From Candidatus Kryptoniota bacterium (lineage in GTDB: Bacteria > Bacteroidota > Ignavibacteria > Kryptoniales > JAKASW01), in assembly GCA_046706365.1 (NCBI GenBank), contig JBJKPN010000083.1:7541-71540 (forward strand): 64,000 nucleotides of DNA. The letters are read 5' to 3'. The position numbers and the translations under genes were made by a program. The notes under the pieces are model-generated. The model had not been told where the DNA came from and did not search any database. It worked only from the letters and a program-made list of their open reading frames with translations. Below are positions 1-64,000 of this stretch, one piece after another (positions within the stretch are counted from its first letter, which is position 1; each line of letters starts with the position of its first letter).

Positions 1-1243
1 AAGGATAGGGATGGCCCTCCTTCTCAACCGAAACTATCGTTCCAAGGCCGACAGTCGCGGCGGTTCCGATGTCTACGATGAGAAATGAGCCGAGCTCTCC
101 GGATTCCTTGAAAGGAAGGCAATAATGCGTGGCCGAGAGAGATATGGCTGCCAATCCAATTTCATTGCGTGCCAGGCCGGCGGATGGAACCAGCTTAAGC
201 GTGTCAAGGTCAAGACGTTCCTTTACCTGCTTCACGCTTGCGCGAATTTTCCGTGACAGGAACTTCAACTCGTAGACGCTGTTCGCCTCCATTTTCTCTT
301 CGCCGAACCAGAAGACCTGGCAGAAAAGAGTGTCGCCGTTCATCATTTTTGTTCCCGAAGCAACAAGCTTGTCTCCCCTTGCAATATCGATGTCGTCGGC
401 GAGCTCGATCATTACCGGCTCATATGTGTCCGCCGAGCGAGCAGTATTTCCCGAAACGGTGATTCCCACGACTCGCGTCTTCATAAGAGACGGGACAGCG
501 ACTATCTCGTCGCCAACTGAAATCGAACCGGAGATTACCGTACCCGCATAGTGTCTCCTTTCTGAATCCCTGGATACATACTGAACCGGGAGACAAAACC
601 GGGAACCGCGAGGTTTCTCCACATCGATGGTTTCGAGCAGCTCGAGCACGCTGCCGCCGTCATACCAGGTCATCGTCTCAGACCTCGACACGACGTTATC
701 TCCAAGCTTAGAAGATACCGGGACAAACCAGGAAGAGCACCTACCACCGTACATAGTCTCGATTACACTCGCGATTTCCCGTCTTGTCTCTTCGAAGGAA
801 TCTTGTTTGAAATCCACCAGATCAATCTTGTTGACGGCTACAATGAGCCTGTCGACGCCCATCAGAGAGAGAATAGAGAGATGTCGTTTTGTCTGCGGCT
901 TGATTCCGGATGAGACATCCACGAGGAGAACTGCAAGGTCCGATTTGGATGCCGCGACCGCCATGTTCCTGGTGTACTGTGTGTGTCCCGGAGCGTCGGC
1001 TATTATGAATTTGCGTTTGCGGGTGAAGAAGTAGCGGTACGAAACGTCGATGGTTATTCCCTGTTCGATTTCTGCTTTGAGACCGTCGACCAGGTATGCG
1101 AGCTCGGGCTCGTTCCCCGTCTTCCTGTTCAGCTGTTGGAGAGCACTCAGGTGGTCTTCATATACGTTTCCGCTGTCGAGCAGCAGTCGTCCGATGAAAG
1201 TGCTCTTGCCGTCATCGACGCTGCCGCAGGTGAGGAGCCTCAT
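1..1243 (-). CDS. cysN: Sulfate adenylyltransferase subunit 1, CysN GTPase (assimilatory); C-terminal end runs off the window
   Basis: Not in the ORF track because no stop lies inside the window. My own translation of the minus strand from ATG 1243 reads MRLLTCGSVDDGKSTFIGRLLLDSG... It has GTPase motifs G1 GSVDDGKST, G3 DAPGH and G4 NKID, and the frame stays open to base 1. It lies about 45 nt downstream of cysD. Confidence 0.88.
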   Translation of the reverse strand, partial: MRLLTCGSVDDGKSTFIGRLLLDSGNVYEDHLSALQQLNRKTGNEPELAYLVDGLKAEIEQGITIDVSYRYFFTRKRKFIIADAPGHTQYTRNMAVAASKSDLAVLLVDVSSGIKPQTKRHLSILSLMGVDRLIVAVNKIDLVDFKQDSFEETRREIASVIETMYGGRCSSWFVPVSSKLGDNVVSRSETMTWYDGGSVLELLETIDVEKPRGSRFCLPVQYVSRDSERRHYAGTVISGSISVGDEIVAVPSLMKTRVVGITVSGNTARSADTYEPVMIELADDIDIARGDKLVASGTKMMNGDTLFCQVFWFGEEKMEANSVYELKFLSRKIRASVKQVKERLDLDTLKLVPSAGLARNEIGLAAISLSATHYCLPFKESGELGSFLIVDIGTAATVGLGTIVSVEKEGHPYP

Positions 1244-1287
1244 TATCGGCGTGCCGAGATAATCGGCAATATTTTTCGCCGTGCCGT

Positions 1288-2184
1288 TCAAAAATATCCT
1301 CTCACCTTTTTCTGTTCCATAGAGCCGGGTTCGTCGTGATCGATCAGCCTCCCGACGCGCTCAGAATATTCCGTATTGAATATTTCCTCGACGATGTCGG
1401 AGATTGTCGTGGCTCTCGATTCAACTGCCGCCGTAAGCGGGTAGCATCCGAGTGTGCGGAAGCGAACCTGTTTCATCTCGGCCTTCTCGTTTTCGCGAAG
1501 CGGGAATCTGTCATCGTCTACCATTATAAGCATGCCGTCGCGAGTCACGACAGGCCTCTCGGCCGCATAATACAGAGGGACTATCGGTATCCGTTCTTCC
1601 CTGATGTACAGCCATATGTCGAGCTCTGTCCAGTTCGAGAGGGGGAAGACCCTGATCGTTTGCCCATTCATTACGCGGCAATTGTACATGTCCCAGAATT
1701 CCGGCCGCTGGAATCTCGGGTTCCATTTATGTCCGGCATCCCGGACTGAAAAGACGCGCTCCTTCGCACGCGACCTCTCTTCGTCCCGTCTTGCACCCCC
1801 GATAATTATATCGAAGCCGTGAAGGTCCAATGCCTGCTTCAGCGCTTCCGTTTTCATGATTGCGGTGTAATGGCCGCTGCTCGTCGAGAACGGGGTGATA
1901 CCGCGCCTTTTTCCCTCTGGATTTGTATAAGTCAGCAGCTTAACCCCAAGCTCCCTGGCTCTCCGATCGCGGAATGTTATCATTTCCCTGAATTTCCAGG
2001 TTGTATCTATATGGAGAAGCGGGACCGGAGGTTTCGACGGCGAGAATGCCTTCATCAGAAGATGGAGAAGTACTGAGGAATCTTTGCCTATGGAGTAAAG
2101 AAGGACGGGGTTCTGCGATTCCGCTACCGCCTCTCGAATAATGTAGATGCTTTCGTTCTCCAGCTCGCGCAAAACCGAACTCAT
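1288..2184 (-). CDS. cysD: Sulfate adenylyltransferase subunit 2 (CysD, PAPS-reductase-like ATP pyrophosphatase fold)
   Basis: 298-aa [15 protein letters not shown]-like N-terminus ([15 protein letters not shown]), [14 protein letters not shown]-loop, C-terminal EQKKVRGYF. Followed by cysN. Confidence 0.92.
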
Positions 2185-2761
2185 ATTTCGTCCTTGGGAA
2201 GCAAGCTCAATAACTCATCTTCATTTATTTAATGTGCGCCAGATTCTTGTTAAGGAACTGCGAGCGCATGCAATTCCTATAACAAGATTTCCGGCCATTC
2301 AGTTACTTTCGGAATGGTCCGTATCCGACACTTTGCCGGACGAGGAGGTGCCCCAGTGAAAAATGCGAACGTGCCGGAACATCAACAGGACTTAGCGATT
2401 CCGTCGCGTACTATCGTCTGTCTCCACGCCGCCCGAATGGCCGACAAGAGTATCGGTAGTCCGCTTTCTCCACCACATAGGAGCAGGACAAACAATCCGT
2501 GCCACAGTCACACGGTCTATTAGACGGAGTTAACTCAGGATTGGTTTAGTATGAACCGCGACTAATGTTCGGGGCAGATCAAGTGCGGTGGCATCTTCTT
2601 CTGTACAGGAAGTCCGGCCGGATGAAAGGCCTAATCTGAAGGGTTGGAACGTTGCGGAAAGATTCGAATCGAACATTCGCGCCGTTAACGTGAGCTGGCT
2701 TTACCCCGCCGCCGTAACTTCCGAAACGGGTTTCATCCCCGCGATGTGCTGCCGACGTTTC

Positions 2762-4030
2762 TTACCGCTTGCCCAGAACATCCTTTTCGTAAGCGGCCAC
2801 TTCATTTATATAGTCCTGGCCGACCGGAACGTCGTTGGTCATGCAGTAATAGTCATAAACCGCACCGAAAGGCTTTGTCTTGGCTACCTCGAGAAGAGCA
2901 AGCCTCTCGAAGTTTCTTCCGGCTTCCTCGTATTCCCTCAGCTTTGCGGTGGGCTCGAGAAGCGCGCAGAGGAATGCAGCCTGCGCTGCCCGCGCCCCGA
3001 CAACGTACGCCCCTACACGGTTGATGCTTGCATCGAAGTAATCGAGCGCGACATGAACTCTCTTCAATGCGCCCGCTCTTACTATTTCCTGAGCTAGAAG
3101 CTGCACATCATCGTTCAATATGACAACGTGATCGCTGTCCCAATGGACGCCTCTTGAAATATGCAGGAGCAGCTCGTCAAGGAACTGCAGGGCCGCGGAT
3201 ATCTTGTCCCCAACCTGTTCAGTCGGGTGGAAGTGTCCCATGTCGTAGCAGACTATCTTCTTGTTCTTAACGGCGTATGCCAGATAGAACTCATGGGAGC
3301 CGACCGTCATCGCTTCAACACCGAGTCCGAACAATTTCCCCTCGAGTGAATCCTTCATGTAATCTGCAGGATATTTGTCGACGAAGATTTCATCCAGAGA
3401 TTGCTTCAACAGGGCCCGGTGCCGGTTCCTGTCGACGGGGTTGTCTTTGGAACCGTCGGGTATCCATATGTTATTGATGCACGGATTGCCGAGCTGCTTC
3501 CCCATTTCCGAAGCGATCATTCTCGTCCTTTTGACATGGTCAATCCAAAATGTTCTCCGCTTCTCATCGAGGCTCGAGAGAGTGTAACCGTCATCAGCGT
3601 ACGGATGCGAGAAGCAGGTCGGGTTGAAATCGAGACCGATGCCGAGTTTCCTCGCCCAGTCGATCCAGGTCTGAAAGTGTTTGACTTCTATCTGGTCGCG
3701 GTCGACCTTCTGCCCGGCGAAATCGCCGTAGATTGCGTGCAGGTTGAAGCGCTGCTTGCCCGGCAGGAGTCTCATCACCATCTCCATGTCTGCTTTGAGC
3801 TCGGCGATGGTCCGGGCCTTCCCGGGATAATTGCCGGTCGCCTGAATGCCGCCGCCCTCCAATTTGGAATCAGCAGTTTCGAATCCCGCGACATCGTCCC
3901 CCTGCCAGCAGTGAAGGCTGATATTCATGCTGTCCAGGCTCCTGATAGCCTCGTCCGTATCGACTCCCAGCACCGCAAAGGAGTCTTTTGCATACTTGTA
4001 ACCACTTTCGATTGACCTGGCATCTTTCAT
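2762..4030 (-). CDS. rhaA: L-rhamnose isomerase
   Basis: 422 aa. The N-terminal block AKDSFAVLGVDTDEAIRSLDSMNISLHCWQGDDVAGFE matches the RhaA hallmark (SxHCWQGDDVxGFE). First gene read after rhaB on the minus strand. Confidence 0.9.
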   Translation of the reverse strand: MKDARSIESGYKYAKDSFAVLGVDTDEAIRSLDSMNISLHCWQGDDVAGFETADSKLEGGGIQATGNYPGKARTIAELKADMEMVMRLLPGKQRFNLHAIYGDFAGQKVDRDQIEVKHFQTWIDWARKLGIGLDFNPTCFSHPYADDGYTLSSLDEKRRTFWIDHVKRTRMIASEMGKQLGNPCINNIWIPDGSKDNPVDRNRHRALLKQSLDEIFVDKYPADYMKDSLEGKLFGLGVEAMTVGSHEFYLAYAVKNKKIVCYDMGHFHPTEQVGDKISAALQFLDELLLHISRGVHWDSDHVVILNDDVQLLAQEIVRAGALKRVHVALDYFDASINRVGAYVVGARAAQAAFLCALLEPTAKLREYEEAGRNFERLALLEVAKTKPFGAVYDYYCMTNDVPVGQDYINEVAAYEKDVLGKR

Positions 4031-4060
4031 GTCATGTTCCTCCCTTAGGAAGAGAGCGCT

Positions 4061-5563
4061 TCATTGCCGGCGCTCTCTGCGTTTAGATAAAATGGCGTTG
4101 TATCTGTCTTCGTTTTCCTCATAGTATGAACCGCCAGCAGGTACATAAATCTTCTGTCCGAACGATCGGGCCACCATGCTTCTCCATTCTCTGTAATCCT
4201 GAACTCCGCCCGTTGAGACTGCGAGGACGCCGATGTTTCCGACTACCGTTCCCTCCGTCGGACCGGCGTATACCGTCCGACCGATCGCATCCGCGGTGTA
4301 CTGCATGAGGAGTTCGTTTTGAATTCCTCCGCCCACGGCAAACAGATTTCTGATCCCTCCGCCCGTCACTTCTTCAATTTCCTTGATAGCGGCTCTGTAG
4401 CTGAATGCGAGGCTCTCCAGCACGACGCGTATAATGAAACCGGGGGTCTCATTCGACTGTTGTCCGGTCTCGTGAAGGTAGTCGGCAATCTTGTTCGGCA
4501 TATCCCCCGGCTTCAGGAATCTCTGATCGTCAAGGTCGATCCAAGCTCCTGCAGGTTTTTCAGCACCGGCCATCGAGATCATTTCCTGATATGTATATTC
4601 ACTCCCGGTCGAAGCCCAGTATCTCCTGCATTCCTGTACAGGCCACAATCCGATAATGTTCTTCAGAAATCGCGTGGTTCCGTCCACTCCACCCTCGTTG
4701 GTGAAATTGTGCATCATTGCATCACCCGATACGATAGGTTGTTCAAGCTCGACGCCCATCAGCGACCACGTGCCCGAGCTGAGAAATGCCCAGTAGTCGG
4801 TCGCCGCAGGCACGGAGACTACGGCAGAGGCCGTATCATGCTCCGCGCTTGCAAAGACCGGAATATCTTCATCCAGCCCGGTCTTCCCGGCTATCGAGGG
4901 GAGAAGCGTTCCAAGCTTGGTACCCGGTTCCACGACTTCCCGGAAGAGTTTCTCAGGAAGTCCGAACTTGTCGATCAACTTTCGGTCCCAATCCCTCGTC
5001 CTCGGATCCACAAGACCGGTTGTAGATGCAATCGTAAATTCGGATTTCTTTTTTCCTGTAAGCATGAAAGTTATGAAGTCGGGCATGAGAAGCACAGAGT
5101 CCGCCGCTTCAAGCAGGTTGGGCTCATTCTTCCCCTCCGCCAGCAGCTGAAACACGGTATTGAACTGTGCGAACTGCGTGCCGGACCTCGCATACATTTC
5201 TTCCCTGGGGACAATTCCGAACGCCCGATCCATCATGCCGTCGGTCCGGTCGTCACGATAGTGGTACGGAGTGCCGAGGACATTTCCTTCCCGGTCGACC
5301 AGGACATAGTCGACACCCCACGTGTCGACTCCGATCCCGTCGAACTTAGACCCGTACTCGGCCTTCGCCTTTCCCAATCCTTCGAGGATCTCTCCGAAAA
5401 TCGAGTCGACGTCCCAGTGAAACCCGGTTTCCGTCCTTAGATTGTGAGTAGTGAATCTGTGAACCTCCTTCAAAACGATTCTGTCGTCTTTCAGAGTTGC
5501 AACAGCACATCGGCCGCTTTCCGCACCGAGGTCGAACGCGATGAATTTCTTTTCTCTGCTCAT
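4061..5563 (-). CDS. rhaB: Rhamnulokinase (FGGY carbohydrate kinase family)
   Basis: 500 aa. Has FIAFDLGAESGR N-terminal sugar-kinase motif and a C-terminal FAVGGGIQNELLMQ FGGY motif. Lies between rhaA and the aldolase fusion. Confidence 0.85.
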   Translation of the reverse strand: MSREKKFIAFDLGAESGRCAVATLKDDRIVLKEVHRFTTHNLRTETGFHWDVDSIFGEILEGLGKAKAEYGSKFDGIGVDTWGVDYVLVDREGNVLGTPYHYRDDRTDGMMDRAFGIVPREEMYARSGTQFAQFNTVFQLLAEGKNEPNLLEAADSVLLMPDFITFMLTGKKKSEFTIASTTGLVDPRTRDWDRKLIDKFGLPEKLFREVVEPGTKLGTLLPSIAGKTGLDEDIPVFASAEHDTASAVVSVPAATDYWAFLSSGTWSLMGVELEQPIVSGDAMMHNFTNEGGVDGTTRFLKNIIGLWPVQECRRYWASTGSEYTYQEMISMAGAEKPAGAWIDLDDQRFLKPGDMPNKIADYLHETGQQSNETPGFIIRVVLESLAFSYRAAIKEIEEVTGGGIRNLFAVGGGIQNELLMQYTADAIGRTVYAGPTEGTVVGNIGVLAVSTGGVQDYREWRSMVARSFGQKIYVPAGGSYYEENEDRYNAILSKRRERRQ

Positions 5564-5578
5564 CGGTTCAGGGAATGC

Positions 5579-7699
5579 TCATCTCACAAACGCTGCGGAC
5601 AGGCCGCCGTCGACATTCAGGACATTTCCGGTGGACTTGCCCAGCAGCCCGCCCACGAAGGCAAAGCATGCCGCGGCAATATCTTCCGGTAGAATGATTT
5701 CGTTAAGCAGTGTCCGTTTCGCGTAATAGGCCGGGAGCTCCTCGACCTTGATCCCGTAGGCCTTCGCTCTTCCCTCTGCCCAGGCACCGCTCCATATCTT
5801 GCTTCCGGCAATTACCGCATCGGGATTCACAACATTCACGCGTATCTTGTCTTTTCCGAGCTCAGCCGCGTTAAGCCTGCTCAGGTGCAACTGGGCAGCC
5901 TTTGCCGATCCATAAGCGGCATTGTTCGGGCCGCTTACCAGCGCATTCTTGCTCACGATGTTGACCACGTCGCCGCCGAACCCCTGCTTTCTCATGATCT
6001 CGACGCCCTTCTGGGTAACGAGGAATTGACCCTTGACCAGGACATCATACAGGAGGTCCCAGTCTTTTTCGGTATGCTCTTCGAGGGGCTTGGAAATTGA
6101 AAGCCCGGCGGAATTAACGACGATGTCTACACCGCCGAACGCCAGGACGGCTGCGTCGAACGCTTTACTCACGCTCGCGCCGTCCGTCACATCGATACTC
6201 GAAGCGACAAAACCGTCACTGCTGTACTTCTTCCCGAAGTCTTTCGAAGCTCCGTCAAGTCGCTTCGGATCGTTGTCGGTTATGACGACGCAGGCACCTT
6301 CATTGGCAAATTTCTCCGCCACGGCCTTTCCGATTCCCCCGGCACTGCCGGTCACGAGTGCCACTCTTCCGCTGAGCGGCTTTGGCTTCGGCCGCCTTGC
6401 AAGCTTCGCTTCCTCGAGAAGCCAGTATTCGATGTTGAAAGCTTCCTGCCTCGGCAGAGAAATGTATTCCGATATCGCCTCTGCGCCTCTCATCACGTTG
6501 ATGGCGTTGATGTAAAACTCGGCCGCGACCCTGGCCGTCTGCTTGTCCTTCGCAAAGGTAAACATGCCGACACCCGGGTAGAGGATCACAACAGGGTTTG
6601 CGTCGCGCATAGCCGGACTGTTCGCATGTTTGCACGTGTTGTAATACTCCGCGTACATCTTTCTGTACTCTTCGAACTGCGGCCCGATCTTCTTGTCGAC
6701 GGACTCCAGGTTCGAGAGGTCCTCGTCGCTCTTCAGGTTCAGCACAAGAGGTCTTATCTTCGTCCGCAAAAAATGGTCCGGGCAGCTTGTGCCCAGAGGC
6801 GCCAGTCTGGCAAGATCCTTCGAGTCGATAAACTCGAGCACGCGCTCGTCATCGGTGAAATGACCGATCATCTTTGCATGCGACGAGCAGTAGCCTCTGA
6901 GGACGGGGAACAATGCAGCGGCCTTCTTCCGCCTCTCGGCCTCAGGAAGCGGCTTCATAACCCCTCCACCGAATACTGCCGGTTTCTTTGCGGTCTTCTC
7001 ACCGATATATTCCGCGCACTTCTCTATTACTTCCAGCGAGTTCACATAACAATCGTACGACGTATCTCCCCATGTGAACAGTCCGTGTGAAGCCAGCATT
7101 ATGCCGCGAATGCCGGGATTGTCGTCGACACATTTTCTCAGCTTCAGCCCGAGGTCGAAACCCGGCCGCTGCCAATCCAGCCATCCGATTTTTCCTTCGA
7201 ACAATTCTTCGGTAATCCTCTTTCCGTCTTTCGCTGCCGCAATCGCAATTGCCGCATCCGGATGCAGATGGTCGATATGTTTGAACGGGAGAAACCCATG
7301 AAGCGGCGTGTCTATGGAAGGAGCTTTTGAATCCAGGTCGAAAATGCAATGGTTGAAGAGTGCGACCATCTCGTCTTCGTGTTCGATGCCCCGATAAATA
7401 TTCTTCAGGTTCCTCAGTCGTTCGACGTAAAGCGCCGCAAGCCCGCCCTTCGTCATCGTACCAAGGTCACCACCGGACCCTTTTACCCACATAACTTCGA
7501 CGTCTTTGCCCGTCAGAGGGTCCTTCGCCACAGCCTTGCATGACGTGTTCCCCCCGCCGTAATTCGTTAACCTGAGATCAGCGCCGAGCAGATTGGAACG
7601 ATAAACAAGCAATGCAACTTCGTCGCCTGCAATTGCAGATGCTTTCGCCTCATCCCAGAGGTAGCTGACGTTCTTAAATTGATTTTTCTTTGCCGACAT
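5579..7699 (-). CDS. rhaEW: Bifunctional rhamnulose-1-phosphate aldolase / short-chain dehydrogenase (RhaEW-type fusion)
   Basis: 706 aa. The N-terminal class II aldolase/adducin-like domain has NYGGGNTSCK. The C-terminal SDR domain has the Rossmann motif VTGSAGGIGKA and the catalytic YGSAKAA. First gene of the rha operon. Confidence 0.85.
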   Translation of the reverse strand: MSAKKNQFKNVSYLWDEAKASAIAGDEVALLVYRSNLLGADLRLTNYGGGNTSCKAVAKDPLTGKDVEVMWVKGSGGDLGTMTKGGLAALYVERLRNLKNIYRGIEHEDEMVALFNHCIFDLDSKAPSIDTPLHGFLPFKHIDHLHPDAAIAIAAAKDGKRITEELFEGKIGWLDWQRPGFDLGLKLRKCVDDNPGIRGIMLASHGLFTWGDTSYDCYVNSLEVIEKCAEYIGEKTAKKPAVFGGGVMKPLPEAERRKKAAALFPVLRGYCSSHAKMIGHFTDDERVLEFIDSKDLARLAPLGTSCPDHFLRTKIRPLVLNLKSDEDLSNLESVDKKIGPQFEEYRKMYAEYYNTCKHANSPAMRDANPVVILYPGVGMFTFAKDKQTARVAAEFYINAINVMRGAEAISEYISLPRQEAFNIEYWLLEEAKLARRPKPKPLSGRVALVTGSAGGIGKAVAEKFANEGACVVITDNDPKRLDGASKDFGKKYSSDGFVASSIDVTDGASVSKAFDAAVLAFGGVDIVVNSAGLSISKPLEEHTEKDWDLLYDVLVKGQFLVTQKGVEIMRKQGFGGDVVNIVSKNALVSGPNNAAYGSAKAAQLHLSRLNAAELGKDKIRVNVVNPDAVIAGSKIWSGAWAEGRAKAYGIKVEELPAYYAKRTLLNEIILPEDIAAACFAFVGGLLGKSTGNVLNVDGGLSAAFVR

Positions 7700-7827
7700 G
7701 ATTATGGCCTCGCTATAAACTCATTTCTTATTCATAATTATTTCCGATGACTCCCATATTTCAGCTAAGATTTGACAGGGTGGGAGATCTTGTGTAAGAC
7801 GCTTCAGAGTAGCGCCCAAATTCATAT

Positions 7828-7860
7828 ATGTAAATAGCCAATATGTCCCATCATTTACAT
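7828..7860. promoter_or_regulatory. 8-bp inverted repeat (ATGTAAAT ... ATTTACAT) in the divergent rhaEW / AraC promoter region; candidate operator
   Basis: Read directly: atgtaaat at 7828-7835 and atttacat at 7853-7860. They sit inside the 220-bp AT-rich gap between two divergent genes. No binding data. Confidence 0.3.
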
Positions 7861-7919
7861 TTTGTGACACTCGCGTTTTTGTCGAATTCCGCTTATTTTA
7901 GAGGTAAGCTCAGGATAAA

Positions 7920-8825
7920 TTGGATTTTATGATACGAACTAATTATTCCGTTTTCGATTATCTGGCGGTCGGTGACATCGACAAGGTTTGGGGGCTTTAC
8001 GTTACAGGAAGCGGAAGCGCAGACCTACCTCCGGGCGCCACCTATCCGCCGGTAGAACATCCCCAAAACTACATGTTCGATTTTCAACATGGGCGTGTCC
8101 TGACGGAATTCCAGATCGTTTTCATCTCACGCGGAAAGGGCACCTTCGAATCGAAGGAGGCTGGCACGAGAGAGATCGAAGAGGGAACAGCACTCCTTCT
8201 CTTCCCCGGCATATGGCACAGATACGCGCCCGCCCGGGACACAGGTTGGAGAGAACACTGGGTGTCGTTCAACGGAGTCCAGCCCGAGGCATTCAGGGAT
8301 TCGGGTATTCTCCCGACCGAGCAGCAGGTCCTGGAAATCGGAATGGATGAAACGATAATCGATCTCTACCAGAGGATCCTCGAGTCCATGGAGGGGGAAA
8401 AAATCGGATTCAAGGAGACAATCTCGGCCCTCACGTACCAGCTGATTGCCCGAATAAATTCGATCCGGAAATCGCAGCAGTTTGCAGGTGAAGAGACCGC
8501 CTCGTTCGTCCAGAAAAGCAAGGCATATATGAGAGATCATATCGATAGCCCGATAGATCTTAAGCTTCTCACTTCCGAGCTCGGCGTGGGATATTCCTGG
8601 TTCAGAAAAACATTCAAGCATCATACCGGCCTCGCTCCCAACCAATACATAATGCAGCTGAAGCTCAACAAGGCAAAAGACCTTCTCGTGAACACCTCCC
8701 TGCCCATCAAGCAGATTTCATCGATGCTCGGATTCGAATCCCAGTTCTACTTCTCGAAGTTCTTCAAGAATAAGACCGGCATACCTCCGATCCGATGGCG
8801 CAGCCGCTCCAGGATGAAGTCGTGA
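7920..8825 (+). CDS. AraC-family transcriptional regulator (cupin sensor + dual HTH), probable rhamnose-cluster regulator
   Basis: 301 aa. The C-terminal AraC HTH reads LTSELGVGYSWFRKTFKHHTGLAPNQYIMQLKLNKAKDLL ... GFESQFYFSKFFKNKTG. Divergent from the rha operon. The start is TTG 7920 or ATG 7929. Confidence 0.85.
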   Translation: MDFMIRTNYSVFDYLAVGDIDKVWGLYVTGSGSADLPPGATYPPVEHPQNYMFDFQHGRVLTEFQIVFISRGKGTFESKEAGTREIEEGTALLLFPGIWHRYAPARDTGWREHWVSFNGVQPEAFRDSGILPTEQQVLEIGMDETIIDLYQRILESMEGEKIGFKETISALTYQLIARINSIRKSQQFAGEETASFVQKSKAYMRDHIDSPIDLKLLTSELGVGYSWFRKTFKHHTGLAPNQYIMQLKLNKAKDLLVNTSLPIKQISSMLGFESQFYFSKFFKNKTGIPPIRWRSRSRMKS

Positions 8826-8958
8826 CGACTCCCACTTCAGTCAGGCACGCAGGACCATTTCATCTCTGAAACGACCGGACAGCGGGTGAAAACGGTAGTG
8901 ACATAAAGGCCATGCCTCAGTATATTTGGTAGAAAAACAGACAAAGGAAACTCATATC

Positions 8959-9795
8959 ATGTCAATTAATCCGAGAATGAACCGGCTCTTTCAGCCGGAC
9001 AACAAGTGCTTCGACGTCGCGATAGACCATGGTTTTTTCAACGAGTTTTCATTCCTGTCGGGAATCGAAAACATGAAGAAAGCGGTCGAAACGATCGTCG
9101 AGGCAAATCCAGACGCCATCCAATTGAGCCTTGGACAGGCCCATCACCTGCAGGATATTAAAGGCAAGAAGAAGCCTGCTCTGGTGTTCAGAACCGATGT
9201 CGCGAACGTCTACGGCACGAAGCTCCCCCGTCACCTGTTCAGCCAGCTCGTGGAGAGGCCGGTGGAGCAGGCACTCCGGCTCGATGCCGCGTGTGTTGTG
9301 GCTAACGTATTTCTAATGCCGGACCAGCCTGAGGTGTACCACGACTGCATCAGGAATGTCACTCTGCTCAAGCCCGAGTGCGAACGCTACGGGATGCCGC
9401 TGATGGTCGAGCCTCTCGTTATGCAGCCGAACGAAAAGAAGGGCGGGTACATGGTGGACGGCGATCTGAATAAGATAATCCCGCTCGTCCGGCAAGCGGT
9501 GGAACTCGGCGCAGACATAATCAAGGCCGACCCGTCAGACGACGTATCGCAGTACCACAAGGTTATCGAGGCAGCATCCGGCAAGCCGGTGCTAGTTCGT
9601 GGAGGAGGCCGCGCGGCGGATGAGGAAATACTCAACCGTACTTATGCGATCATGCAGCAGGGTGCCGCAGGCATCGTGTACGGTCGGAATGTGATCCAGC
9701 ATCCGAAACCGCGCAAGATGACCGAAGCCTTTATGGCAGTCGTTCACGACGGCGCCGACGTCAAAAAGGCTATGGCAATTCTTAACGGGGCGTAA
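8959..9795 (+). CDS. Class I aldolase of the DhnA/FbaB/LsrF (DeoC-like) family
   Basis: MNRLFQPDNKCFDVAIDHGFFNE..., GADIIKAD and VLVRGGG blocks are typical of FbaB-type TIM-barrel aldolases. ATG 8959 is preferred because of the AAGGAAA ribosome-binding site 8 nt upstream. The track ORF starts at TTG 8926. Confidence 0.7.
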   Translation: MSINPRMNRLFQPDNKCFDVAIDHGFFNEFSFLSGIENMKKAVETIVEANPDAIQLSLGQAHHLQDIKGKKKPALVFRTDVANVYGTKLPRHLFSQLVERPVEQALRLDAACVVANVFLMPDQPEVYHDCIRNVTLLKPECERYGMPLMVEPLVMQPNEKKGGYMVDGDLNKIIPLVRQAVELGADIIKADPSDDVSQYHKVIEAASGKPVLVRGGGRAADEEILNRTYAIMQQGAAGIVYGRNVIQHPKPRKMTEAFMAVVHDGADVKKAMAILNGA

Positions 9796-10086
9796 GAGTT
9801 GCCCCCCGAGTGATGGAACCTTGCCGCTCAGTCAAGCGAACCGTCATGTTCTCTGCCGGTTCTCGACGGCACCGGGGATACAATCTCATAAGAATTAATT
9901 TCGGGTAGCTGGTTAAGGCCGGCTCTGCGCCGGCCTTGACCGATCCCGGCAAATTCCACGGCGGGCCTGTTTTGTTTCGGCCGTCACCGACTGGGCCTTT
10001 CAAATCCGGTGTTTCTTGCATTTATTAGGGGCAAATGACTTCGCCATCCTGAAACCGAAACGTACCAAAGGGACGTTAGAGGGTAT

Positions 10087-11793
10087 ATGAACCGAGAGAC
10101 ATTCCGTCGTCCAGAGCGCAGGGCGGGCCGCGGAGGCCGGTTGCCCCTGTTTTTCATCGGGAAAGAATTTCTATTCTGCGCACTTGTTGTGCTTGCACTG
10201 AGAAATCAAAGTGCGGCCAGGCAAAGGGGAGTTGAAAAGAAGACTGGTAGGGTCAGCTTCATCACTCCGCTGAACGTATATGTTACATTCGAGAACACCG
10301 GAGGAATCACTCCGGGGGATACGCTTTATTCGGGCGTAGGAAACACCAAACATCCCGTGATTATTGTCAAATATCTCTCTTCGACTTCCTGCGCGGGCCC
10401 CGTTGTGGGCATTCCGGACCTGAAAGTCGGAGACATTATCTCCGCATATGTGGCCAGACCGGTTACTGCTAAGCCTCGGGCCGCGTCGCTCGTCAGTGCA
10501 GTCGATTCTGGCCTTGCAGGCAGGGCGGGCATCAGGAACCCAACACCTTCGGTCTCTGGAGAGGCTTTCAATGTCACGAGGAATCAAAGGATTTTCGGCG
10601 GATTTGCAGCCAACTCCTACTCTAACTTTTCGAATCTTTCCGGTGTCTCCGACGTTCAAAGATGGAACTATTCAATGAGTCTTTACGCTGATAATATTGA
10701 AGGATCAGATTTCTATTTCTCAAACTACATGTATATGACATATATGAGCACCCAGTGGAAGCAAGTCGCGGCGGACCCGCTGAGCAGTCTCCGCGTCTTC
10801 GATCTTTCCCTTTCATACCGAACGCGAGATTTTAACGTCTGGGCCGGCAGGCATGTCGATAACGATATATCCGGGGTTGGACCGATCGACGGGATCGTGG
10901 CGGAGGAACGCCTCGGCAGCTTCATTGCCGGAGAAGTAATAGGATCGAGGCCGGATTTTTACACACTGGGATTAAACCCCGCATTGTTCCAGTTCGGCGG
11001 CTACGTTACAAATGTAGATACGATGAGCGCTGGAGTAATGAGAAATACCATCGGTGCTTTCCAACAATACAACGAAATGGAAACAGACAGGCGCTTCATA
11101 TATTTTCAACACAGCAGCGCACCCTTCAGGAGTGTCAGCGTCTATGCTTCAGGACAGATCGATATTTTCAAACTCTCGAACGGGAAGCCCGCAAACGAGT
11201 TTTCACCTGTCAATCTTTATTTCTCTGCCGCTTACTATCCGGCGAACCAGCTTTCACTCAATCTAAGTTACACCGCCCAACGGAATATTATCTACTACCG
11301 AACCTTCGGAAGTACAGTCGACTCCCTTCTTGAGAGCGAGAACCAGCTCAGGAACGATGCAAGGATCGACGCGTATTTCAGACCATACCCGTTTACGTTC
11401 ATTAATGTCGGCGCAGACTACAGCTTTCAACAGGGGGATATAAATGCGACAAGAAACGCGAACTTGTCGTTTACCCAATCAAATATACCCCTTCTTCATC
11501 TGACGGCCGGCCTGTCTTATAGCAAAATAATGAGCGGCTTCCTGGATGGATCCGTGATCGGAATCAGCATCTCTAAATCTCTTCCCTTCAATTCAACCAG
11601 GCTTACAATTATGTATTCAAGGCTGGACTACAGATTCGGCGGCGGGACGATGAAACTAGTACAGGATCAACCGAGTTTCCAGTTGACCACCAGCATACCC
11701 GGCAATCTCTTTCTGAATCTGTACTACCAGGGCACATACAGCGGGAGGGCAAGCTACGGGACTCTTATGGGCGGAATCTCGGAAAGGTTTTAA
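10087..11793 (+). CDS. Hypothetical outer-membrane beta-barrel-like protein
   Basis: 568 aa. Hydrophobic N-terminal segment, alternating aromatic/polar beta-strand-like pattern rich in Y/S/N/G, terminal residue F (..GGISERF). No family recognised. Confidence 0.45.
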   Translation: MNRETFRRPERRAGRGGRLPLFFIGKEFLFCALVVLALRNQSAARQRGVEKKTGRVSFITPLNVYVTFENTGGITPGDTLYSGVGNTKHPVIIVKYLSSTSCAGPVVGIPDLKVGDIISAYVARPVTAKPRAASLVSAVDSGLAGRAGIRNPTPSVSGEAFNVTRNQRIFGGFAANSYSNFSNLSGVSDVQRWNYSMSLYADNIEGSDFYFSNYMYMTYMSTQWKQVAADPLSSLRVFDLSLSYRTRDFNVWAGRHVDNDISGVGPIDGIVAEERLGSFIAGEVIGSRPDFYTLGLNPALFQFGGYVTNVDTMSAGVMRNTIGAFQQYNEMETDRRFIYFQHSSAPFRSVSVYASGQIDIFKLSNGKPANEFSPVNLYFSAAYYPANQLSLNLSYTAQRNIIYYRTFGSTVDSLLESENQLRNDARIDAYFRPYPFTFINVGADYSFQQGDINATRNANLSFTQSNIPLLHLTAGLSYSKIMSGFLDGSVIGISISKSLPFNSTRLTIMYSRLDYRFGGGTMKLVQDQPSFQLTTSIPGNLFLNLYYQGTYSGRASYGTLMGGISERF

Positions 11794-11851
11794 GAAACAT
11801 TGTGGAGACGTCATGAGAAGTCTCCAACTGGAAAATGAGGAGGAAATCAAA

Positions 11852-12238
11852 ATGAAGAAGAAATATAAATTGGTACTGACCGGGATCGCCGTGGCAGCTG
11901 TGTTCATCCTGGGCGCAGTTACGTTAGTGCCTGGCAGTCCCCGAAATAATCCGACAACAGCGGCAAACTCTCCCGTTGTCATTGCCAACGTAAAGAATCA
12001 ACCGAGTCAGTGCAGCCAGTGCCCCTATCTCAGCTGCCCGTATCTTAACCACCTTCACCAGATGGCTTTGGAAAGCGGAAAGAGTCTTAATCAGGCATGC
12101 CCGTACGAAATGAGCCACCCCCGACCCACGCTGAATTCCGATCGCAATGCGATGAAGACTCTGCAGGTCGACAATCTCGTAGGACGGAATCAAGGGCGTA
12201 GCAGAGTGAAAACAGTCGACTGGAAAACAGCGAGATAG
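11852..12238 (+). CDS. Small secreted/membrane-anchored Cys-rich hypothetical protein (three CPY motifs)
   Basis: ATG 11852 is preceded by GAGGAGG. The N-terminus MKKKYKLVLTGIAVAAVFILGAV looks like a signal or anchor. The mature part carries QCSQCPYLSCPYLNHLH ... ACPYE. Confidence 0.5.
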   Translation: MKKKYKLVLTGIAVAAVFILGAVTLVPGSPRNNPTTAANSPVVIANVKNQPSQCSQCPYLSCPYLNHLHQMALESGKSLNQACPYEMSHPRPTLNSDRNAMKTLQVDNLVGRNQGRSRVKTVDWKTAR

Positions 12239-12451
12239 CCGGAAAGCCGCAGATGCCCCGGACTTATTCATTGGCGGCCTGATTTGGAATACAGATCCAA
12301 TTTCTGTCCAGCACGCAAGATTTGACCGCTCTTTCTCACGGGATTCACGCAAGCACACCCCAGTATCGAATAAATTGACTGATGCCGATACGTATTCGTC
12401 AGGGATGAGAATATCGATTACGTAACCGCAAACCGGAATTTTGACATTTGA

Positions 12452-12479
12452 AAGCCCGGCCGTGAGGTCGGGCTTTTTT
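12452..12479 (+). terminator. Rho-independent terminator
   Basis: AGCCCGGCcgtgagGTCGGGCT stem-loop followed by TTTTTT, read directly at 12452-12479. Confidence 0.7.
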
Positions 12480-12578
12480 GTGCCGTGACAGGCGGACTCC
12501 AGGGAAAAAAAATTGCATCTCGGACTGCCGAGTCTTAAGTTTAGACTGGTCAGTTCACGAACTAGAACGATTGGTCAC

Positions 12579-13196
12579 ATGACAAACAGAAAAGAGCGGG
12601 AGTCCGAGTTCAGACGAAAGGCGATTGTCGAAGCCGCCCGGCAGGTATTCTCGGAAAAAGGGTACAACGGGACAACAGTGGACAACGTCGCGACGAAATC
12701 CGAATTTGCCAAGGCGACGCTTTACAAGTTCTTCCGAAACAAGGAAGAGCTGTACTTCAGCGTCGTGGAGGACGTATTCAGGGAAATAAACGAAATAGCT
12801 GAGAAGGCGATGCAGGAACCTCTCCCCGTCCGTGAGAAGTTCGGGCTATTCGTACATACATTGATCACACACTTCGCGGATCACGCCGACTTTTTCCGAC
12901 TTCTTATGAGAGAGGTCGGAAGGATAAATATGGCGGGATGGAAAGGCAGTCAGCATGCTGTCATACATGAGCGTCTGAACACGATATTGGCGACAGAGCT
13001 GGAGAGAGGGATCAAGATGAAAGAAATCAGGAAGATAGATGCCCTGCGGGCAGCCCAGGTGTTCAATCACATGGTATATGCATATCACATGAACAATCTC
13101 TTCTTCGAGCATGACGAAAAGATGAAGGAAGGCGCGGTGGATTTTCTCGTTTCAGTCTTTTTCGACGGAATCGGCATTGGAGGAAAGACCAAATGA
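12579..13196 (+). CDS. TetR/AcrR-family transcriptional regulator
   Basis: The N-terminal HTH reads RRKAIVEAARQVFSEKGYNGTTVDNVATKSEFAKATLYKFFRNKEELY. First gene of the efflux operon. ATG 12579 is preferred over the TTG at 12513. Confidence 0.85.
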   Translation: MTNRKERESEFRRKAIVEAARQVFSEKGYNGTTVDNVATKSEFAKATLYKFFRNKEELYFSVVEDVFREINEIAEKAMQEPLPVREKFGLFVHTLITHFADHADFFRLLMREVGRINMAGWKGSQHAVIHERLNTILATELERGIKMKEIRKIDALRAAQVFNHMVYAYHMNNLFFEHDEKMKEGAVDFLVSVFFDGIGIGGKTK

Positions 13197-14251
13197 AAAA
13201 GAGATATATAGTTTTGAGCTCCCTTCTCGCGCTGGTCGTTGTTTACATTCTTTACCGTTCGTTCTTCATCCGGCAACGCGTCTATGTCTCCAAAGTGATG
13301 AGAGGAAACCTTGTCACGGTTGTCTACGCGACCGGCAATGTCTCGGCCGATTCCACCGCTACCCTGCGGTCCGAAGCCGGTGGGATTGTCACCTTCGTCG
13401 GAGTTCACGAGGGGACGTACGTGAAACGCGGCGAAGTCCTTCTCCGCACCGATGACAGAGACGATCTGCTTCGGGTGGATAAGGCCAGGGCGGATCTTGA
13501 GGCCGCCAGGATAGACTTACGCGATAAAGACCAGAATCTTCAACGAATCGAAGCGCTTTATAAGAGCGGCAGCGTTACGCAAAAATCGCTCGAAGACGCT
13601 CAAACCGACGCCGACCTTGCAAGTGTGACACTGCAGCAGCGCAAAATCGCCCTGGACATGGACCAGGAACAACTGACAAAGACGAGAGTAATCGCCCCAT
13701 TTTCGGGAATTATTATTTCCGCGAAAGCGAAATTGGGTGACTACCTGCTCGCCAATGGAATTTGCTTTCAGCTGATAGCGCCGAGTTCGATGCTTGTCGA
13801 TGCAGAGGTGGACGAGCAGGACTTCGCAAGTGTGAGACTGGGCCAGAAATCCGTGGTCGCCTTCGATGCATACGGTGACAGGAAATTCTATGGCTACGTT
13901 TACAGAATAGTGCCCAGAACTGATGAGGCCACCAAGACATCCAAAGTGTTCGTGAAACTTGTCGATGCGCCCGCGAATCTCAACGTCGGCATGACGGCGA
14001 CCGTAAACATCGTTTCTTCCGAGCTTCACGACATCATACTTGTGCCACGGACTGCCGTGATGCAGTATGCCGACTCGGCAGTTGTCTATGCCGTCGACCG
14101 CGGAAAGGTCTCGGAGATAAAAGTTTCGTTGGGCGCAACCGACGGCAGGCTTTCCGAGATTCTCGGCGATAAGCTTACACCCGGCACCAGGATAGTTTCC
14201 GAGCCGGGTCCTCATATCAGGAACGGGATGTACGTGGAAACGGTCGACTGA
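13193..14251 (+). CDS. Efflux periplasmic adaptor (HlyD/MFP family)
   Basis: 352 aa. N-terminal anchor, coiled-coil middle, RVIAPFSGIIIS lipoyl-like motif. Start overlaps the tetR stop. Confidence 0.85.
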   Translation: MKKRYIVLSSLLALVVVYILYRSFFIRQRVYVSKVMRGNLVTVVYATGNVSADSTATLRSEAGGIVTFVGVHEGTYVKRGEVLLRTDDRDDLLRVDKARADLEAARIDLRDKDQNLQRIEALYKSGSVTQKSLEDAQTDADLASVTLQQRKIALDMDQEQLTKTRVIAPFSGIIISAKAKLGDYLLANGICFQLIAPSSMLVDAEVDEQDFASVRLGQKSVVAFDAYGDRKFYGYVYRIVPRTDEATKTSKVFVKLVDAPANLNVGMTATVNIVSSELHDIILVPRTAVMQYADSAVVYAVDRGKVSEIKVSLGATDGRLSEILGDKLTPGTRIVSEPGPHIRNGMYVETVD

Positions 14252-15519
14252 TGCTTGAAAGAGCCGAATTCATATTGAACATTGCCTTCAAACACCTGAT
14301 GGGAAGGAAGCGACAGACCCTGCTTGTCGTCGCCGGAGTTGCAGTGGGCTCGATGGTCATGATACTCACCTTCGGACTCGCCGAAGGGATAATCACCGAC
14401 ATAAAGAATAAAATTATCGATATATCGCCGCTGATAACGATCAAAGGCGAAAAGGTCCACGGAAAGCAGCGGCTCCTGATGTCATCATCGCCATATTCCA
14501 CTGATCATTATGAAATCGTATCCCGCATCGTCCCGGACGAGAACAAGGAGGTGAAACCTTACACCGAAGTTCTCTCACTGGTCGGCAACCTCCCCGGCAT
14601 CGACGCGGTCTCGCCGTTCGTAGCGACTCGCGGCGTGCTCCGATATAGGACGCTCTCACGGCCATGTTACATCAAAGGAATAATTCCAGTGCGAGAGGCC
14701 AGGATAGGAAAACTCAAACAGAATATCGCGAGCGGCAGCTTGAATGAACTCTCATACACCAAGAACGGGATCCTGCTCGGAGCAGGGTTGGCAGGCAAGA
14801 TAGGTGCCGGTTACCGCGATTTGGTGCGGCTCACCGGACAAAACGGTAAAGTCTATGACCTTGTCGTTGTCGGGACGTTTGCCAGCGGTTTTGGTGCCGT
14901 TGACGACAACAACGCCTACATTAATCTGCGCCTGGCACAGACAATTAACGGGTTTGCCGAAAATGTCGTATCGGAAATAGGAATTCATACGACCTCGCTC
15001 TCTGAGGTTGCGCCTCTCTCCCGGGAAATCAGTCGGCTCACCGGTTATAAGACCACGACATGGGAGGAGGCCAATGCCAACCTCCTTTCTCTTTTCGAAA
15101 GGAACAACAACATAACTTTCTTCCTCGTCATTTTCGTCTTCGTGGTTGCAGGGTTCGGGATCGCAAATGTACTGATTACTATCGTACTCCAGAAGCAGCG
15201 CGACATCGCGGTGTTGAAATCGATAGGGGTGAGTATTCGGACAGTGGAAATGGTGTTCCTGACCGAAGGGTTGATACTGGGCATCGCAGGCGCCATAATT
15301 GGCGGAATAGCCGGTCATTTCCTGACTAACCTGATTTCGGCACTCCCCATTTCATACGGACCCAGTGCCGTGGTACGGGGTGACCATATAGTCACGGTGC
15401 AAAAACCCGTCTATTATCTCGTAACCACATTATTCGCGATAATTGTCAGTGCGGTTTCCGGCTATGGACCGGCCCGCAGGGCTGCGAGGCTCAAACCTGT
15501 CGATATTCTCAGGGCGTGA
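14251..15519 (+). CDS. ABC transporter permease, FtsX/MacB/LolCE family
   Basis: 422 aa. Has a MacB-type large periplasmic loop after TM1 and a C-terminal FtsX 3-TM block ending ARRAARLKPVDILR. Confidence 0.85.
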   Translation: MLERAEFILNIAFKHLMGRKRQTLLVVAGVAVGSMVMILTFGLAEGIITDIKNKIIDISPLITIKGEKVHGKQRLLMSSSPYSTDHYEIVSRIVPDENKEVKPYTEVLSLVGNLPGIDAVSPFVATRGVLRYRTLSRPCYIKGIIPVREARIGKLKQNIASGSLNELSYTKNGILLGAGLAGKIGAGYRDLVRLTGQNGKVYDLVVVGTFASGFGAVDDNNAYINLRLAQTINGFAENVVSEIGIHTTSLSEVAPLSREISRLTGYKTTTWEEANANLLSLFERNNNITFFLVIFVFVVAGFGIANVLITIVLQKQRDIAVLKSIGVSIRTVEMVFLTEGLILGIAGAIIGGIAGHFLTNLISALPISYGPSAVVRGDHIVTVQKPVYYLVTTLFAIIVSAVSGYGPARRAARLKPVDILRA

Positions 15520-16787
15520 AAATGCGGATCAACTACCACCTATTTATGATAGCATTCAGGCAGCTTTTGAGCCGGAAGCGTCAGACGTTTCTCACCCTCC
15601 TCGGCATAAGTGTGGGCGTCATGGTACTCATCACGGCGGTTTCGCTCATGGACGGATTACTTCAAAGCTTTATCCAGAAAATAGTTGATGTTGCCCCGCA
15701 CGTCATAGTATCGGGCGAGAAAGTCAGGCCGACAGTTCCGGATCAACTTGTCGAATCGAGCGGGGACACACATGTCACATTCATAAAAAATATCAGCCGT
15801 GAAGACCAGGAGGTGATTAAGAACTATCCGAGGATCGAGAGCCTCATCGAGGGCGATTCCCTGGTGGAGCTGGTCTCGCCACTAATATCCACCGATGTAA
15901 TAGGAATGTTCGGAACAATTTCGGAGCCCGTTCAACTGTTCGGCATATTCCCGTCAAGGGAGGATGGCATTGAACACTTTTCCCGCAACATGACAGGCGG
16001 CAGCTTCAGTGCTCTCGCACGGACGCCTGACGGAATAATGCTGGGCAGCTCGGTGGCCGGCGACTTCACCGTCCACGTCGGGGACAGGATGCAGATAGTT
16101 GCCCCGTCGGGGGTGATATATAGCGTTCGCGTCACCGGCATATTCAGGACCGGCATCAACGACATCGACGACAACTGCTACGTGAACATGAGGCTTGGCC
16201 AGAATATCGGCGGCTTCTCACCGGACGAGGCGAGCAACCTATATATACGCGTAAAAGACCTGCCGAAGGACGCGGAACTTGCAAGAACTATAGAGAATGA
16301 GACCAACTACAAAGCGATCACATGGGAGCAGAAGGCCGCCAGCGTTGTAGCACTCTTCAAAATGATTTCGGGCATAGTGTACTTCCTCGTTTTCTTCGTC
16401 ATAATGGTAGCCGGCTTCGGAGTCGCGAACGTTCTGATAACAAACGTTCTCGAAAAGGCAAGGGATATCGCGGTTCTGAAATCAATAGGCTTCAAGAGAA
16501 GTGAGATTACGTGGATCTACCTGACACAGGGGATCATAGTGGCCCTGGCCGGATCCGGGATAGGGTGTGCACTGGCATTTCTGCTGATCGAGATCATGGC
16601 CTCTATACCGATGGCGTCGTCGAGCGCCAGCATAGTCAGCTCAAATCATCTAATGATGGGAAGGAACCCGATGTATTTCGTGACAGCATCTGTTTTCGCG
16701 ATCATCGTCAGCATAATTGCCGCGGTGGGCCCTTCACGCAACGCAGCTAAGGTAAATCCCGTAGAAATTCTTCGCGGTGAAAGGTAA
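15516..16787 (+). CDS. ABC transporter permease, FtsX/MacB/LolCE family (paralogue)
   Basis: 423 aa. Same architecture as the previous gene, ending SRNAAKVNPVEILR. Overlapping start and stop codons. Confidence 0.85.
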   Translation: MKMRINYHLFMIAFRQLLSRKRQTFLTLLGISVGVMVLITAVSLMDGLLQSFIQKIVDVAPHVIVSGEKVRPTVPDQLVESSGDTHVTFIKNISREDQEVIKNYPRIESLIEGDSLVELVSPLISTDVIGMFGTISEPVQLFGIFPSREDGIEHFSRNMTGGSFSALARTPDGIMLGSSVAGDFTVHVGDRMQIVAPSGVIYSVRVTGIFRTGINDIDDNCYVNMRLGQNIGGFSPDEASNLYIRVKDLPKDAELARTIENETNYKAITWEQKAASVVALFKMISGIVYFLVFFVIMVAGFGVANVLITNVLEKARDIAVLKSIGFKRSEITWIYLTQGIIVALAGSGIGCALAFLLIEIMASIPMASSSASIVSSNHLMMGRNPMYFVTASVFAIIVSIIAAVGPSRNAAKVNPVEILRGER

Positions 16788-17494
16788 TGGAAAACCCGAT
16801 TATCAGGCTGGAAAATGTCCGCAGAGAACTGACGATGAAAAACGGCAGAGAAGAAGTAGTTACGACAATCCTGCCGGACATCAGTTTCAATATCGGCCGC
16901 GGTGAGTTTACAGCCATCACAGGACCGAGCGGATCGGGCAAGACGACTCTTCTTTACCTGATGGGGGGGCTGGACAAGCCCGACTCGGGACGAATATTCC
17001 TGGATGAGGAGGAGATCAGCGCGATGAACGAGGAGGGGTTGGCAGAGATGAGGAACGCAAAGCTCGGGTTTGTTTATCAATTTCATTTCCTCCTGCCTGA
17101 GTTCAGTGCGGTTGAGAACGTGATGCTCCCTATGCTGGCACGGGGACGCGCGAGGGCGCCGGAAGCCAGGCAGCGCGCCACAGAGATCCTCTCGCAGCTC
17201 GGACTTGCGGACCGACTGGATTACAAGCCAAACCAGCTTTCCGGCGGACAGCAACAGCGGGTCGCCATAGCCCGCGCCCTCGTCAATCGGCCGATTGTGC
17301 TACTGGCCGACGAGCCCACGGGGAATCTTGATTCAAAAAGTGCGGAAACGATATACAGACTCTTTTCCGACCTCAACTCTCAGACCGGTCAGACAATCGT
17401 AGTTGTCACACATGATGAACATTTCGCTTCGGAGACCAACCGGATTCTGCACATACTCGATGGCCGGCTCAGCAGTGATACGAAGTTGAGGTGA
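16787..17494 (+). CDS. ABC transporter ATP-binding protein (LolD/MacB ATPase type)
   Basis: Walker [10 protein letters not shown], signature [15 protein letters not shown], Walker [13 protein letters not shown]. Confidence 0.92.
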
Positions 17495-17581
17495 CTTCGG
17501 CAGGCCCCCGCCCCTTCATTCGGCGTAATGGACGGGGTGGGCAGTATTTATAAGGATTAATTACACACGGAGAAATAGTCT

Positions 17582-18160
17582 ATGAACTACAGATGGAGTC
17601 TGATGATTGCCTCGATGCTGCTCGCATCCACGACCGTGAAAGGACAGGAGAACCCGACGGAAAAGGAACCGCCGGTCACGGTGCAGCACGTGGATCTCAA
17701 CAGATACGTCGGAACCTGGTACGAGATTGCAAAGATACCGAACTTCTTCCAGAAGAACTGCGCCAGTAACACGACGGCTACATATCGCATCGAAAAAAAC
17801 GGCGACATAGAAGTGATAAACCGATGCGTCCGTAAAGACGGCAAAGTAGATGAAGCGCAAGGCGTCGCAGAAGTGGTGGATACTACATCCAATGCCAAAC
17901 TGAAAGTGAGTTTCGTCAGCATACTGGGTATTCACTTATTCTGGGGCGACTACTGGATTATCGGGCTCGACAAAGACTACCGGTACGCTGTCGTGGGGAC
18001 TCCTTCCAGAAAATACGGCTGGATCCTCAGCCGCACACCGTATATTTCCGCCGGAGAAAAGGAAACAATAGATAAGATTCTCATCGACCAGGGTTATAAT
18101 CCGTCCGATTTTGTGCCGACGGTACAATCAGACCAGGGTTCCGTCAAGGTCACGCATTAG
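17582..18160 (+). CDS. blc: Bacterial lipocalin (Blc-like outer-membrane lipoprotein)
   Basis: 192 aa. Signal peptide, then VDLNRYVGTWYEIAKIPNFFQKNC lipocalin signature and YWIIGLDKDYRYAVVG. Confidence 0.85.
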   Translation: MNYRWSLMIASMLLASTTVKGQENPTEKEPPVTVQHVDLNRYVGTWYEIAKIPNFFQKNCASNTTATYRIEKNGDIEVINRCVRKDGKVDEAQGVAEVVDTTSNAKLKVSFVSILGIHLFWGDYWIIGLDKDYRYAVVGTPSRKYGWILSRTPYISAGEKETIDKILIDQGYNPSDFVPTVQSDQGSVKVTH

Positions 18161-18312
18161 CATAATTCGGATTCCGTGGACCCTTTCCCGGACGCCGGTC
18201 ACGTCCGACTGTATGAACTTCGAAGACGACAGACAAGAGACTGACTATTTGCGGTCGTCGCGCCAGGCCTTGTCCGACTAATCCGCTTCAAACGAGCCCG
18301 AAGGACAGAGCA

Positions 18313-18747
18313 TCATAGCTGCGACGTGCAGAACGGACAGCGCAAGGCCTTTATATTGATGCTCGATTGGCACTGAGGACATATCTTCGTGTTCGGCTCC
18401 GGAGCAGGCGGCTGTCGCTTCATCCTGTTCATGACTTTCACGACCATGAATAGCGCGAAGGCGACGATTAGGAATGAAATCACACTGTTCAGGAAAAGGC
18501 CGTAATTGATCGTGGCAGCCCCCGCCGCCTTGGCTGCGGCAAGCGAAGGATAAGATCCGGGCGACAGGTTTATGAAGAAGTTGCTGAAATCCATCCCTCC
18601 GACAATTTTTCCGAACGGAGGCATGATGATATCGTCCACTAGCGATTTTACCACCGTTCCGAAGGCGGCGCCAATCACAATACCGATCGCCATGTCGACA
18701 ACGTTTCCCTTTACCGCGAACTCTTTGAACTCGTCAACGATCTTCAT
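18313..18747 (-). CDS. mscL: Large-conductance mechanosensitive channel MscL with C-terminal CxxC...CxxC tail
   Basis: [30 protein letters not shown] hallmark. Tail reads [24 protein letters not shown]. Confidence 0.92.
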
Positions 18748-18958
18748 TTCTTTGATCCCTTCCGACTTGGTTTGACTGATATCTCCCAGCCATCTGAGCC
18801 GTTCCGATCGAATGGCTGTAGTCCGAGTCCGCCTTCAGACATTGTCTGACCGACTGAACTACCCCGACTCGAGAAAAACCGGCGGCCAACTACGCGTAAG
18901 TATATCAGCTCCATATCCTTTTTCCTACTCCGACCCACAGTGTCACCGGTTGGTTGAC

Positions 18959-19852
18959 CTAGAATACCGAATATGTCACGCCGACCTGCAGGCCTTCCTT
19001 CATTTGAGTCGTCAACGACTGATCCTTTTGATAGACCAAATCGTATGTAAAATTAACATTGATAAACGAATTCACCTTCGCGACGATCAGATTGTCCCAC
19101 CTGACATCCCAGACCTTCAAATCACTGAACCTGGTAAACAGACGGAGGCCCGTAGTCAGGAGTATGTTGTCCGCGACCTGCAGTTTTGCCTGTGTCACCG
19201 ATTCCATTCCGCTTTCCAGCTTGAAGGCCTCCAATTTGTTCGGGGTAGCCGGGTTATCCGTGTACTGGCGGTATCTGTTGGCGAAAATCTCCTGCGTAGC
19301 TATTCCGAGTCTGGTCGTGAAATTCTTGACTTTGCTGTATTGGAAGCCGAGACTTTGTGTCACATAGCCGGGATCAAAGAAATTCGCAATCGCAACCGGA
19401 GTTGCTGAGCTGTAGGAGAAGCCTTCCGCCACTGTCGTGATTATGGTGTTGCTGAAAAAAGGATTCGTTGCCCAACCAACGTTATACGACAGCACGTTTT
19501 CCAGGAGCAGGCTGTTGTCTGTAGTGATTGATCCCTGGCTCCCGAGTTTACTACTTCCGTACGCAACGCGAAGATGGTTCTGCAGACCCCATTTCAGTCC
19601 TTTGTAGTTATATGCCACATTCGCAGTAGCGGTCCAGGCCAAAGCATTTGATCCCCCTTGGGTCCAGTTGCTGAACGCGATTTGACTAACGTTCAGAGCA
19701 GTCACCATCGTAGGGGTCCATACATTCACCGTGTCCTTCTTGGCGGCAGCTGCACGGGTTGTATCCGTCGCCGCAATCTGACCGGCGGTGGCGTTCCGCT
19801 GAATGAGCATACAGGCTAGAACAAGCATAGCTGTACCGAATCTGATCATCAT
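18959..19852 (-). CDS. DUF3078-like outer-membrane beta-barrel protein
   Basis: 297 aa. Signal peptide, an LNVSQIAFSNWTQGGSNALAW block resembling DUF3078, terminal ..VTYSVF. Confidence 0.55.
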   Translation of the reverse strand: MMIRFGTAMLVLACMLIQRNATAGQIAATDTTRAAAAKKDTVNVWTPTMVTALNVSQIAFSNWTQGGSNALAWTATANVAYNYKGLKWGLQNHLRVAYGSSKLGSQGSITTDNSLLLENVLSYNVGWATNPFFSNTIITTVAEGFSYSSATPVAIANFFDPGYVTQSLGFQYSKVKNFTTRLGIATQEIFANRYRQYTDNPATPNKLEAFKLESGMESVTQAKLQVADNILLTTGLRLFTRFSDLKVWDVRWDNLIVAKVNSFINVNFTYDLVYQKDQSLTTQMKEGLQVGVTYSVF

Positions 19853-20217
19853 ATTTCTCCTCCGTTGCGAGCTAGGTGGAATGCCGAATTGCCATTGCCT
19901 TATGATCGAGTCTTGTTCAACCTCGGTAAACAGAGTGTCAACAGATCGCGCATCGATGGCTGAAAATCGAAGCCAGATGTGACGATGCGTGTTCTATGGA
20001 CCGAGTTGTCGATTCATTCAAGGCGAAGAATATTTCCACGTAATCTAGAGAGCAGTTGTGGAAAATACAATCTTGACTTAGTTTGAGAGGAGCGACTTCA
20101 GCAGCTCACAAAGTAAACTCCCGGCAGTTTCATTCGTCTAATATCTCAGCGTTTACACTCATTCCCTCTATAGCGGGATGTAACGGAAATTCAAGCAATA
20201 ACCAACGAGGCAAGTCT

Positions 20218-22416
20218 ATGTACGATGGATACAGGAGGGCTCACCGCCTGGCCTATTTGTGTGCGGTCATCTTTCTGGCAAGCACAACTTTCGGCGCGAC
20301 AAAAGTCAGACGAATCAACGGTATGGTCGAACTGACCGACTTTGGTGCGCACATCGTTTATGTTTCACCCGTTCCCGGCAGCAAGTACCTGACCCCAGGG
20401 ACAAACATAATAGTTCGGAGCGACGAGCCCCTCAGTCAGGGGACAGTCGATCAGAATCTTTTCCAGGTAGTTGGTAGCGCCAGCGGAGCACACTCCGGCA
20501 GAGTAATCCTAACCGTAGATCACCAATCTGTTTTGTTTCAGCCTGATTCTCCGTTTTCGCTTGGAGAGACTGTAAGTGTTTCATTGGTGCATCCATTAAT
20601 GTCGGTAACGGGAGACACGGTCTCGCTTAATCCCTTTTCATTCACGATTTCAAGCGTCGACCTTAACACCAATCAGGCCGTGATGGCGGAGTTCTCGAGT
20701 GAGTTTCCAAGCAGTACTCTTTCTATCGCCGGGCAGAGCAAGTTCACGCCGCAACAAGCGGGGCCGGTAAATTTCGGACCCACGAGGGCTCAGGGCGACA
20801 CTTTTCCCCCTGATTTTCCTACGCTGAAGGTAACTACTTCCGACAGCCCGACGGCCGGCTACATCTTCCTCGCAACGAACGTTCAGCCGAACTCGTACGG
20901 GAACTACCTGATCATTGCAGACAACAACGGCAATCCGGTTTTCTACCGCGCACCGGGGCAGGGTGCCATATTAGGATTCACAATTCAGCCTACAGGAGTC
21001 TTAACGTACCTGACCCAGAATACGAACACGTATTACGTTATGAATACTTCACTCCAGGTGATAGACAGCATAACTGCGGGCAACGGTTACAAAACGGATA
21101 ATCATGAATTACAGATTCTTCCGGACGGGAACATGTTTCTAATCGGCGACGATTACGAACAGATGAACATGAGCAAGATTGTTGCGGGTGGAGATACGGA
21201 TGCGACAGTACTTATCGATGTCGTTCAGGAATTGGACAAGGACAAGAACGTGATATTTCAGTGGAGAACGATCGATCACTTCAACATAACCGATGCGATC
21301 GGTCAGAACCTGACGGGTCCGAATGTCGACCCTTTCCATGCGAATTCTATCCAGGTGGATCCGGATGGCAACATACTTCTTTCATGCCGGCACCTGAGCG
21401 AAATAACCAAGATAAACACGCAGACGGGCCAGATAATCTGGCGGCTGGGCGGCAAGAACAACCAGTTCACTTTCGTGAACGATTCCATAGGTTTTTCTTA
21501 TCAGCACGATATCAGAAGGCTGGCGAACGGCGATATAACTCTAATGGACAACGGCAATATGCACGTCCCTCCGTTTTCAAGAGCGGTCGAGTACAAGCTG
21601 GATGAAGTAAACAAGACTGCTACCCTCGTCTGGCAATTCCGGCACTCGCCCAGCGTATATGACTCGTACATGGGAAATGTCCAGAGGCTTACGGACGGCA
21701 ACACTATTATCGGATGGGGCGGTGCACACACGCCAACAGTTACCGAGGTAAGACCTGACGGGACTACCGCACTTGAAATGGCTTTCCCCGTCACGCCGAA
21801 TCTCGCACTCAGCTACCGCGCCTTCAGGTTTCCATTCATCTTCCTGACTTCGCCTGCGAAGGGAGACACGGTGCAGAGCGGTGACAGCACTACACTCAGT
21901 TGGATGTCATCGGGTGTCGGAACGGTCGATGTCGATTATTCCACAGATGGGGGAACGACCTGGACGAATCTTGTAGTAAATTACCCAGCGCACTATGACT
22001 CGATAACCGTGGAGGCCCCGAATAATCCCGGTTCTTCCCTGAAATTCAGGGTCGTCCAATCTGGCGATGTCGGCCGGGGAGTGACGTACTACAGCCACAC
22101 TGTTGCCGTCGCGCAGGGTGCGGACGCTGTCAAACCCGGCAAGACTCCTTACACATTCGCGTTGTCGGCAAACTACCCGAACCCCTTCAATCCGTCTACC
22201 CTGATAAGCTACGAGCTTGCGGCACCGGCCCACGTTTCATTGGACGTGTTCAATGTGCTGGGCCAGAAAGTTGCGAATCTCGTCGACGCCACGGAAAATC
22301 CGGGCAAGTACACATTAAAATTTGACGGGAGCGGCTTCGCAAGCGGCGTCTACTTCTACCGATTGAAGACCTCAAACGGATTCGTCGAGGTCAAGAAAAT
22401 GGTACTCGAGAAATAA
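20218..22416 (+). CDS. Secreted arylsulfotransferase (ASST)-family beta-propeller protein with Ig-like domains and a T9SS-type C-terminal sorting domain
   Basis: ASST-like blocks: DNHELQILPDGN, DPFHANSIQVDPDGNILLSCRH, FSYQHDIRRLANGDITLMDNGN. The C-terminus reads NYPNPFNPSTLISYEL...GVYFYRLKT...KKMVLEK. ATG 20218 precedes a signal-like segment. The track ORF starts at 20083. Confidence 0.6.
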   Translation: MYDGYRRAHRLAYLCAVIFLASTTFGATKVRRINGMVELTDFGAHIVYVSPVPGSKYLTPGTNIIVRSDEPLSQGTVDQNLFQVVGSASGAHSGRVILTVDHQSVLFQPDSPFSLGETVSVSLVHPLMSVTGDTVSLNPFSFTISSVDLNTNQAVMAEFSSEFPSSTLSIAGQSKFTPQQAGPVNFGPTRAQGDTFPPDFPTLKVTTSDSPTAGYIFLATNVQPNSYGNYLIIADNNGNPVFYRAPGQGAILGFTIQPTGVLTYLTQNTNTYYVMNTSLQVIDSITAGNGYKTDNHELQILPDGNMFLIGDDYEQMNMSKIVAGGDTDATVLIDVVQELDKDKNVIFQWRTIDHFNITDAIGQNLTGPNVDPFHANSIQVDPDGNILLSCRHLSEITKINTQTGQIIWRLGGKNNQFTFVNDSIGFSYQHDIRRLANGDITLMDNGNMHVPPFSRAVEYKLDEVNKTATLVWQFRHSPSVYDSYMGNVQRLTDGNTIIGWGGAHTPTVTEVRPDGTTALEMAFPVTPNLALSYRAFRFPFIFLTSPAKGDTVQSGDSTTLSWMSSGVGTVDVDYSTDGGTTWTNLVVNYPAHYDSITVEAPNNPGSSLKFRVVQSGDVGRGVTYYSHTVAVAQGADAVKPGKTPYTFALSANYPNPFNPSTLISYELAAPAHVSLDVFNVLGQKVANLVDATENPGKYTLKFDGSGFASGVYFYRLKTSNGFVEVKKMVLEK

Positions 22417-22468
22417 AAGGTGAGACAGATTAGATAACATTCCATAAATCTGCACCCATAAGTTGTAT

Positions 22469-22509
22469 GCGGGTTCGGCCGATTCAGCTGCCGGACCCGC
22501 ATTTTGTTT
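22469..22509 (+). terminator. Rho-independent terminator between convergent genes
   Basis: GCGGGTTCGGC (22469-22479), a 10-nt loop, then GCCGGACCCGC (22490-22500), giving an 11-bp stem with one G-U pair. Followed by ATTTTGTTT. Confidence 0.7.
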
Positions 22510-22718
22510 ACCGGCCGCGAGAATTCCGTTTCGGAATGCTCGACATTTGGCCGCAAACGTGCCGTACGGTTATTTCGCGACCAGACAGTTTGGTCTCCTG
22601 TGTGTCAGTGAAAGGCTTCAACTGGCCCGGACTATGTGAGCCAAGCGTCGCCGGCCGCGACGGTTTCCGCCGTGATTGCTCATGGCGGAAACCGGACGGA
22701 TGGAGTCAACCGGCCTCG

Positions 22719-25700
22719 TTATTTGACCAGCAACATTTTCTTCACCTGATAATATGATCCTGCTTCTATCCTGTAGAAATAGACACCACTGGGAAGCATC
22801 CCAGCATCGAATCTGATCGATTTGTAACCTGCACTCTCATAACCGCTTACGAGAGTTGCGACTTCCCTGCCGAGGATATCGTAAACCGTGAGAGTTACGT
22901 TCCCGCTCACAGGAAGTTGGTAATCGATAGTCGTCGCTGGGTTGAACGGGTTGGGATAATTTTGAGACAGGCCGTACTCTTCCGGAATCTTTTCCATTTC
23001 GATAGCTTGCGGACCATTTACAACGTTGCTGTTCGGCGCCTGCGGCCTCTGCAACAAATCAGCGAGGTCCGAAACCATCTTTAGCAGGATTAGTCGGGCG
23101 GGTTCATACGTCACCCAAACATTTTCATCAGAGTGCCCTTTTAGAGTCAGATGGTTAATGACGTTTTCTACGAGTCGTTGGGCTGCATTCTTAAACTTCC
23201 CCGACTTTTCAAGAAGGTATGATGCGGCCAGTTCAGCGGCGATCGCGGCTTTCCTGACTAGTCCCGGCTTCTTGTAATCGCTGTCAGGAAGAGAAGCTGC
23301 GTATCGTATGACTTCCTCGTAACGGTCTTTCAGGGACTTCCTGTTTGCACCCGCAACAATTCCAGTAAGGTGATAAGCATCGGCAGCAACAAAACCTTCA
23401 TAGCTCACACCGTTGATATTCACGTTGACGGTGTCAACCCACGTGGTCGATGGCCCGCGTCCCTGATCATCATCTCCCGAATTTGAGTACAGGTTCCAGG
23501 AATTCGATGCTCCGCTCCAATAGTATAATCCCTGCAGGTCGCTTTCGACGACGCCTGCCTGGATAAGGTCGTTTCTGGTGTAGTAGATTTTGATGCCTAC
23601 CGGCCAAGCAACTTCTCCTTCGACCTGTACATCAAGGTATTTCCCGACTCCGGCAATCGAAGGAGTCGCGATGTCCTTGGCTCCGGGGGGAGGCCCTGCA
23701 TACGAGGAGGTCTCGACAGTCGCACCATCAGAACCTCCGGTAGCTGTCAGCTGCGCGCCCGAGTTGGCGATATCGTCGATCGTTCGAGTGGAATCGGCGG
23801 GAATTGTGGCCGATGCCACATTCTCAAGCGCTCCCCCGAAGATCTCTCCGGAGTCAAACAAGCTCCTGATTTGATCCGCTTCGCCTCGCACTACGGTAAG
23901 GCTGTTTAAATTACTCGCGCCTTGTCCCATCACGATGGCCGCAATTATTTCCTTGCTTTGACCGGGCTCGAGGTCAAACGGTCCGGTGGACAATACAATT
24001 CTCCTGTCTCCGGGGTTAGTGTCAATCCAGCCCGTTCCGGCTACCGGATCACCGCTTAAAGGAAACGTCGTAAATCCTCCCAACGGATCCGTGTAGGGGG
24101 TTCCGTCAGCCCATCTCCCTTGCATGAAGTAGTAAGCTTCAGCTCCCGTGCTTGGGTCTGACCTCGGGTAAGTGGTCCCATTAAGAAAATATGCGAACGA
24201 CTGTATCGGTCTCGCATAAAAAGCACCTTTCAACACGTCAAACCCGACAGCGGGCGGTGACATCCCGTATGCGGTATCCGGATTGGTTCCGTTGTAAACG
24301 AATGCGAGCGAGCGAAGAGTATCGACTCCGGTAAGGTCGTCTGTCGCATCGCCCAAATCCGGATCGCTCCAAATTGCCAGGTACGTATTTTTCCATGCCA
24401 GCGTGCTCTTATTGACGACTTTGAACCGCAGAAACACAGTATTCGCCCGTGCATCGGGCTGATTGAATCCGAAAATCGTTTGCTGCACTTCGGCGCCGAG
24501 AGGCGCGGTCCCGAAATGCCGGATGTCAGTCCCCAGGTCATTGTAAACTGAAAACAGAGTCTGGTTGCCTATAATCCTCGGCGTTCCATCCGAGTTGACA
24601 GGCGCTCCGAGGCCGGCCGGCCAGAATTTGTAGTCTGGATTCGTCAATGCGTTATCACCTGACTGGATTTTGTACACATGATATGCAGTATCGTTCGGAT
24701 TCGCAGCCGCTCCATTCACTATAGGGCCCGGAGAGAATTCGGACCAATACCAGGCAGTAGCCGTGCGCAAGCTTCCCCCAACCATTGCGCTGGCCCAGAT
24801 ACCTGCCATATAAACAGACTTCTTGCCGGAACCCTTCGGCCATTCAAGCCCACCACCCGAAGGATGGTTATTCGGATCCTGCGCGAATCGTCCGTCGCGC
24901 ATCGTTAACATGGCAATATTGTTTCCATCGAACCGGCGCGGAGTAATTCCACTGATTGTGAAAGACACAGGGCTTGGTTGACCGCCAAGAACACGAACCA
25001 CAATATCCCCTGAAACGCTTCCTACCACGGATGGAGATAAGCTCACTTGAAGGGCGTTTTCATCCCCGCCTGTTACAAGAAACGTCTGCGGACTGCTCAG
25101 CGAACTTTCCACGCATCCTACTAATGGACAAGAGCCGGTATTGTGGATTGAAAGCGTGCGCGTCGTTGGATAATGAAGTTCCATCGTTCCGAAATCCAAC
25201 GAGACCTGTCCAACCGAATATGATACCGGGCACGGTACACTAAGATGACTGACGGGGACGACCTGAGTAGATTGAGCGATCAGGTCATTATGATTAGGCG
25301 TAGCATCTCCAACCACGTTTTCGTTGAATGTCGAGTTCATGCTCCAATAACCCGCAAGTCCTGCCTCTTCGCCGGTAAGTTCGGTATTCATTGCAGCCTG
25401 AATCTCCGTTTGAGTGAGGGGAACATTCCACAGGCGAACTTCGTCGATCAGGCCTTCGAATCTCTGGCTCCGGAGCATCCCAATGTAAAGTCCCACATCC
25501 CCCTGGCCGATTTGAATGCTGGCAGGCAAGCTTCCGGCGAGTTGTCCATTCACGTAGATTTTGACAGAGCTTCCGTCATACGTCCCGGCGAGATGAGTCC
25601 ACTCGAAGATCGGGATTGCGCCAGGGGCAATTGCCGCGACAACGTTCGACGGCGTACCGTCGGATATCGAGAATGCAGCCTGGTTAGTGCCTCCTGCTTG

Positions 25701-28700
25701 CTTGATGAACAGCCTGAACGTACCCGGATCGTTATCCGTGAAAGCAATGGGCCTGTGAACGATGCTGTTGCCGGCAGTGTCTGCTGGAAAACCGAACGGA
25801 CAAATCCACGCCTCGACCGTCATCGCATTGCCCGTAATTATGTACGCCGAAGGATTCGCGTTTGCATTCGCGGGACTGGCATCTGTTATCCGCACCCTGC
25901 CGGATGTACCGTCGAACAGAAATGAGTTGTCTCCAGCCGTGGTGAAGCTTTCGATCGATCCCACTTGCGATCCGGTGCTGTTTTGCCCGGCGACACGATA
26001 ATAGTAGGTTGTGCTCGGGTTCAATCCTGTCAGGTTTGCCGTAACTGCAACCGGGCTCGTTCCCGCTCCTATTGTCTGAACGGCCATAGTGTTGTAAGTC
26101 TCAAGTGAGCTGCTCGTCCCCCATTCGAACCACGCCGTAGTCGCGAAGCCGCATGGATTGACACTCCCATTGAGTACCGCAGATGTGGACGTGACCGAGG
26201 TGGCGGGATTAGTGGCGGCTGCTATCGATATCCACCCGGGCTTTACTGAAATGCGCGGTTGAACCGGTGAAAGGATTGTGTCCCTATCTGCAAATTCATA
26301 CCTTCTATTATCTTCGCTTTCCCAGCCGCCGTTCTCAAATTTCGAATCGGGAAAGGCTTTGAATTTGTACTGGATACCCTGTCCGGCTTCAGCGATCATA
26401 GGAACAGTATAGGTGAATAAGGAGGGGTGGCCAAAGGATTGTGTCATTCTCTGCTGTGAACTCCAGGCGTTGAAGCTGCCGTTTACAACAATAGAGTCCG
26501 CAGTCGGAATGAATCCCGCTGCGATCAGAGCCGACATGTCAGCCTGAAATGTGACAAGATGTGTTGTTCCTGTGGCCGGCAATGTCGTGAAGCTGTCTAT
26601 GTTTCCCCACTGGGTCCCGGCGCTGTTCTGTGCAACCAACTGGAAGTAATATTTCGTCGATGGAGTCAGTGACTCCCAGGTAAAAGACACAGGCAGAGAT
26701 GTACTTCCGGAGCCGACATTTTGACTCGGGGTGGAGTTTAATGATCCGCTGCTGTATCCAATTCCAAACCATACAGTGGTCTCAGAACCGTTTGGATTGA
26801 CATAGCCGTTAACAGCGGCTGATTGACTGCCGATTTCGGATGCAGCAGTCGTTGAAACTGTCGGTAGACTTCCCCCTGAAGAATTAACTTCGATACGTGG
26901 CTGAACCACACTCAGTACCGTGTCTTTTTCTGCTAATGTGAACATCCTATTGTTCCCGGATTCCCACCCATTATTCTGGAATTTCGAGTCCAGAAATGCC
27001 TTGAATTTGTATTCGATTTCCCGACCCGTTGAGGCCGAGATGGACACGCTCCAGATGTACAGATTTGGATTTGATGATATTGACATTCTCTGTGTCGAAT
27101 TCCAATTGTTAAAACTGCCATTGACAACGATGGAGTCTGTCAGAGGATTGAATCCGGAAGCATTAAGAGCCGACATATCTGCTTGAAAAGTGACAAGATG
27201 GGTGGAGGGGATCAATCCTGAAATCGGAGTCCAATAAACCTCGTTACTCCCTGCTATCACAAAGAGATTTTCCCCGGAGAAGGAAAGAGATCTGACGCCC
27301 CCAAACCCTGGTACAACAGTTGCCTGAATCCACGTCCTGCCGCTGTCGGCAGTCAAATAGACGCCGTCACTTGTGCCGGCAAACAGATACGCTCCGTGTA
27401 CCTTGAGTGAAAACACACCGCAGTTAGCTCTGAGGCCATTGACCTGTGTCCAGCTCATCCCGCCGTCGTTCGAGACGACGAGACCGCCACCATCGGTCCC
27501 GGCAAACAACGCCGAACCGAAGGAAATAAGCGCCACGACGTCAGTGCTCGTGAGTCCGTTATTTACCTGGATCCAGGTCGCTCCCTCGTCGGTAGTTCGG
27601 AAAACGCCCTGATTGGTTCCGGCAAACAGACTTGCACCGGAAGCAGCAATAGCATTGAAACGGGAGGCGTTGATGTTCGTGCCGTACTTAGTCCAGTTCA
27701 TTCCGTTATCAACGGAGATGAACACCTCATCTTGTTGGATGTCCAAAGCCTGATTTCCTGCAAGTATTCTCACGCTGTCCGTACCATCGTTAGAGACCGA
27801 TAAGGCGTGACAGTCACCGGGCGAGAAGTTGCCGGTATTGGCCTGCGTCCAGCTTTCGCCATTATCGCTCGAAAGAATAATTCTTGCAGCGTCTGCTATG
27901 AGATTGGCCGCTCCGTTTCTATTGTGCGATACAGCGAGAGCATAAACATTGGGAGACGAATTACCCGTGTTTGCCGGATTCCAGCTCGCGCCGTTGTTAC
28001 TTGAAATAAGCGCGCCACAGCCGTTCGTTCCAACGATGATATTTGTGCCGGACACGGCAAGGTCATTGAGGCATCGGGGAATCAACCCTGTGTTTGCTGA
28101 AGTCCAGCTTGTGCCATTGTTGCCTGAGACAAAGATGCCACTCCCCCATGTCCCTGCAACGAGAGTGGGATTGCCTGTGGAGTTTGGGATAACAGCAAGG
28201 GCGTATGCGTACGGAAAAGTCAATCCCGTATTCATCGGACTCCAACTCGTGCCGTTGTTGGTAGAAAGAAATATTCCGCCGCCGTCAGTGCCGGCGAAAA
28301 CATTAGTGCCGGAGACGACAATACTTCGGATATGGAGGTTTGTCAAACCGTTGCTTACTGCCGTCCAGGATGCACCATTATTAATGGATAGGAAGATGCC
28401 GCCTTCGGTACCTGCAAAAATGTTGGTGCCGTCTGCAGAGGCAGCAAGTGCCGTAACATAGATGTTTGTGAGTCCGGAATTGGCTGAGGCCCAGGTTGTT
28501 CCGTTGTCAGTCGAAACAAAAACTCCCCCATAGTCGCACCCGGCATAAATATTCGATCCTGAAACTATGAGGGACGAGATGTAAGGATGTCCCAATCCAT
28601 TATCCGCTTCGCTCCAGGTTGAACCGTTGTTGGTGGAAACAAACAGGCCCGCACCATTTGTGGCGGCGAAAAGATTGGAACCGCCAGCGGGAACCGGAGA

Positions 28701-29102
28701 GACAGCAAGAGCCGTAACATCGGAATTTTCAGGCATTCCTGAATTAACCTCAGTCCATGTCATTCCCTCGTCGGTAGAAAGTATGATACCGTGCATTTCT
28801 CCAACACCGCCCCGGTTTGCTCCGACAAAGAGGTTTAAGCCTCTCGTTCCATTGGAAGAAATGATGACGGCATTTATCCATGTCCCATCATCCAGCCCCA
28901 GCTTAGTCCAGCTCGAGCCTCCGTTAGTAGAGCAAAAGAGCCCATCACCGTATGCCCCTGCGAAGATCTTTGTATCTGATACGGCAATACTCTTAAAGTA
29001 TCCGCCACAGAAGGGACCGGTTTGCACCCACTGTGCCCGAGTCTCGCCTGCTGAAAGGGCGAGAAGAAGAAGCAACATCGTAGTCGAGCCGATTGCTTTC
29101 AT
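22719..29102 (-). CDS. Giant (2127 aa) secreted surface protein: BNR/Ycf48-like propeller repeats, 2 x (CBM-like + FN3-like) modules, LamG domain, long unknown region, T9SS-type C-terminal domain
   Basis: Signal peptide MKAIGSTTMLLLLLALSAGETRAQ. More than a dozen S-x-D/N-x-G-x-S/T-W repeats (STNGGSSWTK, STDEGMTWTE, STDNGTTWAS ...). LamG-like block MTVEAWICPF...YDGSSVKIYVNGQL...IDEVRLWN. C-terminus NYPNPFNPATTIDYQL...GVYFYRIEAG...KKMLLVK. AAGGAG ribosome-binding site 8 nt before the ATG. Confidence 0.85.
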   Translation of the reverse strand: MKAIGSTTMLLLLLALSAGETRAQWVQTGPFCGGYFKSIAVSDTKIFAGAYGDGLFCSTNGGSSWTKLGLDDGTWINAVIISSNGTRGLNLFVGANRGGVGEMHGIILSTDEGMTWTEVNSGMPENSDVTALAVSPVPAGGSNLFAATNGAGLFVSTNNGSTWSEADNGLGHPYISSLIVSGSNIYAGCDYGGVFVSTDNGTTWASANSGLTNIYVTALAASADGTNIFAGTEGGIFLSINNGASWTAVSNGLTNLHIRSIVVSGTNVFAGTDGGGIFLSTNNGTSWSPMNTGLTFPYAYALAVIPNSTGNPTLVAGTWGSGIFVSGNNGTSWTSANTGLIPRCLNDLAVSGTNIIVGTNGCGALISSNNGASWNPANTGNSSPNVYALAVSHNRNGAANLIADAARIILSSDNGESWTQANTGNFSPGDCHALSVSNDGTDSVRILAGNQALDIQQDEVFISVDNGMNWTKYGTNINASRFNAIAASGASLFAGTNQGVFRTTDEGATWIQVNNGLTSTDVVALISFGSALFAGTDGGGLVVSNDGGMSWTQVNGLRANCGVFSLKVHGAYLFAGTSDGVYLTADSGRTWIQATVVPGFGGVRSLSFSGENLFVIAGSNEVYWTPISGLIPSTHLVTFQADMSALNASGFNPLTDSIVVNGSFNNWNSTQRMSISSNPNLYIWSVSISASTGREIEYKFKAFLDSKFQNNGWESGNNRMFTLAEKDTVLSVVQPRIEVNSSGGSLPTVSTTAASEIGSQSAAVNGYVNPNGSETTVWFGIGYSSGSLNSTPSQNVGSGSTSLPVSFTWESLTPSTKYYFQLVAQNSAGTQWGNIDSFTTLPATGTTHLVTFQADMSALIAAGFIPTADSIVVNGSFNAWSSQQRMTQSFGHPSLFTYTVPMIAEAGQGIQYKFKAFPDSKFENGGWESEDNRRYEFADRDTILSPVQPRISVKPGWISIAAATNPATSVTSTSAVLNGSVNPCGFATTAWFEWGTSSSLETYNTMAVQTIGAGTSPVAVTANLTGLNPSTTYYYRVAGQNSTGSQVGSIESFTTAGDNSFLFDGTSGRVRITDASPANANANPSAYIITGNAMTVEAWICPFGFPADTAGNSIVHRPIAFTDNDPGTFRLFIKQAGGTNQAAFSISDGTPSNVVAAIAPGAIPIFEWTHLAGTYDGSSVKIYVNGQLAGSLPASIQIGQGDVGLYIGMLRSQRFEGLIDEVRLWNVPLTQTEIQAAMNTELTGEEAGLAGYWSMNSTFNENVVGDATPNHNDLIAQSTQVVPVSHLSVPCPVSYSVGQVSLDFGTMELHYPTTRTLSIHNTGSCPLVGCVESSLSSPQTFLVTGGDENALQVSLSPSVVGSVSGDIVVRVLGGQPSPVSFTISGITPRRFDGNNIAMLTMRDGRFAQDPNNHPSGGGLEWPKGSGKKSVYMAGIWASAMVGGSLRTATAWYWSEFSPGPIVNGAAANPNDTAYHVYKIQSGDNALTNPDYKFWPAGLGAPVNSDGTPRIIGNQTLFSVYNDLGTDIRHFGTAPLGAEVQQTIFGFNQPDARANTVFLRFKVVNKSTLAWKNTYLAIWSDPDLGDATDDLTGVDTLRSLAFVYNGTNPDTAYGMSPPAVGFDVLKGAFYARPIQSFAYFLNGTTYPRSDPSTGAEAYYFMQGRWADGTPYTDPLGGFTTFPLSGDPVAGTGWIDTNPGDRRIVLSTGPFDLEPGQSKEIIAAIVMGQGASNLNSLTVVRGEADQIRSLFDSGEIFGGALENVASATIPADSTRTIDDIANSGAQLTATGGSDGATVETSSYAGPPPGAKDIATPSIAGVGKYLDVQVEGEVAWPVGIKIYYTRNDLIQAGVVESDLQGLYYWSGASNSWNLYSNSGDDDQGRGPSTTWVDTVNVNINGVSYEGFVAADAYHLTGIVAGANRKSLKDRYEEVIRYAASLPDSDYKKPGLVRKAAIAAELAASYLLEKSGKFKNAAQRLVENVINHLTLKGHSDENVWVTYEPARLILLKMVSDLADLLQRPQAPNSNVVNGPQAIEMEKIPEEYGLSQNYPNPFNPATTIDYQLPVSGNVTLTVYDILGREVATLVSGYESAGYKSIRFDAGMLPSGVYFYRIEAGSYYQVKKMLLVK
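25937..27203 (-). repeat. Intragenic tandem duplication, 2 x 639 nt (213 aa) units inside the giant gene
   Basis: Unit 1 begins at THLVTFQADMSALNASGFNP (27203 downward). Unit 2 begins at THLVTFQADMSALIAAGFIP (26564 downward). Both continue DSIVVNGSFN.W.S.QRM ... YKFKAF.DSKF.N.GWES ... and end with an FN3-like module closing in ..SFTT. Confidence 0.85.
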
Positions 29103-29942
29103 TTCATTACTCCTTTCGTAGATTTACACGATTAGCAAGACCGATTTCGTCCATGGAGAACCACAGAAAGCAGGCAGAGGAATGTGCCGAAATGTTGTGA
29201 GGTGAGGATGAGTGGGGAGAGCCGGAATAGCTGGTGAAAGGGATGGGGAAAGAGCCTTGTGAAGGCGGGCCGCGTTTCATCATGACGCACCGCACATCGA
29301 CAGTCCTGCTGATCAGGCGACGCGTCGCCGAGATATTCATCCCGGGCAGATCTGCGATACGACAGGGCTCTGATACGCTTTCCGAATCATGCTGGCTCTC
29401 CTGCAACCCCCTGACTCGGCTAATGACAGCCTTCGCGTGTAACAAGTAGCGGTTCAGAGAAAGTGCTCCAACACGAACCGGTAGCGAACTTTCGCGAATA
29501 GTCCCCGGCGATTGGACGTTGATTGCACAGTAAGGAAACCGTCCCTCAGGGTCCTCCCCGTCCTGTGCTTCGGATATGCCAATGGGTGACGAGAGCGACA
29601 CGACCATGGGGAAGAGAAATGAAACCAAGATGCGTCGGATCCGTTTACGGTATGGACTTAAGTGCGATGCACACATCTCCCACTCCAATATTCCGAGAGT
29701 CGAGACCGTGATAAACACACTTCCGGTGCTTAGCTAGTTCTCCTTTGAAGGGATAGCCTTGTTTGTCGATAGTTTCAGGTGATACCTATAGCACGAACTC
29801 ACGGTAAATTTGAATGTCGGCCGCGAGAATGTCAAGAAGCAGTAAGGACTACTGGATGCCAACCATAGGGAAGATGAGTCAAAGTGAAGAAATTAGTCCG
29901 GAATTGGTCGAGAATTCTCGGATTTGAAACAACGAGTGAGAT

Positions 29943-31295
29943 TCACTGCCGGCGGTCTGTCGCCTTCAAGCCCTCTCTTCTTACTCCTGGCTCCAGCTCC
30001 CTGAGCAGAGACTTGATCGTACGCCCCGTTAACTTCCTGTAGACGAATTCGATTCCGAATGCCAGCCCCACCATTGCGACGAGCACAATTATTTCGGACG
30101 GAGACGACGCCGCTGTCTGGTAAACCAGGATTCCGAGCGCCATCAGGCAGCCGACGACACCGAGAACCGAAATCCAGGCCCGGCTTTCAGTTCTTGTTCT
30201 GAGGCGCACGTTGGATGCATTCACAGCCGCAAAAATAAGAAGAAAGCCCGCACTGCCCATTACCGATATGCTCGAGAGATCGAATAAGTTGCAGATGATA
30301 AGCGTCAGGGCGGAAGTCAACAATAGACCCTCCACAGGCTGCTTCCATACATTCTTCTCGAGTGCTGCGGGCAGTTCTCCGTCCTTGGCGATTATGTAGC
30401 TCACTCGGGAGGCACCGTATAATGTCGCGTTGATGGCCGATCCGGTGGAAAGCATTGCCGCGATTGCTATCAGGACAAAACCGAAGCTGCCGAGGAAGGG
30501 TTTCGCGCTCTCCGCCAGTGCATAGTCTCTCGCGTCTATGATCTTCGCCAGCGGAAGATTACCGACCGTCACACCAGCGACGAGCACGTACAGGAGGATA
30601 ACAAGGATTACCGATGCGTAATAGGCTCGCGGAAGATTCTTCCGATAGTCCCTTACGTCCTGGGCAGCATTGGCTATCAGTTCAAATCCTTCATAGGCAA
30701 GGAAGATGATCATTCCACCGGCGATCATCTGCACGGGATTAACCCATGCGGACGGTTGGAGCCGGGTCGTATCTATGCTCCATAAGCCCGCTACGACAAA
30801 CAGTGTGAGAATAATCAGCTTGAAAGCAACCACCCACTCTTCGGCCTTCCCGACCGCCGTCGCCCCGAGAAGGTTAAGGAAAGTAAAGAGCAGAATTGCG
30901 AGGCTCATTAGTATGTGGCGCCAGAACGGCTGCAGTGCGGCCGGGAAGAACGACGCACCATAGCTGCCGAAAGCGAAAGCATAAAGGGAAAGCATCACTA
31001 TATAACTCAGCATCAGAAGGACATTCAGCCCACCTGTTACGATGCCCTCACCATAAGCCTGATTGAGAAACTCAACTGTTCCGCCCTCGCTTGGAAAAGT
31101 AACGGAGAGTCTTGCGTAGGAATATGCTGTTACTATTGCGACAAGCCCGGCGATGGCGAATGCTATTGGAGTCGCCCCGTGAGCCAGCTCCACCGCGAGC
31201 CCAAGCACGGCGAAGATCCCCCCTCCGACCATCCCGCCTATGCCTATTGAAACGACAGACAGCAATCCGATTTTATTTCCCGGGCTTTCGTCCAT
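29943..31295 (-). CDS. APC-superfamily amino acid/polyamine permease
   Basis: 450 aa and about 12 TM. The N-terminus LLSVVSIGIGGMVGGGIFAVLG and YSYARLSVTFPSEGG are typical of amino-acid permeases. Confidence 0.8.
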   Translation of the reverse strand: MDESPGNKIGLLSVVSIGIGGMVGGGIFAVLGLAVELAHGATPIAFAIAGLVAIVTAYSYARLSVTFPSEGGTVEFLNQAYGEGIVTGGLNVLLMLSYIVMLSLYAFAFGSYGASFFPAALQPFWRHILMSLAILLFTFLNLLGATAVGKAEEWVVAFKLIILTLFVVAGLWSIDTTRLQPSAWVNPVQMIAGGMIIFLAYEGFELIANAAQDVRDYRKNLPRAYYASVILVILLYVLVAGVTVGNLPLAKIIDARDYALAESAKPFLGSFGFVLIAIAAMLSTGSAINATLYGASRVSYIIAKDGELPAALEKNVWKQPVEGLLLTSALTLIICNLFDLSSISVMGSAGFLLIFAAVNASNVRLRTRTESRAWISVLGVVGCLMALGILVYQTAASSPSEIIVLVAMVGLAFGIEFVYRKLTGRTIKSLLRELEPGVRREGLKATDRRQ

Positions 31296-31454
31296 TTATC
31301 TTCCCTCGACCCGGTTAGTGTCAGACAGGTGCACCATGGTATAAGTGAATATAACTCACCGGCATCAGAATTTCTTCCGTGTGCCTTGAATCCGTTTGTA
31401 TTCAAACCACCTGCAGATTTTTGACTATTCAAACACCAGGAGATATATTGTGCC

Positions 31455-32357
31455 GTGTTTACCGGATTTTCTCTCTTGTTTGCGGCCGGGGTGACAGCGG
31501 GCTTCCTTGGTTCGCTGGTCGGCATAGGGGGCGGCGTTATTATCGTGACCGTCCTGACACTCTACTTTCACTACTCAATTCACGTTGCGATTGCTGCCAG
31601 CCTCGTGTGTGTTATGGCGACTTCGATCGCCGCGGCGCTCCGCTACGTCAGGCAACGAATTGCCGACGTCCGCCTGGGAATGTTCCTCGAAATGGCCTCG
31701 ACAACAGGAGCTTTCGCGGGCGCTTTCATCGGCGTCTTGTTGAGTGCCTATGTTCTCAGCTTGATATTCGGAGCTTTCCTCCTGTATACGGCCGCCAGGT
31801 CAATACCGAGAAAGAACAACAGAGGGATCGATGACTATTCCCGAAGCGGGCAAAAGCGGGGGCCGGAAGAGGGACAAGATTCGAACAGGAGTGCGAAGAG
31901 CATACTGGAAGGCGGGAGTTACTACGACAAAGCCCTCAAAGCAAACGTCCATTACCGCCCTTCAGGAACGATAGTCGGTCCGCTGGTAATGTCGCTTGGA
32001 GGATTGGCCTCAGGTTTGCTCGGCATCGGGGGAGGCGTTATCAATGTGGCCGCGATGAACTCCATCATGAAGGTCCCGGTGAAAGTCTCAATAGCTACAA
32101 GCCAATTCATGATAGCAGTTACTGCCGCAACCGGCGCAGTCGTGTATTTTATTGCGGGAGGAGTGAACTTCTACGTTGTTGCGCCGGCCGCCCTCGGCAC
32201 GATGCTGGGTTCGACTCTCGGAAGCCTCTCCATGAACAAGCTGCCGGTAAAAGTTATCAAGACGATTTTTCTCGTACTGCTCGTCTATTTCGGGTATCAA
32301 ATGATTGCAAAGGGAATTCTGATGGGATTTGGATTCAGGCTTCCGGGAATTGTCTGA
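31455..32357 (+). CDS. TSUP-family (TauE/SafE, DUF81) anion transporter, divergent fifth copy
   Basis: 300 aa. GFLGSLVGIGGGVIIV in the first half and GLLGIGGGVINVAAM in the second half (the duplicated 4-TM DUF81 pattern). GTG start. Confidence 0.8.
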   Translation: MFTGFSLLFAAGVTAGFLGSLVGIGGGVIIVTVLTLYFHYSIHVAIAASLVCVMATSIAAALRYVRQRIADVRLGMFLEMASTTGAFAGAFIGVLLSAYVLSLIFGAFLLYTAARSIPRKNNRGIDDYSRSGQKRGPEEGQDSNRSAKSILEGGSYYDKALKANVHYRPSGTIVGPLVMSLGGLASGLLGIGGGVINVAAMNSIMKVPVKVSIATSQFMIAVTAATGAVVYFIAGGVNFYVVAPAALGTMLGSTLGSLSMNKLPVKVIKTIFLVLLVYFGYQMIAKGILMGFGFRLPGIV

Positions 32358-32744
32358 GTGAAACGGACTTTTCCACTAACCCCGACCCCTTCCGCGTGTT
32401 GCCGCTGGAGGATCCGCGCGTCTTACGACCGGTACCTGCCCAACGTGATCGGTTATTTGACATCTCCGATACTCCCTGCCGGTAACCCTTCTCCATATTT
32501 GCGAAACAAGAGAAATACAACCCAACCTCGTTAAGCCTGGCGGCGAATAACAGCTCCCGTTAGAGCCGAAAGTTCACTACTGCAGAGATGTGACCCGATA
32601 ATTTTCATTATTATCGAAACTGCCCCTGTCACCAAAATCTCCCTCTCATCCCACCAAACAGTGAATCAACACCTAGAATACAGAACCCGTTGTGTTCTTT
32701 GTTTCCATTCGCCTCGTTGCTGATTATAAAACGGAATCATTCGC

Positions 32745-33422
32745 GTGAAAAAGGACAACAGGCGTGCATATTTCCCAATTCTCATAGATCTCAGGAGATA
32801 CCCGTGCCTCGTGGTTGGCGGCGGGCGTGTCGCATTGCGAAAGGTAATGTCGCTCCTCGAATTCAATGCTAAGGTGACTGTGGTTGCGCCCAGAATCTGC
32901 AAAGAGCTCGCCCGGCTCTCTGCCGGCGGTCGGATCGACGTTATCAGGACTCCTTATTCCAGGAAGCACATCTCCGGGCACAAGATCGTGTTCAGCGCAA
33001 CTGACAATCGTGAGATAAATGAAGCCGTGAGCCGCGACTGCCGCAATGAGGGTATTCTGATGAACGTTGCGGATGCTCCTGACCTGTGCGATTTCATCAT
33101 GCCGGCCACTTTGAAGCGTGGAGACCTGGTCGTTTCGGTTTCTTCGCAGGGACGGGCTCCATTTTACACTAAGCACACGAAGCGGAAACTCGAAAAAGTC
33201 CTTACGCCTTCCGAGGCCGAGATAACGGAACTGGCAGGTTACTTCAGGAATCGATTACTGTCGAAGGAGAACAGCGATATATCACGGAGGACCAAAGATA
33301 TCGCGATCAGGAAATTCCTCTCAACAGATTGGGTGTCGATCATAGCGGCAGGAGGAAGCAAGAAAGCGCATGAGTTTGCGGATAGACTCCTCAAAGAAGT
33401 GAATAAGCAGAAGGATCTTTAG
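32745..33422 (+). CDS. sirC: Siroheme synthase N-terminal-domain type enzyme (precorrin-2 dehydrogenase / sirohydrochlorin ferrochelatase)
   Basis: 225 aa. YFPILIDLRRYPCLVVGGGRVALRKV Rossmann motif, NVADAPDLCDFIMPA and LVVSVSSQGRAP blocks as in the CysG N-domain, SirC and Met8. GTG start. Confidence 0.85.
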   Translation: MKKDNRRAYFPILIDLRRYPCLVVGGGRVALRKVMSLLEFNAKVTVVAPRICKELARLSAGGRIDVIRTPYSRKHISGHKIVFSATDNREINEAVSRDCRNEGILMNVADAPDLCDFIMPATLKRGDLVVSVSSQGRAPFYTKHTKRKLEKVLTPSEAEITELAGYFRNRLLSKENSDISRRTKDIAIRKFLSTDWVSIIAAGGSKKAHEFADRLLKEVNKQKDL

Positions 33423-33430
33423 GTGCTCAT

Positions 33431-34018
33431 ATGAACGGTTCTTCGCAGCATCTCAAGGCGAAAGTAATATTCTCACTGTCGACGATAATTGTTCTGATCC
33501 TCTGCAGCGGTGCACTCGCCTGGGTGATAACGCAGCGTATCGAGCAGAGCGAGAGGACGACGGACACGGCACACATGTTCAAGGAAGCCGAGCTCCAGCT
33601 GAGAAGAGAGGAGAAGAACCTTTTGATAAGGGGTTATTCGGCGGAGAGATTTCATCGCTGGCAGGAGGCGAAAGGTGAGTTCTATCAAAAGCTCGGAGAG
33701 CTGATCGGGCAGAAGGCGGTCAGCGATGTCGAAATCGCCGAATTCAAGTCGGACAATTCGGAAATGTCCGATGCATACAGGAGTTTCTTCGATGACATCA
33801 AGTCCGGGACACTGACCGAGACGGAGGCAGCGGCATATGACCTGCATTTCAAGACAATCGGCCAGAGGTCTATAGGAAGAATCGACAGCATTCTTGCAAG
33901 GGAAGAAAGTATTTCAAAAGGCATGGATTCGAGGGCAAATCTGTTGACCGCGGTTTTCTTCCTCGTCTTCATAGGGACAACTTCATTTCTGGTCATCAAC
34001 GTACTGAGGAGTCTGTGA
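33431..34018 (+). CDS. Hypothetical two-TM protein with a helical periplasmic (sensor-like) domain and no output domain
   Basis: 195 aa. TM near the N-terminus (VIFSLSTIIVLILCSGALAWVI) and at the extreme C-terminus (LLTAVFFLVFIGTTSFLVINVL). About 130 aa of helix-prone sequence lie between them. The stop overlaps the cobA start (GTGA). Confidence 0.6.
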   Translation: MNGSSQHLKAKVIFSLSTIIVLILCSGALAWVITQRIEQSERTTDTAHMFKEAELQLRREEKNLLIRGYSAERFHRWQEAKGEFYQKLGELIGQKAVSDVEIAEFKSDNSEMSDAYRSFFDDIKSGTLTETEAAAYDLHFKTIGQRSIGRIDSILAREESISKGMDSRANLLTAVFFLVFIGTTSFLVINVLRSL

Positions 34019-35331
34019 CAGTGAAGTACCGTAAAGGAAGAGTGTATTTGGTGGGGGCCGGTCCCGGCGATCCCGGGCTGATCACCGTGAAAGGCCTCGA
34101 AAAGCTGAAACAGGCGGATGCAGTGGTCTACGACAGGCTGGTAAACGACGACTTGCTTTGCTATTGCCGGGAAGATTGCGAGAAAATTTTCGTCGGAAAA
34201 GAAAGTGGATTCCACCCTGTCGAGCAGGAACAGATAACCGAAATACTGATACGGAAGTCCGAGCTCGGTTTGGATGTCGTGCGGTTGAAGGGGGGCAACC
34301 CCTTCATATTCGGAAGAGGCTCGGAAGAGGCAATTGCCCTGGCTCGTGCAGGGATCGACTTCGAAATCATCCCGGGAATCACTTCGGGACTGTCGGCGCC
34401 GGTCTACAGCGGTATACCGATAACCCACCGAGGCATGATAACTCAGTGTGTTCTGATTACGGCACATGAATCGCCCGGCAAGCCGGGCACCCAGGTGGAA
34501 TGGGATAAACTGGCGAAGCTGAAGAATTCAACCCTTGTCATTTATATGGGAGCATCCAGAATTGAAAACATCTGCAGAGAGCTGATCAGTCACGGGGCAG
34601 ACCCGTCAACTCCTGCGGCAGTCATTGAAAACGGCACCCTTCCCAGTCAGCGAACGATCACTGCGAGGCTCGACAATATCGCCGATGAATTCAAGGCGAA
34701 CGGTTTCCATGCTCCGGCAATAATAATGATCAGCCCGACCGTAGCCATGAGGAATGAGATATCCTGGTACGAAAACAAGCCGCTGTTCGGGAAGAGGATT
34801 GCACTTGTCGGGAACAGGAATCAGCTAGAATTGCTGAGTAGTATGGTTTACGACCTCGGCGGAGAGCCGCTGCGGATTCAACTGTCGAATCCGGATTCAC
34901 TACGCACCCTGTTCCACGGCGGCGTAGAGAGCGAGGAGGAGATCTTTTGCGCAAACGACGAATTCCCTTCAAACGGCCCTCGCTACCCGTATGAAGGTTT
35001 GAATGATAACCAACTCCCGCTGGTTTCAGTGCAGAGAACGGCGGATCAATTATACGAGGAACCCCGTGCAGACATAATCGAAGATCTGTGCGAAAACGGT
35101 GCTGATGCGTTTGTATTTGCCTCCTCAAAGGCGGCAGAGAGCTTCTTCGATACTTTGGGACGACCAAAAGGAACGAAGATGATCGAACATACTGCCGTCG
35201 TGGCGGTGAGCAGGGCCGCTGCAAATTTATTGGCCGAGAGCGGCTTGCGCGCGATCAGATACCCCTCGGACTGCACCGCGGGGGCCCTTCACGATTTGCT
35301 TCTGAACCTTTTTTCCAATACTCAGGAATGA
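34015..35331 (+). CDS. cobA/hemD: Uroporphyrinogen-III C-methyltransferase fused to a HemD-like (uroporphyrinogen-III synthase) C-terminal region
   Basis: The N-terminus GRVYLVGAGPGDPGLITVKG is the SUMT signature, and VVRLKGGNPFIFGRG is present. About 190 extra C-terminal residues start at KPLFGKRIALVGNRN and resemble HemD. Confidence 0.8.
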   Translation: MTVKYRKGRVYLVGAGPGDPGLITVKGLEKLKQADAVVYDRLVNDDLLCYCREDCEKIFVGKESGFHPVEQEQITEILIRKSELGLDVVRLKGGNPFIFGRGSEEAIALARAGIDFEIIPGITSGLSAPVYSGIPITHRGMITQCVLITAHESPGKPGTQVEWDKLAKLKNSTLVIYMGASRIENICRELISHGADPSTPAAVIENGTLPSQRTITARLDNIADEFKANGFHAPAIIMISPTVAMRNEISWYENKPLFGKRIALVGNRNQLELLSSMVYDLGGEPLRIQLSNPDSLRTLFHGGVESEEEIFCANDEFPSNGPRYPYEGLNDNQLPLVSVQRTADQLYEEPRADIIEDLCENGADAFVFASSKAAESFFDTLGRPKGTKMIEHTAVVAVSRAAANLLAESGLRAIRYPSDCTAGALHDLLLNLFSNTQE

Positions 35332-36407
35332 ACGTATTCAGCATCTACCTGCCAGCAGCGGGTATTCACTTCAATGCTCTCCTGTTGCTCCTGATCGGAT
35401 TCTGCGTCGGTGTAATCGGAGGGTTCTTTGGAGTGGGAGGCGGTTGGATAATCACTCCCGCACTCAACATTTTCGGATTTCATATGGCGTTCGCGATCGG
35501 GACGGGGCTGTCCGATATATTCGGACAGTCACTCGGGGCGATACGCAAACACAATCGAATGGGCAATGTCGACTGGAAGCTCGGATCATTTTCGATTGTC
35601 GCCTCGCTCATCGGATTCGAAGCGGGTTCCCGAATCGTGATGGCGCTCGAAAGAGCCGGCGATGTCGGAACAATTGTCCGGTGGTGTTACGTCGTATTCC
35701 TGGCGGGCCTCGGCGCCTTCATGTTCTATGACTATTTCGTTTTGCACGGCCGACAACTTGAACGCATCGAGAAAGGACTGACTGAGGCAGGCACTTCTGC
35801 AGACGGGACATCCGGCCCGGCCAGCGTCGCGAAGAAACTTCATAACATCAAGCTCGCTCCCATGATCTCCTTCCCGGATTCAAATATCGAGAAGGTTTCG
35901 CTTTGGGTAATTATCGCAATTTTCCTCGGCACGGGACTCCTCTCGGGTGTACTCGGGATCGGAGGAGGTTTCATAATACTTCCGGCGCTGGTTTACCTGA
36001 TAGGCGTCCCCACGGTTATAGCCGTTGGCACCACCCTTATGACAGTGCTTGCAACCGCTGCGTTCGGATGTTTCTCGTATGCACTTGACGGAAAAGTGGA
36101 AATGCTTGCCGCCGTACTGATGCTCCTCGGTGCATCTATCGGAGCCCAGATCGGGGCAACCGCCATCAAGTTCATCAAAGGTTACGGCATCAGGCTGCTA
36201 TTCGCGATAATGATCGTCTTCACGAGTTTCTCCGTCATAACGGAGCAGTTCTACAAGATGACTCTGGAATCGATATTCCGCGTGTTCTCAGGGATCATCC
36301 TGGTCGGGACGGCATTGGCCATGACTGTGACGATAATCTCGAAGCTGGTAACCGAATTCAGGAAAGAGAACGCGGGCAAGTCGGGAATCACAGACAGGGC
36401 TTCATAA
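35328..36407 (+). CDS. TSUP-family (TauE/SafE, DUF81) membrane protein, array copy 1
   Basis: 359 aa. Duplicated DUF81 GxGGG motifs. The ATG overlaps the cobA/hemD stop (ATGA). Confidence 0.85.
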   Translation: MNVFSIYLPAAGIHFNALLLLLIGFCVGVIGGFFGVGGGWIITPALNIFGFHMAFAIGTGLSDIFGQSLGAIRKHNRMGNVDWKLGSFSIVASLIGFEAGSRIVMALERAGDVGTIVRWCYVVFLAGLGAFMFYDYFVLHGRQLERIEKGLTEAGTSADGTSGPASVAKKLHNIKLAPMISFPDSNIEKVSLWVIIAIFLGTGLLSGVLGIGGGFIILPALVYLIGVPTVIAVGTTLMTVLATAAFGCFSYALDGKVEMLAAVLMLLGASIGAQIGATAIKFIKGYGIRLLFAIMIVFTSFSVITEQFYKMTLESIFRVFSGIILVGTALAMTVTIISKLVTEFRKENAGKSGITDRAS

Positions 36408-36423
36408 AAAGCAGAGTGGGATT

Positions 36424-37461
36424 GTGAGCATAATTAACATTCATCTGCCGGTAGCGGGGATCGAGTTTAGTGCGGTCCTACTGATACTCATCGGTTTCTG
36501 CGTCGGAGTACTCGGCGGATTCTTCGGAGTTGGTGGAGGATGGATGATAACTCCGGCTCTGAATATTTTCGGTTTTCATATGGCATTCGCGATCGGCACT
36601 CCTCTGGCGGATATCTTCGGACAATCTATCGGAGCCGTAAGGAAGCACCACAAGATGGGAAATATCGACTGGAAACTGGGGCTGATTTCCATCACTACCT
36701 CCATTATCGGTGTGGAGATTGGCTCGAGAGTGATAATCGCCCTCGAGAAGGAGGGAGATGTTGGGTTAATCGTGAGGTGGTCATACATCTTTTTGCTCCT
36801 GGTTCTCGGCGCATACATGCTCTACGACTATTTCGTGATTCATCCGAGACAGTTGACTATTGAAGGCAGCGGGCAATTGCCGGGCACAACGAGGTTTGCG
36901 GCCCGCTTGCAAAGAATTACTATACCTCCCATGCTCTCCCTGCCGACTTCCGGAATAGACGGGGTTTCGCTTTGGATCATCCTATTTGTTTTCCTGATCA
37001 CAGGTTTTCTCTCCGGGTTCATGGGTGTTGGAGGCGGCTTCATTATCCTCCCTGTACTCGTATACCTTATCGGCCTTCCCACCACTATTGCCGTCGGGAC
37101 GAGCCTGGTCACAGTTCTGTTCACCGCAGCGTATGGGTGCTTCACCTACGCCATAAAAGGGCGGGTCGAGATCATCGCGGCATTCATTATGCTGCTCGGC
37201 GCATCGGTCGGCGCCCAGGTCGGTGCAACTGCGATTAGATATATCAAAGGATACGGCATACGGCTCCTTTTTGCCACGATGATAATCCTTGCGGGCTTTT
37301 CCATCATAACTGAACAATTCTACAAAACCACGGGTAAGCCGTTGTTCCAGACCCTTGCCGGCATCGTCCTCATGGGCACGGCGGTGGCAATGTCTGCTCT
37401 CATCATTGTCAGGCTGGTGAGAGAATCCAGAAGAGAGCGGTCGACAGCGGAGTCTGCATGA
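36424..37461 (+). CDS. TSUP-family membrane protein, array copy 2
   Basis: 345 aa. Same conserved blocks as copy 1. GTG start 16 nt after copy 1. Confidence 0.85.
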   Translation: MSIINIHLPVAGIEFSAVLLILIGFCVGVLGGFFGVGGGWMITPALNIFGFHMAFAIGTPLADIFGQSIGAVRKHHKMGNIDWKLGLISITTSIIGVEIGSRVIIALEKEGDVGLIVRWSYIFLLLVLGAYMLYDYFVIHPRQLTIEGSGQLPGTTRFAARLQRITIPPMLSLPTSGIDGVSLWIILFVFLITGFLSGFMGVGGGFIILPVLVYLIGLPTTIAVGTSLVTVLFTAAYGCFTYAIKGRVEIIAAFIMLLGASVGAQVGATAIRYIKGYGIRLLFATMIILAGFSIITEQFYKTTGKPLFQTLAGIVLMGTAVAMSALIIVRLVRESRRERSTAESA

Positions 37462-37494
37462 CAAACCCGATTGAATTTCAAGACGACTTGTCCT

Positions 37495-38562
37495 ATGAGC
37501 ATTTTTGATATTCGTTTGCCCGTTGCAGGAATTGAATTCAGCGCTTTGCTGCTGATACTTATCGGGTTTTGTGTCGGCGTGCTCGGCGGGTTCTTTGGTG
37601 TCGGCGGAGGGTGGATTGTGACCCCGGCGCTGAACATTTTTGGTTTCCACATGGCGTTCGCTATCGGGACCGATCTGGCCAACATTTTCGGTCAATCAAT
37701 CGGTGCAGTGAAGAAACACCAGAAGATGGGGAACATCGACTGGAAACTCGGTTCCATTTCCATAATCACATCCGTTATCGGTCTCGAAATGGGCTCCGAT
37801 GTGGTTATTGCGCTCGAGAAAGCCGGAGATATAGGCATCATCATAAGATGGTGCTACATGTTCATGTTAAGCGTGCTGGGGTGCTACATGCTGTACGACT
37901 ACTTCGTCCTTCGAAAGAGGGCCAGGAAAGACAGCGGCACAGCGTCTGAAGACGGGGACGCGCTCAATACGGGCAGCGTCGAGAATCGAAGCAAGGTTTC
38001 GAAGAGGCTTCACAAATTGAATATACCGCCGATGATCTCGTTCCCTTCCTCGGGAATCGAGGGAGTCTCACTCTGGATCATACTTCTCATCTTTCTCTTT
38101 ACCGGATTCATGTCCGGTTTCATGGGAGTTGGGGGTGGGTTCATCATCATGCCGGCCCTGGTCTACCTCATAGGTCTCCCGACGGCAGTTGCGGTCGGGA
38201 CGAGCCTGATAACGGTGCTGTTCAGCGGAGCCTACGGGTGCTTCACCTACGCTATGAAGGGACGCGTGGAAGTAATTGCCGCGTTCATAATGCTGATCGG
38301 CGCTTCCATAGGAGCCCAGATCGGCGCGACGGCAGTCAGGTATGTTGAAGGATACGGGATCAGAATACTTTTTTCGCTGATGATTCTGCTCGCGGCCGTT
38401 TCGGTCGCTGCGGAGCAGCTGTACAAGATCACCGGAAGGGCGCTCTTTCAATCCACCGCCGGGATAGTGCTGATGGGAACCGCCGTGGCAGTATCGGCTG
38501 CGATAATCGGCAAGCTGGTCGTGAAATCAAGGAAAGAAGCAAAAGACAGGGCAACACACTAA
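37495..38562 (+). CDS. TSUP-family membrane protein, array copy 3
   Basis: ATG 37495 (MSIFDIRLPVAGIEF...) aligns with the N-termini of the other copies. The track ORF starts at TTG 37471. Confidence 0.85.
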   Translation: MSIFDIRLPVAGIEFSALLLILIGFCVGVLGGFFGVGGGWIVTPALNIFGFHMAFAIGTDLANIFGQSIGAVKKHQKMGNIDWKLGSISIITSVIGLEMGSDVVIALEKAGDIGIIIRWCYMFMLSVLGCYMLYDYFVLRKRARKDSGTASEDGDALNTGSVENRSKVSKRLHKLNIPPMISFPSSGIEGVSLWIILLIFLFTGFMSGFMGVGGGFIIMPALVYLIGLPTAVAVGTSLITVLFSGAYGCFTYAMKGRVEVIAAFIMLIGASIGAQIGATAVRYVEGYGIRILFSLMILLAAVSVAAEQLYKITGRALFQSTAGIVLMGTAVAVSAAIIGKLVVKSRKEAKDRATH

Positions 38563-38583
38563 ATTCACTAACAGGGCTGAAGC

Positions 38584-39636
38584 ATGAATCTCTTCGACAT
38601 CTACTTACCGATCGCAGGAATAGAGTTCAATGTTCTGTTGCTCATTCTGATCGGGTTCTGCGTTGGAGTACTCGGCGGGTTTTTCGGAGTCGGCGGAGGT
38701 TGGATTGTCACTCCCGCTCTCAACATCTTCGGATTCCATATGGCATACGCAATCGGAACTGATCTGGCCAATATCTTCGGGCAGTCCATAGGTGCCACCA
38801 AGAAACATCACAAGATGGGAAATATCGACTGGAAACTCGGTTCCATCTCGATCGTCGCATCGATCGTAGGTCTCGAACTCGGCTCACAGCTCGTGATAAG
38901 GCTCGAGCACGCGGGCGACGTCGGATCTGTAGTCAGGTGGTGCTACCTGTTCCTCATGTTCGGACTCAGCACATTGATGTTTCGCGATTATTACAAGTCG
39001 CATCCGAGGCAGAAGCACGGCGCGACAGCGTCCGGGAGGGATAATTACCCGGGGCCGCGGAAGGGCGGGAAAACGCTTGCCGAAAGACTCCACAGCATAA
39101 ACATTCCTCCGATGATATCGTTTCCGACATCGGACATTCAATCGGTTTCCCTGTGGACTGTCATGTTCATATTTGCGGTGACCGGCTTTCTTTCCGGGTT
39201 CCTGGGGGTCGGAGGAGGATTCATTAGAATGCCGGCTCTCGTTTACCTCATAGGAGTGCCGACAGTAATCGCAGTGGGGACCGACCTGATGACGGTTTTG
39301 ATCACAGGTGCGTACGGCTGCTTCACCTACGCGATGAAAGGAAGAGTTGAATTCATCGCAGCCTTTTTCATGCTGATCGGCGCTTCGATCGGCGCCCAAA
39401 TCGGGGCAACGGCCGTCAAATACGTGAAAGGATACGGGATCAGGCTGCTCTTCGCAATAATGATTGCGTTTGCAGGATGCTCGATAGCACTTGAGCAGCT
39501 CTACAAAATGACCGGTGAAGAAGTCCTGGGTACGGCAGCGGGACTGGTTCTCATGCTGACTGCTGTAACGCTGACTTCTATTATTATTTTAAGGCTCACG
39601 GTTGAAGCCCGTAAAGAGAGGAAGATGAGAGGCTGA
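38584..39636 (+). CDS. TSUP-family membrane protein, array copy 4
   Basis: 350 aa. MNLFDIYLPIAGIEFNVLLLILIGFCVGVLGGFFGVGGGW... Confidence 0.85.
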   Translation: MNLFDIYLPIAGIEFNVLLLILIGFCVGVLGGFFGVGGGWIVTPALNIFGFHMAYAIGTDLANIFGQSIGATKKHHKMGNIDWKLGSISIVASIVGLELGSQLVIRLEHAGDVGSVVRWCYLFLMFGLSTLMFRDYYKSHPRQKHGATASGRDNYPGPRKGGKTLAERLHSINIPPMISFPTSDIQSVSLWTVMFIFAVTGFLSGFLGVGGGFIRMPALVYLIGVPTVIAVGTDLMTVLITGAYGCFTYAMKGRVEFIAAFFMLIGASIGAQIGATAVKYVKGYGIRLLFAIMIAFAGCSIALEQLYKMTGEEVLGTAAGLVLMLTAVTLTSIIILRLTVEARKERKMRG

Positions 39637-39715
39637 AATGGATTCAGAAGAGTCAAGAGATATTCATACATTAGAAAACACCAAAGCCAACAACAGGCTT
39701 CGGAAGGAGCGGACC

Positions 39716-40039
39716 ATGTCAATCAAGAGGACGGTTTCCATAGTGGCGTTTTCTTTCGTGCTGGTATGCGCCATGCCTTACGCAGAAAGATTGTGTGCCA
39801 GCGCGTACGCGAGCGAGATCGGAGGCAAGAGCGAATCGTCGCTTCAGAAGAGGATAGACACAAAGAACATGACGGGAGTCGACCTGCTGATCGCCAACCT
39901 GTACAACGATGACAGATTAATGTACGCAGTCATGGTAACGCTGGTCATGGCCGGGCTCGGCACAACCCTGGCCTTTCTGACCGATCTCGTCCTGAAGATG
40001 CTGGGCGTCGAGGTAACGCGGATTTCTCATCGAGAGTGA
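39716..40039 (+). CDS. Small hypothetical protein: signal peptide plus a single C-terminal TM helix
   Basis: 107 aa counted from ATG 39716, which has an AAGGAG site 6 nt upstream. MSIKRTVSIVAFSFVLVCAMPYA is signal-like. The C-terminal hydrophobic helix is YAVMVTLVMAGLGTTLAFLTDLVL. The track ORF starts at 39638. Confidence 0.55.
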   Translation: MSIKRTVSIVAFSFVLVCAMPYAERLCASAYASEIGGKSESSLQKRIDTKNMTGVDLLIANLYNDDRLMYAVMVTLVMAGLGTTLAFLTDLVLKMLGVEVTRISHRE

Positions 40040-40162
40040 ACAGATGACCCTCATTGCGGCCGTGCCGTCAGGCATCAGAAAAGGGCGTCCCCGCAGATCT
40101 CACCGGGAAGCCCGCACTACTTCCGATGAATACCGCGGTTCAGGCCGGACGGGCAAAGGCGA

Positions 40163-41704
40163 ATGAAAAAAGTCAAGTCCCTGAGTATATCCACACGTAT
40201 TTCCCTGCTGCTGGGATTGATCATCCTTGTTACTATGGGCACGTTCTCGATTTTCAGCCTCGTGAAACAGGAACAAGATTCCGTGGACTCTCTGAGCCGC
40301 AGTACTCTTTTGCTCAGTCAGACTACCGAGAAGATACTTAGACTCAGCATGTTGAAAAACCGGCGCGACGAAATTTCCATGGCGATAAAGAGCATCGTCG
40401 GAGAAGAGGGGATCCAATCCGTAAGGATTCTCAACCATAACGGTGTTATCAAGTTCTCCTCCAGGCAATCGGAAATCGACGAACATATCTCGAGAACAAA
40501 TCAGCTTTGCTCCAACTGCCACGTTGAAAACGACACCGCCATGATCCACCCCGTCAGTGGTTTTTACAGCTATCACTTCAACCACAAGAACGATATGATT
40601 TACAGTTCCCTTCCAATCTATAACTCACGAAGCTGCTATACGGGGGACTGTCATGCGACCGGGGCGAACGAGGCGTCGGTCGCACCGCCTGACTTGACGG
40701 CCCGAGCCGTCCACGATTCGTCGCAGACCATACTCGGATTCATAGAGATAGAAGTGTCCGCGAAAGAGATAATGTCCAACATCGACAGGACCCGTTCGGA
40801 GCTCATCCTGCTCACTGTACTAATAGCTCTCCTTGCGTCGACCGTCGCTTACTTTTCCATACGACGACTCGTCGGGAATCCCGTCAGGAAGCTTGTCGAG
40901 GGAACGAAGAGAGTCGCACAAGGAGATTTCGGCAGCGAGATTCCTTCCGGCGAAGCTGAAATAGGAATCCTCGCGGATTCGTTCAACACGATGCAGAGGC
41001 AGCTCCTTGCCACCCAATCGCAGTTGATTGAATCGGAGAAACTCGCTTCGGTCGGCAAACTGGCAGACGAGATCGCAAGCGAAATAAACAATCCCCTGAC
41101 AGGGATAATAGTCTATTCGGAAAGCCTGATCGAAGAATCGGAACCCGGGACACATGTCAGGGAAGATTTCGAAGTGATTCTTCAGGAAGCGCTCAAGATA
41201 AGGGAAAGCGTCAGAAACATCCTGTCGCTTGCGAGGAAGGAAAAACCGATCTTCGTGCCCGTCGAACTCGACGGCATAGTCAATCACGCAGTCTCGATTC
41301 TGAAGAAGCTCTCGAATTTCAGGAACATCAGGATAGTTACGGCCATTCCCCGGGTATTCCCGAAAGTGTCTGCGGATCCGGGACTCCTGCAACAGGTTTT
41401 CCTCAACCTGTTTCTTGTCTTCGCGGACAACATGCGGACCGGTGGAATACTGAGGGTTTCTGCTTCGCATCTCGAGCAGGAAGGAGCAGTGGAGATAAGG
41501 CTTTCAGCTACCGGTGGGGAGATATCCTGGCATATTATGGATGCCTTGTCTGAACAGGGTGCCGTCGACGATGCAGGCCACATCGAAAAGTCAAGGATCA
41601 GTCTTTCAGTTTGCCGGGATATCGTCGCGCTTCACAGGGGAAGAATTTACGCAAGCGTAGAATCGGAAGCGGAGCCCTCCGTGGTTATAGAGTTGCCTGC
41701 GTAA
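40163..41704 (+). CDS. HAMP-containing sensor histidine-kinase-like protein. The periplasmic domain carries CxxCH and Cx4CH motifs. The kinase core is degenerate (probable pseudokinase)
   Basis: 513 aa. TM1 at aa 12-33 and TM2 at aa 213-233. CSNCH at 40508-40522 and CYTGDCH at 40634-40654. HAMP after TM2. The H-box reads LASVGKLADEIASEINNPL, with Ser (AGC 41078-41080) where His is expected. N-box QVFLNLFLVFADNM, G1 LSATGGEI and G2 KSRISLSV all lack the consensus N, D and G residues. Confidence 0.8.
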   Translation: MKKVKSLSISTRISLLLGLIILVTMGTFSIFSLVKQEQDSVDSLSRSTLLLSQTTEKILRLSMLKNRRDEISMAIKSIVGEEGIQSVRILNHNGVIKFSSRQSEIDEHISRTNQLCSNCHVENDTAMIHPVSGFYSYHFNHKNDMIYSSLPIYNSRSCYTGDCHATGANEASVAPPDLTARAVHDSSQTILGFIEIEVSAKEIMSNIDRTRSELILLTVLIALLASTVAYFSIRRLVGNPVRKLVEGTKRVAQGDFGSEIPSGEAEIGILADSFNTMQRQLLATQSQLIESEKLASVGKLADEIASEINNPLTGIIVYSESLIEESEPGTHVREDFEVILQEALKIRESVRNILSLARKEKPIFVPVELDGIVNHAVSILKKLSNFRNIRIVTAIPRVFPKVSADPGLLQQVFLNLFLVFADNMRTGGILRVSASHLEQEGAVEIRLSATGGEISWHIMDALSEQGAVDDAGHIEKSRISLSVCRDIVALHRGRIYASVESEAEPSVVIELPA

Positions 41705-41705
41705 C

Positions 41706-42101
41706 ATGGCTGAAAAGGTAAAAATACTCGCCATCGACGGAGAGGATATAGTCCTCAGGTCGATAGCTAAGGCGCTCAGGCCGGACGAGAATACCGAGTA
41801 CGCAGTGACAACCGCAAACAATGCGATCGAAGGCCTTAAATTGGTGCGGGGCAATGTGTTTGAGGTGATATTCGTCGATTCCGTTCTGGCCGGCATGAAT
41901 ACCGAGGAAGCATTACGGAGAATCAAGAACACCTGCCCATCCGCCTCGGTTATTTTAATGTCCGGCTATTCGTCCCAACCCTCTGGCGTCGACCGGGACT
42001 TCGGAGATGCGGATGGCCTGCTGTCCAAGCCTTTTTCGGGTTCGGAGATTAGGTCCCTGATATCACGTATATTAAATGAGCGCAAAGGTCGAAGTGAATA
42101 G
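41706..42101 (+). CDS. Stand-alone response-regulator receiver domain
   Basis: 131 aa. KILAIDGEDIV (DD pair reduced to DG), IFVDSVLAGM (D58 acceptor), VILMSG (S86), LSKPF (K108). No output domain. Confidence 0.8.
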   Translation: MAEKVKILAIDGEDIVLRSIAKALRPDENTEYAVTTANNAIEGLKLVRGNVFEVIFVDSVLAGMNTEEALRRIKNTCPSASVILMSGYSSQPSGVDRDFGDADGLLSKPFSGSEIRSLISRILNERKGRSE

Positions 42102-42148
42102 AGTGAAGATTCGCATCCAGAACCCTGCGCGCAAGCACGAGAGAGTTC

Positions 42149-44800
42149 GTGACGATATTCAAGAATATATTCAGCCGAAAAAGAGCCGAACCGGTTTCGT
42201 TCAAGGATAAGCTCCATCACTTCCAGCGGCTTCTATTTTCCAACGACGAGGCCCTGAAACTAATGGGGAGTCTCAGCGAAATCATAGTTTCGGGAAAGCC
42301 ATTCTCAAAAGGGGACATATTTCCATTCTATTCCGATATACTGACAAATATCGAACAGGTGACCCGGCACCTTTCAGCCATGTGCGGCGGCAGATACAGG
42401 ACGCTTGCCTCCCGGGTTAAAAAGATTAGGGCAGACTGCGATAGCCAACTCGCGCCCGCTCCGTTTTGTCAGGAAAGGTGGGCGTGTGAAAAGGCCAATT
42501 GTGACGGGTGTGAAAAGCGGTCATATCCTGTCCAGGACTCGCCATACTCTTACCGCGTGGACGAGATAACTTACAACCACACACGTGAAGTCGGCGGCAA
42601 GATGAGCCGGCTTTGCGAGGTACATAACCGGTTGGATATTCCCGTCCCGGACGGATTTTGCCTCACGGCCAAGTGTTTCGAAGACTTCCTATCGCAGGAT
42701 GAATTGTATTCAAAGATTGACGAAGCTATATCGTCCATCGATTTCAACGATAATGCCCAGGTCCAGGAGGCGAGCCGGATCATCCAGGCGCTCATCGTGG
42801 CCTCTCCTATTCCGCCCATCATCGAAAGCACCGTTCTCGAAGAATACGATCGCCTTTCGGCCAGGCGCGGTGAGACTCTTGTAGCCGTCAGGTCAAGTGC
42901 CGTCGGGGAGGACGACCTGCATTTTTCGTTTGCCGGATTGCATTATACCGCACTCAATGTAAGCAGGGCTAATCTGGTCGACGCCTGCTTCGAAGTAATG
43001 ATCTCGAAATACCTGCCGCAGTCGCTGGTCTACCGATATATGATGGGCCTCAGAGATGTCGATATGCCTATGAGTATCGGCTGTATGCAGATGCTGGACT
43101 CCGAAGTCAGCGGGGTTCTCTTCACGAAGGACCCTCTGAGAAACAGGGATGAAATAATCATCCAGGCGGTAAGAGGTCTCGGGACTAAAGTGGTTGACGG
43201 AAGCGTGGAGGCACAGGAGTTCATAGTGGAACATTCTGAAAACTGCAGGATGCTTTCGTTCAAGCCCGGCAACCAGGATTATATGGCGACAGCCCGCCCC
43301 ACAGACGGACTGTACGACGAGCAGGTACCCGCCGAATTGAGACGCAAGCCATGTTTGGATGGGAACCAAATCAGGCAGATCGTGGGATACGCTCTCAGGA
43401 TAGAAGAATACTACGGTTCGCCGCAGGATATCGAATGGGCTATCGACGAGGACGGCAAAGTTTACATTCTGCAGTGCAGGCCTCTCGCGGTTTCAGAAGA
43501 GGCAGGCAACCACGAAGAAACAGGACCTCTATCGGAATCAACAGATGTGGAGCGTACTGCATTAATCGACAAGGGCGAATGCGCCAGTCCGGGAATCGGG
43601 TCGGGCAAGGTTTTCCTTTCAAACAGGTCAAGGGATCTTGTGAATTTCCCAACAGGGGGCGTTCTGGTTGTCAGAAAGACCTCACCGGAGTTGACCAGAG
43701 TTCTCCACAAAGCTGCAGGACTTATCGCGGATGTAGGAAACACGACAGGCCATCTTTCAATCATTGCCCGGGAATTGAAAATACCTGTACTTGTGAATAC
43801 GGGCGATGCTACTTCCCGCCTTTCGAACGACATGCCGATAACTGTCGACGCCGGCGCCCACAAGGTCTACCTCGGACTCGAAACACCTGCCCGGCCAGCG
43901 GATTCAGGAAATGTCAATTCGAGCAGCTTCATGCGGAGCCCGATGCACAGAGTATGGAAAAACATAGCCGAGTCGATAATACCTCTCAACCTGACCGATC
44001 CCGACTCTCCTGAATTCTCGCCGGACCACTGCAGGACATTGCACGATGTGACGAGGTTTGCACACGAGTATGCAATGAGGGAGATGTTCTCGCTTTACGA
44101 AGCCGCTGAGGATCAAGACAGGCAGGCATTCCCATTGAGGTTCCCCGTCCCCCTGGACGTCTACGTCATCGACCTCGGAAACGGACTTCAGAAAATAGAA
44201 GGACGGAAGTTCATCACCCCTGAAGACATCACATCCGAACCGTTCAGCTCACTAATCAAAGGGATGACGGCACCCGGCGTCAAGTGGGCGGGGCCGCTCC
44301 CGATCGACCTCAAAGGCTTTACAAACCTTCTGATGGCAAATATCGTCGATGCCGGAAGAAGCGATAGGGCTCTCGGCGGCAGGAGTTACGCGATCATCTC
44401 AGACTGCTACCTGAATTTCTCTTCGAGACTCGGATATCATTTCTCGCGCCTTGACGCTTACGCGAGCGAAGAGATCAACAATAACTATATCAACTTCGAC
44501 TTCCGGGGCGGCGCCGCGGATCCTTTGAGAAGAGTGAGAAGGGCCAGAGTCATAGCAAGGATTCTCGAGCGCTCCAATTTCTCTGTCACCCTGCAGAACG
44601 ACAATGTCCTTGCAACCATAAGGAAGATCTCCGCTTCGGCTATCTACGAGCTGCTGCACGAGATCGGAAGATTGATGGGTGCGGTACGAAATGCCGACGT
44701 TACGCTGATTACTGACGACAGCATAGAACAATTCGTCAACGCTTTTCTCAGCGGAGACCCGGCTCCCGCTATGCGGTTCACCGAAAGGCCTCCTGGCTGA
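42149..44800 (+). CDS. PpsA-like enzyme: Cys-rich N-terminal extension, PPDK_N ATP-grasp domain, PEP-utilizer swivel phosphohistidine domain, about 310-aa C-terminal domain of unknown function
   Basis: 883 aa. GGKMSRLCEV..IPVPDGFCLT, VAVRSSAVGEDDLHFSFAGLHYTALNV, QDIEWAIDEDGKVYILQCRPL (ATP-grasp). LIADVGNTTGHLSIIARELKIPVLV (swivel His). I recognise no PEP-utilizers_C TIM-barrel motifs in the last about 310 aa. N-terminal motif CQERWACEKANCDGCEK. GTG start. Confidence 0.75.
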   Translation: MTIFKNIFSRKRAEPVSFKDKLHHFQRLLFSNDEALKLMGSLSEIIVSGKPFSKGDIFPFYSDILTNIEQVTRHLSAMCGGRYRTLASRVKKIRADCDSQLAPAPFCQERWACEKANCDGCEKRSYPVQDSPYSYRVDEITYNHTREVGGKMSRLCEVHNRLDIPVPDGFCLTAKCFEDFLSQDELYSKIDEAISSIDFNDNAQVQEASRIIQALIVASPIPPIIESTVLEEYDRLSARRGETLVAVRSSAVGEDDLHFSFAGLHYTALNVSRANLVDACFEVMISKYLPQSLVYRYMMGLRDVDMPMSIGCMQMLDSEVSGVLFTKDPLRNRDEIIIQAVRGLGTKVVDGSVEAQEFIVEHSENCRMLSFKPGNQDYMATARPTDGLYDEQVPAELRRKPCLDGNQIRQIVGYALRIEEYYGSPQDIEWAIDEDGKVYILQCRPLAVSEEAGNHEETGPLSESTDVERTALIDKGECASPGIGSGKVFLSNRSRDLVNFPTGGVLVVRKTSPELTRVLHKAAGLIADVGNTTGHLSIIARELKIPVLVNTGDATSRLSNDMPITVDAGAHKVYLGLETPARPADSGNVNSSSFMRSPMHRVWKNIAESIIPLNLTDPDSPEFSPDHCRTLHDVTRFAHEYAMREMFSLYEAAEDQDRQAFPLRFPVPLDVYVIDLGNGLQKIEGRKFITPEDITSEPFSSLIKGMTAPGVKWAGPLPIDLKGFTNLLMANIVDAGRSDRALGGRSYAIISDCYLNFSSRLGYHFSRLDAYASEEINNNYINFDFRGGAADPLRRVRRARVIARILERSNFSVTLQNDNVLATIRKISASAIYELLHEIGRLMGAVRNADVTLITDDSIEQFVNAFLSGDPAPAMRFTERPPG

Positions 44801-44843
44801 CTAACCGGCCCGAATACAACCGGACATTTTTTCTTCACCATCC

Positions 44844-45983
44844 CTACGGGACCTCGCACTGCAATTGAACCTCGAGAATGTCTCCTGCCCGATTGTCCCT
44901 CCCTCTCCAAATGAGATAGTTGCCCTGCACTCTGACATTTGAAGCGATCAGATACGTAGCTCCGAAAACATAGTCCGTCGAAATCATGTCACGCATGCTC
45001 ACATCGGGATTATAAGTGTCGAAGCGGGCGGCGATCTGCAAGTCTCTCCCGGCCACATAATAGGCGGCCTGCAAGTACCCTCCCCTGCGACTTATCGCCC
45101 CGTCATTTCCGCCGATATACTCCCCGGAGATTTCGAGTGGAGAGTCAGCATAGTCAAACTCGAGTCCGAAGCGAGTCCTCCTGCCGCTGACAGGAGGGCT
45201 GCCCCACACATCAAAACCGTCGTAGTAGGAAACCCCGACATGTATCTCCCGGACGGGTTGGATCACAATTCTCCCGCAAAAATCCTTTGCGTCGTTCCTG
45301 TCCGGCACGTTTATGCCGGAGCCGTTGAAGACACCTGCGGCATATTCCAGCGAGGACGTGCTGTCGCAGCCGGCAAGTCTTCCGCCGACTTGCACTCCGA
45401 CATCCCGCCCGGACTGATTCCCGGCAACGTCGCCACTTCGGGCCACCAAAGACTCCACAACCTGGGAGCGGTCTATGAAATCGAGTCTGGCCGAAGACAT
45501 CAGGTTTTCCCTGGAAAAGGGAATCTTAAATTGGCCGGCCTTCACACGCAAGAACCGAAACGGCGAATAGTCGATATAAGCGTCGAGCAATCTGGGGGAT
45601 GCGGCAAAATCGGCCTGAAAGAAGTAGGACCATGGCTCCGTCACCCTGCCGGCCAGGCTAAACCTCATTCGCCTTATGTCTGCGCTGCTGATCCGGGACG
45701 TATCACCGTCCGATAGTTGATACCTGAGTTGGACATAACCGCCGAAGTGAGGAAGCAAGAGTGGCGCAGAAGATGGTGGGTTCCTTTTGTCTGTAGTGTC
45801 ACTGAAGGGCGAATCAACTTGAGGGTCCCCCGCTTTGCAACCGACCTCCAGTCCGGAGAGCTGAGAAAAGTCCGGCGCAAGGCGGGCGGGATTTGCCCCT
45901 GCACCGGCAGTTAAGAATGAGATTGCAACCGGGATGATCAGGTTAATTCGCATCGGATGATCCGGGAAGGAGATCGCGGGCAA
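44844..45983 (-). CDS. Phosphate-selective porin O/P (OprO/OprP) family outer-membrane anion porin
   Basis: FFQADFAASPRLLDAYIDYSPFRFLRVKAGQFKIPFSRENLMSSARLDFIDRS is a typical Porin_O_P block. The signal peptide begins at the internal Met (ATG 45953, MRINLIIPVAISFLTAGAGA), which is the likelier start. Confidence 0.8.
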   Translation of the reverse strand: MPAISFPDHPMRINLIIPVAISFLTAGAGANPARLAPDFSQLSGLEVGCKAGDPQVDSPFSDTTDKRNPPSSAPLLLPHFGGYVQLRYQLSDGDTSRISSADIRRMRFSLAGRVTEPWSYFFQADFAASPRLLDAYIDYSPFRFLRVKAGQFKIPFSRENLMSSARLDFIDRSQVVESLVARSGDVAGNQSGRDVGVQVGGRLAGCDSTSSLEYAAGVFNGSGINVPDRNDAKDFCGRIVIQPVREIHVGVSYYDGFDVWGSPPVSGRRTRFGLEFDYADSPLEISGEYIGGNDGAISRRGGYLQAAYYVAGRDLQIAARFDTYNPDVSMRDMISTDYVFGATYLIASNVRVQGNYLIWRGRDNRAGDILEVQLQCEVP

Positions 45984-46021
45984 GTCGAGCTGATTTCCTG
46001 CCGAAACGGATGACTGATGGG

Positions 46022-47206
46022 CTACGAGGACGCCACGACGGAGCCCCGAACGACATTTTCCTGCTTTGCCCGTTCTGCCACCCTTGCCTTAACCGCGGCG
46101 ACGTAAATGGCAAGCGGCCTGTACAATAGGTGTCCCCATTTCCCGAACGGCACCTCCACCACGAGCATCGGGACGACGACCGCCATGTGTACGGTATAGA
46201 TAACATATGTAGCCATCGCCAGGTTATTGACGCGGAAAACATGAAGAAGAATGCCCGTGAGCGCCGCCAGGAACAGCAATATCGGAAAAAGCCAGTCGGA
46301 AAAATGGCTGAACCTGTGCATCCCGGTCCGTTTCTTCATTCTGTCGATGATCATCCATATTGTGGCTATCATCAGTACGCCCGTTGCGTAATACCCTAAG
46401 AAGCTCGTCCAGTGAATGCTGCTGTCGTCCACCTGGAACCAGGGCAGGAATACGACGACAAGCGTGAACATGATGCCGTAGCCGCTGACGAGGAAGAGAT
46501 GGCGCAGCCAGTTCTTCATTTCCGTGCCGCTGCCGCAGTCCTTCCATCGAACTTGTGTCACGCCCTGAACAATCATGTACGGAAGCTGAGTGATGTACAG
46601 CCCCAGGGGTATCCTGTCGCCGCGCGTCATAGCCGCGAACATTCTGGCCGCATTTATTAGCAGCAGGAGACCGAGAGTCGCCGCCATAATTCTGTCGCCC
46701 ACATCAACTATCCCCACCGGCGCAAACCGGTCGAGCATAACGGCAGACAACGGCGCAGGTCCGGAACGGCCGAGCAAACCGAAACCGAAATTCGACGGCA
46801 GGATGAACAGCAATACAATCGCGGCCGCCACCGAGGCGAGGATGCCGATCTCCCAATACACGGATCTGTACATGAGCCGGGATAAGCCTGTCCAGTCGTA
46901 CTTCGAAGTGGCGTATCTTCTCATCGCCATCATTGTTTCGCCCGGCTCCGCTTTGCGCGGGCATCTTTCCGAACAATCCCCGCAATAGAAGCATAGCCAT
47001 GGACCGGGGTCTTCAAGCAGCCGGTCTTTCAATCCCCATTGTGCGAGGAGCATGGGTCTCCGGGGAAACGGGTCTTCCTCGGTCGAGAGGGGGCAGACTG
47101 CCGAACATGTTGCACATTGATAACATTTCTTGAGGTCCCCCGCACCGTACTTCTGAAGCTCCCTTATAAATTCACTGTCGGGAGTGACCAGGCTTCTATC
47201 GTTCAT
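46022..47206 (-). CDS. qmoC: Quinone-interacting membrane-bound oxidoreductase subunit C (HdrC-like 2x[4Fe-4S] domain + heme-b membrane domain)
   Basis: 394 aa. CYQCATCSAVCP and CFYCGDCSERCP ferredoxin motifs, followed by about 6 TM helices with conserved His. Same strand as aprBA and qmoAB. Confidence 0.85.
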   Translation of the reverse strand: MNDRSLVTPDSEFIRELQKYGAGDLKKCYQCATCSAVCPLSTEEDPFPRRPMLLAQWGLKDRLLEDPGPWLCFYCGDCSERCPRKAEPGETMMAMRRYATSKYDWTGLSRLMYRSVYWEIGILASVAAAIVLLFILPSNFGFGLLGRSGPAPLSAVMLDRFAPVGIVDVGDRIMAATLGLLLLINAARMFAAMTRGDRIPLGLYITQLPYMIVQGVTQVRWKDCGSGTEMKNWLRHLFLVSGYGIMFTLVVVFLPWFQVDDSSIHWTSFLGYYATGVLMIATIWMIIDRMKKRTGMHRFSHFSDWLFPILLFLAALTGILLHVFRVNNLAMATYVIYTVHMAVVVPMLVVEVPFGKWGHLLYRPLAIYVAAVKARVAERAKQENVVRGSVVASS

Positions 47207-47219
47207 AGTGTTTGTGCGT

Positions 47220-48044
47220 TCAAGGTTTTACACTTTGCGATGTCAGACGGGTGCCTGTCGGCCTGCCGCCGGATTTCACCCGCATCGTCTTGTCACCGAA
47301 CAGGCAGTACTTGAGCCATGTGATGCCGAACTTGAGCAGCTCTTCGTCATCCGATTTGATTTCGTTCACCAATTCCTCGTCCACTTCGAATCTTTCCAGA
47401 AAGCTGCTCCCAAAGACGAATTCTCTGAACTTATCTATGTTATAGCAGACGGTGTAAAACATTTCGAGCTTTGCCGGAGTAAGCTGCTTCTTCTCCTTGA
47501 AGAAATCGTGCAGCGAAAGTTCTTTGAACAGCTCCCCCATTTCCGAATAATGCTCGACCCCCTGGTCTGCTATCCAATCGGCCACCGTCCAGTCCTTCTG
47601 CTGCAAATATCCCTGACAGACCGACTCCTCGATCATGAAATAAAAATCTCTTTCGCCGCCCTCCCCACTCTCCTTCGGAGAGGCCACACCGAGCGGAAAC
47701 ATCCTGCAGGACCACGGTCGATCCTCATAAATGGAGCAGCCCTCGGACCGGACGAACGGACAGGACTTCCTCTCGTCGTCGTTCATCTTCAGCATGACCA
47801 CGGGGTGGTTCTGGCTCTCGTCGATGGGAAGGAACGTGTATTTGTCGAGGAATTCCTGCGATGAGATCTTCAGTCTGTTCTTCATCCGGATGATGTCATA
47901 CGGGGTCAGGAAGATGTTGACGTCGGTGCAACACATGTTGAAGCAGCTGATCCCTTTGTGGCAGCTGAACTTGAACCCGCTTTCCTTTTTCATGTGCGGA
48001 TAATCTTTCAGCACGGCCTCTTTCAGATTCTCAAGCTCTTTCAT
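47220..48044 (-). CDS. YkgJ/UPF0153-family cysteine-cluster (putative Fe-S or Zn) protein
   Basis: 274 aa. FSCHKGISCFNMCC near the N-terminus and CPFVRSEGCSIYEDRPWSCRMFP, the family hallmark. Lies 13 nt upstream of qmoC. Confidence 0.7.
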   Translation of the reverse strand: MKELENLKEAVLKDYPHMKKESGFKFSCHKGISCFNMCCTDVNIFLTPYDIIRMKNRLKISSQEFLDKYTFLPIDESQNHPVVMLKMNDDERKSCPFVRSEGCSIYEDRPWSCRMFPLGVASPKESGEGGERDFYFMIEESVCQGYLQQKDWTVADWIADQGVEHYSEMGELFKELSLHDFFKEKKQLTPAKLEMFYTVCYNIDKFREFVFGSSFLERFEVDEELVNEIKSDDEELLKFGITWLKYCLFGDKTMRVKSGGRPTGTRLTSQSVKP

Positions 48045-48065
48045 GGCAGGCTCTTTCGTATCAGG

Positions 48066-48455
48066 TTATTCAATAATCGAATCCCTTAGCGCATCTTTGG
48101 ACCAGACCGGAAGCGGACTCGCGCTCCCGCTCACAGGGTCTTCACTGTACCTGTACGAGATGTTCTGGTTGAACTGCTTCTTCATCCAGTCCCATCCCCT
48201 TACGAAATAGGGGCATTCGTCGTTGAAGCATACGTTCAGGAAGTCGGCATCCCATGAAGACCCCTCCGGGCAGCGCCACATCTTCAGCGGCTGATGGCAG
48301 TGGGGACATTCCCCGATTTTCTCTTGTTTCATTTCGTTCGCAATGTCAGAAAGAAGTATTTGTGCCAGATTCGGGAGCGACTCCTGCCGCTCCCGAATCG
48401 GCGAACTTGTTGCTAGTTGACTATCTGATGGATTGGTCTGGAGAACACTTCCCAC
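48066..48455 (-). CDS. Small Cys-rich (zinc-ribbon-like) hypothetical protein downstream of aprA
   Basis: ECPHCHQPLKMWRCPEG ... CFNDECPYFVRGWDWM. The track ORF overlaps the aprA 3' end by 43 nt. The internal Met at 48332 is an alternative start. Confidence 0.55.
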   Translation of the reverse strand: MGSVLQTNPSDSQLATSSPIRERQESLPNLAQILLSDIANEMKQEKIGECPHCHQPLKMWRCPEGSSWDADFLNVCFNDECPYFVRGWDWMKKQFNQNISYRYSEDPVSGSASPLPVWSKDALRDSIIE

Positions 48456-50287
48456 TTGTTATCCTTCGGAATCCATTTCATGTTTACGAATACCTTCCAG
48501 TCCTTCTCGTCCATCGAAGGCTTGTCGGAACGGAAGTAGTATCCGGGCCAGCGGGTCTCTTCCCTGAAAAGAATGGCCCTGACGTGAGCTTCCGCCTGCC
48601 ACATTCTATGGACGTTTTCCCAGCATCTCATCAGTTCGTGAAGGTCCGATGCAGCGAGCTTCTCGGAATCGACCTTCAGATACTCGAGGAGTTCCAGGCC
48701 TTTTTCGAGGAGAGCCTTGCTCGTTTTGAATTGGGAGGAGACGCCGCCTGCGTACTCGTCCATGATCTTCTGCAACCTGAACATGAACATTTTCGGCTTG
48801 ATGTAGTTCGGGTTGATTTCCGGATCCGTCGACGACTTACTGAACTGGCCGTACGTGTCGAGAGGCTTCAGGATCTCAGTCTTCAACGCATCGATTTGTG
48901 CCTGATCGTACTTACGGGATTCGGGGTGATCGATGATATAGTCGATAGCAGCTTTTGCGGCTATCCTGCCTTCGGCATGCGAGCCCGAGGAGAACTTGTG
49001 GCTCGATGCTCCGGACGCGTCGCCGGCGCAGAAGATTCCGCTGATGGTGGACATATTGGCATATCCCCAGAAATAATCCGCAGGGGCAAGATCCTTCGGA
49101 CCGCTGACCCATGCACCGGAGGCGCCGGAATGTGATCCGATGAAGTACGGTTCTGCGGCCGCAATCTCGGAAGGCTTCTGCTCCGGAGCCGTATCTGTAC
49201 CGGCCCACAGGATCGCCTGCGAAATTGTCATGTCAAGGAAGTCTTCCCATGCTTCGGCCTCGAGTTCCTTCAGTTTCTTCTTGGCTGCTTTTTCGTCGCC
49301 GGATTCGGACGCGATCTTGTTGATGGCTTCTTCGGTCCTCATGTAAATCGGGCCTTTTCCGTCCATGACGTCGAGCATCATAAGCCAGTTGCGGAGGTTG
49401 GCGGGGACGGGTTTCACCTTCCCGTACGGTATCCATTTCTCGAGTTCGTCCTTCCGCTCTTCCATGTAGTTGCCGCCCATGCCGTTGGTAGCTCTCGACT
49501 TGAAGAGGAGGAACCAAGCTCCGACCGGGCCGTACGCATCCTTGAACCTTACGGGGATGAAGCGTACTTCCTGGCAGGTCATCTCTGCACCGGCTTTCAG
49601 CGTAAAGTAAGCACTCGACCCGGAATTCCACGGCGGATACCATGCGCGACCGAAGCCTTCTCCGGAAGAACGCGGTTTGAAGACGTGTACCGCTCCGCCC
49701 ATCGCCACCAGGACGGCCTTGGCCTTGAACACGTAGAATTTTTCTTCGCGAACGCTGAACCCGACCGCACCTACGCACACATCGCCGTCCATGAGCGGCC
49801 CGACGATGAATACTCTCTCGTAAATGTTTTCCGCGCCGAGCGCGTTCTTTGCTGCTTCAGCTACTACCACCTTGTATGACTCGCCGTTTATCATCAGCTG
49901 CCACCGGCCTTCATGCACGTAGTTGCCGTTTTCATCCTTCCAGATCGGCAGTCCCCATTTTTCAAATAGATGTACCGTCGAATCGACGTGGCGGGCGATG
50001 TTGTACACAAGGTCCTCGCGAGTAATTCCCATCAGGTCGCTCCGGACGTACTTGACATAATCCTCGGCCGTGTTTTTCCCGTCTTTGATGCCGACGTACT
50101 GGTTGATAGCCGAGAGTCCCATCGCAACCGCACCGCTCCGGTCCACCGCGGCCTTGTCGACAAGCGTGACCTTCAAGCCGTGCTGCTTCGCCCAGTGAGC
50201 GGCTTCGACAGCTGCGCCGCAGGCAGCCATGCCGCCGCCGACTATCAGCAGATCCGTCTCCACTACTTCTGTTTTCAAATTAGCCAT
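48413..50287 (-). CDS. aprA: Adenylylsulfate (APS) reductase alpha subunit
   Basis: 624 aa. TDLLIVGGGMAACGAAVEA FAD motif, fumarate-reductase/AprA-like body. Immediately follows aprB. Confidence 0.92.
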   Translation of the reverse strand: MANLKTEVVETDLLIVGGGMAACGAAVEAAHWAKQHGLKVTLVDKAAVDRSGAVAMGLSAINQYVGIKDGKNTAEDYVKYVRSDLMGITREDLVYNIARHVDSTVHLFEKWGLPIWKDENGNYVHEGRWQLMINGESYKVVVAEAAKNALGAENIYERVFIVGPLMDGDVCVGAVGFSVREEKFYVFKAKAVLVAMGGAVHVFKPRSSGEGFGRAWYPPWNSGSSAYFTLKAGAEMTCQEVRFIPVRFKDAYGPVGAWFLLFKSRATNGMGGNYMEERKDELEKWIPYGKVKPVPANLRNWLMMLDVMDGKGPIYMRTEEAINKIASESGDEKAAKKKLKELEAEAWEDFLDMTISQAILWAGTDTAPEQKPSEIAAAEPYFIGSHSGASGAWVSGPKDLAPADYFWGYANMSTISGIFCAGDASGASSHKFSSGSHAEGRIAAKAAIDYIIDHPESRKYDQAQIDALKTEILKPLDTYGQFSKSSTDPEINPNYIKPKMFMFRLQKIMDEYAGGVSSQFKTSKALLEKGLELLEYLKVDSEKLAASDLHELMRCWENVHRMWQAEAHVRAILFREETRWPGYYFRSDKPSMDEKDWKVFVNMKWIPKDNKWEVFSRPIHQIVN

Positions 50288-50303
50288 GTCTTTTCCAACC
50301 TCC

Positions 50304-50747
50304 CTAATGCTTTATTGTGACTACTTCTGGAAGACCCAAAGACTCTGGCTCCGTGAAAAGCACAGGACTCTTGAGGTCGGTATTGCCGGTATGCCACCCG
50401 CCGTCGGGTGCAGCCTTGCCTTCGTCCGTGGTACGAATGGGGAATTTGAATCTTTTCAGTGTGCCGTTTCGGAATTTTATCGTCCACATGATCGAATCGG
50501 TACTTCTCATCGGCGTAACTGTGGCACCGAGTGGGACGAAATCCGCATACCCGCGTACTTCGATGGCCTGCGTCGGGCAGATCTTGACGCAGTTGTAGCA
50601 TTCCCAGCACATTTCAGGTTCGCGGTTGTATGCCTTCATTATGTCCTTGTTCAAGGCCATCAAGTCATTGGGACAGATATACTGACATGCCGTTTTGTCC
50701 AATGCCTTGCATCCGTCGCATTTATCAGGATTCACATAGCTCGGCAT
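50304..50747 (-). CDS. aprB: Adenylylsulfate (APS) reductase beta subunit
   Basis: 147 aa. MPSYVNPDKCDGCKALDKTACQYICPNDLM and CWECYNCVKICP [4Fe-4S] motifs with an AprB-type C-terminal tail. Confidence 0.92.
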   Translation of the reverse strand: MPSYVNPDKCDGCKALDKTACQYICPNDLMALNKDIMKAYNREPEMCWECYNCVKICPTQAIEVRGYADFVPLGATVTPMRSTDSIMWTIKFRNGTLKRFKFPIRTTDEGKAAPDGGWHTGNTDLKSPVLFTEPESLGLPEVVTIKH

Positions 50748-50902
50748 AGAGTTTCCTCCTTTGCTGTTTCATTTAATTGATAGAAATTCGCGAACTTCAT
50801 TTGTCTATAGAGTTTCAGGCTCCAGGACGACTGCGTTTCGCGTAACATCCTCTGTCGACACGATAACGCACTATGCTTCGCACTGGAACCTCTTCATCTC
50901 TC

Positions 50903-52144
50903 CTATTTCTTCAGTTTGTCTGAGCCCTCGCCCGTTGCAAACTGGTGCATCTTGATCTCGACCTTCTGATCCAGTTTGGAATAATAGTCGCGCAGAATCG
51001 CGAGGACTTCCGGGCGGCTGAACTCTGCGGGCACTTCGGAGCCCTCCGACAACGCCTTGCGAAGAGCCGTACCGCTCAGGAACAACCGGTCTTCCTTCTT
51101 GTGCGGGCACGTCTTCATGGATGCCATGCCGCCGCATTTGAAGCACCAGAAAGTCCAGTCGATTGGCAGCGGCTTAAGCAACAAGGCATCGGATGGGATT
51201 TCATAGAAAATTTTCTGCGCGTCGAACGGGCCGTAGTAGTTGCCGACTCCCGCGTGGTCCCTTCCGACGATGAGATGCGTGCAGCCGAAGTTCTGCCTGA
51301 ACACGCCGTGCAGAAGAGCTTCCCTCGGACCGGCATATCTCATGTCGAGCGGATAGCCGCCGCAAAGTACCGTGTCTTTGACGAAATAGTTTTCGACGAG
51401 TACGTCGATGCATTTCGCCCTGACTTCAGCTGGAATGTCTCCGGGTTTCAGTTTCCCGACAAGCTGGTGAATGTACAGCCCGTCGCTGACTTCAAGAGCG
51501 ATTTTCGCCAGGAACTCATGAGAGCGATGCATCGGATTTCGCAGCTGGAGCGCCGCAATCGTTCTCCATCCCTTCTCCGCAAAAATCTTCCTGCTCTCGG
51601 CCGGTCTCTGATAGAGTCCAGCAAACTCAGTCGGGAAATAGCTCTCGGACAGTACTTTTACCGGGCCGGCGACGTTCCATGGCTTCTGCTGCATTACCAT
51701 CTTCACTCCGGGATGCTCCGGGTCTTCCGTTGTGAATACCTGTTTGCATTCGAACCCCTTATCGATCTGGTACTTCTCAGACACCTTCATCGTACCCATG
51801 AGCTCGTCGGTCTCGTCGCTGTACAGTGCGACTTCCTGTCCGGTTTTCAGGGATTTGGCGTCTTCGTCCGTGACCGACATCGTGATGGGAATCGGCCAGA
51901 ACAGCCCGTTAGTCATTCTCATGTCCGAACAGACCCCCTGCCAGTCATCGTGCCCCATGAAGCCGTTAAGCGGGGTGAAGCCTCCGATCCCGAGCATTAT
52001 CATATCACCCGTCTCTCGACTGGTCATGCAAATCTTCTTTAGCCCCGCTGCCTTTCTGGTTTCTTCTTCCTTTTCTTTGCCGCTCAGGAGAAGGACATTC
52101 AGCTTGTCGCTTCCGTGCGGCCGTATTAAAGTAGATTCCGCCAT
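50903..52144 (-). CDS. sat: Dissimilatory-type ATP sulfurylase (sulfate adenylyltransferase, homo-oligomeric Sat)
   Basis: 413 aa. [11 protein letters not shown] (RNPxHxxH) and VGRDHAGVG motifs. No APS-kinase domain. Confidence 0.92.
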
Positions 52145-52434
52145 AACTTTCCTCTCATTTAAGAATGCTACGTTTCTCGGTTTACGAATTAAGATTTACT
52201 TCTGAACACTGTGTCATAAATCGCATTCACGAAGGCACGCTTTGTTGGCCGGCTCGCCCCGACCAATCTCATTTACAATTGCCGGTAGATGTGGCCCGGC
52301 GAAAATCGCTGTCGTAATACGCATATTTACTAACGCACCTTGCATCAACTCGTGAAAAACATATCGGAAACATCAGGTACAATCAACGAGCACCGGGACT
52401 TCTGTAATCGTTCTGTTGCTCGGCCTCCGCGCAG

Positions 52435-54675
52435 TTACATCCCCTTGTACGGGTTGGGGCCCAGTTCCCTGACCTGCTCGACGAAACTATCGAATATCCC
52501 GGGGAGCTTTGTGTATTCGTCGATGGAAAGTGTCAGAAGTTTCACTCTCTCAGGTTCCAGAACAAGTTGTTTCAATTTCTCCTGCACATTCTCCATTCGC
52601 TTGCTCGCAAGCTCGCTCCCCTTGATGAAATGGCACTGATAATCCACACCGAATTTACAACCGAGCATAAGCACGCCGTCAAACCCCTTGGAGAGCGCGT
52701 CGGCAATCCACACCACGTTCACCGATCCGAGGCACCTCACAGGTATAACTCGGATATTCGGATCGTAATGAAGCCTGTACTTTCCGACCGTGTCCAGCGC
52801 AGGGTAGGCGTCGTTTTCGCACATAAAGGCGAGGATCCTCGGCTTGTCCTCATCCTCGTCGGGTATTTCCACTGCCTTGATCATCGAAGAAATCATCGGC
52901 ACGGAATAGTCCTTGAAGGATATTATTCTCTCCGGGCATGCACCGAGACAGATCCCGCAGCGGCGGCATCTGTTGAGATTAGGCAGCGGAGTACCTTTTT
53001 CGTCCTCGTCAAGCGTCCCGAACGGACACTCCTCCGTACAGCGTTTGCACTGCGTACAGCGCTGCAAAAAGAATTCCGGGTAGGATTCGTCCCCCGATCT
53101 CGGATGGACTGCCTTCCCTACCCTGGCCGAATGTATGAGCTGGATCGCCTTAAGTGTAGCGCCGTAAGCATCATTTCTAGCTGTGGAAAAATCCATGGGC
53201 GCGCGAACACTTCCGGCAGCGTAAATTCCCGTCCGCCTGGTCTCATACGGGAAACAAATGTAATGCGAATCTGGAAAACCGTACCTCAGTGTCGGCAGAT
53301 CGGTTCCCTGTCTGTATGTGAGATTCAATATCTTCGCGCCGACTTCGGCCGATTCGGCAGCTTTCTTGCCGTCGAGGGTCTTCTCAGAAATTGTCGCCGC
53401 TGATCCATCCGATTCGATACTTCCCACCAGCGTGGAGGGGACCATGCCGGTTGCCAGTACGACGAGGTCCGATTGTATGCTGATCCTGTTGCCGAGAAGC
53501 GTGTCATCGATGTCGATTCGGACCGAGCCGTCGGTCGAGGCGGTCAAACCGGCGATTTCACCTTTGGTCAGAAAGACGTTCCTTTCATTTTGCACCCGCT
53601 TATAAAACAGTTCGTGTTCGGCCGGCGTGCGCATATCCCGATAAATTATGTAGACCAGGGCTTCCGGGTATTTCTCCCTTATGTAAAGAGCTTGTTTCAA
53701 AGACATTGAGCAGCAAATTGAAGAGCAATACGGCAGGTGTCTTTCGTCGCGCGAACCGGCGCATAGCACGAACGCGACACTCCTGACGGGTTTGCCGTTC
53801 ATCAAGTCACCGTTGATTCCGTTCTTGAAGCGCTCCTCCAGCTGGAATCCTGTAATCACATTCTCGAATTTTCCGTATCCCAACTCGCCCAGCTTGTTCG
53901 GGTCGTACGGCTTCCACCCGGTCGCCTGAACAATTGCGCCGACTGTCAGCAGTTCGGTTCGCGCTCCCCCGTTGATTCTCAACACGACATGAAAGTCGCC
54001 CGGCTGCCCCGATATTTTTTCAATCGTGCAGGATGTGACCGCGGTAATCCTATCGTTCGACTCCACCTCGGAAATCATTCGTTCTATGCCGGAGAATTGC
54101 GGTTCCAGGAAAGGAGGCTCAATGGGAGCGATGCGGTGAAATTTTGCCATCTGCCCGCCGAGATTCTTTTCCTTTTCCGTAAGTACAACCGTGAATCCGG
54201 CTTTTGCAGCGGCAAGGGCTGACGTCAGTCCCGTTGTCCCGCCTCCAACCACGAGAATAGTCTCGTTCACTTCACTCCGCAACGGCTCAGGGAGTTCACT
54301 GTTTCTTACCTTTGCAACTCCCATTCGGAGATAGTCTTCGGCAAGCATCTGCGTGTCGTCGTCATTCGGCTTGTGCGTCCATGCGACATTCTCGCGGAGA
54401 TTGACACGCTCCACCATGACGCCTGAATCAAAACGAAATACATCCGACAGGAATCTTTGCGAACAGGCACCTATGACGACGCGGTTCAGTTTTTCGCTCT
54501 TTATTTCCTCTCTGATAGTCGCGACGCTTTCATCGCTGCATAACCACCCGTCAACCTTACAGACGGGAACTTTACTCTCGCCGGTGGCGAGCTTCGCGAG
54601 CCCGTCGCAGTTCAGCGCCCCGCCGATTCCGCAGCCCGAACAGAGATAAACGCCTACTTTGGTATCTATAGCCAT
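52435..54675 (-). CDS. qmoB: Quinone-interacting membrane-bound oxidoreductase subunit B (HdrA-like flavoprotein with ferredoxin and MvhD-like domains)
   Basis: 746 aa. VVGGGTTGLTSALAAAKAG FAD motif, CTQCKRCTEECP and CRRCGICLGACP clusters, and a C-terminal ILAFMCENDAYPALD...VIPVRCLGSVN MvhD-like domain. Confidence 0.88.
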   Translation of the reverse strand: MAIDTKVGVYLCSGCGIGGALNCDGLAKLATGESKVPVCKVDGWLCSDESVATIREEIKSEKLNRVVIGACSQRFLSDVFRFDSGVMVERVNLRENVAWTHKPNDDDTQMLAEDYLRMGVAKVRNSELPEPLRSEVNETILVVGGGTTGLTSALAAAKAGFTVVLTEKEKNLGGQMAKFHRIAPIEPPFLEPQFSGIERMISEVESNDRITAVTSCTIEKISGQPGDFHVVLRINGGARTELLTVGAIVQATGWKPYDPNKLGELGYGKFENVITGFQLEERFKNGINGDLMNGKPVRSVAFVLCAGSRDERHLPYCSSICCSMSLKQALYIREKYPEALVYIIYRDMRTPAEHELFYKRVQNERNVFLTKGEIAGLTASTDGSVRIDIDDTLLGNRISIQSDLVVLATGMVPSTLVGSIESDGSAATISEKTLDGKKAAESAEVGAKILNLTYRQGTDLPTLRYGFPDSHYICFPYETRRTGIYAAGSVRAPMDFSTARNDAYGATLKAIQLIHSARVGKAVHPRSGDESYPEFFLQRCTQCKRCTEECPFGTLDEDEKGTPLPNLNRCRRCGICLGACPERIISFKDYSVPMISSMIKAVEIPDEDEDKPRILAFMCENDAYPALDTVGKYRLHYDPNIRVIPVRCLGSVNVVWIADALSKGFDGVLMLGCKFGVDYQCHFIKGSELASKRMENVQEKLKQLVLEPERVKLLTLSIDEYTKLPGIFDSFVEQVRELGPNPYKGM

Positions 54676-54679
54676 GATG

Positions 54680-55936
54680 CTAGTTCCCTTTTATGACCTG
54701 GATTGCTTTTAAAACCGAGCCGGTGGCTTCCTGCACAACCGCGGAAACATCTTTCGGCCCTTTGCTCACACCGCAGCCGATGATTTCCGCACTGTCGGAT
54801 ATCAAGAAGCCGTTACTATCTATCGATGAAGGAGGAACAGGCAAACCGTCGACCGCAGGTTTCATTCCCGTTGCAAGCACAACAAGATCGACAGATTCCT
54901 TCAACCGTACGCTTTTCATGGTGTCTTCGGCTTCCACAATGAGTTTGTCTGAAGAGGGGTCTGGCGACACTTTAGCCACTTTTCCCCTGTGAAAATGCAC
55001 TTTCTCGTCCTTCCGTACCTCTCCGTAGAAATCCTCGAAGAACCCGCTTGATCGAACGTCGATGTAATGGATATGGATTTCAGCGTCGGGGTATTGTTCT
55101 CTGATGTACCGCACATGCTTGAGAGACGCCATGCAGCAGACGGACGAGCAGTACTCCAAGTGATTTTCATCCCTTGATCCCGCACATTGAACGAACGCAA
55201 CTTCCCCAACTTCGCCCAGAGTTGACGGCCTGAGTATCCGCCCCTTCGTCGGGCCGTCGGGCGAAGCAAGCCTTTCCATCATCACGTTCGTGATGACATC
55301 CGGAAATTGTCCGAAGCCAAGGACATCAAGTTTATTGGGATCGTATGGTTCCCAGCCGGTCGCCCAAACAACGGCGCCTGCCTCGATCTCTACGACCTTT
55401 TCCTTTTCAGACAAATCTATCGCCCCGTACTTGCACGCGTCAACGCACTTACTGCAGCTGCTCCCCTCGCAGGTAGCCGGGTCTATTACATACCGCTCCG
55501 GGTATGCATTCTGGTATGGAAGGTAAATTGAAGCTGTTTCATCCATGCCGTAGTTGAACTCGTTCTTCCTCGTCTTGGGGCATACGCTCACGCACTCACC
55601 GCATGAGGTGCATTGACTGGTCACAAATCGCGGACTCAGTCTCACGTTTGCCCTGTACTTCCCCGGCTTGCCCGACACATCGATTACTGTTGCTAGGGTC
55701 AGGAGTCTGATCGCAGGGTTTGTCCGCAGGCGGCGGAGATTGATTTCCAGTCCGCAGCTTGGGGGGCAAAGTTTCGGAAAATACTTGTTGAATTGAGTTA
55801 CCTTTCCACCGACATAGGGCCTCTTTTCAAGGAGCGTTACACTCAATCCCGTTTCGGCGGCCTCCACTGCCGCTGTAAGGCCCGCAATTCCGGCGCCAAC
55901 GACAAGGAGGTCCGATTTAATCATGTTCTCATTCAT
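54680..55936 (-). CDS. qmoA: Quinone-interacting membrane-bound oxidoreductase subunit A (HdrA-like flavoprotein)
   Basis: The start is set at ATG 55936 (MNENMIKSDLLVVGAGIAGLTAAVEAAETG), giving 418 aa. The track ORF start (56071) would overlap the upstream gene by 115 nt. CTSCGECVSVCP cluster. Lies 4 nt before qmoB. Confidence 0.88.
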   Translation of the reverse strand: MNENMIKSDLLVVGAGIAGLTAAVEAAETGLSVTLLEKRPYVGGKVTQFNKYFPKLCPPSCGLEINLRRLRTNPAIRLLTLATVIDVSGKPGKYRANVRLSPRFVTSQCTSCGECVSVCPKTRKNEFNYGMDETASIYLPYQNAYPERYVIDPATCEGSSCSKCVDACKYGAIDLSEKEKVVEIEAGAVVWATGWEPYDPNKLDVLGFGQFPDVITNVMMERLASPDGPTKGRILRPSTLGEVGEVAFVQCAGSRDENHLEYCSSVCCMASLKHVRYIREQYPDAEIHIHYIDVRSSGFFEDFYGEVRKDEKVHFHRGKVAKVSPDPSSDKLIVEAEDTMKSVRLKESVDLVVLATGMKPAVDGLPVPPSSIDSNGFLISDSAEIIGCGVSKGPKDVSAVVQEATGSVLKAIQVIKGN

Positions 55937-55956
55937 TTTGATATCCCATATGTCTC

Positions 55957-56787
55957 TTATTCGTAGAAGCCAACCACCGATTTTTCCACTTGAATGGACT
56001 TCACTCCCTCGACTTTGGAGAGCACTGTCCTGATGTCGTCCTCCCACATGTGAGCACCGACTCTCGGACAATTTCCTTTTACCACGAGCGTGCCCGAGGC
56101 GGAGTCGGCCTCAATTTCAACATCGCTTCCCCTTGTGCGCGGGGACTGCTGCAGCGACACTTTCGCCTGCGACGCGAGGTAAAGGTTCTTGAGATTGATC
56201 GTAGACTCCGGGGTAGGCTGAAATTCCTTTTGTGAAACCGACCGTACGATAAGGTCTGCAGCAAGGTCGATATTCATCCGTTCCAGGTTTATTACGAGGT
56301 CATAGTTAGAGGGATCCCGCCAGTTTACACCGTAGAGGAACTGGGACCATTTCAGTCTCCGTTCATCGACAACCTTCATGTAAGCCATCGCTTCTTCTCT
56401 GGTCCTGCTACCCTCGGCCATCAGGGTCTTGATCCTGAATTCCGTAGGGGCGGTCAGCAACACCCGCAGAACATACGGAATGTCTTTAAGAAGGAACTGC
56501 GCCAGATGACCGTGATAAACGAGGTCCCCCTTGAGCGCAAAATCAAACAGAGCCGTCTGGAAACAAATCAGGTATTGTTTTTTTCTGTCCCCCATCTTGT
56601 CGAGAAATCCGGGCGACTTTTCGACGAAGGAGAGTTCTCCAAGACCGGTTTCCCTGATACCGAATTTCTCCGCCGCTTTGAGGACGTCCTCTCTCGTGAC
56701 GACCGGACATTTTAGCTGCTCAGATACTTTTTCCGCAAACATTTCCGTCGCACTCAGCGAGCCTCTCGAAATAGTTATGATCGGCAT
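55957..56787 (-). CDS. Cytidylate-kinase-like family (Cytidylate_kin2-type) protein with a C-terminal BON-like domain
   Basis: ATG 56787 is preceded by GGGAGG. MPIITISRGSLSATEMFAEKVSEQL resembles the family N-terminus but has no GxxGxGK P-loop. The C-terminus DVEIEADSASGTLVVKGNCP...VEGVKSIQVE is BON-like. Confidence 0.6.
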   Translation of the reverse strand: MPIITISRGSLSATEMFAEKVSEQLKCPVVTREDVLKAAEKFGIRETGLGELSFVEKSPGFLDKMGDRKKQYLICFQTALFDFALKGDLVYHGHLAQFLLKDIPYVLRVLLTAPTEFRIKTLMAEGSRTREEAMAYMKVVDERRLKWSQFLYGVNWRDPSNYDLVINLERMNIDLAADLIVRSVSQKEFQPTPESTINLKNLYLASQAKVSLQQSPRTRGSDVEIEADSASGTLVVKGNCPRVGAHMWEDDIRTVLSKVEGVKSIQVEKSVVGFYE

Positions 56788-56839
56788 ACGACCTCCCGGC
56801 TGTAAAGCCCATTGATTGCACGACACTTCATCCCGGTAA

Positions 56840-58537
56840 TCACAATCGCGTCTCCGTGCACTCCAACGATTTTTTTACTTTCGAGTACATTAGGTTTCCA
56901 CCTCCGAGGTAGGAGACGTTAGTGTGTCCGGAATTTGAAAAAATCCGCGCTGCTTCATACGCTCTCGGGCCCTTCTCGCAGACAAAGAGGACAGGCTCGT
57001 CTGCCGCGTAATCATCGGCCCTCGAGCGAAGCTCGGACAACGGTATGCGGACCGAGTTCTCGGCAAATGGAAACGCCGCCGTTTCAGCCGATTCCCTCAC
57101 GTCTATCATTGTTCCCCTGAACGAGGCTGCGTCGAGCGGGCTGACGCTGCGAATGCCGTCGATTTCCTGATCAATTGCCATGAATCCCAGATAATTCAGC
57201 GGCGAGACAGGCGATGAATGCGCGGGTGTGTAACAGTGCTCAATGTCGCGCAGGTCCGCTATCGTTCCACCGTGCGAAAGCAGCACGGCAAAAACATCTG
57301 CATATCGCGTTACCTCTCCATCGCCGATTAACTGGAGACCGAGCAACCTGAACCCGGGTTTTTGATAGACGAGCTTCCCGACAAGCAGCTTCTTCTCCGG
57401 GTGGTAATCCGGCCTGTCCGACCAGCAACCGACAATGCTTCCGGTTTCATAGCCAAGCCTGATCGCTTTCTTCTCAGTAAGGCCGACGGCACAGACAATG
57501 TTGTCGAACAATTTCAGCGAAACCGCCCCCGCCGCACCCTCGAAAGACGCATGCTTCCCGGCAATTGAATCGGCGGCAACTCTGCCCATTCTGTTGGAAA
57601 GAGAACCTAATGAGAAAAAGTCGGGAATGCCGGTAACCAGGTTTTCTATTTCCACGCAGTCGCCGGCCGCCCAGATGTTGCTGACGCTGGTCCTCATCTG
57701 CTCGTCAACCAGGATGCCGCCGTGCTTCCCCGTCTCTATGTTCGATTTCCGGGCCAGCTCCGAATTCGGCTTTACTCCGAGACAGTAGAATACATAGTCA
57801 CTCACCAGCCGCTCGCCGCTGTCGAGAGAGATGACCGGGGCTCCTTTTTCGTCCGTGTCGATCCTTTCAACGGACGTCGAAAGCAGGATCCGGACTTTTT
57901 GCGATTCAATAGAACTCTCGCAATAGTTTGAAATTTCCGGATCGAGGAAACCCGGGAGGATCGAACTCTCCTTCTCGACCAGGACGGTTTCAATCCCCCA
58001 TAGCGACGACAGTGCCTCGACCATCTCGCATCCCACGAACCCGCCTCCAATTATGACGGCTTTTCGGATCGCGCCTTTCTCCGCCAGCTTGCGGAACTTC
58101 TGGGCGTCTCTCGGGGTGTGAAAGGGCGAGACAGGTGCAGAAGCCGGGTAAGGAAATTGCGGCAATACCGTTTCCGCACCTGTCGCGATAATCAAAATAT
58201 CATAGGGCACGAAGATAGATTCGCTGCCGTCAAGATCCCTGCACCTTACCTGATTGCTTTGCGCAAGAATTTCTTCGACCACGGTTTTGGTAAGAACTTT
58301 GACACCTTTGACCTGACGGAAGTACTCTTCATCTCTTGGTACGCCGTACGAGGTCGCCGCTAGATCCGAGATCGTATCGATTTCTCCCGCCGCGTACTGT
58401 GGAAGGCCGCAGCTGCTGAACGATATAAACGGGCCCCTCTCGATGATTGTCACGCGGAAATCGAGAGAGAGCCTGCAGAGTCTTGCTGCTGCCCTGCATC
58501 CTGCGGCCATGCCCCCGATAATTACCACGTTAGGCAC
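56840..58537 (-). CDS. CoA-disulfide-reductase-type FAD/NAD(P)H disulfide oxidoreductase fused to a C-terminal rhodanese domain (persulfide/polysulfide reductase-like)
   Basis: 565 aa. VVIIGGMAAGCRAA, the redox Cys in SFSSCGLPQY, a second Rossmann motif VIIGGGFVGCE, and the C-terminal rhodanese active-site loop FVCEKGPRA (CxxGxR). Confidence 0.8.
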   Translation of the reverse strand: MPNVVIIGGMAAGCRAAARLCRLSLDFRVTIIERGPFISFSSCGLPQYAAGEIDTISDLAATSYGVPRDEEYFRQVKGVKVLTKTVVEEILAQSNQVRCRDLDGSESIFVPYDILIIATGAETVLPQFPYPASAPVSPFHTPRDAQKFRKLAEKGAIRKAVIIGGGFVGCEMVEALSSLWGIETVLVEKESSILPGFLDPEISNYCESSIESQKVRILLSTSVERIDTDEKGAPVISLDSGERLVSDYVFYCLGVKPNSELARKSNIETGKHGGILVDEQMRTSVSNIWAAGDCVEIENLVTGIPDFFSLGSLSNRMGRVAADSIAGKHASFEGAAGAVSLKLFDNIVCAVGLTEKKAIRLGYETGSIVGCWSDRPDYHPEKKLLVGKLVYQKPGFRLLGLQLIGDGEVTRYADVFAVLLSHGGTIADLRDIEHCYTPAHSSPVSPLNYLGFMAIDQEIDGIRSVSPLDAASFRGTMIDVRESAETAAFPFAENSVRIPLSELRSRADDYAADEPVLFVCEKGPRAYEAARIFSNSGHTNVSYLGGGNLMYSKVKKSLECTETRL

Positions 58538-58589
58538 TTCAAGCTCCTCGGTCCGGAATCTCTCGATCCCGATGGCGCATATACGACAT

Positions 58590-59747
58590 CTATGCTTCGG
58601 CTCCCTTCCTGATCGACAATACCATCTTGTAGAAAAGCGTGATGAACATGAACCCGATGGCCCAAACGCCGAGTGCTATCAGCGACTCGGGGACTGTCGG
58701 CCAGTACTGAATCACTTTACCGAAGGGGGAAGGTATAAAACCCGTAATTATCAATCCGAGACCCTTGTCAATCCAGATCGATATGAAGACGGTAGCACAG
58801 GCTATGAAGAATGTTCTGTTGTTATTCCGTGTGCGGGGAACGATAAGGAGAGCCAGCGACAAGAGGGCCAGAACAGCCGACGTCCACATCCAGGGTGCCA
58901 GCCGTGCAGATCCGTCGAAACCGAAATACAAGTACTGCAGGTGTGAAACGTCGTCCGGGATACCGCTGTAGAAGGTCGTAAAAAATTCCATGAGGATGAA
59001 AAACACATTCACGCACATCGCATAAGTGATAATCACGCCGAGTTTCCTGAACGCTGCGTCGCCCGCGTCAAAACCGGTCAGCCTCTTCATCACGACGCAA
59101 AGGATCACGAGAAGTGCGGGCCCGGCCGCAAAGGCGGATGCGAGGAACCTCGGGGCCATGATGGCGGTCAACCAGAACGGCCGTCCGGCCAATCCCGCGA
59201 GCAGGAACGCCGTCACGGTGTGGATGCTGACAGCCCAAGGAATTGACAGGATGATTATTGGCCGGATCCATTTGGGCGGGCGGATCGATTTACGTTCCGC
59301 GTCCAGCGTCACGCGTGTTATGATTACATTGAGGATCAGGTAACCGCTGAGCGCAATTACGTCCCAGAACAACAACGAATGGGGCGTAGGATAGATGAGG
59401 ATATTCAGAATTCTAAACGGCTGCCCGAGGTCGATAAACACGAAAAGCATACACATAATCACGGAAGAGATGGCGAGAAATTCACCGAGTATCGTGACCT
59501 TCGCGAAAGCCTTGTAATCGTGCAGGTAATACGGCAAAACAACCATGACGGCCGATGCCGCCACCCCAACCATGAAGGTAAACTGGGCAATATACAATCC
59601 CCAGCTGACATTCCTGCTCATGCCGGTCAGCCCCAGTCCGTAGTCCAATTGTCTGAGATAAAAATAAAAGCCAACCGCTATTACGAGGGCCAGAAAAAGG
59701 AGCCAGCTCCAGTAATTCCTGCTTCCTCTGAATGCATGTTCTATCAT
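58590..59747 (-). CDS. dsrP: DsrP, NrfD/PsrC-type integral membrane quinone-interacting subunit
   Basis: 385 aa and about 10 TM. GLGLTGMSRNVSWGLYIAQFTF is NrfD-like. Follows dsrO. Confidence 0.88.
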   Translation of the reverse strand: MIEHAFRGSRNYWSWLLFLALVIAVGFYFYLRQLDYGLGLTGMSRNVSWGLYIAQFTFMVGVAASAVMVVLPYYLHDYKAFAKVTILGEFLAISSVIMCMLFVFIDLGQPFRILNILIYPTPHSLLFWDVIALSGYLILNVIITRVTLDAERKSIRPPKWIRPIIILSIPWAVSIHTVTAFLLAGLAGRPFWLTAIMAPRFLASAFAAGPALLVILCVVMKRLTGFDAGDAAFRKLGVIITYAMCVNVFFILMEFFTTFYSGIPDDVSHLQYLYFGFDGSARLAPWMWTSAVLALLSLALLIVPRTRNNNRTFFIACATVFISIWIDKGLGLIITGFIPSPFGKVIQYWPTVPESLIALGVWAIGFMFITLFYKMVLSIRKGAEA

Positions 59748-59756
59748 TTTCGCGCC

Positions 59757-60560
59757 TTAAACGAGATAATAAATTTCCGGATTCGTGCCCAGCTCCGGCT
59801 TTCGCCTGATCGAGAAATTGTCTTTCAGAAGCTGCCTCACTTCCGAAGACGGATCGTTGAGATTGCCAAACACCATCGCTTTCTCAGGGCACACGTCGAC
59901 GCATATCGGGAGGAGTCCCTGGGCTATTCTTTCATCGCACCAGGTGCATTTCTCTACGACTCCCTTCATCCGCGTCGGGTAATCCGGGTTGATGTCTTTG
60001 ATGAACGGACGAGGGTCCCTCCAGTTGAAGCTTCTCGATCCGAACGGACAGGCGGCCATACAGTACCTGCAGCCGATGCAGCGGTGCCAGTCGATCATCA
60101 CTATGCCGTCGTCGCGCTTGAAAGTCGCCTGTGTTGGGCAGACCTCGACGCACGGCGGGTTGTCGCAGTTGTTGCAGAAAACCGGCACCTTCTTGTTCCT
60201 GAACTCGTCCTTCATGTAGTAGTTTTCCTGTTCGAGGAACGCATTCTCGTAAGGCTCTTTCCATATCCACTTTATCGCGTCTTTTGATTCTCCGAAGTCC
60301 GGTATGTTATGCGCCTTGTTGCAGGCATCGATACATTTCGTGCAGCCCTGATCCGAGACACACTTGCGCAAATCCACGACCATTGCCAGGCGCACCTTCT
60401 GTACGCTCTTCGCCCCGGCCAATCGCTTGCCTGCCCCAACGGCCTTCGACAGGATCTTCGCAGATGTGCTTCCGGCGTGAACGCTCGCGTATCTTTCCGC
60501 CGTTACACCCAGCGCGGTCAGGCCGGCCAGCTTCAGGAGCTTTCTTCGACTTATATCCAT
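59757..60560 (-). CDS. dsrO: DsrO, periplasmic Tat-exported 4x[4Fe-4S] ferredoxin subunit
   Basis: 267 aa. Twin-arginine signal MDISRRKLLKLAG. CIGCRYCMAACP and related clusters. Confidence 0.88.
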   Translation of the reverse strand: MDISRRKLLKLAGLTALGVTAERYASVHAGSTSAKILSKAVGAGKRLAGAKSVQKVRLAMVVDLRKCVSDQGCTKCIDACNKAHNIPDFGESKDAIKWIWKEPYENAFLEQENYYMKDEFRNKKVPVFCNNCDNPPCVEVCPTQATFKRDDGIVMIDWHRCIGCRYCMAACPFGSRSFNWRDPRPFIKDINPDYPTRMKGVVEKCTWCDERIAQGLLPICVDVCPEKAMVFGNLNDPSSEVRQLLKDNFSIRRKPELGTNPEIYYLV

Positions 60561-60955
60561 CAGTTACTCTTCACGTTTGGAGGTTTGTTATGACAATCCC
60601 AGCAATAAGGGTTTACGCCGACATAATTGTGACACTGATCGCAAAACTGAGACGTGTTCGGATGACAGCCCAGACATGTCTTTGTGAACCTCATCTCAAA
60701 CTCTTTTCCGTTGCTCGAAGTATAGTATGTGTCACCGTCCCTGACGACCTCCGTTCTCCACTCGTTCAGCAAAGCCATGTGATCGCGTCTCATGAACTCC
60801 AGACCGGCCACGCACTCCTTCTGGCCTTCCTTTGTCGGGAGAACGAGATCAGGTCTTTCGAGCGCTTTCCCGTTCGACATGTCATACCAGAACGGGGACG
60901 TGAACAGTCCGGCAAAGATTATCAGTCCGACAATTATTTTCCCGCTATCGTACAT
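60560..60955 (-). CDS. dsrJ: DsrJ, membrane-anchored periplasmic triheme cytochrome c
   Basis: 131 aa. N-terminal anchor and three heme motifs CLGCH, CDQCH and CWDCH. Confidence 0.9.
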   Translation of the reverse strand: MYDSGKIIVGLIIFAGLFTSPFWYDMSNGKALERPDLVLPTKEGQKECVAGLEFMRRDHMALLNEWRTEVVRDGDTYYTSSNGKEFEMRFTKTCLGCHPNTSQFCDQCHNYVGVNPYCWDCHNKPPNVKSN

Positions 60956-61050
60956 TCCTGTTTCCTTTAGTGCGTCAGTCCATTCTCGGTTGCAAATGCT
61001 TCATTTGCATGGCCGGTTCCTTGACCTCTCCGTGTTCCGGCCCGTACTCT

Positions 61051-61464
61051 TCATCGCAGCCTGAGCTTCCATTTTGATTTATCGATCACGGAAGAAAGCT
61101 CCTTCTCCAGTTCATCGGCCTGCCTTATCAAGCAGGAAGCCTGATCGGCGTTCGGCAGCTCGTTAGTCTCATTTATTAGTCTGAGCCAGTACCTGCTTTC
61201 CCTTACTTTTTTCCGGCTTATTTTTGCCCGCACGACAAAGTCCTTATTGCTGAGTGCCTCACTGGCCTCTATGTAGTTTGCGCCTGCACAGCCGGACGCG
61301 TTCACCAGCTGCTTCTCGTCTTCGACATTCGCCAGAGTCCTCGGAAGCGTTCTTGCAAACAGCCTGACGGCCTTTGAAAACTGGTAAGCCCGCTCCTCCA
61401 GACCGGCGTCGTGTCCGTCGTCCACGGAATAAGGTTTACCGCTGTCCATATTCGATTCCATCAT
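61051..61464 (-). CDS. Four-helix-bundle protein (23S rRNA intervening-sequence protein family) inserted between dsrK and dsrJ
   Basis: 137 aa. AYQFSKAVRLFARTLP ... GANYIEASEALSNKDFVVRAKISRKKVRESRYWLRLI matches the family pattern. Its ATG directly abuts the dsrK stop (TGAATGATG). Confidence 0.75.
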   Translation of the reverse strand: MMESNMDSGKPYSVDDGHDAGLEERAYQFSKAVRLFARTLPRTLANVEDEKQLVNASGCAGANYIEASEALSNKDFVVRAKISRKKVRESRYWLRLINETNELPNADQASCLIRQADELEKELSSVIDKSKWKLRLR

Positions 61465-63111
61465 TCAACGATTCTGATTCTGCGCGACCTCTTGATCCGC
61501 CTTTTCGTCATTCGCAGCGAGCGGCTCACCACGAAGGTCGGTATCTCTTTGTTTTTCGCCCTTCATGATCAGCGCATTTCCGACAAGCTCGTGGATTCCG
61601 CCGACATCGACTCCCCCGACCCAGTATTCCATCAGCGGCGGGAGCGTCGCCTTGTCGATTGCGCAAATACAACCGAGGAAGTTGACGCCGTGTTTTTCCT
61701 TCACGAACTTCACCGCATTCGCTCTCGGCAGGCCGCCTCTCATCCTCATCTCCAGGTTTTCATCGGTGCCGAGCCCGGCGCCACTTCCGCAACAGAAGGT
61801 CTGTTCCTTGATCGTATTCTCAGGCATCTCGTAAAAATGGTTGCAGGCATTTCGGATTATAAATCTCGGCTCTTCAATGAGGCCGAGAGCGCGCGCAGGG
61901 TTGCATGAGTCGTGGAAAGTGATTTTCCGGTGATCGTTGCGACTCTTATCCAGCTTAATCTTGTCGTTCTTTATGAGGTCGGCTGTAAACTCGCATATAT
62001 GGACCATTCTCGTGGCTCTTGCGTTCTCGAATTTCGTGCCTGTGACGGGAGAAACGGGTTCATCGAGAAAATCGGCTGGCCCGTTTAGCGTGTCCATGTA
62101 CTGGTGCACGACTCTCCACATATGACCGCACTCTCCGCCCAGGATCCATTTGACCCCGAGCCGCTTGGCTTCAGCGTACATCTTCGCGTTCAGGCTTTTC
62201 ATGAGGTCATGCGAGATGAACGAGCCAAAGTTGCCGCCCTCAGACGCGTAAGTGCTCCAGGTGTAGTCGAGACCGATCTCGTGAAAGAGCGCAAGGTAGC
62301 CGAGTAGCGTGTAGTAATGGGGAGTTCCGAAATAGTCGGCAGACGGCGTAATGAAAAGGATCTCCGCACCTTTCCTGTTGATCGGGGCTTCCACTTTTAC
62401 GCCTGTGATGGACTCGAGCTCATCCACCGCGAAGTCGATGCTGTCCTTGAATCCGTGGGGCTGGATGCCGAGGTGATTACCCGTCCTGAAACTGTTGGCA
62501 ACAGGCGTTACGATCCAGTCGATATTCACGCCGACAAGACTGAGCAGCTCTCTGACCAGTATCGTAATTTCTGCGGTGTCGATTCCGTATGGACAAAACA
62601 CTGAACAGCGCCTGCATTGCGTGCACTGGTAGAAGTAATAGAACCACTCCTTCAGCACGTCGAATGTCAGCTCGCGCGCTCCGGCAAACTTTCCGAGTAT
62701 CTTTCCCGCGACGGTGAAATCGTTTCTGTAGACCGATCTCAACAATTCGGCACGCATTACCGGCATGTTTTTAGGATCCCCGGAGCCTATGAAGAAATGA
62801 CACTTATCCGCGCAAGCACCGCACCTGACGCAAATATCCATGTATATCTGCAGCGACCGGAAGCGATGTAATCGATCCCGGAGCCCTTCCAGGATTATCT
62901 CCTTCCAGTTTTCCGGCAGCTTCCAGTCGGGATCCGTCGGTTGCCATTTCCGCGGGTTCGGCAGTCCAAGGTACTCGATGTTTTTCGGGTTACCGCTGTA
63001 GTTGAAGGTCCCCTCTTTGAAATCCACCGGCTGTTCCATCCAGCCGTTCGGAGGAAGGTTGTACTTGATTTTACCGGCTAATTCTTCCGGTTTTAATTTC
63101 GATCCGGACAT
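61465..63111 (-). CDS. dsrK: DsrK, cytoplasmic HdrD-like Fe-S subunit with CCG domains
   Basis: 548 aa. CVRCGACADKCH, CTQCRRCSVFCP, and CCG-type motifs FHDSCNPAR and QTFCCGSGAG. Confidence 0.9.
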   Translation of the reverse strand: MSGSKLKPEELAGKIKYNLPPNGWMEQPVDFKEGTFNYSGNPKNIEYLGLPNPRKWQPTDPDWKLPENWKEIILEGLRDRLHRFRSLQIYMDICVRCGACADKCHFFIGSGDPKNMPVMRAELLRSVYRNDFTVAGKILGKFAGARELTFDVLKEWFYYFYQCTQCRRCSVFCPYGIDTAEITILVRELLSLVGVNIDWIVTPVANSFRTGNHLGIQPHGFKDSIDFAVDELESITGVKVEAPINRKGAEILFITPSADYFGTPHYYTLLGYLALFHEIGLDYTWSTYASEGGNFGSFISHDLMKSLNAKMYAEAKRLGVKWILGGECGHMWRVVHQYMDTLNGPADFLDEPVSPVTGTKFENARATRMVHICEFTADLIKNDKIKLDKSRNDHRKITFHDSCNPARALGLIEEPRFIIRNACNHFYEMPENTIKEQTFCCGSGAGLGTDENLEMRMRGGLPRANAVKFVKEKHGVNFLGCICAIDKATLPPLMEYWVGGVDVGGIHELVGNALIMKGEKQRDTDLRGEPLAANDEKADQEVAQNQNR

Positions 63112-63113
63112 TT

Positions 63114-64000
63114 CTATTCCTTATCCAAAGGTAATCCTGCTTCTTTCATCTTCTCCCGGAATTCGTCCTCATACTCCGGATAGGTGTGAACCCGGACCGG
63201 ACGATTCCACGGGTTAACGTGTCTCTTCATGCGACTGTTGTTCGCCAGGTTCCTCGTCGGCGACAGGAATATCCCGGGCATGTGCAGCAGCTTGCTGAAC
63301 GGGAAATACGCGAGAAGCGCACACACGAGGAATAGGTGCGTGTAGAAAATTACCCCGATGCCCTGTGGGACCGCGGGATGAAAGGTGAACAGGCCGATGA
63401 TGAGCTCCTTTACGTTGACGAGGTCCACCCTGATGAAATAACGCATCAGGATTCCGGTTATCGCGATGCTGATTATGAGAAACAACGGGAAATAATCTGA
63501 CGCGAGCGAGATGTACCTGAGCTTGGGCACGACAATTCGACGGAGGATCAGGTATGTCAGGGCGGCCACTATAAGTACATCCGTGATATAAACTCCCGGG
63601 AGCCCCACCTGGAAGAACCCGTCGATGCTTTCGATCGCCGGCACAAAAGAGGGCACGGGCTGCATGAAAAGCCTGAAATGCCGCAGCACGATGATGAGCA
63701 TGGACCAGTGGAAAACTATCGCTCCGAGCCAAAGGTACTTGCTGCTTCCGTAAACAAGCCTGGGCCCGTCCTTCATTTCCATCTTCGTGTTGCGGAACAG
63801 CGAACGGAAAAACAACACCTCGAGGGCCATCCTCCCGATAACACCCCACGTTCCGCTTGGACTCTCCAGCTTGCTGCTCTTTATCCAGGAAAGAGATTTT
63901 TGCTGTCCCGCTACCGTCGGGATGTGAAACGGCACAGGCGACTTTGACCATTTAACGACGCGGTAAATGATACCGACAAGGAAGATTGTCATTGCCGAGT
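63114..64000 (-). CDS. dsrM: DsrM, NarI-like diheme-b membrane subunit; 5' end probably beyond the window
   Basis: 292 aa counted from the Met at 63992, but the frame stays open to base 64000 and the first TM helix looks truncated. It has multi-TM NarI-like topology with conserved His and ends ...YPEYEDEFREKMKEAGLP. Lies 2 nt before dsrK. Confidence 0.82.
   Translation of the reverse strand, partial: SAMTIFLVGIIYRVVKWSKSPVPFHIPTVAGQQKSLSWIKSSKLESPSGTWGVIGRMALEVLFFRSLFRNTKMEMKDGPRLVYGSSKYLWLGAIVFHWSMLIIVLRHFRLFMQPVPSFVPAIESIDGFFQVGLPGVYITDVLIVAALTYLILRRIVVPKLRYISLASDYFPLFLIISIAITGILMRYFIRVDLVNVKELIIGLFTFHPAVPQGIGVIFYTHLFLVCALLAYFPFSKLLHMPGIFLSPTRNLANNSRMKRHVNPWNRPVRVHTYPEYEDEFREKMKEAGLPLDKE

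Follow-up and report, generated by a model that had tools for sequence, protein, structure and literature searches.

A zinc-ribbon and YkgJ-family gene pair conserved beside aprBA: a candidate accessory of the APS reductase–Qmo step

The window analysed here, a 64,000-nt stretch from a Candidatus Kryptoniota bacterium (contig JBJKPN010000083.1), carries on its minus strand the gene order qmoA-qmoB-sat-aprB-aprA-[Zn88]-[YkgJ/CxxCxxCC gene]-qmoC (Table 1). The two genes between aprA and qmoC encode Cys-rich proteins, named Zn88 and YkgJ274 below after their fold or family and their length. An earlier note on this DNA had placed two Cys-rich ORFs there on the same strand, and both are present. 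The spacers of 13–21 nt that it gave are found between the Zn88 and YkgJ genes (21 nt) and between the YkgJ gene and qmoC (13 nt), but not between aprA and Zn88, which are 80 nt apart. The product of qmoC combines an N-terminal 4Fe-4S dicluster domain with a membrane cytochrome-b-type domain; it covers positions 1–358 of the 360 in model NF038018, with a score of 238.9 bits that lies under the 300-bit cut-off. For qmoA, the ATG at 55936 is the likely start, the listed TTG ORF extending to 56071.

Table 1. Genes and features of the apr–qmo locus in the window
Feature	Position	Strand	Product or evidence
qmoC	46022..47206	-	NF038018, E 1.1e-70; Fer4_8 match
YkgJ/CxxCxxCC-family gene	47220..48044	-	274 aa; PF03692 match, E 2.9e-10
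Zn88 gene	48066..48332	-	88-aa Cys4 zinc-ribbon protein: MKQEKIGECPHCHQ...CFNDECPYFVRGWDWM...PLPVWSKDALRDSIIE
Hairpin, terminator- or attenuator-like	48364..48402	-	RNA fold vs shuffles
aprA	48413..50287	-	APS reductase alpha subunit; TIGR02061, 906.8 bits vs cut-off 641.75
aprB	50304..50747	-	APS reductase beta subunit; PF12139 APS-reductase_C, E 4.5e-36; Fer4 domains
sat	50903..52144	-	ATP sulfurylase; PF01747, E 6e-87; PUA_2
qmoB	52435..54675	-	Pyr_redox_2, FAD_oxidored, Fer4; FlpD/MvhD domain at C-terminus
qmoA	54680..55936	-	FAD/NAD-binding and Fer4 domains; 63–79% identity to qmoA of related loci

The extent of the small gene follows from its relatives. A 129-aa GTG ORF (48455..48066) shares 43 nt with the 3′ end of aprA, and the N-terminal extension that it adds shows no conservation. 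The 78 aligned homologues, 48–77% identical and about 88–95 aa long, start at the alignment column of the ATG at 48332. The real product is therefore a protein of 88 aa (48332..48066), and the 71-aa NCBI call (P0121) is too short because it loses the CPHC motif. Thus, of the zinc-ribbon protein of about 90–129 aa described earlier, the four-Cys ribbon stands and the length does not. Cysteines C9, C12, C35 and C40 are invariant in the alignment, and the Trp-rich C-terminal half is conserved as well. The AF2 model (mean pLDDT 91.2) predicts a zinc ribbon followed by a helix and a β-hairpin. Against Pfam, Zn88 matches Ogr_Delta (PF04606) marginally, with 28.1 bits against a cut-off of 26.3, and only in the zinc ribbon (residues 49–93 of the 129-aa ORF), the conserved C-terminal half of ~45 residues lying outside the model. 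Most homologues bear a precomputed PF04606 tag, and NCBI names them ‘ogr/Delta-like zinc finger family protein’.

The Zn88 family is narrow, with 276 clusters among 1.84 billion representatives. Elsewhere its domain is fused, at the N- or C-terminus, to class-I SAM methyltransferase domains (1948 matches to this fusion family at E ≤ 1e-10), and also to lipocalin-like and extra zinc-ribbon domains, a spread of partners characteristic of portable recognition modules. Around three methyltransferase–Zn88 fusion genes, neither sulfur genes nor a YkgJ gene occurred, and no conserved neighbour was informative.

The larger gene encodes the 274-aa YkgJ/UPF0153-type Cys-cluster protein that the earlier note had recognized: PF03692 matches residues 28–132 (41.1 bits; cut-off 23), and both Cys motifs are present (SCHKGISCFNMCC at residues 27–39 and CPFVRSEGCSIYEDRPWSCRMFP at residues 95–117). 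Among 97 sequences, with a mean column identity of 66%, the motifs C28-x5-C34-x3-C38C39 and C95PF...C103.IY..RPW.C113R are invariant. Together with C143 this makes eight invariant cysteines (C28, C34, C38, C39, C95, C103, C113 and C143), to which C200 is added in at least 90% of the sequences. The protein consists of an N-terminal Cys-cluster domain (~25–145) and a conserved all-helical C-terminal domain (~150–250), modelled by AF2 with a pLDDT of 77.8 overall and >90 in the C-terminal helices. With E. coli YkgJ and the COG0727 ‘predicted Fe-S-cluster oxidoreductase’ proteins (UPF0153) it has in common the CxxCxxCC domain and the half-motif CPF...C..Y..RP..CR.FP. Generic YkgJ proteins are single-domain proteins of about 100–150 aa, whereas members of the YkgJ274 subfamily carry in addition a conserved helical region of ~110 residues and the cysteines C143 and C200. 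To our knowledge, none of the E. coli YkgJ/COG0727 proteins has been functionally characterized. Homologues of YkgJ274 number 4974, the best 120 being 57–100% identical over at least 93% of the length; the window has its best matches in Kryptoniota MAGs (81% identity), and the homologues at two Kapabacteria loci (L063 and L074) are 58% identical.

Neither protein resembles a structure in the PDB, as sequence searches against PDB chains returned only noise (E ≥ 0.05) and Foldseek searches with the AF2 models gave nothing under E = 1. NCBIfam yielded no family for Zn88, for YkgJ274 or for the Desulfobacterota-type paralogues. Profile searches found no FAD, Fer4, FlpD or cytochrome-b domain in either, so that neither is a homologue of a QmoABC subunit; qmoA, qmoB and qmoC are present separately.

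Directly 3′ of the aprA stop codon lies a perfect hairpin of 14–17 bp, followed by a U-rich stretch. Its RNA fold has an energy of −35.9 kcal/mol (z = −3.58), equalled by 0 of 200 shuffles. Relatives have a hairpin and a T-run at the equivalent site, with differing sequences, and in 60 loci the spacer between aprA and Zn88 is at least 62 nt. An Rfam scan of the region around the hairpin matched no family, and a scan of the region for sigma-70 promoters and simple terminators gave counts no higher than in shuffles. The hairpin, terminator- or attenuator-like in its form, splits aprBA from the downstream genes.

Zn88 and the YkgJ gene are nearly always neighbours, frequently with translational coupling. 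All 79 testable genome loci, from 80 species, have Zn88 immediately 5′ of the YkgJ gene, as do 64 of 75 metagenome loci found with Zn88 as the seed. A median of about 12 nt separates the two genes, and in 17 of the 79 genome loci they overlap by 1–29 nt. The loci examined (L001–L168) provide about 140 natural pairs; they represent the 80 best of about 550 relatives per scan, so the counts apply to the closer family members. Homologues in dozens of species are 50–80% identical to the two proteins and keep the order of the genes; the pair is real, far beyond chance.

The pair is also linked to the genes of APS reductase. Where 3.5 kb or more of upstream sequence is available, AprA is encoded at the locus in 61 of 65 cases from genomes and 29 of 31 from metagenomes. 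The aprA gene lies directly upstream of the cassette in 59 of 75 genome loci and 42 of 56 metagenome loci that were testable, and most loci without adjacent aprA differ only in that a gene for an H+-pyrophosphatase separates aprA from Zn88. Four genome loci hold the pair without any apr gene within 10 kb. Carriers of the cassette include Kryptoniota, Ignavibacteria, Kapabacteria, Zixibacteria, Calditrichaeota and Abyssobacteria, as well as Terriglobia (Acidobacteriota) and MAGs of Desulfobacteraceae or Deltaproteobacteria; in Desulfobacterota-like loci the Zn88 and YkgJ genes are relocated, still within 2–3 kb of qmoC. What follows the pair depends on the lineage. In Kryptoniota, many Ignavibacteria and Kapabacteria it is qmoC; Terriglobia and the majority of metagenome loci (37 of 46 that were testable) have qmoA-qmoB-qmoC, and Zixibacteria have dsrM/dsrK-like genes, the DsrK-like neighbour matching PF02754. 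Throughout the loci examined, the genes at this position encode an Hdr-like or membrane redox module. Because this partner varies, the stable link is to aprBA, not to QmoC. The co-occurrence with apr, which the earlier note had suggested examining, is thus strongly positive for aprBA. Of its proposal that the proteins are extra redox or assembly partners of AprBA/QmoC, the AprBA part gains support, the shared loci making a functional connection with the APS reductase step a well-supported candidate, whereas the link to QmoC depends on the lineage and does not hold as a specific one.

Collectively, gene order and conservation indicate that the cassette belongs to the dissimilatory sulfate-activation/APS-reduction gene set in many, mostly uncultured, lineages. 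It is not a universal requirement, because in the cultured Desulfobacterota and Thermodesulfobacteria of the literature aprBA is directly followed by qmoABC, with no pair at that position. In mirror-tree comparisons the divergence of Zn88 and YkgJ follows that of AprA (r = 0.57–0.63; AprA–AprB, r = 0.76). These correlations are moderate and co-inheritance alone can account for them; partial correlations among AprA, AprB, Zn88 and YkgJ gave no additional signal for Zn88–YkgJ (partial r 0.17).

The electron route to APS reductase is a long-standing gap in the bioenergetics of sulfate reduction. Purified QmoABC and AprAB bind each other, with no electron transfer from menaquinol analogues to APS, and a ‘third partner’ has been postulated (PMC3333476). 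The reading preferred here, that the conserved cassette supplies an Fe-S/Zn accessory of the Apr–Qmo step, is favoured only tentatively, at somewhat under an even chance. The pair may be a redox adaptor for electron delivery or, nearly as likely, a factor that matures or modifies AprBA in a cluster-dependent way. In the preferred mechanism, YkgJ274 would bind at least one oxygen-sensitive [4Fe-4S] cluster through CX5CX3CC, by analogy with the CX4CX3CC motif of the flagellin methylase FliB, and its remaining conserved cysteines would serve a second cluster or thiol chemistry. Zn88 would bind one Zn through its four cysteines and act as the partner or docking subunit of YkgJ274. The resulting heterodimer may be a cytoplasmic accessory that docks on AprBA (or AprB/QmoA) and that APS reductase requires to receive electrons productively. 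Because the hairpin after aprA separates the expression units, the heterodimer would be made at the lower qmo level rather than at that of AprBA. Several observations sit uneasily with a redox accessory: the only characterized relative of the YkgJ domain is a methylase and not an electron carrier, the fusions of Zn88 to SAM methyltransferases speak more for catalysis or targeting than for an electron wire, and the pair occurs at the four loci devoid of nearby apr genes.

The first alternative is that the pair matures or modifies a protein, YkgJ274 being a FliB-like [4Fe-4S] enzyme, possibly SAM-dependent, and Zn88 its targeting adaptor, with AprBA or another protein of the pathway as substrate. 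On balance this is unlikely, although it deserves serious weight. FliB, the Salmonella flagellin lysine-N-methylase and sole characterized PF03692 protein, is [4Fe-4S]- and SAM-dependent, has eight conserved cysteines and binds its cluster through the motif given above (PMC8598068). Of the earlier statement that YkgJ-family proteins bind metal or Fe-S through their cysteines and have no settled function, the part on function is slightly outdated since FliB was characterized, and binding of Fe-S or Zn through these cysteines has been shown for FliB only. FliB and YkgJ274 share the Pfam domain, an N-terminal Cys motif with CC at its end, several further conserved cysteines and a largely helical remainder. 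They differ in the spacing of the cluster motif, and FliB is a large homo-oligomer acting on flagellin, whereas YkgJ274 has a zinc-ribbon partner gene and an apr/qmo context; the surroundings are sat-aprBA, qmo or dsr in nearly all loci, and not flagellar. At about 400 aa, FliB is also the longer protein, and its likeness to YkgJ274 is confined to the Pfam Cys domain, with no NCBIfam match at E ≤ 0.1 (a FliB model is assumed to be in that library). Expression below AprBA, implied by the hairpin, would suit an enzyme acting substoichiometrically, and the enzyme fusions and stand-alone copies of the pair point the same way. On the other side, a SAM-binding motif is not known for the fold, and we know of no post-translational modification in the solved AprBA structures. 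The shared methylation theme may moreover be a coincidence, since the methyltransferase–Zn88 fusions sit outside sulfur contexts with no YkgJ gene nearby.

Other readings have far less to recommend them. A thiol/disulfide or sulfur-handling enzyme, whose CC cluster would resemble the CCG domains of HdrB/DsrK and have a sulfur intermediate or carrier of the APS/sulfite step as its target, is improbable: an adjacent CC does occur inside a multi-Cys motif among nine conserved cysteines, and the neighbours are Hdr-like, with a DsrK-like CCG protein directly after the pair in Zixibacteria, but YkgJ274 has no match to the CCG domain (PF02754) at E ≤ 0.01, no sulfur-carrier step is known between APS and sulfite, and the resemblance is at the level of motifs only. 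It is very improbable that Zn88 is an Ogr/Delta-type activator of the apr/qmo operon with YkgJ274 as its redox- or iron-sensing partner. The Ogr_Delta score is formally over threshold, the spacing C-x2-C-x22-C-x4-C is identical to that of the phage late-gene activators (PF04606) and the NCBI name agrees, yet the match is marginal and restricted to the ribbon, Zn88 has a conserved C-terminal half of its own, and fusions to enzymes are unusual for a DNA-binding activator. Neither a helix-turn-helix nor a basic DNA-binding surface is indicated, and the small family is not phage-associated, its conserved place being between aprA and the YkgJ gene rather than in a phage or prophage late-gene context. 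Least probable of all is hitch-hiking, in which a pair with a function unrelated to sulfur metabolism was merely co-transferred with the apr cluster. The loci that hold the pair alone and the model sulfate reducers that lack it at this position would fit, but adjacency to aprA is kept across at least six phyla as other neighbours change, the relocated genes of Desulfobacterota-like loci stay close to qmoC, and protein conservation is high.

Uncharacterized extra genes in an apr–qmo operon have a precedent in DVU0851 (‘QmoD’), a hypothetical gene that lies promoter-distally in the aprBA-qmoABC operon of D. vulgaris and is co-expressed with qmo. Compared by described size and distribution, the small gene is not DVU0851, and this protein is the counterpart of neither member of the pair, because it is of 25.8 kDa and Desulfovibrio-specific, being reported to have no homologues outside that genus. 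In Dissulfuribacter thermophilus an unnamed gene, DITHS69_0903, lies between qmoC and tuf, and may be a Zn88 homologue. Another parallel lies in logic only: DsrD, a small protein encoded beside the catalytic genes of dissimilatory sulfite reductase, was long taken for a DNA-binding protein because of its fold before it proved to activate DsrAB allosterically. In sequence and fold it is unrelated to Zn88 and YkgJ274, and its target enzyme is a different one.

Between aprBA and Qmo or DsrMK-like genes in at least six phyla, the pair offers a concrete, clonable candidate for the missing partner. In the boldest form of the proposal, which is rather improbable, the heterodimer would be an unrecognized component of APS reduction in a substantial fraction of environmental sulfate and sulfur cyclers (Acidobacteriota, Zixibacteria, Ignavibacteria/Kryptoniota and some Desulfobacterota), either as the ‘third partner’ or as a FliB-like [4Fe-4S]/SAM enzyme that covalently modifies AprBA. 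If the latter were true, the large YkgJ/PF03692 family would gain just its second member of assigned function. Soils, peat, sediments and hot springs are rich in the carrier lineages, and the pair could therefore mark a distinct and widespread version of the Sat-Apr-Qmo module.

In the literature searched for YkgJ, COG0727 or Ogr-like proteins with apr/qmo, no functional study of the pair was found, and the sole record is that of Thiel 2019 (PMC6338057), where “sat-aprBA-hyp-hyp-qmoC” is mentioned in passing. That record concerns a lineage different from that of the window and reports presence only, with no family assignment, distribution or function. Its gene order is the same as in the window, the two genes being labelled in IMG as ‘Predicted Fe-S-cluster oxidoreductase’ and hypothetical, and Table S2 of that study lists the Thermonerobacter homologues as part of the DSR cluster on which its in-situ transcript profiles are based.

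The genes of Zn88, an 88-aa Cys4 zinc-ribbon protein, and YkgJ274, a 274-aa protein of the YkgJ/CxxCxxCC type, form a real, conserved and co-translated two-gene cassette, widespread among uncultured sulfate and sulfur cyclers and a solid candidate for a functional tie to the APS reductase step. The cassette belongs to a large dissimilatory sulfur gene cluster on the minus strand (46.0-64.0 kb of the window), transcribed in the order dsrM-like, dsrK-like, dsrO-like, dsrP-like, CoA-disulfide-reductase/rhodanese fusion, cytidylate-kinase-like, qmoA, qmoB, sat, aprB, aprA, Zn88, YkgJ274, qmoC and porin. The two Cys-rich ORFs that the earlier note placed between aprA and qmoC are indeed there. The qmo genes occupy two places, qmoAB 5' of sat and qmoC 3' of the cassette. 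In profile searches, aprA scores 907 bits on TIGR02061, and qmoC matches NF038018 end to end with 239 bits, below the cut-off of 300 bits.

Features of the sulfur gene cluster, its surroundings and related sequences (window positions unless a locus is named)
Feature	Position	Strand	Remark
dsrM-like	63992..63114	-	
dsrK-like	63111..61465	-	
dsrO-like	60560..59757	-	
dsrP-like	59747..58590	-	
CoA-disulfide-reductase-like flavoprotein with C-terminal rhodanese domain	56840-58537	-	between dsrMKJOP and qmoA
Cytidylate-kinase-like protein	55957-56826	-	between dsrMKJOP and qmoA
qmoA + qmoB	52435-55936	-	upstream of sat
Hairpin	48364-48402	-	3' of aprA stop codon
Zn88	48332..48066	-	88 aa
YkgJ274	48044..47220	-	274 aa
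qmoC	46022-47206	-	downstream of cassette
Porin gene		-	after qmoC
PPDK-like gene	42149-44800	+	883 aa
PPDK-like gene, Ignavibacteria	L023 11975-14617	-	
TauE/SafE-type exporter gene	38584-39636	+	
Very long ORF	22719-29102	-	2127 aa
H+-translocating pyrophosphatase gene, Ignavibacteria group	L023 7601-9490		between aprA and Zn88; equivalents in L018, L021, L022, L025, L028-L030, L035, L109, L115
Zixibacteria pair with dsrM-like and dsrK-like genes	L033 10859-13397		chromosome CP070824
Proteins with Zn88-type domain fusions			outside window: P0279, P0287, P0300, P0320, P0272

Conservation was surveyed in two reciprocal scans, each covering the closer part of the family, with the top 80 loci out of roughly 550 relatives. 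The genome scan, seeded with YkgJ274 (one genome per GTDB species), found a relative in 557 genomes; the best 80 loci, from Kryptoniota, Ignavibacteria, Kapabacteria, Zixibacteria, Calditrichaeota, Abyssobacteria and unclassified MAGs, were searched by tblastn with the window proteins. Among these best 80 of 557, Zn88 immediately precedes the YkgJ gene at 79/79 testable loci, and aprA immediately precedes Zn88 at 59/75. Most of the other genome loci have an H+-pyrophosphatase gene separating Zn88 from aprA; that gene itself fits a sulfate-activation cluster. The metagenome scan, seeded with Zn88, places YkgJ immediately downstream in 64/75 testable loci and aprA immediately upstream in 42/56 (best 80 of about 550). 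The earlier note had named absence of co-occurrence with apr or qmo elsewhere as the case against its proposal; within the same best-80 sets, aprA occurs somewhere in 61 of the 65 genome loci whose upstream flank reaches 3.5 kb or more, and in 29 of the 31 metagenome loci with enough flank. The divergence of both proteins follows that of AprA (r 0.57-0.63; AprA-AprB 0.76), as co-inheritance can explain.

Downstream of the pair the neighbours vary. The proposal that the two proteins are candidate redox or assembly partners of AprBA and QmoC is supported in part, by a stable link to aprBA but not for QmoC, since qmoA or a dsrM-like gene comes next elsewhere. The commonest metagenome order is aprB-aprA-Zn88-YkgJ-qmoA-qmoB-qmoC, with qmoA next after the pair in 37/46 testable loci; the same arrangement, with dsrAB coming after it, is present in a Terriglobia MAG. 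In Zixibacteria (L033), dsrM-like and dsrK-like (CCG domain) genes follow the pair, a QmoC-like gene is divergent upstream of sat, and no qmoAB is found within 10 kb. Desulfobacteraceae or Deltaproteobacteria MAGs have the order sat-aprBA-qmoABC-Zn88, with two YkgJ paralogues (41-44% full-length identity to YkgJ274) on the opposite strand 1-2 kb away. In cultured Thermodesulfobacteria and Dissulfuribacter, qmoABC directly follows aprBA. The 'QmoC' after the pair in related loci falls into two classes, ~65-80% or ~30% identical to the window protein.

Spacers of 13-21 nt, as first reported, separate Zn88 from YkgJ274 (21 nt) and YkgJ274 from qmoC (13 nt), but aprA and Zn88 lie 80 nt apart. In related loci the Zn88-YkgJ spacer is short (median ~12 nt, with overlapping genes in 17/79 pairs), and the aprA-Zn88 spacer is at least 62 nt in every case and structured. 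The cassette is therefore predicted to share the expression unit of the downstream electron-transfer genes, not that of the highly expressed aprBA. Directly after the aprA stop codon lies a perfectly paired hairpin (-35.9 kcal/mol, z -3.6), and relatives L004, L006, L007 and L008 have hairpins of differing sequence, plus T-runs, at the same position. The window hairpin is probably an attenuator or mRNA-stabilizing element that determines how strongly AprBA is expressed relative to the downstream genes.

The zinc-ribbon gene is real, as noted earlier, at a length corrected from ~90-129 aa to 88 aa, because 78 homologues (88-95 aa) align from the ATG at 48332. On the same grounds the 129-aa reading of the mechanical ORF listing, starting at a GTG and overlapping aprA, is rejected; P0121, the 71-aa product annotated in the source record, is also wrong, as its start lies past C9/C12 and leaves the ribbon truncated. 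Four Cys are invariant (C9/C12 and C35/C40), and the Trp-rich C-terminal half is strongly conserved in the homologue alignment. The AF2 model (pLDDT 91.2) comprises a zinc ribbon, a helix and a beta-hairpin, and has no fold match in the PDB. A large family of ~353-aa proteins, well conserved in Desulfobacterota-like MAGs, combines the Zn88 domain, C-terminal half included, with a class-I SAM methyltransferase domain, the fusion being at either the N- or the C-terminal end; elsewhere the Zn88 domain is fused to a lipocalin-like domain or extra zinc ribbons. These varied fusions, in unrelated genomic contexts, suggest a portable binding or targeting module and not a catalytic unit.

YkgJ274 matches Pfam PF03692 (CxxCxxCC; E 2.9e-10), and the Cys motifs quoted for it in the earlier note occur exactly as given. 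Across 97 aligned homologues (54-82% identical to it), eight Cys are invariant (C28, C34, C38, C39, C95, C103, C113 and C143), the first four forming CX5CX3CC, and C200 is conserved in at least 90%. The AF2 model has a mean pLDDT of 77.8, with low confidence in the Cys loops, as expected for a model without metal; the C-terminal domain (~residues 150-250) is all-helical with very high confidence. Neither sequence search nor Foldseek found a relative of solved structure.

YkgJ274 would be an Fe-S protein and Zn88 its putative zinc-binding partner, the two together possibly an accessory of AprBA/Qmo. A redox adaptor or 'third partner' is the preferred, if tentative, reading: Ramos et al. 2012 (PMC3333476) observed that QmoABC binds AprAB tightly, saw no quinol-to-APS electron transfer and invoked a third partner. 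DVU0851 ('QmoD') of D. vulgaris, a 25.8-kDa Desulfovibrio-restricted protein, differs from both. A FliB-like maturation or modification factor is the first alternative and only somewhat less likely. FliB, the only characterized PF03692 protein, binds through CX4CX3CC an oxygen-sensitive [4Fe-4S] cluster needed for SAM-dependent flagellin methylation, and its 8 conserved Cys serve just one cluster (PMC8598068). The CX5CX3CC of YkgJ274 is near-identical, but similarity ends at the Pfam domain, with no FliB-level match beyond. Besides this motif YkgJ274 has five further conserved Cys; HdrB-like thiol chemistry is an improbable role for the pair.

Still less probable is an Ogr-like regulator. Zn88 matches Pfam Ogr_Delta marginally (28.1 versus 26.3 bits) and over the ribbon only, and its profile retrieved just 276 clusters at E<=0.001 from 1.84 billion cluster representatives, which argues for a small, specific family and not generic Ogr/Delta. 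The least probable reading makes the pair a hitch-hiker unrelated to sulfur. Four of the best 80 genome loci carry it alone, with no apr gene within 10 kb.

The arrangement has been remarked on once in passing and never analysed: Thiel et al. 2019 (PMC6338057) give "sat-aprBA-hyp-hyp-qmoC" for 'Ca. Thermonerobacter thiotrophicus', and their Table S2 assigns both genes to the DSR cluster whose transcripts were profiled in situ. A literature search for YkgJ, COG0727 or Ogr-like proteins tied to apr/qmo gave nothing else. Each protein belongs to a known, essentially uncharacterized family, and the cassette would represent two extra conserved components of the Sat-AprBA-Qmo system.

In the window and in Ignavibacteria locus L023, a PPDK-like gene lies beyond qmoC in convergent orientation to the cluster; the window product has PPDK_N and PEP-utilizer mobile domains, with no match for the C-terminal PEP/pyruvate domain, and could recycle AMP and PPi from Apr and Sat. 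A TauE/SafE-type sulfite exporter gene is found 6 kb from the cluster, and a very long ORF lies farther upstream.

Follow-up and report, generated by a model that had tools for sequence, protein, structure and literature searches.

Directly downstream of dsrMKJOP, a Candidatus Kryptoniota bacterium carries a gene for a flavoprotein fused to a rhodanese domain. Sequence and predicted fold both place the product in the Npsr / CoADR-RHD / CoA-persulfide-reductase family. Most related genomes, spread over several phyla, have this arrangement too, which suggests a supporting role in sulfate respiration. The reading favored here, with a probability only a little better than even (about 0.55), is that the product is a homodimeric FAD enzyme responsible for an accessory, NADH-dependent clearance of persulfide or polysulfide sulfur and co-expressed with the genes of sulfate reduction. 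The enzyme family is already known. A non-exhaustive coverage of the literature on Npsr, DsrL, Dsr synteny, and sulfate-reducing members of the Fibrobacterota-Chlorobiota-Bacteroidota (FCB) group gave no description of the fusion beside dsrMKJOP.

The Fusion Gene and Its Locus

The window analyzed here is the whole 64,000-nucleotide stretch of contig JBJKPN010000083.1. It also encodes T9SS sorting tails, which fit a bacterium of the FCB group. An earlier sequence-only reading had proposed a 565-residue open reading frame at 56840-58537, which was recovered exactly and lies on the minus strand, a detail absent from that reading (Table 1). Its spacing was likewise accurate, as exactly 52 nt (58538-58589) separate the dsrP stop codon from the GTG start on the same strand. 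The only copy in public records (P0001) matches at 100% identity but has its start annotated at Met10, which removes the first Rossmann strand. The GTG start is preferred because all homologues align from residue 2 or 3. A search of the window turned up no further copy of the fusion.

The fusion is embedded in a one-strand array with the order dsr(N-L-C-T)MKJOP, fusion, kinase-like gene, qmoAB, sat, aprBA, and qmoC, and the same single-strand supercluster appears in independent gene calls (L161). The label of a Dsr/Qmo locus was thus correct, since the kinase-like gene, qmoA, qmoB, sat, aprB, aprA, a CxxCxxCC-domain protein, and qmoC all follow downstream. The dsr operon takes the form dsrMK-x-JOP here because a 137-residue reading frame lies between dsrK and dsrJ; a frame of this type occupies the same spot in three other loci (L001, L002, and L004). 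The position of the cytidylate-kinase-like gene is conserved in Kryptoniota and Ignavibacteria loci. The likely qmoA start, inferred from the translation, is MNENMIKSDLLVVGAG at 55936. The qmoC call also rests on the gene order in L161, because its NF038018 score lies under the model's cut-off. A search for hemA within the window found no such gene.

The intergenic gaps around the fusion measure 52, 13, and about 20 nt, and the dsrP-fusion junction in relatives is mostly 12-40 nt. From this packing into a one-strand array, the fusion is most likely made together with the sulfate-respiration machinery and may be co-transcribed with dsrMKJOP and qmoAB. No terminator-like or sigma-70-like sites were found in the relevant gaps, using a promoter model that lacks Bacteroidota-type promoters and is probably not applicable to this phylum, and the sigma-70 promoter and terminator counts did not exceed those in shuffled sequence. 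A recent insertion of the fusion was considered and rejected, as GC content is flat across the cluster (0.52-0.55) and the same slot is filled in relatives.

Table 1. Positions of the fusion gene, its domains, and the neighboring genes within the window.
Feature	Position	Strand	Description and evidence
Npsr/CoADR-RHD-type flavoprotein gene	56840..58537	minus	565 codons + stop, GTG start; open reading frame and translation
Pyridine-nucleotide-disulfide-oxidoreductase part	57173..58531	minus	residues 3-455: FAD fold, NADH fold, dimerization domain; Pfam, motif table
C-terminal rhodanese domain	56858..57151	minus	about residues 463-560; catalytic loop C520-E-K-G-P-R
dsrP-fusion spacer, 52 nt	58538..58589	minus	GAGGAG 8 nt before GTG
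dsrP	58590..59747	minus	NCBIfam NF045798, 465 bits (cut-off 350); Pfam NrfD
dsrO	59757..60560	minus	NF045797, 290 bits (cut-off 200)
dsrJ	60560..60955	minus	NF038038, 165.5 bits (cut-off 100)
Four-helix-bundle / '23S rRNA intervening sequence protein' frame, 137 aa	61051..61464	minus	PF05635, TIGR02436
dsrK	61465..63111	minus	NF045796, 736.9 bits (cut-off 400)
dsrM	63114..63992	minus	NF038037, 509.6 bits (cut-off 300); near window end
Cytidylate-kinase-like P-loop protein	55957..56826	minus	PF13189, Pfam 4.1e-31; 13 nt after fusion, about 20 nt before qmoA
qmoA, HdrA-like flavoprotein	54680..55936	minus	NCBIfam HdrA-type matches; position agrees with qmoA call in L161
qmoB, HdrA-like + FlpD/MvhD domain	52435..54675	minus	Pfam FlpD 3.2e-42, Pyr_redox_2
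sat, sulfate adenylyltransferase	50903..52144	minus	NF003166, 513 bits (cut-off 387)
aprB	50304-50747	minus	78-95% identity to aprB slot of relatives; APS-reductase_C call in L161
aprA	48413-50287	minus	TIGR02061, 906.8 bits
CxxCxxCC-domain protein	47220-48044	minus	PF03692
qmoC	46022-47206	minus	top match NF038018, 238.9 bits, below cut-off 300

Family Identity and Catalytic Residues

Pfam recognizes Pyr_redox_2 (8e-55), Pyr_redox, Pyr_redox_dim and, at the C-terminus (residues 477-547), Rhodanese, giving the two-domain layout of an oxidoreductase with its dimerization domain and one C-terminal rhodanese. Both motifs on which the sequence-only reading had based its CoADR-rhodanese identity are present. 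The single redox-Cys motif S-[FL]-x-x-C-G-L-P-x-[YF] occurs as SFSSCGLPQY (residues 39-48, Cys43 codon at 58409-58411), and the rhodanese loop C-x-x-G-x-R as C520-E-K-G-P-R within FVCEKGPRA (residues 518-526, Cys520 codon at 56978-56980). In the NADH fold, the GxGxxG NAD(P)H site reads GGGFVG (G164-G-G-F-V-G169) and is joined by Glu188 (motif table).

The identity itself is borne out by full-length matches to four CoADR-rhodanese fusions of known structure and kinetics at E values from 1e-96 to 1e-67 (6pfz 1.4e-96, 3icr 1.2e-77, 8a56 3.6e-73, and 3nta 1.9e-67). When the AF2 model of the fusion (pLDDT 88.8) was compared with the PDB by Foldseek, the 14 top matches were exactly these four enzymes (TM 0.89-0.91), with alignments of about 550 columns spanning both domains. 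In all four solved enzymes the active Cys lines up with Cys43, a residue that does not vary in comparisons with 31 and with 76 relatives. Cys520 aligns with Cys519 of the Archaeoglobus fulgidus enzyme (AfNpsr), Cys508 of the Enterococcus faecalis CoA-persulfide reductase (EfCoAPR), and Cys531 of the Shewanella loihica enzyme (SlNpsr), as well as with the catalytic Cys of 3icr, and the rhodanese Cys is kept in every full-length relative (motif table).

Glu188 aligns with Glu183 of AfNpsr, identified as the NADH-specificity residue (A. fulgidus Npsr paper), so that NADH would be the preferred cofactor. Most relatives keep this residue; a subclade (L034 and L038-L040, less clearly L024, L030, and L031) has a changed NADH motif, and NADH dependence is therefore not universal among them. 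The fusion and AfNpsr also have in common the lid loop T62-x-Y-G-x-x-R68-D, which in AfNpsr closes the CoA pocket of an enzyme that reduces per- and polysulfides and not disulfides. Conservation of this loop is indirect evidence that coenzyme A may be tightly bound as a swinging arm in the fusion as well. By analogy with AfNpsr, SlNpsr, and EfCoAPR, for which the activity is known, the fusion is predicted to reduce persulfides or polysulfides to H2S with NAD(P)H.

Two related identities were rejected. The protein is not a CoA-disulfide reductase proper, as it falls below the NCBIfam cut-offs of TIGR03385, NF007123, and NF010037 (CoADR model scores 299.7 vs 578.8, 283.2 vs 458, and 165.6 vs 394) and has a conserved rhodanese Cys. 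Nor is it an H2O-forming NADH oxidase or NADH peroxidase, given its score against NF046103 (170 vs 600) and the presence of the rhodanese domain; Nox and Npx structures match the N-terminal part alone (Foldseek, TMq 0.74-0.76). The same data bear on general redox housekeeping, in which a CoA-disulfide reductase or NADH oxidase would protect an anaerobe at oxic-anoxic interfaces and the position in the cluster would be incidental. The top NCBIfam matches are indeed CoA-disulfide reductase models, AfNpsr shows NADH oxidase activity (A. fulgidus Npsr paper), and linkage to dsr is optional. However, the scores fall far under the cut-offs, AfNpsr does not reduce CoA disulfide (A. fulgidus Npsr paper), the rhodanese Cys that EfCoAPR requires for persulfide turnover (PMC9405070) is strictly kept, and the slot after dsrP is the same in two clades that are only about 40% identical. 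Housekeeping is accordingly an improbable explanation.

Placement After dsrP in Other Genomes

The placement was surveyed from two directions. Of 76 testable species-representative genomes located through the fusion, 61 have it immediately after dsrP, among them Kryptoniota, Ignavibacteria, Zixibacteria, and GN15; the survey applies to lineages other than sulfate-reducing phyla such as Desulfobacterota, Nitrospirota, and Archaeoglobi. Of the 68 testable loci from metagenomes reached independently through DsrP, 35 show the same placement. The lack of conserved linkage that the sequence-only reading had named as evidence against itself is thus not what is seen, and its proposal that the enzyme is wired into the Dsr/Qmo locus stands in the form of a recurrent placement. 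The slot is occupied on the same strand in independent genomes and in two clades of only about 40% identity, Ignavibacteria/Kryptoniota and Zixibacteria/GN15. The closest relative, a Ca. Kryptoniota MAG, has 69% identity for the fusion and 70-93% for the neighboring genes.

Although found in several phyla, the linkage is optional. About half of the related dsrP loci do not have the fusion, and about 14 run directly from dsrP to hemA. The fusion is therefore not needed for the pathway, and its optional occurrence fits an accessory role. As a neighbor of the fusion, hemA (glutamyl-tRNA reductase) is equally widespread: it comes directly after the fusion at 53 of 73 loci, a count that includes 10 loci without dsr nearby. 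A Kapabacteria-type clade retains only the fusion-hemA pair, away from dsr, as in Ca. Kapaibacterium Ch6, which is itself a predicted sulfate reducer. From such pairs, part of the synteny could reflect inherited gene order or transfer of a whole island and not functional coupling.

The recurrence of hemA raises the question of a tetrapyrrole link. The primary partner of the fusion might be the HemA/siroheme pathway and not Dsr, with the enzyme keeping the catalytic Cys of glutamyl-tRNA reductase free of persulfide; the fusion-hemA pair would then stand beside dsrMKJOP merely through the clustering of siroheme genes. Besides the frequent pairing, including the loci away from dsr, the Zixibacteria fusion is followed by cysG-like and cobA/hemD genes, and fusion-less loci often have hemA or siroheme genes immediately 3′ of dsrP. 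Nevertheless, the window and 13 other loci keep the fusion after dsrP although hemA is gone. No biochemical link between the Npsr-type enzyme family and HemA is known. The tetrapyrrole link is judged very improbable as the main account.

Proposed Role in Sulfate Respiration

The clearance of sulfane sulfur favored here can be outlined in steps modeled on the solved relatives. The exposed Cys520 of the rhodanese domain would capture sulfane sulfur from a persulfide or polysulfide, and the tightly bound coenzyme A would swing across to accept it and deliver it to Cys43 beside the flavin. H2S would then be released with formation of a Cys43-S-S-CoA disulfide, which NADH would re-reduce via FAD. 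The zero-valent sulfur may come from leakage onto CoA, small thiols, and protein cysteines during sulfite reduction or sulfide build-up, and the fusion enzyme would return it to H2S. In this way persulfide could be kept from building up in the thiol pool and on enzymes that depend on thiols, for example the neighboring HemA in relatives. Both the substrate and the physiological role of the fusion are assigned here by inference.

A catabolic role has also been considered, with the fusion acting as a sulfur or polysulfide reductase that would open elemental sulfur or polysulfide to disproportionation or to use as an additional electron sink. Such a role was reportedly first proposed for the Shewanella Npsr. 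[quoted passage not shown] However, a cytoplasmic NADH-consuming reaction by itself conserves no energy, and no polysulfide import or Psr-type genes adjoin the fusion in the window or in relatives. Archaeoglobus, moreover, possesses Npsr and yet cannot respire sulfur (A. fulgidus Npsr paper). Catabolic sulfur reduction is for these reasons considered unlikely.

The sequence-only reading had further listed the processing of DsrC trisulfide or persulfide among the possible functions. As a dedicated DsrC partner, the fusion would take sulfane sulfur from these intermediates onto Cys520 for reduction by NADH, forming a soluble branch beside the membrane-bound DsrK. Rhodanese domains accept sulfur from protein persulfides in sulfur relay systems. 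The gene follows dsrMKJOP immediately, dsrC belongs to the same array in relatives, and the placement is found across phyla. No direct support for this function emerged, however, and several observations weigh against it. About half of the closely related dsrMKJOP loci do without the fusion. DsrK is always present, and an NAD(P)H oxidoreductase resembling DsrL is already encoded beside dsrC in relatives. A lid of the AfNpsr type points to small substrates, and bypassing the membrane complex would presumably waste conserved energy. A direct role on DsrC is thus possible but less likely than the accessory clearance, and a dedicated partnership is unlikely. The strongest version, a purpose-built, operon-encoded NADH:DsrC-trisulfide/-persulfide reductase that would also explain the highly expressed Npsr of Archaeoglobus, is a long shot. 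If true, it would add a soluble, pyridine-nucleotide-linked branch to the final step of dissimilatory sulfite reduction among FCB sulfate reducers.

Whole lineages of uncultured sulfate reducers (among them Kryptoniota, Ignavibacteria, and Zixibacteria) have kept the fusion in the slot after dsrMKJOP. Npsr-type enzymes have been characterized in vitro, and this slot offers them a concrete, testable context, namely how sulfane sulfur is handled while sulfite is reduced. If a role of this kind is confirmed, models of the Dsr pathway would gain an accessory step, either removal of reactive sulfur or an NADH-linked outlet, and the fusion would become a useful annotation marker for such clusters. 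If the placement is mere inherited gene order, the fusion would be an unremarkable member of its family, though in an interesting neighborhood.

Comparison With Known Enzymes

DsrL resembles the fusion in that it, too, is a flavoprotein that depends on NAD(P)H and has its gene in dsr clusters, and it has been proposed as the link of pyridine nucleotides to sulfite reductase chemistry. It differs in architecture, being a GltD-like protein with iron-sulfur clusters. The fusion has no Fe-S domain, and a DsrL identity was rejected. It is not a substitute for DsrL either, because relatives have a separate DsrL-like gene (561 aa, PRK12771, Fer4_20) upstream of dsrC and dsrM.

The second-best sequence match (8.6e-86) is an FAD-dependent pyridine nucleotide-disulphide oxidoreductase of Desulfovibrio vulgaris (PDB 3IWA), whose host is a sulfate reducer. 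This protein shares the lid loop (TPYNVVRD) with the fusion, and has in common with the Zixibacteria clade a G-P-K variant after the FAD motif. Unlike the fusion, this 472-aa protein lacks a rhodanese domain; it is functionally uncharacterized.

SlNpsr (PDB 3NTA), the founder of the Npsr name, has the same domains and cysteines as the fusion (TM 0.90), but only 28% identity, a more open CoA pocket, and no dsr context. EfCoAPR (PDB 8A56) and the CoADR-RHD of Bacillus anthracis (PDB 3ICR) also agree in architecture and cysteines (TM 0.89-0.90); these Firmicutes enzymes differ in their identity of about 30% and a shorter loop at residues 60-68. EfCoAPR works by a swinging-pantetheine mechanism, its rhodanese Cys is persulfidated in cells, and its gene sits in a CstR-controlled sulfide-stress operon, not in a respiratory cluster (PMC9405070).

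AfNpsr (PDB 6PFZ) is the nearest counterpart, being the best match both in sequence (1.4e-96, 35% identity over 551 residues) and in fold (TM 0.90). It is archaeal and hyperthermophilic, unlike the fusion, and is without Cys14 and Cys170, both typical of the clade studied here. The paper describing it gives no dsr context and openly calls the purpose of Npsr in sulfate reducers a puzzle (A. fulgidus Npsr paper). Like the bacterium studied here, A. fulgidus is a sulfate reducer, and the two enzymes share the two-domain layout, both catalytic cysteines, the NADH-specifying Glu, and a long lid loop that covers the CoA pocket (TTYGAVRD vs ATSYGVPRD).

The fusion gene and its residues

The fusion is encoded by a single open reading frame of 565 codons with a GTG start, and its translation contains both motifs that the sequence-only reading had named, SFSSCGLPQY (Cys43) and FVCEKGPRA (Cys520). 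Pfam assigns it pyridine-nucleotide-disulfide-oxidoreductase domains and a rhodanese domain at the C-terminus. The sequence GAGGAG lies 8 nt ahead of the GTG. The protein's sole public entry (P0001, 556 aa) is annotated from Met10, a start that drops a segment and leaves the FAD Rossmann fold without its first beta-strand. Because this strand is lost, the longer frame of the sequence-only reading is preferred, and the GTG start, nine codons upstream and backed by homologues, is on sequence grounds the better gene model.

Cys43, Cys520, the NADH GxGxxG motif and Glu188 are all present. Glu188 aligns with Glu183 of the A. fulgidus NADH-dependent persulfide reductase (AfNpsr), which the A. fulgidus paper describes as the NADH determinant. 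Two extra cysteines, Cys14 and Cys170, directly follow the glycine motifs for FAD (MAAGC) and NADH (GFVGCE). They are kept across the Fibrobacterota-Chlorobiota-Bacteroidota (FCB) clade of the fusion, except that Cys14 is Pro in Zixibacteria, are missing in every solved homologue, and may be mere clade markers. A subclade of dsrP-linked relatives (loci L034, L038, L039 and L040, less clearly L024, L030 and L031) retains both catalytic cysteines and has an altered dinucleotide site at aligned residues 162-192: GGGF[IV]GCE becomes GGGEYAW or similar, turning GxGxxG into GxGxxA, and Thr, Ser or Ala replaces Glu188. Judging from the alignment, these enzymes may have switched to NADPH or lost the use of pyridine nucleotides.

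Enzyme family and fold

Searching the sequence against solved structures gave full-length matches to A. fulgidus Npsr (6PFZ, E 1.4e-96, 35% identity), a D. vulgaris homologue without rhodanese (3IWA, E 8.6e-86), the B. anthracis CoA-disulfide-reductase/rhodanese fusion (3ICR, E 1.2e-77), the E. faecalis CoA-persulfide reductase (8A56, E 3.6e-73) and S. loihica Npsr (3NTA, E 1.9e-67). An AlphaFold2 model built from an alignment of 31 relatives (mean pLDDT 88.8, pTM 0.86) has as its best 14 PDB fold matches only chains of the four rhodanese-fused enzymes, covering both domains at TM 0.89-0.91; the match of NADH oxidases and plain CoA-disulfide reductases is limited to the N-terminal part. The name that suits the fusion best is Npsr-type persulfide reductase homologue rather than CoA-disulfide reductase; it adds a member to a family already known. 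Scores against NCBIfam fall well under the cut-offs for CoA-disulfide reductase and under that for NADH oxidase. General housekeeping as either of these enzymes seems improbable.

The loop ATSYGVPRD (residues 60-69) resembles the AfNpsr lid TTYGAVRD, which shuts the CoA pocket and goes with a preference for per- and polysulfides and zero disulfide activity. Catabolic reduction of polysulfide is an unlikely role for the fusion.

Gene neighbourhood in the window

The next gene upstream is dsrP, preceded by dsrM, dsrK, dsrJ and dsrO, each above its NCBIfam curated cut-off. The minus-strand order is dsrM, dsrK, a four-helix-bundle ORF, dsrJ, dsrO, dsrP, the fusion, a PF13189 kinase-like gene, qmoA, qmoB, sat, aprB, aprA, a CxxCxxCC-domain protein, qmoC and a porin. 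Intergenic gaps near the fusion are 52 nt (from the dsrP stop to the GTG, the two genes sharing a strand, as the sequence-only reading had placed them), 13 nt and ~20 nt. A terminator scan found no terminator-like hairpin in the fusion-flanking gaps, and base composition is flat across the cluster. A related 120-kb contig with independent gene calls carries the same array on one strand, extended upstream by dsrN, a DsrL-like flavoprotein, dsrC and dsrT. The fusion therefore lies mid-way in a ~20-kb sulfate-reduction supercluster. The T9SS sorting tails encoded elsewhere in the window, together with the closest relatives, indicate an FCB-group bacterium close to Kryptoniota and Ignavibacteria.

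Features of the window and of relatives' loci
Feature	Position	Strand	Description
Fusion	56840-58537	-	
Segment dropped by Met10 start	58511-58537	-	
Cys14 codon	58496-58498		
Cys170 codon	58028-58030		
Four-helix-bundle ORF	61051-61464	-	137 aa; PF05635, TIGR02436
Kinase-like gene	55957-56826	-	289 aa; cytidylate-kinase-like P-loop protein, C-terminal extension
qmoAB	52435-55936	-	
CxxCxxCC-domain gene, then qmoC	46022-48044	-	PF03692 (first gene)
Porin	44844-45983	-	Phosphate-selective porin O/P family
PAPS-reductase-domain gene	1288-2184	-	
Arylsulfotransferase	20083-22416	+	T9SS sorting tail
BNR/Sortilin/LamG surface protein	22719-29102	-	2127 aa; T9SS sorting tail
hemA after fusion, two relatives	L005:11709-12923; L049:11708-12922		
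Diverged four-helix-bundle copy, relative	L041:4576-4893		
DsrL-like gene, two relatives	L161:1706-3391; L001:1432-3117		561 aa; NAD(P)-binding iron-sulfur flavoprotein

The four-helix-bundle ('23S rRNA intervening sequence protein') ORF, a departure from the plain dsrMKJOP order of the sequence-only reading, occupies the same dsrK-dsrJ spot in the closest relatives (L001, L002 and L004). The L041 copy sits elsewhere, after dsrP and ahead of the fusion; this suggests a small gene that is mobile or has been inserted repeatedly. In loci of Kryptoniota and Ignavibacteria the kinase-like gene keeps its place immediately before qmoA, whether or not a fusion or hemA precedes it; its product may be a nucleotide (AMP?) kinase linked to APS reduction. 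The qmo set is divided, with qmoAB before sat-aprBA and qmoC past aprA, and the aprA-hypothetical-qmoC stretch has the arrangement reported for Kapabacteria (Thiel et al., 2019). Next after qmoC, in the same orientation, comes the porin gene; its product weakly resembles the ExtI porin encoded in a selenite/tellurite reduction operon and may serve the cluster as an outer-membrane channel for anions (sulfate?). In relatives, the DsrL-like gene lies between dsrN and dsrC, upstream of dsrM; therefore, two distinct pyridine-nucleotide-linked flavoproteins flank dsrMKJOP there.

Linkage to dsrP in relatives

Two surveys covered relatives within the FCB group. In the first, the 31-relative alignment served as the query against a set with one genome per GTDB species; neighbours in the 80 loci returned were assigned by tblastn with the window's own proteins. 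In 61 of the 76 loci with enough upstream sequence, the fusion comes immediately after dsrP, in the same orientation. These linked loci form two clades with a mutual identity of only ~40%, one of Kryptoniota, Ignavibacteria and 'Bacteroidetes' MAGs with dsrP-fusion junctions of mostly 12-40 nt, the other of Zixibacteria, GN15 and FCB MAGs with junctions of ~130-365 nt. A neighbour-joining tree places between them a non-dsr-linked grade of Kapabacteria, some mislabelled MAGs and three Ignavibacteriae; Ca. Kapaibacterium Ch6, a member of this grade, is nevertheless a predicted sulfate reducer.

The second, an independent search of metagenome contigs from DsrP, yielded 68 testable loci. The fusion comes right after dsrP in 35, and ~14 read dsrP-hemA-(kinase-like)-qmoA with no fusion; elsewhere dsrP is followed by siroheme genes, dsrN, dsrAB, H+-pyrophosphatase or unrelated genes. 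The adjacency sought in other genomes was thus recovered by both surveys: the linkage is genuine and recurs across phyla, but it is optional. The conserved order could be partly inherited, or carried by transfer of whole sulfur islands. That the fusion is a core DsrC-trisulfide reductase is doubtful, as roughly half of the related loci do without its gene, its lid suggests small substrates, and DsrK and a DsrL-like gene occur in the same cluster.

A second conserved neighbour is hemA (glutamyl-tRNA reductase, TIGR01035), directly after the fusion in 53/73 loci, 10 of which have no dsr nearby; in Zixibacteria, cysG-like and cobA/hemD genes of the siroheme pathway come after hemA. The 64-kb window has no hemA, and in the window and 13 other loci lacking hemA after the fusion, dsrP is still separated from the kinase-like gene by the fusion. 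Either adjacency thus persists where the other is absent. The pattern may stem in part from a general tendency of siroheme-synthesis genes to cluster behind dsrMKJOP in the lineages concerned, and a role centred on HemA or siroheme is the least likely of the alternatives.

Proposed role and relation to known systems

In a mechanism borrowed from the chemistry of solved relatives, the rhodanese cysteine would first be persulfidated, and its sulfur would be collected by a swinging bound CoA. Attack by Cys43 would then release H2S and leave a Cys43-CoA disulfide, to be reduced by FAD and NADH. The fusion has the residues and the fold that this mechanism needs; its CoA binding and substrate we infer. 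The favoured reading, at a probability of roughly 0.55, sees the fusion as a co-expressed accessory sulfane-sulfur reductase, which would convert to H2S the zero-valent sulfur that strays onto CoA, other thiols or proteins while sulfite is being reduced.

No description of systematic placement of the fusion after dsrMKJOP was found by full-text search or in papers on Kapabacteria, expanded Dsr diversity, Dsr synteny, DsrL, Ignavibacteria/Kapabacteria genomes or Npsr. The A. fulgidus paper regards Npsr in a sulfate reducer as anomalous, and the dsr-fusion synteny offers a testable lead on why sulfate reducers have this enzyme.
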